This document shows positions 1 to 18,390 of a stretch of 18,390 bases of DNA, piece by piece; within the stretch, counting starts at the first letter, position 1; every line of letters begins with the position of its first letter. Location of the stretch: NCBI GenBank assembly GCA_043822705.1, contig JBDRBK010000029.1, positions 1 through 18,390 of the forward strand, given 5' to 3'. The stretch is from Fidelibacterota bacterium (GTDB taxonomy: Bacteria > Fidelibacterota > Marinisomatia > Marinisomatales > TCS56). The position numbers and the translations under genes are program-made. The notes under the pieces were generated by a model. It was given only the letters and a program-made list of their open reading frames with translations. It did not search any database and was not told the DNA's origin.

Positions 1-1597
1 CGCCGGGCAGGTTCAGGATAAGTTCCAGGACATGCCGGCCTGAGATCAGCGGTGAGATGGTGACGGTGACATTCAGACTTTGGCCGACAGCCAGCCGGAA
101 TGTCTCGGAACCGTCCAAGTCCGCGCCCGCCTCGCGAATCAGCAGGTTCGCCGTGAAGGGCGTTTGGCCGGTGTTGGCAACCGTGGCTGTGACCGCCAGG
201 TCCTCGTCGGCTTCCGGGAATTGCGGCCGGTGCCGGACCGAGTCCTGAAGGATGCACCCATCCAGCGGCAGCGGCGTGACGCTGTTGACCGTGCCGGGCG
301 TCAGGCCGTCGGTATGGCGACAGACCTGCCAACTGGCCGGGTCGGTCGATGGCAACTCCGTCAGGATTTTTTCCTGGGAACGGCCAGACAGCAGATTCCA
401 GCGTTGATCATAGGTCAGCGAATCGATGACGGTATCGAACGGATCCAGCAGACGAATCTGATCGCCATCGTTGTTCAAAGTCGGAAATCCGCCGGCCGGA
501 ACCAGGTAAAGTGTGCCGGTTGCGATCCGGGGGAATAGTACCGAATCGACGGTGGCAACCAGATAACTGCCGGGCGCGGCGACCGCCGCCGCGAAGCGGT
601 AGGCCGCACCATAATTATTATCCGTAACGCGCCAGTTTTTCAGGTCAATCGCCGTATTGCCCAGGTGCACCAGTTCCACGAATTCCCGCTGATCGGCGGC
701 CGGGGCCGGCAGGAATTCATTGATGGTGATGAGCCCCGGATCATAGCGGACGGCAAGCTTAAAGCGACTGTCGTTATTGGTCGTATCCGCATCGGCCGAC
801 ACTACCAGTGTGATCCGGTAGTCGTGGTAACCGGAACCGACCGGTGCGAACAGCAGCTCGACCTCTGTTCGCTCCAGTTCCGACAGTTCCGGCACCGAAG
901 CAGTGGCGACCGGGAAGTCATTTTCGCTGATGATCACCGAGCCCGAAAACGTCTCGCGACCGTTGTTGGCAACCGGCACCGTCACCCAGACGGTTGCGCC
1001 GCTTTTAACGATGGTGTCGGAAATGTGCAGCGAATCCACCAGCAGGGTACCATCGCAGGCCAGCGGTCGAACGCTGTTGGGCGCTCCCGGTGTGCCCAGT
1101 GAATCGCGGCTGATGGTCCAGTTATCGGCCGTGTCGGGTCGGGACAAGCGGATTTTCTCCAGCGAATAGCCTGCCGGAGTTGCAGTTGCCCAGCTCATGG
1201 AAGCAACGGTATCGCCGGAACTGTCGATCAGGAACAGGGCGTCGGTCGTGTTTCCCAGGGCATTCCCGATCGTGGTCGTGCCGGTGTAAATTAGCGTGGT
1301 CCCAACCGGTACCTTGTCCCGGTACATTACACCGTCATAGTCGCCCTCGAAAATCACCCCATAACCGCCGGCAGGAATGATTGCGCTCCCCGTCAAGGTC
1401 GAATCATATAGCAGGTCCTGGGCCGCCAGATCGGCGATGATCCAGCCGGTCACGTTGACCGCCGCCGCGGACTGGTTGTAAAGCTCGATAAATTCATTAG
1501 GCGAGTCGGTACCGGCGGGATTGTACATCACCTCCGTGATTTGAATTTGCCCCGGCAGCGAACAGGCCAGCGTTAAAGCGAGTAGCACCTTTTTCAT
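1..1597 (-). CDS. Secreted lamin tail domain (LTD)-containing protein, at least two LTDs; partial, 3' end runs off the left edge
   Basis: Not in the ORF track, consistent with no in-window stop. Manual translation from ATG at 1597 gives MKKVLLALTLACSLPGQIQITEVMYNPAGTDSPNEFIELYNQS...VNVTGW...GTPGAPNS, i.e. a signal peptide plus the LTD signature (I-x-E-V-M-Y-N-P...E-F-I-E-L-Y-N...TPG-x-x-N). A second LTD (ITINEFLPAP...REFVELVH...IDLKNW...TPGTVNS) lies near 740-280. RBS-like GGAGG on the minus strand at ~1608-1612. Confidence 0.85.
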   Translation of the reverse strand, partial: MKKVLLALTLACSLPGQIQITEVMYNPAGTDSPNEFIELYNQSAAAVNVTGWIIADLAAQDLLYDSTLTGSAIIPAGGYGVIFEGDYDGVMYRDKVPVGTTLIYTGTTTIGNALGNTTDALFLIDSSGDTVASMSWATATPAGYSLEKIRLSRPDTADNWTISRDSLGTPGAPNSVRPLACDGTLLVDSLHISDTIVKSGATVWVTVPVANNGRETFSGSVIISENDFPVATASVPELSELERTEVELLFAPVGSGYHDYRITLVVSADADTTNNDSRFKLAVRYDPGLITINEFLPAPAADQREFVELVHLGNTAIDLKNWRVTDNNYGAAYRFAAAVAAPGSYLVATVDSVLFPRIATGTLYLVPAGGFPTLNNDGDQIRLLDPFDTVIDSLTYDQRWNLLSGRSQEKILTELPSTDPASWQVCRHTDGLTPGTVNSVTPLPLDGCILQDSVRHRPQFPEADEDLAVTATVANTGQTPFTANLLIREAGADLDGSETFRLAVGQSLNVTVTISPLISGRHVLELILNLPG

Positions 1598-1686
1598 TAT
1601 AGTCCACCCTCCTTGAATAGTGGAAAATATAGCTTTAGTTTACGTCACTAAAACCGCTGACGCAAATTTCTTTTCGGTGCCGCCGG

Positions 1687-2109
1687 TCAGAACGGCTGCA
1701 CGATAAAATCGATGATCCGCTGTTTCAGGCTATCCCGCGTTTGGCGATAGACCGGCAACTGGTGCAGGTCCGCCTCCCAGCCGCGGAAAGGATCGGCCGT
1801 GCTCCAGTGCTGGTACTTGACCGATCCGGGGAATAGCGGGCAGGCGGCGCGGGCGTCGTCACAGACGGTAATCACGATGTCGATAGCGGCGTCCAGATAT
1901 TTTTCCAGCGGATCGGAACGATGTCCGGATATGTCGATACCCAGCTCGGTCATGACGGCGATCGCCAGCGGATGCACCCGGCTGGGGTGGGTGCCGGCGC
2001 TGAAAACTTCGAACCGCTCGCCGGCCAGATACCGCAGCAATCCTTCGGCCATCTGCGAGCGGCAGGAATTGCCGGTGCACAGAAACAGTACTTTCAATCG
2101 TCGATTCAT
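1687..2109 (-). CDS. arsC: Arsenate reductase ArsC (thioredoxin-type, LMW-PTP fold)
   Basis: P-loop VLFLCTGNSCRSQMAEG, FSAG, ITVCDDARAACP (the two additional cysteines) and HWxxxDP; 140 aa. Confidence 0.88.
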   Translation of the reverse strand: MNRRLKVLFLCTGNSCRSQMAEGLLRYLAGERFEVFSAGTHPSRVHPLAIAVMTELGIDISGHRSDPLEKYLDAAIDIVITVCDDARAACPLFPGSVKYQHWSTADPFRGWEADLHQLPVYRQTRDSLKQRIIDFIVQPF

Positions 2110-2198
2110 GATGATTAAAATTCCGCTTTTCCACTAATAATGTCAACCATAGCTTAATATGTTATGTTAACGGCAATCGTTCTAAATTTTGACCATAA

Positions 2199-3020
2199 AT
2201 GACCAGCTCAGATGACAGCAAACTCGGTCCGCTTTTTGCGCAACCGCTGGAGCTCAGTACCGGCCTGACGATTGCGGATTTGAATCGTTATCTGCCGGCC
2301 CTACGCAAATTGGAGGATATGAAAGTCGCCGGCGACCCGGAAGAAGGCCTGTTCCTGGCCGATGGTTTATCCGGTCTGGCCGCCCTGCCGTCCGAATCGA
2401 TTGATCTGGTGCTTGCCGATCCGCCGCAGCATCCCTGGGCGGGACCGGAGGCGCCCGGTAAAGCGCTGACCCTCAGTGACTATTACAGCTGGAATCAAAG
2501 CTGGTTGAAAGCGAGTCAGCGAATATTGAAACCGACCGGCTCGATTTACCTGTTCAGCGGCTGGCGGTACTCGGGCATGTATCAGGCGTTATTGAGCGAA
2601 GTCTTCCAGATTCAGATGCGGATCACCTGGCGCCAGGCCAACGGCCGGAGCGCCGTGCCGCCGCGGGCCTGGCAGAATAATCTGGGTGATATCTGGTTCG
2701 CCACCAAATCCGCCAAGTACTATTTCCGTGACGACCTGCGGGACGTCACCGGTAGCGGTCCCGGCGATCCGCGTTCGAATCTCTGGTCCGATATCATGAC
2801 GGTCGTTCCCGATTCGACCTGGATTAAGGGCGAGAAACCAAGCGCGGTGTACCAGCGCGTGATCCGGGCCAGCAGCAGTAAATTGAACTGGGTGGTGGAT
2901 CCTTTTATGCGTTGTGGTGGCAGCGGCATCGCGGCCAAAAATTGTGGCCGGCGCTTCATCGGTTTCGAAGTCGACCGCGATCATCTGTTGCTGGCGATGA
3001 AACGGATCGACCGCAGTTGA
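2199..3020 (+). CDS. Beta-class N6/N4 DNA methyltransferase-like protein with degenerate motifs, no cognate restriction enzyme nearby
   Basis: Motif order of beta-class amino-MTases: SIDLVLADPPQ (motif IV, normally DPPY), RILKPTGSIY, EKP, VVDPFMRCGGSG (motif I, normally DPFxGxG), GRRFIGFE. Confidence 0.8.
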   Translation: MTSSDDSKLGPLFAQPLELSTGLTIADLNRYLPALRKLEDMKVAGDPEEGLFLADGLSGLAALPSESIDLVLADPPQHPWAGPEAPGKALTLSDYYSWNQSWLKASQRILKPTGSIYLFSGWRYSGMYQALLSEVFQIQMRITWRQANGRSAVPPRAWQNNLGDIWFATKSAKYYFRDDLRDVTGSGPGDPRSNLWSDIMTVVPDSTWIKGEKPSAVYQRVIRASSSKLNWVVDPFMRCGGSGIAAKNCGRRFIGFEVDRDHLLLAMKRIDRS

Positions 3021-3058
3021 ACCGGAGGTCGGGGAAAACTTTATTTAAAGAGGGAAGT

Positions 3059-3505
3059 ATGTCGTTATTCGACACGATTCAACAAGACATGTATGTCGCT
3101 ATGAAAGCCGGTGAAAAGGCCCGGGTGGCGACGCTGCGGGTGGCCCTGGCGGGCCTCAAGGATAAGCGCATCGCGGCCCGCGGCGATATCAGCGCCGCCG
3201 ATGAAATCAAGGTCCTGCAGACCCTGGTGCGGCAGCACCACGAATCACTGGAATCCTACCGAGCCGGCGGACGCCCCGATCTGGTGGCGTTGGAGGAAGC
3301 GGAGTTGGCCGTATTGACGGCTTATCTGCCGAGCATGCTTTCGGAGGCGGAAGTACGTTCCCTGGTTACGGATGCAATTGCCGAAACCGGCGCCGCCGGT
3401 ATGTCGGACCTGGGCAAGGTGATGCCGCTGGTAATGCAGCGGGCCGCCGGACGGGCGGACGGCAAACTGGCTCAGGCGCTGGTGCGGGAACTGCTGGCGG
3501 GCTGA
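3059..3505 (+). CDS. GatB/YqeY domain-containing protein
   Basis: MSLFDTIQQDMYVAMKAGEK...YRAGGRPDL...E..VL..YLP...A.GMSDLGKVM...GRADGK is typical of YqeY. Start taken at ATG 3059 after GAGGGA rather than the ORF-track start at 2912. Confidence 0.9.
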   Translation: MSLFDTIQQDMYVAMKAGEKARVATLRVALAGLKDKRIAARGDISAADEIKVLQTLVRQHHESLESYRAGGRPDLVALEEAELAVLTAYLPSMLSEAEVRSLVTDAIAETGAAGMSDLGKVMPLVMQRAAGRADGKLAQALVRELLAG

Positions 3506-4083
3506 TGATCCTGTTCCTGGACGGATTGGCGGTTTTTCTGGTGCTGGTGCTGGCGCTGGTCGGCTTTCAGCGCGGGTTTATCGAAGAACTGGGCCGCCTG
3601 ATCGGACTGGTTGCGGCAACGCTGGTGGCCTTGCGCTATTACCTGCCCTTTGGTCAAATGATCATCAATCGGTCCAGCCAGGATCCGCGCTTTACCCTGG
3701 TGTTAAGTTTCGGAATTCTGTTTATCGTCGTGCTGGTAACCGTACGGCTATTGACGCGGATGATCCGGATCATGCTGCTGGCCCGGCACACGCGGGTGGC
3801 TGACCGCAGCCTGGGCCTGATTTTTGGTGCCGGCAAGGGCGGCGTCATCCTGGCCTTGGCGGTCTGGCTGGTAGCGCTGGCCCCGGACAATTCCTGGACG
3901 CAGATTATTCGCAGTCAGTCCCGGTTATACCAGCCGCTGGCGAGCGGCCGGTTGGCCGTGATCCGGTTGTTCCGGCTGGATGACGCCCTGGAAAAAGGGC
4001 AGAATCTGATCAACCAGTGGCTGGCCGCCGAGGTGGTTGACCGCGATCAGCAGTTACTGAATACAACCGAGGAAATGGAATAG
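3505..4083 (+). CDS. CvpA family (colicin V production) membrane protein
   Basis: N-terminal LD...GFQRGFIEE, several hydrophobic helices and DRSLGLIFGAGKG. Overlaps the upstream stop (TGATG). Confidence 0.88.
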   Translation: MILFLDGLAVFLVLVLALVGFQRGFIEELGRLIGLVAATLVALRYYLPFGQMIINRSSQDPRFTLVLSFGILFIVVLVTVRLLTRMIRIMLLARHTRVADRSLGLIFGAGKGGVILALAVWLVALAPDNSWTQIIRSQSRLYQPLASGRLAVIRLFRLDDALEKGQNLINQWLAAEVVDRDQQLLNTTEEME

Positions 4084-5855
4084 TGGCTCGCATCGCCCCG
4101 GATGTAATCGATCGCGTCCGCGATACCGCCGACATCGTCGAAGTGGTGCAGCAGTATGTCAATCTGACCAAACGCGGCCGCAATTATTTTGGGCTGTGTC
4201 CGTTTCATCACGAAAAGACCGCTTCATTCAGCGTGGCGCCGGACAAGAATATCTACCACTGTTTCGGCTGCGGGGCCGGCGGGACGGCGATCAATTTCCT
4301 GATGGAATACGAAAAAATCAGCTTCGTGGAGGCAGTCCAGAAGCTCGGTGACCGCTACGGCATCAAGGTCGAAGCGGAGCAGGGCGACGGCTCGCGGGAA
4401 CTGTTCAGCCAGTTATACGAATTGCACGAGCTGGCCACGGAAGTCTATCATAAACTGCTGTTGTCGACCAGGGGTCAGGCAGCGCTGAAATATCTGCAGG
4501 AGCGCGGTCTGACCTCGGAACTGCTCCAGGAATTCCGGATTGGCTTTGCTCCCGACGCCTGGGATACGCTGATTACGGAAGCCGGAAAGCGGGAATTTTC
4601 GACCGAAGTGCTGGCGAAATCGGGCCTGTTTACTTTCTCGGAAAAAGGCCGTTTCGACCGCTTCCGGTCGCGGATCATGTTCCCGATCGCCAATGCGGCC
4701 GGCCGGGTGATTGCCTTTGGTGGCCGGATTTTTGGCGCCGAGGATCCGGCCAAATATCTGAATTCCCCGGAAACGCCGCTCTACCACAAGAGCGATGTGC
4801 TCTACGGCCTGCATAAAACACGTGAGGCGATCCGCGCCGCCGGCAGCCTGATCTTGGTCGAAGGCTACATGGATTTTCTGACGCTCTACCAGGCCGGGAT
4901 CACCAATCTGGCGGCGGTCTCGGGCACTGCCCTGACCGAACGCCACGCCGTTCAGATTCACAAGGTTGCCAGCAAGGTCTATCTGGCCTATGATGGCGAT
5001 CAGGCCGGTATTACCGCCACCTTGCGGGCCGGTTATGCCCTGTACCGCGGGAACGTGGAACCGCTGGTGATCCCGGTGCCGGCTGACAAGGATCCCGACG
5101 ACTGGGTCCGCGAAGCCGGGCCAGCAGCTTTTCGACAGGTGCAGGAACGAGCCAGCAGTCTGGTGGATTTCCAACTGGATGTCAAAAACGCCGATCAGCT
5201 GACCGGTGTCGAACTGTCCCAGTTTGTCGGTGAGCTGCTGGGCGAGGTGGGGGCGATCGAGGATGGCATTTTGCGCGGTGAAATTCTGCGGCAGATCAGT
5301 CAGCGTCTGAGAATCGAGGAAACGGATCTGTTGCAGGTGCTACAGAAACGTTTGCGGCGACGCGTGCCGGAGATCGATCCGGAGCCACCACCCGATCAGG
5401 CGCCGCTGGAATTCACCAGCCGGCTGCAGAAAGCCCAGGTTGAAATTGTCAAAATGCTGGCAACCGGACAGGCCGATGCCCGCCAGTTTGCCCAAGAACA
5501 TCTGGATCTGAAGATATTTACTGAACCATTGCTGAAAAAACTGGCCACGGAACTTTTAAAAACAGATTCGGCCAGCAGTCTGGCGGCAGTCGTTGATCAG
5601 TTTGAAAAAAAGAGTGAACGCGAAGCGGCGGCCCGAATCCTGTTTGCCGAATTTTCGCTGGAACTGACCGACCCGGTACCGTTAGTCCGGGAATGCCTGA
5701 TTACGATCCGCAAACACCCGATCCGGGAAAAAATAAAACAGTTGCGGTTGGCCCTGCGTGAGCGCGAAGCGTCCGGCCAGGATACGCTTAGCCTGGAGCG
5801 GGAAATCAATGGCTTGCAGCAGGATTTGCAGGCTTTGGCCGGAGCTTACGACTGA
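4083..5855 (+). CDS. dnaG: DNA primase
   Basis: Zinc finger CPFHHEKTASF...CFGC, DRFRSRIMFPI, FGGR, KYLNSPET, TOPRIM VEGYMD and YDGDQAG, KDPDD. GTG start overlaps the upstream TAG. Confidence 0.97.
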   Translation: MARIAPDVIDRVRDTADIVEVVQQYVNLTKRGRNYFGLCPFHHEKTASFSVAPDKNIYHCFGCGAGGTAINFLMEYEKISFVEAVQKLGDRYGIKVEAEQGDGSRELFSQLYELHELATEVYHKLLLSTRGQAALKYLQERGLTSELLQEFRIGFAPDAWDTLITEAGKREFSTEVLAKSGLFTFSEKGRFDRFRSRIMFPIANAAGRVIAFGGRIFGAEDPAKYLNSPETPLYHKSDVLYGLHKTREAIRAAGSLILVEGYMDFLTLYQAGITNLAAVSGTALTERHAVQIHKVASKVYLAYDGDQAGITATLRAGYALYRGNVEPLVIPVPADKDPDDWVREAGPAAFRQVQERASSLVDFQLDVKNADQLTGVELSQFVGELLGEVGAIEDGILRGEILRQISQRLRIEETDLLQVLQKRLRRRVPEIDPEPPPDQAPLEFTSRLQKAQVEIVKMLATGQADARQFAQEHLDLKIFTEPLLKKLATELLKTDSASSLAAVVDQFEKKSEREAAARILFAEFSLELTDPVPLVRECLITIRKHPIREKIKQLRLALREREASGQDTLSLEREINGLQQDLQALAGAYD

Positions 5856-6760
5856 TGAGAAATCTTTGCCTGCCAGGTTTGCTGCTGGGGTGCGCGCTGC
5901 TGCTGGCGCAACCGGCCGACAGCCTGATCGTAAAATATTTTCCCACGGAATTAACCCGTGGTATGATTCTGGATCAGGCCAGCGACTACCGCAAGGTCAA
6001 AAACGGACCACATTTCCGGGCCTACTATTCGCCCCAGGGGGATTTGATTCAGGTCGAATATGTCCCTGCACCGGGCGATCGCTCCGACCAGCCGCCGCCT
6101 GTAGCTAAAACCGGCCCGCGCCAGCATTTCAGCCAGTGGAATCCCTGGCAACGGAAGCTGATCGGTCCGTTAGCAGCCAACGAACTGTCCGGCCGGCGGC
6201 ATTACGCTGTGGAATTTGATAAGCAGGGACAAATCAGCAGGATCGAATTTGTCAATGGCGGCGGTAAACCGCAGTGGACCTACCATGTACGCTGGAATCA
6301 GGCGCATACGCGGTCGGTCTACCAGGTGGAATTTCATGTACACCAATCGTTGCTGGCGCTGGACCGCTTCCTGTTTGCCAGTGAGCTATGTGAAATGCGG
6401 CCGGGCTGGACGGCCCTGTTCGAGTTGCGCCGGGACGGGCGGCCGCAAAAAGTTGAGATTCAGGACGACCATGGACAATCAATGTATTTTTACCGTTTTA
6501 CTTATGGCAAGGATGGTCCCACGCGGATTATTTCCGCCGATTATTTCCGATCCAACCGCGTCTTGCTGGGCTGCCAGGAACTGTATTTCGCACCCGGCAG
6601 CAGCCGGCCCAACCGGATTGATTACCTGGCGGCCGACCGCCGGTTGAAGAAGTCGGTCACTTATGATTGGGACACCGAGCGCGCCGAGGTTACGGTGACG
6701 GAAACCGACGCTGGTGGGTCCCTGCTCGGACGGCGGGTCCTGAAAACGACCCTGAATTAG
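5855..6760 (+). CDS. Hypothetical secreted protein (signal peptide; aromatic/beta-hairpin-rich)
   Basis: 301-aa ORF coupled to dnaG by TGATG; N-terminal MRNLCLPGLLLGCALLLAQ signal-like segment; family not recognised. Confidence 0.7.
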   Translation: MRNLCLPGLLLGCALLLAQPADSLIVKYFPTELTRGMILDQASDYRKVKNGPHFRAYYSPQGDLIQVEYVPAPGDRSDQPPPVAKTGPRQHFSQWNPWQRKLIGPLAANELSGRRHYAVEFDKQGQISRIEFVNGGGKPQWTYHVRWNQAHTRSVYQVEFHVHQSLLALDRFLFASELCEMRPGWTALFELRRDGRPQKVEIQDDHGQSMYFYRFTYGKDGPTRIISADYFRSNRVLLGCQELYFAPGSSRPNRIDYLAADRRLKKSVTYDWDTERAEVTVTETDAGGSLLGRRVLKTTLN

Positions 6761-6775
6761 CGGGACCGGCCGGAA

Positions 6776-7390
6776 TTACAGGATACTTTTGATCTCGGCG
6801 ATAATCTTCGCCAGCCGCGCTTCGTCGGTAAATATATTGAAGTGATCGGTTTCCAGCGTCAGCACCGGCAGATCTTTAATCCCCTTGATCCAGCGGTCAT
6901 AGGAGATATTCAAGCGGTGCAGGTACTGCGGATCGATGGTTTTTTCATAATCACGGTTACGGCCTTTGATCCGCGTCAAAAGGGTGTCGGTGCCGGCCCG
7001 CAGGTAAACGATCAGGTCCGGTCGGCGCAGGTAGGCCGTCATCACGGCGAACAGGTGGCGGTAGTTATCCCAGTCGCGCTGGTCGATATGGCCCAGTTCG
7101 TGCAGGTTGTTGGCGAAGATTTCCACATCCTCGTAGATCGTCCGGTCCTGGATTACGCCGCCGGTCTCGGCGGCGATTTCCCGCTGGTGGCGGAAGCGGT
7201 GGTGCAGGAAATAGATCTGCAGATTGAAGGCCCAGCGTTGCATGTTGCCGTAAAAATCACTTAAGTAGGGATTATCCGCCACCGATTCGAAGAATGGCTT
7301 CCAGCCCATGCGTTCGGCCACGATTTTGGTGAAGGTCGTCTTGCCGACGCCGATATTTCCGGCGACGCCGACGAAAGGGGTTTTAAGCAT
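6776..7390 (-). CDS. Deoxynucleoside kinase (dNK family)
   Basis: P-loop VAGNIGVGKTT, ESVADNPYL..FY, LQIYFL..RF, DRTIYED, PDLIVYL, RIKGRNRDYE. ATG at 7390 preferred over TTG at 7393. Confidence 0.93.
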   Translation of the reverse strand: MLKTPFVGVAGNIGVGKTTFTKIVAERMGWKPFFESVADNPYLSDFYGNMQRWAFNLQIYFLHHRFRHQREIAAETGGVIQDRTIYEDVEIFANNLHELGHIDQRDWDNYRHLFAVMTAYLRRPDLIVYLRAGTDTLLTRIKGRNRDYEKTIDPQYLHRLNISYDRWIKGIKDLPVLTLETDHFNIFTDEARLAKIIAEIKSIL

Positions 7391-7421
7391 CAAATCTTCC
7401 TAATTGGGCTTAATCTGTGGT

Positions 7422-7470
7422 TAAAACATAAAAACAGAAAGGCTTCCCCTGAAAGCGGAAGCCTTCCTGT
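7422..7470 (-). terminator. Rho-independent terminator downstream of the TonB-dependent receptor gene
   Basis: Minus strand reads ACAGGAAGGCTTCC-GCTTTCAGG-GGAAGCCTTTCTGT followed by TTTTATGTTTT, ~20 nt after the receptor stop. Confidence 0.8.
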
Positions 7471-7489
7471 CTATTTATAAATCTGATTC

Positions 7490-10400
7490 TTAGAAATTAA
7501 ACCGGAAACCCACTAGTACCTGCCAGCGCGATTCGAAGTCCGAAGTGGACAGGACCGACTCCGGGTCATCGAATTGGAAGGTGGGAATACCGGCCGCCGT
7601 GCCGCCGGCGAAGCTCTTATACTTCAGCAATTGGTAGGTTCCAAACGGCATGTACTCTACCTGGCCCCATTCGTTATTGAGCAGGTTGGCGAAATTCAGG
7701 ATGTCCACGGTCAATTCGAAATTCCGCCCCACCGGACTAGCGATTTTCTGGGATATCCGCAGATCGATACGGTTATTCCAGGGTTCACGAGCGGCGTTGC
7801 GTTCGAAGATCTTACCTTTGTATTCGCTGAGGAATTCGTCGTTAGCGACGAATTCTTCCCAGGCGTCCCAGGCGTCGACATTGTTAACATCGACAATATT
7901 GACTTCAGTTTCGTCATCGTAGACGAAGATCAGGTCGTTATCCTTGCTGCCATCGCCGTTATAATCGTAACTGGAGGCGTAGATGTAGGAGTACGGAGAA
8001 CCAGACTTGCCTTCGTAGAATAACGAAACGGTAGTGGGTGCGCCTGGCAGCAGTTCGATCGCTTGATTCAAACTCAGAATCAGGCGGTGCGGAAGCTCAT
8101 ACAGCGAACTGGTCAGTCCCGGGTTGTTGGTGTTCAGGCCGATCGGGCTATAGCGCCAGTTGGATTTGGCCTGGCTGGAGGTCAGGCTGTTAATATCCTT
8201 GGACTGGGAGTAGGTGTAAGCCAGGCTGGCCCGGGTGGCCCCCAGGGCGGTTTTCCAGTTGCCGCTGAGGCTGCCGGTCAGGCTGTATTGATAGCCTTTA
8301 GCGGTATTGGTTACGTACATCACTTCCAGGAAATTGCTGCTTACACCATATTTGGCATAATGGTCGCGGCCGTCGGCCATCGTCAAATCCTTGACGGCGT
8401 TTAGTTGCTTGTAAGTCACCTCGCTCAGGTTTTTACTGTACAGGAACTCGATCCCGGCTTTCAGGTTGAAGGGCAGGTTGTGTTCGACGGCCAGGTTGGT
8501 GCGCAATACCCGCGGGAACATCAAGTCCACATCGACGACATCGATCTCGGACTTCTGGTAACCCAGGTCGGGATCAAGGTAGTGATCGTACTGGTCGTCG
8601 AGATCGGTCAGGATTGCATCGGCACCGCTGTCATAGATCGTTTTCAGTAACACGCCGCTCATGCTGAAGTTATTCGACAGCCAGACGAATTTAGGCGAGC
8701 CCGAGAAGATACCGATGCCACCCCTTAGTAGCGTCTCGTTTTTATCCAGGAGCCGATAGTTGAAACCGAGACGGGGTGAAAAATGCACGTTGCCACTGGG
8801 CATCTGATCGGTTTTGATGTCCTGGTCACCGAAGTACTTGGCCACCGAGTCGTTGGCCAGTGGCGTATCCGGGAAAACCGGAATATCGAACCGGACGCCG
8901 GCCGTCAGCCGCAGCTGGTCGTTTACATCCCAGATATCCTGGGCGTGGAAGCCGTAGATGTTGGCCTTCCATTCCGCCATCGGCTGGGGATCACCATCCA
9001 CGGCCGAGTAGGTCAACTCATAGGTGGCAATATTGCCCTGCTCAAGGTCAGCCACGCTGTCAAACCAGTAGGTCCCATTGTAATTGCGGAAGAACCCGTT
9101 GCTCATGAAGTAAAACTCATTGTGGGTACCGACGGAAAAGGCGTGGTCGCCGGTGTAATAGGACAAATTATTGGAAAGCTGGAAGATATTCTGGTCCAGC
9201 TTATTACCGAGCGAGTACTGCTCGGCGCCGCCATAAATCCGGGTATTACCAGCACCGTAGACGATGAATGTCGGTGATCCGGAATCCTCCGATTCCCGGA
9301 AATCGCGGATCGTGGTATAGCCCAGGGTGAAGGTGTTGGACAGGTTCTTGGACAGGCTGCTGTACAGGTGCAGCATGGTCGAGTTCTGCTTGTGATTGAA
9401 GATATAGCCGGCTTTGGAAAAGTAAAAATTATACGGGCTGCGGGCATTGATATCATCCTTGGCGCTAATGAAATTGTGGCGCAGCGACAGGCGGTGCCGG
9501 TCGTTGATATTGTAATCGATTTTCGCCAGGATTTTGGTACTGGGCGTTTCGGCATCGAATTGCTTACTGCCGCCGGTGGTGGCGCCATAGACATTGGTCA
9601 GGATGCTGTCGACCCGCTGGACTTCCGCGGCGGACCCGGCGAAGGCCTGGGCCGAACTAGTGTCCAGGCTGATCGTATTGGGCGTGATACTCTGGCTTAA
9701 TTCGGCACTCACGAAGTAGTGCAGTTTATCGGGGATGAGTGCTCCGCCCAGCCGCGCCCCATAGACCTTTTCCGAAAATTCGGGGTACTCATTAACCGTA
9801 CCATCGGCTTCTTCGAAAGCACCGATAAAAGCCTCATTGCGCATGGAGGTGTAGACCGATCCTTCGAGTTGGTTGGAGCCGCTGCGGGTGACAGCATTTA
9901 AGGCACCACCGGCAAAACCGCTGTGGCGCACGTCAAAGGGCGCGACCATGACCTGAATTTCTTCGATAGCGTCTAAGCTGACCGGCTGTGTTCCCGCCTG
10001 TCCGCCGGGGAGGCCATTGTCCGCCAACCCGAAGACATCATTCAGTACGGCGCCATCGATCTTGACCGTGTTATAATTGGGATGTTTACCGGCGATCTCG
10101 TTACCATTGACATTGGCCGCCAGCCGGGTCATGTCATAAATGCCACGATTGACATTTGGCATGGCGTCGATCTGAGCGGTCGAAATTGTGGCCGATTGGC
10201 CGGTGCTGGCGCTGCGGGCATCGGCGATTACATCGATACCGGCCATTTGCAACGCTTCTTCCACCAGTTGCAGGTTCAGCTGCAGGTTTTGTCCCAGGGA
10301 TAGCATGATATCTTCGACTACCTCCGGTTTATAACCGATGTAATTAACCGTCAGTGTGTAGGGACCACCGACGCGCAGGTTGGGAATATTAAAATTACCA

Positions 10401-10612
10401 TCGTCGCGGGATATCGATCCGAAGATAATACCACTGGGATTGTGCTTGGCCATGATATTGGCACCGGCCAATGGTTCGTCGTTTTGACTGACAACATTGC
10501 CGCTGATTGAAGCGGTCGTCAGGACTTGCCCGAAGGCCAGGAACGGCAGCGTTAGAACCAGTAAAAACAGTCCCAACTTGTAGGTCTTTCCACAGGTTGT
10601 TAAGCGATTCAT
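7490..10612 (-). CDS. TonB-dependent outer-membrane receptor (Oar-like) with N-terminal carboxypeptidase-regulatory-like domain
   Basis: Start at ATG 10612 (MNRLTT...) with AAGGAG at 10619-10624, then a signal peptide, ISGNVV...EPLAGANI...GNFNIPNLRVGGPYTLTV, plug motifs (IDGAVLNDVFG; VSLDAIEEIQV...FDVRHSGFAGGALNAVTRSGSN) and C-terminal GFRFNF; 1040 aa. Confidence 0.92.
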   Translation of the reverse strand: MNRLTTCGKTYKLGLFLLVLTLPFLAFGQVLTTASISGNVVSQNDEPLAGANIMAKHNPSGIIFGSISRDDGNFNIPNLRVGGPYTLTVNYIGYKPEVVEDIMLSLGQNLQLNLQLVEEALQMAGIDVIADARSASTGQSATISTAQIDAMPNVNRGIYDMTRLAANVNGNEIAGKHPNYNTVKIDGAVLNDVFGLADNGLPGGQAGTQPVSLDAIEEIQVMVAPFDVRHSGFAGGALNAVTRSGSNQLEGSVYTSMRNEAFIGAFEEADGTVNEYPEFSEKVYGARLGGALIPDKLHYFVSAELSQSITPNTISLDTSSAQAFAGSAAEVQRVDSILTNVYGATTGGSKQFDAETPSTKILAKIDYNINDRHRLSLRHNFISAKDDINARSPYNFYFSKAGYIFNHKQNSTMLHLYSSLSKNLSNTFTLGYTTIRDFRESEDSGSPTFIVYGAGNTRIYGGAEQYSLGNKLDQNIFQLSNNLSYYTGDHAFSVGTHNEFYFMSNGFFRNYNGTYWFDSVADLEQGNIATYELTYSAVDGDPQPMAEWKANIYGFHAQDIWDVNDQLRLTAGVRFDIPVFPDTPLANDSVAKYFGDQDIKTDQMPSGNVHFSPRLGFNYRLLDKNETLLRGGIGIFSGSPKFVWLSNNFSMSGVLLKTIYDSGADAILTDLDDQYDHYLDPDLGYQKSEIDVVDVDLMFPRVLRTNLAVEHNLPFNLKAGIEFLYSKNLSEVTYKQLNAVKDLTMADGRDHYAKYGVSSNFLEVMYVTNTAKGYQYSLTGSLSGNWKTALGATRASLAYTYSQSKDINSLTSSQAKSNWRYSPIGLNTNNPGLTSSLYELPHRLILSLNQAIELLPGAPTTVSLFYEGKSGSPYSYIYASSYDYNGDGSKDNDLIFVYDDETEVNIVDVNNVDAWDAWEEFVANDEFLSEYKGKIFERNAAREPWNNRIDLRISQKIASPVGRNFELTVDILNFANLLNNEWGQVEYMPFGTYQLLKYKSFAGGTAAGIPTFQFDDPESVLSTSDFESRWQVLVGFRFNF

Positions 10613-10896
10613 GATAGTCTCCTTTAGATATGATTGATCGCAGGCTGAATTGCCGTGGGGCGAGTAATCGGCGCAGTGATTAGCTGATGGATGCTTGGCA
10701 GAAGGTACATTTGTTTCCCTAATCCGATTATGAAATTCGGATTCTATTGCATACTGAACAACATAAAACATGCTGGGATTGGGCGTTGGCAAGCGGCGTA
10801 AAAAAGGTGAGAAGTCTACTGTTGTGATCGAATTTTCCCGGGGAAAATGAGCCATCTGATTTCACGGGAAGACACTGCCATCGACGGATGTGAACA
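10595..10896. repeat. 302-bp imperfect direct repeat, copy 1 (first codons, RBS and upstream region of the receptor gene)
   Basis: Aligns without gaps to 15110-15411; 26 mismatches by manual count (~91% identity). Confidence 0.95.
10832..10848. promoter_or_regulatory. Perfect inverted repeat ATTTTCCC-G-GGGAAAAT, candidate regulator or recombinase binding site
   Basis: 8-1-8 palindrome, identical in repeat copy 2 at 15347-15363. Function is inferred. Confidence 0.4.
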
Positions 10897-11442
10897 GTGA
10901 GCTAATTAAATATACAGATTACGGTGATTTCCTGATTTTTGAACATATAGCTTAATCCATTCTCGAACATAATGTAAAAGTAATTGATCCGTACAACCTT
11001 CCCTCAGCAAGAGTAATCAACAAACCATTTCAACCAGTAACCTTGAAAACAATTTTGTAAATCCCCATCCAGGAATGGGGGAAATTAAATTTATATATAA
11101 CGGTTGTAATCTCAATTTCATCAATGTGTCGTTGCTCGCGCGCGCGTGCGCGTTCCACAAAACTGCATATTTACTGGAAATTTTTCGATCTCGTGTTATT
11201 TGAATATTAGAGCTAACGCTCAAGTGGCATGTGAATTCATACTTAAAAAATTAGCAATGTGCTAAAAAACCCCTAATTTCTTCTGTGCCAGGAGAAGCAA
11301 GGCCTTTTGGACCTCGCAACTTTATATTGCCTGAAATAATATATAATATACATGTATTATGATTTATAACTTTAAAGAACCGAAGTCAGTCCTATAAGCT
11401 GTTGTAAAATAAGATGCAATCCAAAAATAATTCAAAATTTCC

Positions 11443-11469
11443 TTTACTATTATATAATTTAATAGTAAA
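11443..11469 (+). promoter_or_regulatory. Candidate -10 box/operator of the terminase operon
   Basis: TTTACTATTA-TATAATT-TAATAGTAAA: a perfect 10-bp inverted repeat with consensus TATAAT (11453-11458) in the spacer, ~40 nt upstream of ATG 11500. Confidence 0.5.
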
Positions 11470-11499
11470 ATATACTAGTCAAAATAATGGAATTTTTAT

Positions 11500-12342
11500 A
11501 TGGGGTCCGAACAAAACAAAGCGGCTAAAAAAAATCAGATAGTTAAATCTGTGGAAGCGTCTGGCAGTCTAATGAAGGCGGCGCAAGTAAGTGAAATTGG
11601 ACAATCTACGTTGGAAGAATGGCGCCGGAAAGACGAAGAATTCAATGCCACTTTGGAACGCGCGATGAAAAACCACCACGATCGGCAGATTGAAAAGCTA
11701 GCTACGATTGCTGAAAAACTTATCGATGTTGCCGGGGAAGCGCTGGAAGAAAAAAAATATCAGGTAAAAACCACCAGCCGGGAGACAATTTTCAATCGGC
11801 GAGATGAAATTACTGGCTACCGCGAATGGGAGACAGTGAAGGAAAAAATCCGCGAGCCCAATATTTTGGCTGTGCTGAAAATTTTAACAGAAATCAACAA
11901 TTCGTTGCTCGGGCAGTATTCATTCATGTTAAATAATGATCGAACGATCCGGGAACAGTTAGTTGGGCCATCTGGGTCTTCATTTAACACTGACGAAACG
12001 CCGATGTGGATATTAAGTGAAAAAATAGACCTAAATCGTATCCGGTGGATGCAAGCCCAGACCCAGTCGCTTTACGACAAAGGCCTGATTACTGACAATG
12101 AGTACCGCAAGCGTACTATCGAAGAAATCAAGCTGTCGCAGGAAGTACTCAGTCATATCGAAACGCGCACAAAGGCAGAATTTCAGGGCAAGACCCTTTT
12201 TGATGTCCGCAATGACGTGCATGCGATTCTCAACCTACACCATAATCTGATTCGACAAGCGATCGGGAATACTAATGTCAAACGCGAAGGCATTTTTACT
12301 GAATTTCAAAAACTTTTAAAGGAGCATCTAGAAAATGACTAA
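11500..12342 (+). CDS. Putative terminase small subunit-like HTH protein
   Basis: N-terminal HTH-like GSLMKAAQVSEIGQSTLEEWRRKDEEFNATLERA resembles TerS/phBC6A51-type HTHs, followed by a helical/coiled region and a beta-hairpin-like segment ending EPN..A. It lies directly upstream of, and overlaps, the terminase large subunit gene. Confidence 0.65.
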   Translation: MGSEQNKAAKKNQIVKSVEASGSLMKAAQVSEIGQSTLEEWRRKDEEFNATLERAMKNHHDRQIEKLATIAEKLIDVAGEALEEKKYQVKTTSRETIFNRRDEITGYREWETVKEKIREPNILAVLKILTEINNSLLGQYSFMLNNDRTIREQLVGPSGSSFNTDETPMWILSEKIDLNRIRWMQAQTQSLYDKGLITDNEYRKRTIEEIKLSQEVLSHIETRTKAEFQGKTLFDVRNDVHAILNLHHNLIRQAIGNTNVKREGIFTEFQKLLKEHLEND

Positions 12343-14383
12343 AAACTTTGAATACCTGATTAGTGCGGAGAATAATCCCAAAGATCGGATCTGGTGCATC
12401 CAGCCAGTAGGGGCAATAACGTTCATCGAGCAATTTATTGGAACAATGACACTATCCGACCCGCAGAAAGAAGTGATCGGAAGTATTTTTGGTGATGACC
12501 CAACAAATCAATTCTTCCAGGTTGAGCAAGCCATATTACGGATTGGACAGGGTGGCGGAAAGAATTTTCTAATAACTCGGTGTGTCGTGTATTTTATATA
12601 TTTGTGGTGTTGTCTGGAAAATCCACATCGATATTTCAACTTGGCGGAAAACGAGCATTTTGACATTCTAAATTTTTCTCAAGTCAGCGCTCAACAGGCT
12701 AAGAATGTGTTTTTCAAGTCATTAGTCAGTATTTTAAAGCTCACGAAAGATCCACTCAGCGGCAAGAATTGGTTTGAAAGTAAGGCGGGTTTTAAAATTA
12801 AAGCTTATGGCAGGGGTGATATTAAAGACAAGGAATTGATCATTCCAAATCGACGACCGGGATTGGGAAATATTCGAGTATTTTGCCTAGATATGACAGC
12901 CAAGTCTGTTGAGGGATACACAATCTGGGTCTCGATAATGGACGAACCCAGTCGCGCCAACACCCGAGCAAAATATACTGTTGCCAAGCACCAGTATCAG
13001 ACGGCTTATAGCAATCAAAAGACCCGATTCACAAATCCTCATCACCGCTGCACGATAGTATTTGCTTATCCGGAACAAGAATATTTTGATCTCTTGATCG
13101 AGCTATATAATACTTATGCAAAGAATCCCCGTGAAAACAGCTGGGAAATGGAAGCTAACATCCTGACTGCATGGTACGACACCTTTGTTTTTAATGCAAA
13201 AGACCAAGCTGATAAAAAATTGGCCTACGAGATGGCTTATCGCCATGACCCGATTGATGCGGATCGACGGTGGAAGGCAATTGTGCCCCCCAGCATTGAC
13301 AGCTTTTTCACACCGTATGAAAATAAAATTGTCGAATGTGCTAATCCTGACCTAGTTAATCCGATTAAATACCGCGAAACAATTACTAGACGTGTGGAAA
13401 AAGTTAATGGCCGGGACCAATACTGTTCATACACTGCTCTGGAACCGTTGGAAATTCAGGGGGATCACAGGGAACGTTTTTGGGGTGGAGATTTTGCTAT
13501 CAAAAAGGATCGTCTCGTTATTGTTGGTGGTTACGCGACTCGATCATTGCTGGAGATAAACAAATTTACTGATATGAGCAGAACCCCGTCTGGTGTTGAG
13601 GAGGTAAAGGAGCAATTGATTAATTGCCGTCCAATCATTGATACAATTTTGATTTGGGAAGTCAAACCGGGTGGTTATGCGATCGATTACAGTAATGTCG
13701 ATTATTTTCTAACTGAATTGATTAAACATCATTTTTCGGGAACACGGGCAATTCACTTCGACAAATTTAATACGGAAAGTACACGCCAAAAAATTCTCGA
13801 TCGGGTCACTAAAGATTGTGAAAGTCTGAGCTTTACGAATGCGCAGCAGGTATCCTACGGACGACTGGTACGGTACCTGGTCATAAATAACGCGATCGAA
13901 TATCTCGACAATGATTTACTGCAGCAGGAAATGAAACAACTGATCTTCGAAAATCAAACCAAGCTTGATCATCCTCCAGGCGGTTCGAAGGACGTGTGGG
14001 ACGCCTTTAGTATTTGCGTGAATTTGATTATCACGAAAAATCGCTGGAGTTCAGAACCGCGAGTTGATATTGGTGAATCCGATGAATCCGATGCAATTGA
14101 AGACAACTATGACGAAAGAATGCGAATCTTCAATCTGGCTTTCAAGAATTTCGTAAATACACATGGTCGTCAACCAAGGGATGATGAAGAATTACGCGAG
14201 TGGTTGTTTAAAAGTTATAGCACAAAATTCACCCTGCAGGAAGTTCAGTATTTCAAGCAACATCGCAGCGAATGGGAGAGCTCAGGTCGGGGGAAAATGG
14301 CGATGTTGGGTTTAACGTCGCCAAGCAGGAGGACTGGGTGTGAGCTCGATTATTTTTCTGTTGATGATCCCTGGTCCTTTTAA
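12335..14383 (+). CDS. Phage terminase large subunit (ATPase + RNase H-like nuclease) with C-terminal extension
   Basis: Adenine-binding LSDPQ, Walker A-like GQGGGKN, QQAK..FF, EGY, Walker B IWVSIMDE, coupling-motif position FAYP. Nuclease acidic motifs WGGDFAIKKD, IHFDKFN and LDHPPGGSKDVWDA. AAGGAG RBS at 12319-12324; start overlaps the upstream stop. Confidence 0.85.
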   Translation: MTKNFEYLISAENNPKDRIWCIQPVGAITFIEQFIGTMTLSDPQKEVIGSIFGDDPTNQFFQVEQAILRIGQGGGKNFLITRCVVYFIYLWCCLENPHRYFNLAENEHFDILNFSQVSAQQAKNVFFKSLVSILKLTKDPLSGKNWFESKAGFKIKAYGRGDIKDKELIIPNRRPGLGNIRVFCLDMTAKSVEGYTIWVSIMDEPSRANTRAKYTVAKHQYQTAYSNQKTRFTNPHHRCTIVFAYPEQEYFDLLIELYNTYAKNPRENSWEMEANILTAWYDTFVFNAKDQADKKLAYEMAYRHDPIDADRRWKAIVPPSIDSFFTPYENKIVECANPDLVNPIKYRETITRRVEKVNGRDQYCSYTALEPLEIQGDHRERFWGGDFAIKKDRLVIVGGYATRSLLEINKFTDMSRTPSGVEEVKEQLINCRPIIDTILIWEVKPGGYAIDYSNVDYFLTELIKHHFSGTRAIHFDKFNTESTRQKILDRVTKDCESLSFTNAQQVSYGRLVRYLVINNAIEYLDNDLLQQEMKQLIFENQTKLDHPPGGSKDVWDAFSICVNLIITKNRWSSEPRVDIGESDESDAIEDNYDERMRIFNLAFKNFVNTHGRQPRDDEELREWLFKSYSTKFTLQEVQYFKQHRSEWESSGRGKMAMLGLTSPSRRTGCELDYFSVDDPWSF

Positions 14384-14639
14384 ATTTTAGCGTTTTGTAA
14401 TAGTGTTTATAACTTGCTAATACCTGTTGGCCTGCCACAGGATCAGAGAGTTGGTTTTGTTTTTTTATTCGAAGCGAACCGCACGCATAAAATAGGAGTT
14501 GTGGGGCCGTGAATTCTGGTCAGATGGATATTCTGTTGGAACAGTGAGAGGGAGAAGTAATTGAGGATATTTTAGACACCCTGCAGCTTGCCGCCAGCAG
14601 GCAGGGATGGGGTAGTTTGCGAAAATATGGGCACGACGC

Positions 14640-14850
14640 AATAAACCATGACAGTCTTTCTTTACACCGAATCAGTTTACGCAGGACTGTTTATAAATTG
14701 TTCAAGAAGATGGCCCGCATTGATGATTACGAATTATTTATTAATGACTCGGGCGATGTTTTATTGCGGCCAGTAATTGGAATGCCGACTTACGAGAAAT
14801 GGTTGCATGAAACTCCAAATGCAACGCAAGATGGTTTTGCTGAAATAGAT
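14640..14850 (+). pseudogene. Possible decayed small antitoxin/AbrB-like gene fragment
   Basis: Segment HRISL...YELFINDSGDVLLRPVIGMPTYEKWLHETP resembles small 'G-x-I-L-L-x-P...P-x-x-E-x-W' antitoxin-like proteins. No good in-frame start (ATG 14648 is out of frame) and the tail looks non-coding. Boundaries are approximate. Confidence 0.35.
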
Positions 14851-15109
14851 ATGTCTTATAGGATCCCTCACTCCCAAAACCAGGGCTGTCATCCCGGCGG
14901 CCCTGTTTTCTATTGTAGGCCCGGCCAATTGCCGGAACCTCCAATAGCTGGTGCCCCATAGCCGGTGTAGCAATATAGAAAAGGAGGCTTGATCATTCCC
15001 GAGGCTCTGAATAAAGGGATTTTTGTTTACCAAATACATAGGAATTCTATTTACCGAATAGATGGGAAACATCCTTGTTATTTACACCCAAGCGGCGGGC
15101 GGTTCCTAT

Positions 15110-15411
15110 GGTTGTTAAGCGATCCATGATAGTCTCCTTTAGATATGATTAATCGCAGGCTGAATTGCAGAGCGGCAATTAATCGGCGCAGTGATTAGCT
15201 GCTGAACGCTTGGCAGAAGGTACATTTGTTTCCCTAATCCGATTATGAAATTCAGATTCTATTGCATACTGAACAACATAAAACATGATCGGATCGGGCT
15301 GGGGCAAGCGGTGTAAAAAAGGTAAGAAGTCTACTGCTATGATCGAATTTTCCCGGGGAAAATGAGCCATCTGATTTAACGGGAATACAGTGCCATCGGC
15401 GGACGTGAACA
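15110..15411. repeat. 302-bp imperfect direct repeat, copy 2
   Basis: See copy 1. Retains AAGGAG and ATG (15127, minus strand) but is followed by unrelated sequence after MDRLTT. Confidence 0.95.
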
Positions 15412-15854
15412 CTAAAAAACCACACACACTATCCTACTTACTGAAATCTTAACCTACGGTGTATTTTGCAGATCATTTTCAATTGATTTCACTAGTTTTT
15501 TACGCTCTTTTTCCACTGTTTTTTCTCCGACCGTTCTAAAATGAACTAAAATGGGGTACCACCACTTGTTTTACGCTCAGCCCCATCCGGTGTTTTGTCG
15601 TCAGTAAATGCTAATTTTGCCAGTTTTTCAGAATCTGTCAATTCTGCCTTAAATACACTCTAGCTGATTTTGATGTAGATGGAATATTCTGGTCCTTCTT
15701 TGGTATCTTCTTTGGTTATACGAATAAAGTGTTTTCCGTTGTTTTTTTAGCCAATCAATGGGGGCAAGTCAGCGGATTTGGGACTTTAAAACCCCACCTG
15801 AATTTTAAGACAACGTTTTTTGGACGGAGAGAATAAAATTATCAGATTATTGCT

Positions 15855-15911
15855 TGTAATATTGTTTGCATAAACCTGAGATATATGACATATTCCGTAA
15901 ACGATATTACA
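15855..15911 (+). promoter_or_regulatory. Candidate abiE promoter with inverted-repeat operator
   Basis: Arms TGTAATATTGTTTGC (15855-15869) and GTAAACGATATTACA (15897-15911) match at 13/15. TTGCAT-17 bp-CATATT with an upstream TG overlaps the left arm and the spacer. Confidence 0.55.
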
Positions 15912-15917
15912 GGATTC

Positions 15918-16691
15918 ATGAAGCCAATCGATTACATAAGAGAGTTAAATAATAGCGGTATTTGGAGTTTTACTTTCGAAGAGGCACAAAGTAGCTTGGG
16001 AAAGGATATCACTGCCGCGATCAGGACATTGCGTAAAAAGAACCGGATAATTGATCCAGCCAGGGGATTCTACGTAATTATTCCGGAAGAATTTAGTATT
16101 GCAGGTCGTCTGCCTGCAGAACGTTTCATAAATGAATTAATGAAGTTTTACAGGGCACCCTATTATATAGGATTACTGACCGCGGCCTCTTTTTATGGAT
16201 CAGCTCATCAAAGTCCGCAAGTGTTTCAAGTAGTCACCAATCCTTCCAGAAGAACCATTCATTATGGTCAGAATAAGATAGTATTCTACCGGAAGAAGAA
16301 TGTGGATTCAATACTAACGGATAAGCGTAAGACCCTGACCGGATATGTGAACATCTCTACCGTTGAAACCACATTTTTTGATATGATACAGTTTAACCAG
16401 AGGATTGGCGGTTTGGACCATGTTACATTAGTTGCATCCGAATTGGTCGAACGGTTTTCTGTGTCTAGTTTAAAGGAAGTAGCCATGACTTTCCCGCTGC
16501 CCATTATTCAACGGGGAGGTTATCTCCTTGAGGTTATTGGTTTTGAAAAGGGAACAGCCGTATTAGAACGTTGGATTCGAAATCAATGTCCCATTTATAC
16601 CTACTTAAATCCTTCTAAGGGTAAGCTTAGAGAACCAAAGCACGATCGCTGGAAGTTGATCATAAACGATAAACTAGATTATTCAGAGTGA
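15918..16691 (+). CDS. Type IV toxin-antitoxin system AbiEi-family antitoxin
   Basis: FTFEEA...RGFYVIIPEE, YYIGLLTAASFYGSAHQSPQVFQV, ISTVETTFFD...GGLD, QRGGYLLE and RWKLIIN are typical AbiEi-family motifs. Start placed at ATG 15918 (AGGA upstream); alternative ATG at 15885. Confidence 0.88.
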   Translation: MKPIDYIRELNNSGIWSFTFEEAQSSLGKDITAAIRTLRKKNRIIDPARGFYVIIPEEFSIAGRLPAERFINELMKFYRAPYYIGLLTAASFYGSAHQSPQVFQVVTNPSRRTIHYGQNKIVFYRKKNVDSILTDKRKTLTGYVNISTVETTFFDMIQFNQRIGGLDHVTLVASELVERFSVSSLKEVAMTFPLPIIQRGGYLLEVIGFEKGTAVLERWIRNQCPIYTYLNPSKGKLREPKHDRWKLIINDKLDYSE

Positions 16692-17181
16692 TTCCACAGG
16701 CATTCATAACAGAATGGCAAAATATTGCCCCCTGGCAACGTGACGTTCAGATCGAGCAGGATTTGATCATTAGCCGAATGTTGGTAGAAATCTATGGTAA
16801 TGAATTTCTACGGGATCAGCTGTTATTCAGAGGTGGTACCGCTTTGTACAAGCTATTCTTCAAGAAGCCTCTTCGATACTCCGAAGATCTCGATTTTGTC
16901 CAATTAAATGCCGGCCCGATCAAGCCAGTTGTAAAGGCCATTCAACAACTAATAGATCCATGGCTAGGGAAAAGCAGCACGGAACCAAGGAAAGATGGTT
17001 TTAGAATTTATTATCGCTTTCAAGCTGAGTCGGATCCGGAGCAGACTGCCAAGATTAAGGTGGAAATCAATACACGGGAACATTTTATGGTATTCCCCAA
17101 TGAGGAGATCAAATATGACGTTGATTCTCAGTGGAATAAGGGTAATAGCTTAATAATGACTTACCCAATTGACGAATTAGC
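16688..17181 (+). pseudogene. AbiEii/AbiGii-family nucleotidyltransferase toxin, interrupted by IS3-family element
   Basis: MIPQAFITEW...PW...QIEQDLIISR, LLFRGGTALYK, RYSEDLDF, KIKVEINTRE. Similarity ends at YPIDELA where the IS end begins (17182); read-through stop at 17212 lies inside the IS. Confidence 0.88.
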
Positions 17182-17216
17182 TGATCTTGCAACAAAAAAA
17201 CGGACAGTATGAGAAG

Positions 17217-18089
17217 TCATACAGCTTGTTTGTAAGTTAATTGTTCAAATTGTTCCGGGGATTTGTATCCCAAGGCCGAGTGTTTCCTGAACCGATTGTA
17301 AAATACTTCCATGTATTCAAACAGGCTGGTTTTCGCCTGCGATCTGGTATGGTATGTCTGATGGTAAACCAGTTCGGTTTTTAACGTATGGAAAAAGCTC
17401 TCGGCTACTGCATTATCATAGCAGTTTCCTTTACCACTCATACTCCCGATTACTTTGAAAGTATTCAGCAAACCACGGAAGTCATCACAAGCATACTGGA
17501 CGCCACGATCCGAATGAAAGATGAGACCCGGTAATGGTTGGTAGCGTTTAACTGCCTGGATGAAGGCTGGGATAGTTGTCTTCTTCGCCGTCAGGCGGTC
17601 GCTCATGGACCAACCAACTATTTTCCGGCTGTAAAGATCCAGAATAATAGTCAGGTACAACCAGCCTTCCATGGTTCTGATATATGTAATGTCAGATACC
17701 CAGATCCGGTGGGCTGAGGTAGTCCAAAAATCCTGATTCAGTAGATTAAATGCTATCGGGTAAGAATGATCTGAGTTGGTTGTTACCTTGTACTTTTTCT
17801 TCGTCTTGGCTTCGATTCCGTTCGCTCTCATGAGTCTGGCTACTCTGGGACGGCTGCAAAAATATCCCATATCATGCAGGTCATCGGTAATCCGAGGACT
17901 ACCATAAGTACGATAACTGCGCTCATGAATATTCTTTATCTTTTTAATCAACAACCTATTCTCTGAACATTGTTTGCTATCCGGCCGATCCAGCCAATCA
18001 TAATATCCGCTCCGACTTACTTTCAATACCTGGCACATTTTCCCCACCGTAAATGCGGAGCAATGTGTTCTGACAAACACGTACTTCAT
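17217..18089 (-). CDS. IS3-family transposase OrfB (DDE integrase core)
   Basis: VSRSGYYDW, YGSPRI, WVSDITYI (D), DLYSRKIVGW, FHSDRGVQY (D), GNCYDNAVAESFFHTLKTE (E), YN..R.HSALGYKSP. Confidence 0.95.
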   Translation of the reverse strand: MKYVFVRTHCSAFTVGKMCQVLKVSRSGYYDWLDRPDSKQCSENRLLIKKIKNIHERSYRTYGSPRITDDLHDMGYFCSRPRVARLMRANGIEAKTKKKYKVTTNSDHSYPIAFNLLNQDFWTTSAHRIWVSDITYIRTMEGWLYLTIILDLYSRKIVGWSMSDRLTAKKTTIPAFIQAVKRYQPLPGLIFHSDRGVQYACDDFRGLLNTFKVIGSMSGKGNCYDNAVAESFFHTLKTELVYHQTYHTRSQAKTSLFEYMEVFYNRFRKHSALGYKSPEQFEQLTYKQAV

Positions 18090-18390
18090 CGGCGTGTTTT
18101 TCCCGCCTGACTGTCGGGCCGGGAGAAAATGGCCAAGGCTTTTTTTAATATGTCGCGCTCTTCCTGTAAAGATCTGTTCTCACGTTCCAACCGGCGTATC
18201 TTATCTTGATCGGGATCACTTAAATATCCGGAACCAGGAAAAGCATTTTCTTTATTCGCTTTGTATGCGCTCTTCCAGCGGTACAACAGTTCCGGGCGGA
18301 TACCTAAATCTCCAGCAATTTCTACCATCGCTTTGGAACTATGTAAAGCAAATTCAATAGACTCCGTTTTAAACTCCTTCGTGAAACGTC
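18086..18390 (-). CDS. IS3-family transposase OrfA (HTH), 5' partial
   Basis: Frame is open to the window edge: RFTKEFKTESIE...EIAGDLGIRPELLYRW...LERENRSLQEERDILKKA. Stop overlaps the orfB ATG (ATGA). Confidence 0.92.
   Translation of the reverse strand, partial: RFTKEFKTESIEFALHSSKAMVEIAGDLGIRPELLYRWKSAYKANKENAFPGSGYLSDPDQDKIRRLERENRSLQEERDILKKALAIFSRPDSQAGKTRR
18139..18146 (-). other. Programmed -1 frameshift motif A AAA AAA G of IS3 orfA/orfB
   Basis: Minus strand TTA AAA AAA GCC. The -1 frame is open into orfB (KSLGHFLPARQSGGKNTPMKY), and a GC-rich potential stem (TCCCGGCCCGACAGTCAGGCGGGA) follows. Confidence 0.75.

Follow-up and report, generated by a model that had tools for sequence, protein, structure and literature searches.

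Phage terminase genes bracketed by two copies of a receptor gene's 5' end in a Fidelibacterota genome: a possible stranded remnant of gene-end-restoring integration

The stretch of DNA analysed here (the window; 18,390 nt) is one whole 18.4-kb contig of a 3.3-Mb metagenome-assembled genome (MAG) of Fidelibacterota, which consists of 218 contigs with 6% contamination, and the whole arrangement described below is known from this one short-read contig. From our analysis of the window, a receptor gene, a segment with phage terminase genes, an AbiE gene pair, and an IS3-family transposase were predicted to lie side by side [Table 1]. The N-terminus of the receptor is signal-peptide-like as judged by eye, and its start at 10612 is confirmed by the homologues, which begin with MNR[LI]; the best matches among 30 relatives are only about 34–44% identical. 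With an open frame throughout and an N-terminus like those of its homologues, the gene has an intact 5' end, in line with the preliminary description of this DNA.

Table 1. Features of the window in order of position.
Feature	Coordinates	Strand	Remarks
Oar-type TonB-dependent receptor gene, 1040 aa	7490..10612	-	Pfam OMP_b-brl_4 5.5e-48, CarboxypepD_reg 1e-18, TonB_dep_Rec_b-barrel 1.7e-7
Receptor codons 7-14 at copy A	10572..10594	-	CCCAA (10572-10576) and a strongly differing 18-base patch (10577-10594)
Repeat copy A	10595..10896	-	~284 nt of leader/promoter region, RBS, ATG, codons 1-6 of the working receptor gene
AT-rich spacer without a supported gene	10897..11499		11001-11500 is 32% GC
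Small terminase subunit-like gene (TerS), 280 aa	11500..12342	+	phrog_1482 1.7e-7, phrog_4044 2.7e-6
Large terminase subunit gene (TerL), 682 aa, full length	12335..14383	+	Homologues, invariant columns, tblastn
114-aa ORF	14617..14961	+	Terminator-like hairpin 14881-14915 inside its tail
110-nt module	14977..15086		Different context in X1 and X2 contigs; meets receptor-derived DNA at its right end
Receptor-type codons 7-14 (IGTARRLG) on copy B	15087..15109	-	CCCAA at 15087-15091; X2 receptor contig fits with at most 3 differences in 23
Repeat copy B	15110..15411	-	Displaced leader, RBS, ATG, codons 1-6; heads only a 26-codon frame (15047-15127)
AbiEi antitoxin gene	15885..16691	+	Pfam AbiEi_1 7e-28
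AbiEii toxin gene, shortened to 174 aa	16688..17212	+	Pfam AbiEii 2.7e-20, profile positions 3-142 of 238
IS3-family transposase, two frames, incomplete at the contig end	17217..18388	-	Pfam rve, HTH_21, rve_2, HTH_Tnp_1

The terminase genes are bracketed by two gap-free direct repeats. Our recount gave 276 identical positions of 302 (BLAST E 2.4e-119), in accordance with the 26 mismatches counted earlier, which divide into 13 transitions and 13 transversions and leave perfect blocks of 46, 38, 33, 26, and 22 nt. On the minus strand, both copies run through AAAGGAG and ATG into MNRLTT (copy A) or MDRLTT (copy B), so the earlier identification of the unit as the upstream region, RBS, and first six codons of the receptor gene is upheld; copy A supplies these to the open receptor frame. 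A search of the genome for additional copies found only these two, and the repeat had no match in 60 related genomes, none of them close. Exact-pattern scans with 25–31-mers of the leader and of the 110-nt module also gave 0 hits in genome contigs and 0 in viral contigs. A transposon target-site duplication and a multi-copy dispersed repeat are both ruled out by 302 bp at 91% identity in only two copies, the former as the preliminary description had argued from the length. Its statement that the repeats lie away from tRNA genes also holds, as none was found in the window.

The leader itself has the look of non-coding DNA. A long frame through it is open in copy A but contains a stop in copy B, and almost every difference would be an amino-acid change; a coding role was hence rejected, and the substitution pattern appears to be non-coding. 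A known structured RNA leader (riboswitch or similar) was likewise rejected, with 0 Rfam matches at E <= 1 over the whole window and no compensatory change among the 69 predicted pairs of an alignment fold, in which two sequences have no power.

Between the repeats, the identification as phage terminase genes is borne out by the PHROG matches of TerS and by the PF27249 homologues and tblastn matches of TerL. TerS overlaps the start of TerL by 8 nt, and the TerS-TerL order recurs in related loci. TerL has 51 other homologues (PF27249 is precomputed for 51 of the 52 listed proteins, and intein/HNH families for three), retains every invariant column of a 21-sequence alignment, and gave tblastn matches to 217 cultured phage records, of which the 8 listed are annotated as terminase with E down to 1e-25. 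A homologue 53% identical to it (locus L094) matches phrog_9 at 7.8e-10, whereas the window's TerL itself does so weakly (0.0045); a profile search of PDB sequences gave no match. In the spacer ahead of TerS, five weak promoter-like sites (11331–11488) face the gene, and a 68-aa ORF (11017–11223) belongs to no family. The ORF at 14617–14961 has no Pfam/NCBIfam family at E <= 1 and no homologue, so that a resemblance to an AbrB-type antitoxin found no support.

Of the four related loci scanned with at least 5 kb downstream, three (L013, L015, and L094, not L020) encode a portal and a minor head protein, and no portal, head, or other genes of this phage group were found in the insert or elsewhere in the MAG. 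Among the ORFs of the insert (10897–15086), neither Pfam nor PHROG detected an integrase, excisionase, or serine recombinase; the window's contig has no PF00589 or PF00239 match, and the tyrosine recombinases of the genome are confined to four other contigs (C110, C163, C30, and C165). The DNA between the repeats is AT-richer (41.5% GC) and has no recognisable integrase, as first described, and it is a phage fragment without portal, head, and recombinase genes rather than a self-contained cassette. PICI-type phage satellites are small elements with their own small terminase, without capsid and tail genes, and with integrase, replication, and regulation modules. The insert resembles them in being a small inserted element with terminase genes and no capsid or tail genes. 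Membership in this group is unsupported, as only TerS, TerL, and unsupported small ORFs were found, with no integrase, replication, or regulation module.

A GC content of 41.5% against 52.7% genome-wide, the TerS/TerL pair, and the portal and head genes downstream in related loci indicate that the insert is foreign and phage-derived, as judged from composition and homology. The retention of all invariant columns in TerL indicates either a young insert or selection that maintains its genes, and the 9% divergence of the repeats is therefore most likely older than the entry. The GC shift coincides with the repeat (1–10594 is 56.5% GC), and the AT-rich stretch continues past copy B (15412–17216, 39.6% GC) through the AbiE genes up to the transposase, 1.8 kb right of copy B, whose IS end recurs on two other contigs (C156 and C198).

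This change of composition at a repeat, in a whole 18.4-kb contig of a MAG with 218 contigs and 6% contamination, would also be produced by an assembler that joined two strains, or phage and host, through a common leader. The window was compared with four metagenome runs, all as contigs only, two of which (X1 and X2) are used below. The X1 contigs have no or few differences from the window; being short pieces of low depth, they cover the region in fragments only and span none of 10896|10897, 15086|15087, and 15411|15412, as an artefact would also have it. Across the contigs of all four runs, in which much of the insert is uncovered, there was no joint linking the repeats, no circle junction, and no contig skipping the insert; the sole joint listed lies inside the IS. 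Against a false join, the longest exact block between the copies is 46 nt, and the final k-mers of common metagenome assemblers are longer than this; only 5 bases are common at 15086|15087, where a k-mer mis-join is unlikely; and an X1 contig without differences reaches from the receptor start into copy A (10451–10777). We therefore regard an assembly artefact as quite improbable. A 249-nt X2 contig is identical to 14614–14862 and may come from the window's own strain at low depth.

The edges of the repeats are sharp, though unequal. Upstream, the match drops to chance (11 of 64 in 10897–10960). Into the coding sequence, 10572–10594 and 15087–15109 still agree at 12 of 23 positions, and beyond them the match is at chance (17 of 72). 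The innermost five bases, CCCAA, are common to both sides (5/5; 10572–10576 and 15087–15091), whereas the 18-base patch between them and the repeat is only 7/18 identical to copy B's side; a weaker homology therefore reaches codon 14 and ends there. Run X2 holds a receptor gene ~92% identical to the window's (91–97% per contig piece), and its 736-nt contig joins a window-like receptor body to copy-B-type codons 7–14. Over these codons, X2 differs from copy B at no more than 3 of 23 positions, and copies A and B differ at 11; the 263 nt of receptor gene adjoining the patch are ~93% like X2, an estimate from counts. Since the X2 gene has its variant of codons 7–14, copy B is an authentic, displaced receptor 5' end, and with two copies only and receptor-type codons through 14 it is not a dispersed element. 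It is the 18-base patch of copy A beside CCCAA that deviates. In the proximal 133 nt of the leader, X2 differs from copy A at 11 positions and from copy B at 12; being equally far from both, it is silent on which leader is the host's. Its leader sites are mixed (4 A-like, 3 B-like, and 3 neither), and beyond −115 the DNA upstream of the X2 receptor, on a short contig, is in register with a weak match (15–16 of 30).

The 14 receptor-type codons of copy B would also be expected if no circle had been involved and copy B were what is left of another receptor gene in tandem, or of an earlier duplication at the locus, that had its body replaced in the course of a phage insertion or deletion between the 5' ends, an alternative that the preliminary description listed among its refuting conditions; a region that is a patchwork of foreign DNA, with AbiE and IS3, would suit such a history. 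We consider this improbable. No further copy of the leader and no close paralogue was found in the genome, the relatives' best matches are as distant as given above, and two independent breaks would be needed to keep both 5' units whole. The junction of copy-B-type codons to this very receptor's body in X2 points to alleles rather than paralogues.

The left flank of copy B's coding end is the 110-nt module, which is found in a 284-nt X2 contig (with 1 difference) and in a 218-nt X1 contig, both with unlike flanks, and of which there is no second copy in the genome. Because the contigs of both runs share the module exactly to 15086 and then carry other flanks, 15086|15087 is confirmed, as far as contig comparison reaches, as a true module boundary and recombination joint. 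A reading of the module as a truncated gene start was rejected, since the 46-aa ORF at 14989–15129 matched 0 of 1.84 billion representatives and nothing credible in Pfam. The module also contains a 17-nt direct repeat (15026–15042 and 15050–15066), of which these are the only two copies under a pattern derived from them; for that reason, it was given no weight as arm-type sites.

We tentatively read the bracket as what remains, stranded, of an integrative phage-like element that came in by site-specific insertion at the 5' end of a gene and supplied a new 5' end in its place, a possible history that we hold at somewhat below an even chance. In this scenario, a phage circle would have entered by one site-specific crossover at receptor codons 13–14. 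The look-alike leader and first codons on this circle would be the ones in use by the receptor gene today, and the former 5' end (copy B) would have been displaced by 4.5 kb. The element would then span ~10577–15086, bounded by the common CCCAA, with copy A belonging to the element and copy B to the host. Its integrase and the rest of the phage would have been lost by internal deletion, or the integrase may have acted in trans. What remained would be a pair of att sites around DNA with no recombinase gene, in other words a "grounded" prophage or a CIME-like state. On rare occasions, RecA could still recombine the two copies, which would remove the insert and fuse the leaders into a hybrid. That the repeats are sharp-edged and unique to the locus supports site-specific insertion, and a homology running from codon 14 through the RBS to ~284 nt upstream would be exactly what is needed to restore a 5' end after a gene-internal crossover. 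The copy-B-type codons of X2, the joint at 15086|15087, and the phage origin of the insert also speak for it. Against it, there is no recombinase gene on the contig, the contigs of the four runs yielded no empty-site allele, and a common core of 5 bases is short. The temperate habit of the phage group is unsupported by two related loci (L013 and L015), which have no integrase within ±10 kb of TerL; the one record searched whole was L094, a 10-kb fragment. A second island must also be assumed, because the DNA right of the supposed host copy B is itself AT-rich and carries AbiE and IS3.

The preliminary description had a circle with a homologous copy of this region enter by a single homologous crossover. 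Entry of a circle with a look-alike region by one crossover fits the repeats and the displaced 5' end, whereas the edge at codon 14 favours a site-specific event; as the homology stops there beside a diverged 18-base patch, site-specific exchange fits better than RecA exchange within the repeat. A RecA-type crossover inside the 302 bp, by a circular phage-derived fragment carrying ~320 bp from the receptor 5' region of a related strain, is in our view unlikely, although it is the main rival. The proximal part of copy A would then be host DNA and its distal part element DNA, with the opposite order in copy B. Such a fragment could have captured host DNA by aberrant excision, as specialised transducing phages do, and 15086|15087, with the module found elsewhere beside other flanks, would mark where the captured DNA ended in an illegitimate joint. 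The recombinase gene is absent, as RecA exchange would allow, and the perfect blocks available are near or above the minimum length for it; the mixed leader sites of X2 also fit mosaic copies. On the other hand, the host's own codons 7–12 would be the aberrant patch (7/18) even though the adjoining 263 nt are so like X2, and a patch abutting the end of the captured piece is left unexplained. The homology, moreover, covers just the unit needed for restoring the 5' end, and recombination between 302-bp sequences with 91% identity should seldom occur.

Site-specific insertion at a gene end has known counterparts, to which the locus can be compared. Phage 21 integrates in icd of Escherichia coli. 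Likewise, e14 in icd leaves a 163-bp icd' (icdC) copy (PMC6379469), and its excision makes a chimeric gene (PMC6379469, PMC13626634). As these papers present it, e14, like our insert, is a phage-derived element in a protein-coding gene with a replacement end, a displaced original end, and long, slightly differing repeats. It replaces the 3' end, whereas here it would be the 5' end with the RBS and ~284 nt upstream; it still has its recombinase and leaves the chromosome upon SOS induction, whereas no recombinase was found here and any excision would be hypothetical. The repeats here are also longer (302 vs 163 bp) and 9% diverged. PMC6379469 also places Rac at the 5' end of ttcA, where the N-terminus varies between strains with and without the prophage, and this site-specific integration at a gene's 5' end is what we propose here. 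Rac is a 23-kb cryptic prophage of a cultured host with defined attL and attR, whereas the present element would be a 4.5-kb fragment with packaging genes only and a putative att core, in a MAG of uncultured Fidelibacterota/Marinimicrobia.

According to PMC5704250, IMEs insert at gene ends, the 5' end being a rarer target than the 3' end, and one of the flanking repeats contains the end of the gene; in streptococcal ICEs/IMEs, a newcomer integrates into the att copy with that gene end, giving tandem arrays. Such tandem accretion at att sites could be the origin of the AT-rich AbiE island right of copy B. CIMEs descend from ICEs/IMEs and owe their mobility to a related ICE that is resident; the present insert contains phage packaging genes, neither a partner element nor an integrase to match was found, and the assembly has no third copy of the repeat. 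As in gene-end-restoring elements, foreign DNA is flanked by repeats, the intact gene carries one of them, and the other is a displaced gene end, whereas an element-encoded site-specific recombinase beside the att site was not found. As in a CIME-like element or grounded prophage, both repeats are whole and the recombinase is absent, the repeats being putative att sites.

A bolder interpretation would make TerS-TerL a minimal, integrase-less mobile packaging cassette that rides on a portable receptor promoter-leader and signal-peptide start, each entry or exit swapping the control region and N-terminus of the receptor. We consider it highly improbable; if true, a phage-derived element would retune an outer-membrane protein that is possibly itself a phage receptor, with superinfection control as a consequence. 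The case is likely a known and fairly ordinary route in a little-studied bacterial group, with no new class of mechanism. What would appear to be new here is the homology reaching codon 14 and CCCAA, the copy-B-type allele in X2, and the 15086|15087 boundary backed by two runs. If our reading of a stranded, site-specifically inserted remnant holds, the locus would be a clean case of gene-end-restoring integration at the 5' end, the rarer variant, where the promoter-leader and first codons of the gene arrive with the element. For Fidelibacterota (SAR406/Marinimicrobia), an uncultured group without a genetic system, the repeat and its CCCAA joint would then offer an att-like probe for temperate phages and islands, and the two leader alleles a natural pair for the study of receptor control.

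Both copies of the gap-free direct repeat claimed in the preliminary description were recovered, with 276 of 302 positions identical and the 26 mismatches (13 transitions and 13 transversions) scattered over the unit. On the minus strand, the ribosome-binding site (AAAGGAG), the ATG and the first six codons of the receptor gene (MNRLTT or MDRLTT) are present in both copies as described, and the start of the gene was set by homologues beginning MNR[LI]. Identity is at chance immediately beyond the upstream edge (11/64); on the coding side, 12 of 23 positions beyond the repeat are still identical before chance is reached (17/72), and the homology terminates at a common CCCAA. Receptor codons 7-12 form an 18-base patch with only 7 identical positions in surrounding DNA of 91% identity, which may be a recombination scar. 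The recommended search for additional genome copies found two only in the source MAG (3.34 Mb, 218 contigs, 93% complete, 6% contamination; the window is all of contig C29). The unit was absent from the 60 related genomes searched, and its exact 25-31-mers had no match in genome_contigs or viral_contigs. No tRNA gene lies anywhere in the window, in keeping with the view that the repeats are not at a tRNA. The leader matches no Rfam family, and a fold of its two copies shows no covariation; it carries two short inverted repeats, possible operators or RNA hairpins, one of which has a C/T difference between the copies at one stem position with pairing retained as G-U.

Features of the repeat locus and its flanks
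Feature	Coordinates	Strand	Remarks
Lamin-tail + CARDB protein	2-1597		left contig end; secreted-looking
N6/N4 DNA methylase gene	2199-3020		adjoins low-molecular-weight phosphatase gene
301-aa ORF	5855-6760		between primase and deoxynucleoside kinase genes; signal-peptide-like start; no Pfam family
Oar-type TonB-dependent receptor gene	7490-10612	-	1040 aa; left of copy A
CCCAA edge	10572-10576 / 15087-15091		
18-base patch	10577-10594 / 15092-15109		
Copy A / copy B	10595-10896 / 15110-15411		
Leader stem-loop	within 10700-10870	-	7-bp stem, 3-nt loop around CCCCGGG; invariant in both copies
Second leader inverted repeat			7-bp stem, 9-nt spacer; also within 10700-10870, minus strand; ~120 nt upstream of ATG; both copies, with the C/T difference in its stem
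TerS	11500-12342	+	
TerL	12335-14383	+	682 aa
110-nt module	14977-15086		
17-nt direct repeats	15026-15042, 15050-15066		24 nt apart, in the module
Copy B frame	15047-15127 (15047-15411 with copy B)	-	
AbiEi/AbiEii gene pair			right of copy B
AbiEii toxin gene	from 16688 (tract 16688-18390)		shortened; ends at 174 aa (profile positions 3-142 of 238), exactly where IS3-family element starts
IS3 element			right of AbiE pair; terminates contig
IS end	17182-17321		recurs at end of contig C156; on contig C198 at 84% identity

The DNA left of the receptor gene (56.5% GC) encodes ordinary chromosomal functions, among them deoxynucleoside kinase, DnaG and YqeY, and the contig is AT-rich from the repeat to the right contig end (41.5% GC between the copies, 39.6% in 15412-17216; genome, 52.7%). 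The insert between the copies carries a gene resembling small terminases (phrog_1482 match, 1.7e-7) and a large terminase gene of full length; the remainder is an AT-rich spacer and some 700 nt in which no gene is supported. TerL has 51 homologues, and the precomputed family PF27249 is on 51 of the 52 proteins listed, TerL itself included. Among these 52, three homologues (P0009, P0011 and P0031) have an extra precomputed PF14890 and/or PF13392, which we take to be intein and HNH families, indicating that some terminases of the phage group have been invaded by inteins or homing nucleases. TerL retains all invariant columns of a 21-sequence alignment and matched 217 records of cultured phages by tblastn, with a terminase annotation on the eight matches listed (~26% identity, 80% of the query). 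Of the 11 closest loci, 8 share the TerS-TerL order. In the related phage loci L013, L015 and L094, genes for the portal and a minor head protein lie within a few kb downstream; in L020 they were not found within 5 kb downstream. Since such other genes of the related phages are absent from the MAG, the insert is a portion of a phage packaging module and not a self-contained element. The cassette had been described as lacking a recognisable integrase, and no tyrosine or serine recombinase is encoded on the contig; nor was an integrase seen near TerL in either of two related phage loci.

Copy B, comprising leader and 14 codons, is a true 5' end of the receptor gene that has been severed from its gene, which now uses copy A. 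In the metagenome run X2, a related strain's receptor gene is 91-97% identical per contig piece (differences 102/1311 nt, 14/406, 122/1572 and 37/419). Its 736-nt contig spans 10309-10727 in the copy A register, and when compared with 10560-15460 alone it is placed on copy B (15087-15242, 14 differences and one gap). Because the differences listed, 11 of the 14, all fall in 15124-15207, at most three are left for 15087-15109, where copy A departs from copy B at 11 of 23 positions; together with a G in X2 at 10577, the base of copy B, this indicates that X2 holds an intact gene in which the copy B variant of codons 7-14 (IGTARRLG) precedes a body resembling that of the receptor gene in the window. 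A lost tandem paralogue is a less likely source of copy B. In the proximal 133 nt of the leader the three sequences are about equidistant (differences A-B 10, X2-A 11, X2-B 12). Beyond -115 upstream, X2 falls below 80% likeness, the next 30 bases matching at 15-16 of 30 in register (null mean 7.5, sd 2.4), and copies A and B, identical at 153 of 169 distal positions, are far nearer each other than either is to X2.

The module abutting copy B is present in a 284-nt X2 contig (depth 11.6) and in a 218-nt contig of a second metagenome run, X1, with one difference each (~99%). On the other side the DNA of both contigs is unlike that of the window, and the X2 match stops exactly at 15086, which marks 15086|15087 as a true junction at which a discrete module meets DNA derived from the receptor gene. 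An assembly chimera is a less likely explanation of the arrangement. No empty site, circle joint or bridging contig was found among the contigs of the metagenome runs, which are short and give incomplete cover.

The layout of copy A, phage DNA and copy B is the one expected when a circle with a look-alike region recombines with the chromosome by a single reciprocal crossover. Entry as a circle by single crossover, as proposed in the preliminary description, is reasonable in outline as a hypothesis, but in place of the homologous mechanism attached to it we favour a probable site-specific crossover at the gene-internal CCCAA edge. The homology covers exactly what restoration of the 5' end needs, the sole strongly aberrant stretch, the copy A patch, abuts this edge, and repeats of 302 bp with 91% identity should seldom recombine with each other. 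The main rival is a RecA-type crossover inside the repeat, by an element that had captured host DNA when it excised aberrantly; this rival is consistent with the missing recombinase and with perfect blocks of 46, 38 and 33 nt between the copies, although it gives no account of the position of the patch. Under the favoured site-specific crossover, the element would span ~10577-15086, copy A would have arrived with it and copy B would be the former host 5' end. A host origin of copy B requires the AbiE/IS3 tract to the right to be a separate island, which could be explained by tandem accretion at a single att site; the third repeat copy that such accretion would give was not found in the assembly.

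Integrative mobilizable elements are described as integrating in the 3' end of genes and less often in the 5' end; the gene stays undisrupted because its end is contained in one of the flanking repeats. Tandem arrays form by accretion, and CIMEs have lost integration and transfer genes while keeping attL and attR (PMC5704250). Likewise, e14 in icd leaves a 163-bp icd' duplicate, and Rac occupies the 5' end of ttcA, where the N-terminus varies (PMC6379469); e14 excises by recombination of icd with the icdC fragment (PMC13626634), and prophages for which excision is no longer possible are termed 'grounded' (PMC6379469). The locus has the same layout as these described cases but lacks a recombinase, as a decayed remnant would, and by this analogy would be a further case of the known gene-end-restoring integration layout. 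Copy B retains its ribosome-binding site and start codon, although the frame it heads is just 26 codons long. Were its promoter active, antisense transcription into the terminase genes would follow.

Follow-up and report, generated by a model that had tools for sequence, protein, structure and literature searches.

Known satellites of tailed phages carry either a terminase small subunit (TerS) alone, as PICIs do, or a whole head kit, as cf-PICIs do; a grade with only TerS and the large subunit (TerL) has been noted once, in NitKor-E1. PICIs and SaPIs are described as having their own TerS, able to redirect helper packaging, and as having downstream chromosomal islands packaged in place, but also as using the helper TerL and carrying an integrase, regulators and a primase-replicase (PMC10085698, PMC12829572). 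The cf-PICIs are described as satellites that do encode TerL, together with head genes and head-tail adaptors (PMC10085698). In NitKor-E1, a single archaeal element of Ca. Nitrosopumilus koreensis AR1, the only tailed-virus genes reported are TerL and, directly 5′ of it, TerS; the element adjoins a toxin-antitoxin system and has a tyrosine integrase, and its function is termed enigmatic (PMC6563490). The phage packaging step is also acted upon by TERi of Listeria, presented as a small dedicated terminase inhibitor and not as a full second terminase (10.1101/2025.02.27.640495).

The locus that we report here lies in an 18,390-nt stretch of a Fidelibacterota genome (the window; contig JBDRBK010000029.1 of GCA_043822705.1, genome G000 below). 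Like NitKor-E1, it holds terS and terL without other virion genes; it differs in its bacterial host, in the lack of a visible integrase, and in that both recurrence and purifying selection can be demonstrated. A PICI encodes no TerL, whereas this cassette has an intact one of its own and shows no integrase, regulator or primase-replicase in view; the head genes and adaptors of cf-PICIs were not found with it. In the literature that we covered, no TerS+TerL-only system under selection was found described, and the supplements of PMC6563490 and PMC10085698 may list more. We suggest that the pair probably either gives its DNA access to the capsids of an infecting phage or hampers that phage. The features of the locus are as follows.

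6776..7393, minus strand: deoxynucleoside kinase gene (Pfam dNK, E 2.7e-56), a host gene by which the site is recognised in relatives
7490..10612, minus strand: TonB-dependent outer-membrane receptor (Pfam OMP_b-brl_4, CarboxypepD_reg, TonB), host gene and left border
10595..10896, minus strand: direct repeat copy A, receptor promoter region and first six codons
10907..11499, plus strand: non-coding left arm, conserved, putative promoter/pac region
11141..11155, plus strand: 15-bp motif CGCG(C/T)GTGCGCGTTC, candidate recognition site
11500..12342, plus strand: terS, terminase small subunit, 280 aa, N-terminal HTH and helical body
12335..14383, plus strand: terL, terminase large subunit, 682 aa, ATPase and nuclease domain with intact catalytic motifs
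14384..15109, no strand: spacer without recognisable gene, terminator-like hairpin at 14881-14905
15110..15411, minus strand: direct repeat copy B, a duplicate of the receptor promoter and six codons to which no receptor gene is attached
15885..16691, plus strand: AbiEi antitoxin, intact (Pfam AbiEi_1, E 7e-28; PADLOC AbiEi, E 1.2e-75)
16688..17212, plus strand: AbiEii nucleotidyltransferase toxin, shortened by the IS, covering positions 1-169 of the 260-position PADLOC model
17182..18390, minus strand: IS3-family insertion sequence (rve and HTH_21 domains), reaching the contig end

A sequence-only reading of this DNA had taken two overlapping, uninterrupted ORFs for a terminase small/large pair with its motifs preserved, and both points hold. 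The ORFs are open and overlap by 8 nt. The terS product matches PHROG small-terminase families 1482 and 4044 (E 1.7e-7 and 2.7e-6), and the best viral fold match of its predicted model is a TerS (E 2.5e-5); it has the N-terminal HTH and the position immediately 5′ of terL expected of a caudoviral TerS, and a TerS homologue occupies that position in related loci. Since a homologue search with TerS returned only itself among 1217 candidates, its relatives were taken from those loci. TerL has the make-up of a caudoviral large subunit, with an N-terminal ATPase bearing a Q motif (Q44), Walker A (G71-N77, GQGGGKN) and Walker B (D203-E204), and with C-terminal nuclease acids (D386, D476, D553, D556), each of them invariant, or conserved to 90% or more, in a set of 46 homologues; 65 of the 66 columns conserved across 27 portal-linked TerLs are kept. 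Its AlphaFold model (mean pLDDT 85) has HK97 TerL as top structural match (E 2.9e-13), and its precomputed Pfam assignment is PF27249. Weak Pfam matches on TerL (E 0.03-0.06, far below cut-off) were set aside as chance.

By sequence comparison, the window terL belongs to a family of ~100-kb myoviruses in which the portal gene normally comes next. The complete cognate myovirus G063 (101.5 kb) has the same terS-terL order and overlap and a TerL that is 56% identical with all catalytic motifs, but there terL is followed by portal, MuF-like minor head, protease, capsid, sheath and baseplate genes, and the region upstream of terS is dissimilar to the arm of the cassette. Between the receptor gene and the IS, Pfam and PHROG revealed no gene for a portal, capsid, tail, phage integrase or replication protein, and the next intact gene is abiEi, both as first proposed; abiEii is truncated by the IS3-family element. 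The flanks had been called non-coding or decayed; the left one is not decayed, being a non-coding arm conserved with a relative. Nor could the local flank by itself establish the absence of a portal: related phages place it 23-8566 bp past terL, so that 4.0 kb downstream cannot alone exclude one, and it is the genome-wide searches that carry the point. The spacer gave no Pfam, PHROG or Atlas match and is not conserved with G006; the count of such hairpins is not above shuffles. The Atlas gave no family for 14710-14958, Rfam gave no match in the window, and promoter-like sites are not in excess (16 against 13.1 in shuffles). No further abiEii was matched in G000 with the window abiEii as query, and the IS end of the window is common to contigs C156, C198 and C39.

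The pair recurs at the same chromosomal site and in the same orientation in three of nine host-family genomes, each of a different genus (G000, G006, G008), between a TonB-receptor promoter and a toxin-antitoxin/exopolysaccharide island; for these carriers the exopolysaccharide link is drawn by analogy with G002, G004 and G005, the connection itself lying outside the assembled contigs. Each of the three copies opens with a homologous arm immediately after the receptor promoter, and the genes after the pair, where visible (4.0 kb and 4.6 kb), are different and non-phage. The other six family genomes yielded no pair, and in G002, G004 and G005 there is no TerL and other DNA occupies the site. 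Orthologues of the kinase gene (77-79%) adjoin the receptor gene in G002, G004, G005 and G006; in relatives, the receptor found at this site is not orthologous to that of the window. Neither the DNA to the left nor the first 4.0 kb (G000) or 4.6 kb (G006) to the right showed an integrase, regulator or primase-replicase. A 13-bp junction word common to four relatives had no second copy in the stretches searched, and the Atlas had no family for the 333-aa gene preceding terS in G006. The start of the G008 receptor is 94% identical to that of another genus (G002) and 83% to that of its own (G005), and G000 has a different receptor and a duplicated promoter; these may be read as signs of exchange at the site. 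The G008 contig, of 2.7 kb, could be misbinned, in which case the sign of exchange between genera would go.

Over ~590 bp, the window arm aligns with the G008 arm at z 7.0 (0 of 200 shuffles reach the score), while comparisons with G006 give z 3.8 for G008 and only z 1.0 for G000; the arm resembles neither two empty sites nor the regions upstream of terS in two phages. Within it, the 15-bp motif is the sole exact match in G000, and it recurs exactly 5′ of terS in two of 31 other terS-bearing loci, L001 and L004. The arm is a candidate promoter/pac region and the motif a candidate recognition site; the exact motif is absent from phages G063 and G064, which counts against the packaging reading given below.

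The three site-sharing TerLs form one distinct clade, sister to portal-linked phage TerLs (SH-like 100, in FastTree trees of 58 and 32 of 103 sequences, plus 2 later, with no bootstrap or AU test). Nested among phage enzymes, the clade shows, on phylogenetic grounds, a phage origin. Selection had been suspected at the outset, and the pair is indeed under purifying selection: between G006 and G008 (dS 0.88), dN/dS is 0.071 for terL (95% 0.038-0.119, 191 codons) and 0.217 for terS (0.147-0.305), inside the ranges of phage controls (0.056-0.128 and 0.115-0.263, respectively). Synonymous sites are saturated between the window copy and these two. The word domesticated, if taken to mean a host gene fixed by vertical descent, is not supported: the pair was not found in six of nine family genomes, the right end of the island is unassembled, and GC3 is low (0.43-0.47 where the genome median is 0.65), which places the pair in the bottom 4-7% of long ORFs.

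Alternatively, a larger satellite or defective prophage could have its left end here, with the rest in gaps or recently lost; the purifying selection would then date from its life as a mobile element, and the pair would do little today. We regard this as rather unlikely, yet several observations agree with it, the low GC3 among them. The right end is missing in all three carriers (IS and contig end in G000, the gap L001-L149 in G006, a contig stopping inside terL in G008), and no overlaps join L001-L149, L016-L008 or the right end of the window to another contig. In G008, hipBA has as neighbour a homologue (28%, E 7e-24) of one gene of the cognate phage G063. The NitKor-E1 pair was itself judged a likely relic (PMC6563490). 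On a 3.6-kb contig, C120, G000 has HK97-type head genes without their own portal, and hence this bin does drop prophage pieces. Against this, the shared arm and the differing non-phage followers would require that deletion had three times in parallel left the same two genes. A search of five family genomes, G000, G006 and G008 included, gave no phage-type SbcC, and IMG/VR yielded no member of the G006 type.

Searches for virion genes bear on this as well. A cognate portal profile matched none of the nine family genomes (control 4/5), the three carriers included, and no portal of three kinds was found in G000, G006 or G008, only some portal and capsid families being covered. G000, 93% complete in 218 contigs, has no cognate structural gene and thus neither at the locus nor elsewhere the portal, capsid and tail of an intact prophage; the head genes sought elsewhere in the genome came down to the unrelated HK97-type capsid contig. 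TerL without portal occurs in 5 and portal without TerL in 1 of 401 phylum genomes, and in 4 and 0 of 166 genomes of the Melioribacter family, with both together in none of the phylum genomes; this excess is modest, because the three copies are one event and several TerL-only matches lie on short contigs.

A further thought is that the pair belongs to a dispersed gene-transfer-agent kit, with portal and capsid genes elsewhere in the chromosome, which we consider very improbable. C120 does carry an HK97-type capsid gene and an ORF that we take to be head-tail-connector-like, but the capsid is not of the cognate type (phrog_752), and capsid PF05065 was found in G000 only, not in G006, G008, G406 or G466. 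No portal of the three kinds accompanies it, no RcGTA-like structural set is common to G000, G006 and G008 in the portal and capsid families searched, and the pair, not found in six of nine family genomes and present in three of those nine and 5 of 401 phylum genomes, lacks the vertical presence of RcGTA. A search for the phrog_752 capsid gave 0/5, yet controls were equally without match and the result was not used.

Portal-less members of this TerL family arose separately in other chromosomes; among them are one in a Melioribacter genome assembled as a single contig and those in three elements that bear an integrase or recombinase. In the former (G406) an intact TerL lies within a polysaccharide cluster with no portal by two profiles, which argues against a relic. 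The latter are satellite-like and speak for a packaging parasite as well as for the end of a larger element: L002 (integrase, excisionase, Rep, DnaB and a second TerS), L016+L008 (integrase, primase) and L173/L182 (recombinase, SbcCD). Two copies are damaged, L005 by an internal deletion and L173 by truncation at 376 aa. The orientation towards polysaccharide loci is not general (L013 inside one, G466 pointing away, L002 and L008 with none), which, like the damaged copies, counts against the packaging reading. The recurrence without portal that had been predicted is thus seen both at one site in three genera and separately elsewhere, and the closest homologues do not all lie in phages, as they would for a one-off remnant.

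Defence-type surroundings had been predicted as well, and toxin-antitoxin neighbours are present: AbiE beside the window pair, XRE-IrrE, AbiEii, Phd and Fic in L001, HipBA at the same site in G005, BrnT beside terL in G466 and PDC-S31 in L005. The pair is also patchily present among genomes, as is typical of defence genes, and PLE reportedly interferes with the phage packaging step. One could imagine a host defence or addiction module, in which the pair poisons the motor of an incoming phage through mixed TerS/TerL or TerL/portal complexes or through mis-cut phage DNA, or in which TerL is a non-specific nuclease restrained by TerS and freed on infection or gene loss, in the manner of a toxin-antitoxin system. 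TerS is reported to inhibit the TerL nuclease in P74-26 (10.1101/851345) and, without ATP, in T4 (PMC9958956), and the terminase is a known defence target, that of TERi (10.1101/2025.02.27.640495). However, T4 TerS is also reported to stimulate the nuclease in vivo and with ATP (PMC9958956), neither protein matched any family of the PADLOC 2023 profiles, TerL with its 65 of 66 conserved columns shows no dominant-negative change, and toxin-antitoxin genes are dense at the site in relatives without the pair too. We hold this to be an unlikely account.

The reading that we tentatively prefer, with somewhat less than even confidence, is that of a minimal packaging parasite, which would load its own DNA and the downstream island into helper-phage heads. 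The arm, terS and terL would stem from a single capture out of a ~100-kb myovirus that infects FCB-group bacteria, and would have settled at a variable site ahead of the toxin-antitoxin/exopolysaccharide island. Upon infection by a phage of the same family, the cassette TerS would bind its own pac site, which we infer to lie in or before terS; the cassette TerL would cut there and dock on the helper portal, and chromosomal DNA would be packaged by headful from terS towards terL and on into the island, in the manner of lateral transduction. TerS-TerL pairing is specific, which would be why the cassette keeps its own TerL. Lateral transduction is described as moving chromosomal defence islands downstream of phage and PICI sites (PMC12829572). 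In recipients the packaged DNA would settle by homologous recombination, so that no integrase would be needed; as DNA left of pac would stay unpackaged, the cassette would need its short arm or the promoter for recombination on that side, a point against this reading. Helper heads would be wasted, and the population may be protected as a side effect.

We would propose only with considerable doubt that such loci form a new minimal class of two-gene, integrase-free and capsid-free cassettes, which FCB-group bacteria have acquired more than once from one myovirus family and which serve as fixed starts for loading variable surface-polysaccharide/defence islands into ~100-kb helper heads and drain the helper burst. 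If the cassette packages chromosomal DNA, defence and capsule islands that lack an integrase would have a route by which to be swapped; should it block phages instead, the phage's own motor would have been turned into a defence. The locus also warns that terL is no safe marker of virus or prophage in metagenome bins.

A metagenome scan gave 497 matches, of which 80 are listed. Near-identical short pieces of terL or arm occur in X1, X2 and X3, and in X4 a ~92% relative of the receptor region in which the pair is not covered; among all of these no contig spans or skips the cassette. Four sequencing runs contained 6-7% of the words, no RNA run being listed among those that contain the sequence, and the identical TerLs P0200 and P0201 are encoded on 30-32 kb contigs.

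Finally, the receptor gene probably starts at 10612 (MNRLTT), judging from the MNRL/MKRL starts in L001, L004 and L141, and not at 10855 as given by the ORF caller. The sequence-only reading overlooked the 302-bp direct repeat (276/302 identical, 91%, no gaps) that brackets the terminase pair; it is a duplication of the receptor promoter.

The open ORFs at 11500-12342 and 12335-14383, which overlap by 8 nt, encode a small and a large terminase subunit (terS and terL). For the small protein, profile searches and fold comparison both point to small terminases. The predicted structure of the large protein resembles solved large terminases (top match HK97); this protein has 52 homologues among 4444 candidates, contains every motif that the sequence-only reading had listed, and of the 66 columns that 27 portal-linked TerLs conserve it keeps 65. 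The window makes up all of contig C29 of the host assembly; that assembly, G000 (3.34 Mb, 218 contigs, completeness 93%, contamination 6%), has closest relatives whose records carry the label Ca. Neomarinimicrobiota, and GC in the window falls from ~0.55-0.60 in host genes to 0.32-0.46 from ~10.7 kb onward. With the TerL alignment, species genomes gave 16 loci and IMG/VR 35, and 80 of 497 metagenome loci were kept. A table of the 84 nearer loci, which counts the window and leaves duplicates in, shows a portal gene 23-8566 bp downstream of terL in 40; 44 show none, mostly where sequence runs out. The portal is visible in 14 of 17 viral loci above 40% identity. The pair is phage-derived: its viral homologues are mostly portal-linked and a complete relative exists, G063, a 101.5-kb myovirus (TerL 56%) with portal, MuF-like protein, protease, capsid, sheath, baseplate and SbcCD, and with no integrase recognized among the 69 proteins scanned.

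The partners needed to build a virion were sought beyond the window. A cognate portal profile matched none of the nine host-family genomes (control, 4/5), and in G000 no structural gene came up, either with profiles of four further phage clusters besides portal and MuF or with 196 proteins of two cognate phages as queries. PF04860 was found in 0/5 genomes and PF05133 in 0/9. With PF05065 a single HK97-type capsid turned up; it lies on C120, a 3.6-kb contig of G000, and had no counterpart in the other genomes searched. C120 carries HK97-type head genes (the capsid and a probable head-tail connector) unrelated to the studied terminase, and is a piece of an unrelated prophage, from which it follows that the G000 bin loses prophage parts. 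Its presence in G000 only counts against a shared gene-transfer kit, and we consider it very improbable that the pair belongs to a dispersed gene transfer agent.

The two nearest TerLs are chromosomal and come from further genera of the host family (G006, 63-64%; G008, 71% over 191 aa), so that 3/9 family genomes carry one. The three TerLs form one clade (SH-like 100) adjoining portal-linked phage enzymes, as the proposal of a distinct orphan lineage had anticipated. In G006 and G008 the pair is oriented away from a TonB-receptor gene, which in G006 adjoins a dNK gene, like in the window; receptor orthology suggests that the G008 pair occupies the same site. In G002 and G004 a winged-helix gene and a polysaccharide locus, which we take to be of cpsB-SLBB-wzc type, directly follow the receptor, and in G005 they are separated from it by a block of seven genes plus hipBA; no dNK orthologue was found in G001, G003 and G007. 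In G004 dNK is duplicated (L143:1645-5258), the second copy forming an in-frame fusion with a long ORF (951 aa).

A non-coding stretch of ~590 bp that precedes terS is common to G000 and G008 (z 7.0; 0/200 shuffles) and partly to G008 and G006 (z 3.8), similarity between G000 and G006 not being significant (z 1.0). The motif CGCG(C/T)GTGCGCGTTC occurs in all three carriers, once exactly in G000, and precedes terS exactly in only 2/31 other terS loci; in G006 a 333-aa gene of no assigned identity separates it from terS. The window pair is itself bracketed by a 302-bp direct repeat (91%, copies 4515 bp apart):

10595-10896, TonB-receptor promoter and first six codons, first copy
15110-15411, the same, second copy

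Relatives have at the corresponding site a receptor whose family differs from that of the G000 receptor, so the receptor was swapped; the cassette sits between both promoter copies.

By Nei-Gojobori counting between G006 and G008 (dS 0.88), dN/dS is 0.071 for terL (0.038-0.119; 191 codons) and 0.217 for terS (0.147-0.305; 288 codons); phage controls gave 0.056-0.128 for terL (7/8 pairs, one saturated) and 0.115-0.263 for terS (4 pairs). Window against G006 gave pN 0.22, with pS saturated at 0.77. The common site and arm suggest that the copies diverged in place, in which case selection acted without a portal gene; if instead the divergence took place in a mobile element and each copy arrived on its own, it did not. 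GC3 of the pair (0.43 and 0.47, within the bottom 4% and 7% among 1766 long ORFs) and its patchy presence argue against old vertical residence.

The expected recurrence without portal genes was borne out both by the family-site counterparts and by copies on separate branches of the tree, most adjoining portal-linked rows:

L002:3030-13484 (G006), second copy: terS-terL, sigma-54 AAA regulator, Rep, DnaB, second unrelated TerS, excisionase, methylase, integrase
L016:3520-10178 and L008:1-5113 (G407, Bacteroidetes), integrase, primase, terS, terL, four genes of no assigned identity, host genes around
L013:9308-11947 (G406, Melioribacter), intact TerL and unassigned 179-aa ORF inside a polysaccharide cluster
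L173:2747-11618 (G406), truncated TerL with recombinase, SbcD, SbcC, TPR genes
L180:18766 to L182:11309 (G466), intact TerL, TerS-like ORF upstream, recombinase, SbcD, SbcC, TPR genes

The satellite-like L002 element has no head genes in 13.5 kb. L016 and L008 are probable halves on two contigs, and no portal was found in G407 or in G406 (one 4.69-Mb contig), where L013 is the cleanest orphan case. L173 and L180/L182 form a ~10-kb element that in both genomes lies close to the same M28 peptidase gene, with differing module order; recombinase and zinc-ribbon domains were detected in the L173/L182 recombinase, and the gene preceding sbcD also occurs, without TerL, in 5/166 genomes of the Melioribacter family. 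As controls for search bias, TerL exceeded portal by 5/401 to 1/401 in the phylum (both, 0/401) and by 4/166 to 0/166 in the Melioribacter family, a small excess after discounting kin and short contigs; prophage-type copies with portal do occur in binned genomes (L006, L007, L009-L012).

A terminase without a portal cannot package alone, so selection must operate through another virus's heads, interference with that virus, or the enzyme's own nuclease. That the pair is the end of a larger element, or a relic, is unlikely in our estimation. L005 (internal deletion) and L137 (tail gene adjoining the pair) do look like relics, the right end of the island is unassembled in 3/3 carriers, and in G008 a gene beside hipBA, probably adjacent to terL, is homologous to a G063 gene, so more phage DNA once lay at or near the site; misbinning of the short G008 contig is conceivable. 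A defense or addiction module, which we rate as equally unlikely, would fit the neighboring genes. In the window abiEi is intact, abiEii is interrupted by an IS3-family element in which the contig ends; in G006 terL is followed by a 118-aa ORF, an XRE-IrrE regulator, AbiEii, Phd and Fic. It would also fit the restraint of TerL nuclease by TerS in vitro, reported in 10.1101/851345 and PMC9958956.

We tentatively favor use of the pair with helper-phage heads, a reading compatible with the defense or addiction one, because neither subunit nor any catalytic residue has been lost, sister copies lie in satellite-like elements, a cis arm is conserved, and the site shows swapped receptor alleles. In-place packaging from chromosomal pac sites is known to move defense islands (PMC12829572). 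The cassette could work as PICIs do but is not a PICI, given its own TerL and the lack of a visible integrase or primase; nor is it a cf-PICI, a gene transfer agent or an intact prophage (PMC10085698). The literature search found neither this locus nor a terS-terL-only system described, the closest published case being NitKor-E1, whose terS-terL is termed enigmatic and probably a relic (PMC6563490).

Some phage TerLs of this terminase family carry inteins and HNH inserts (P0009, P0011, P0031). In the window, 14710-14961 is a short ORF remnant, presumably AbrB-type antitoxin-like, without support from Pfam, PHROG or Atlas. At a contig end, G000:C30:30085-36592 holds another integrated element with integrase, excisionase-like and replication-like genes. 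In G006, genes that we take to be small nucleotidyltransferase/HEPN-like, PIN-like and four-helix-bundle genes are densely interleaved with polysaccharide export genes (L149:833-9483).
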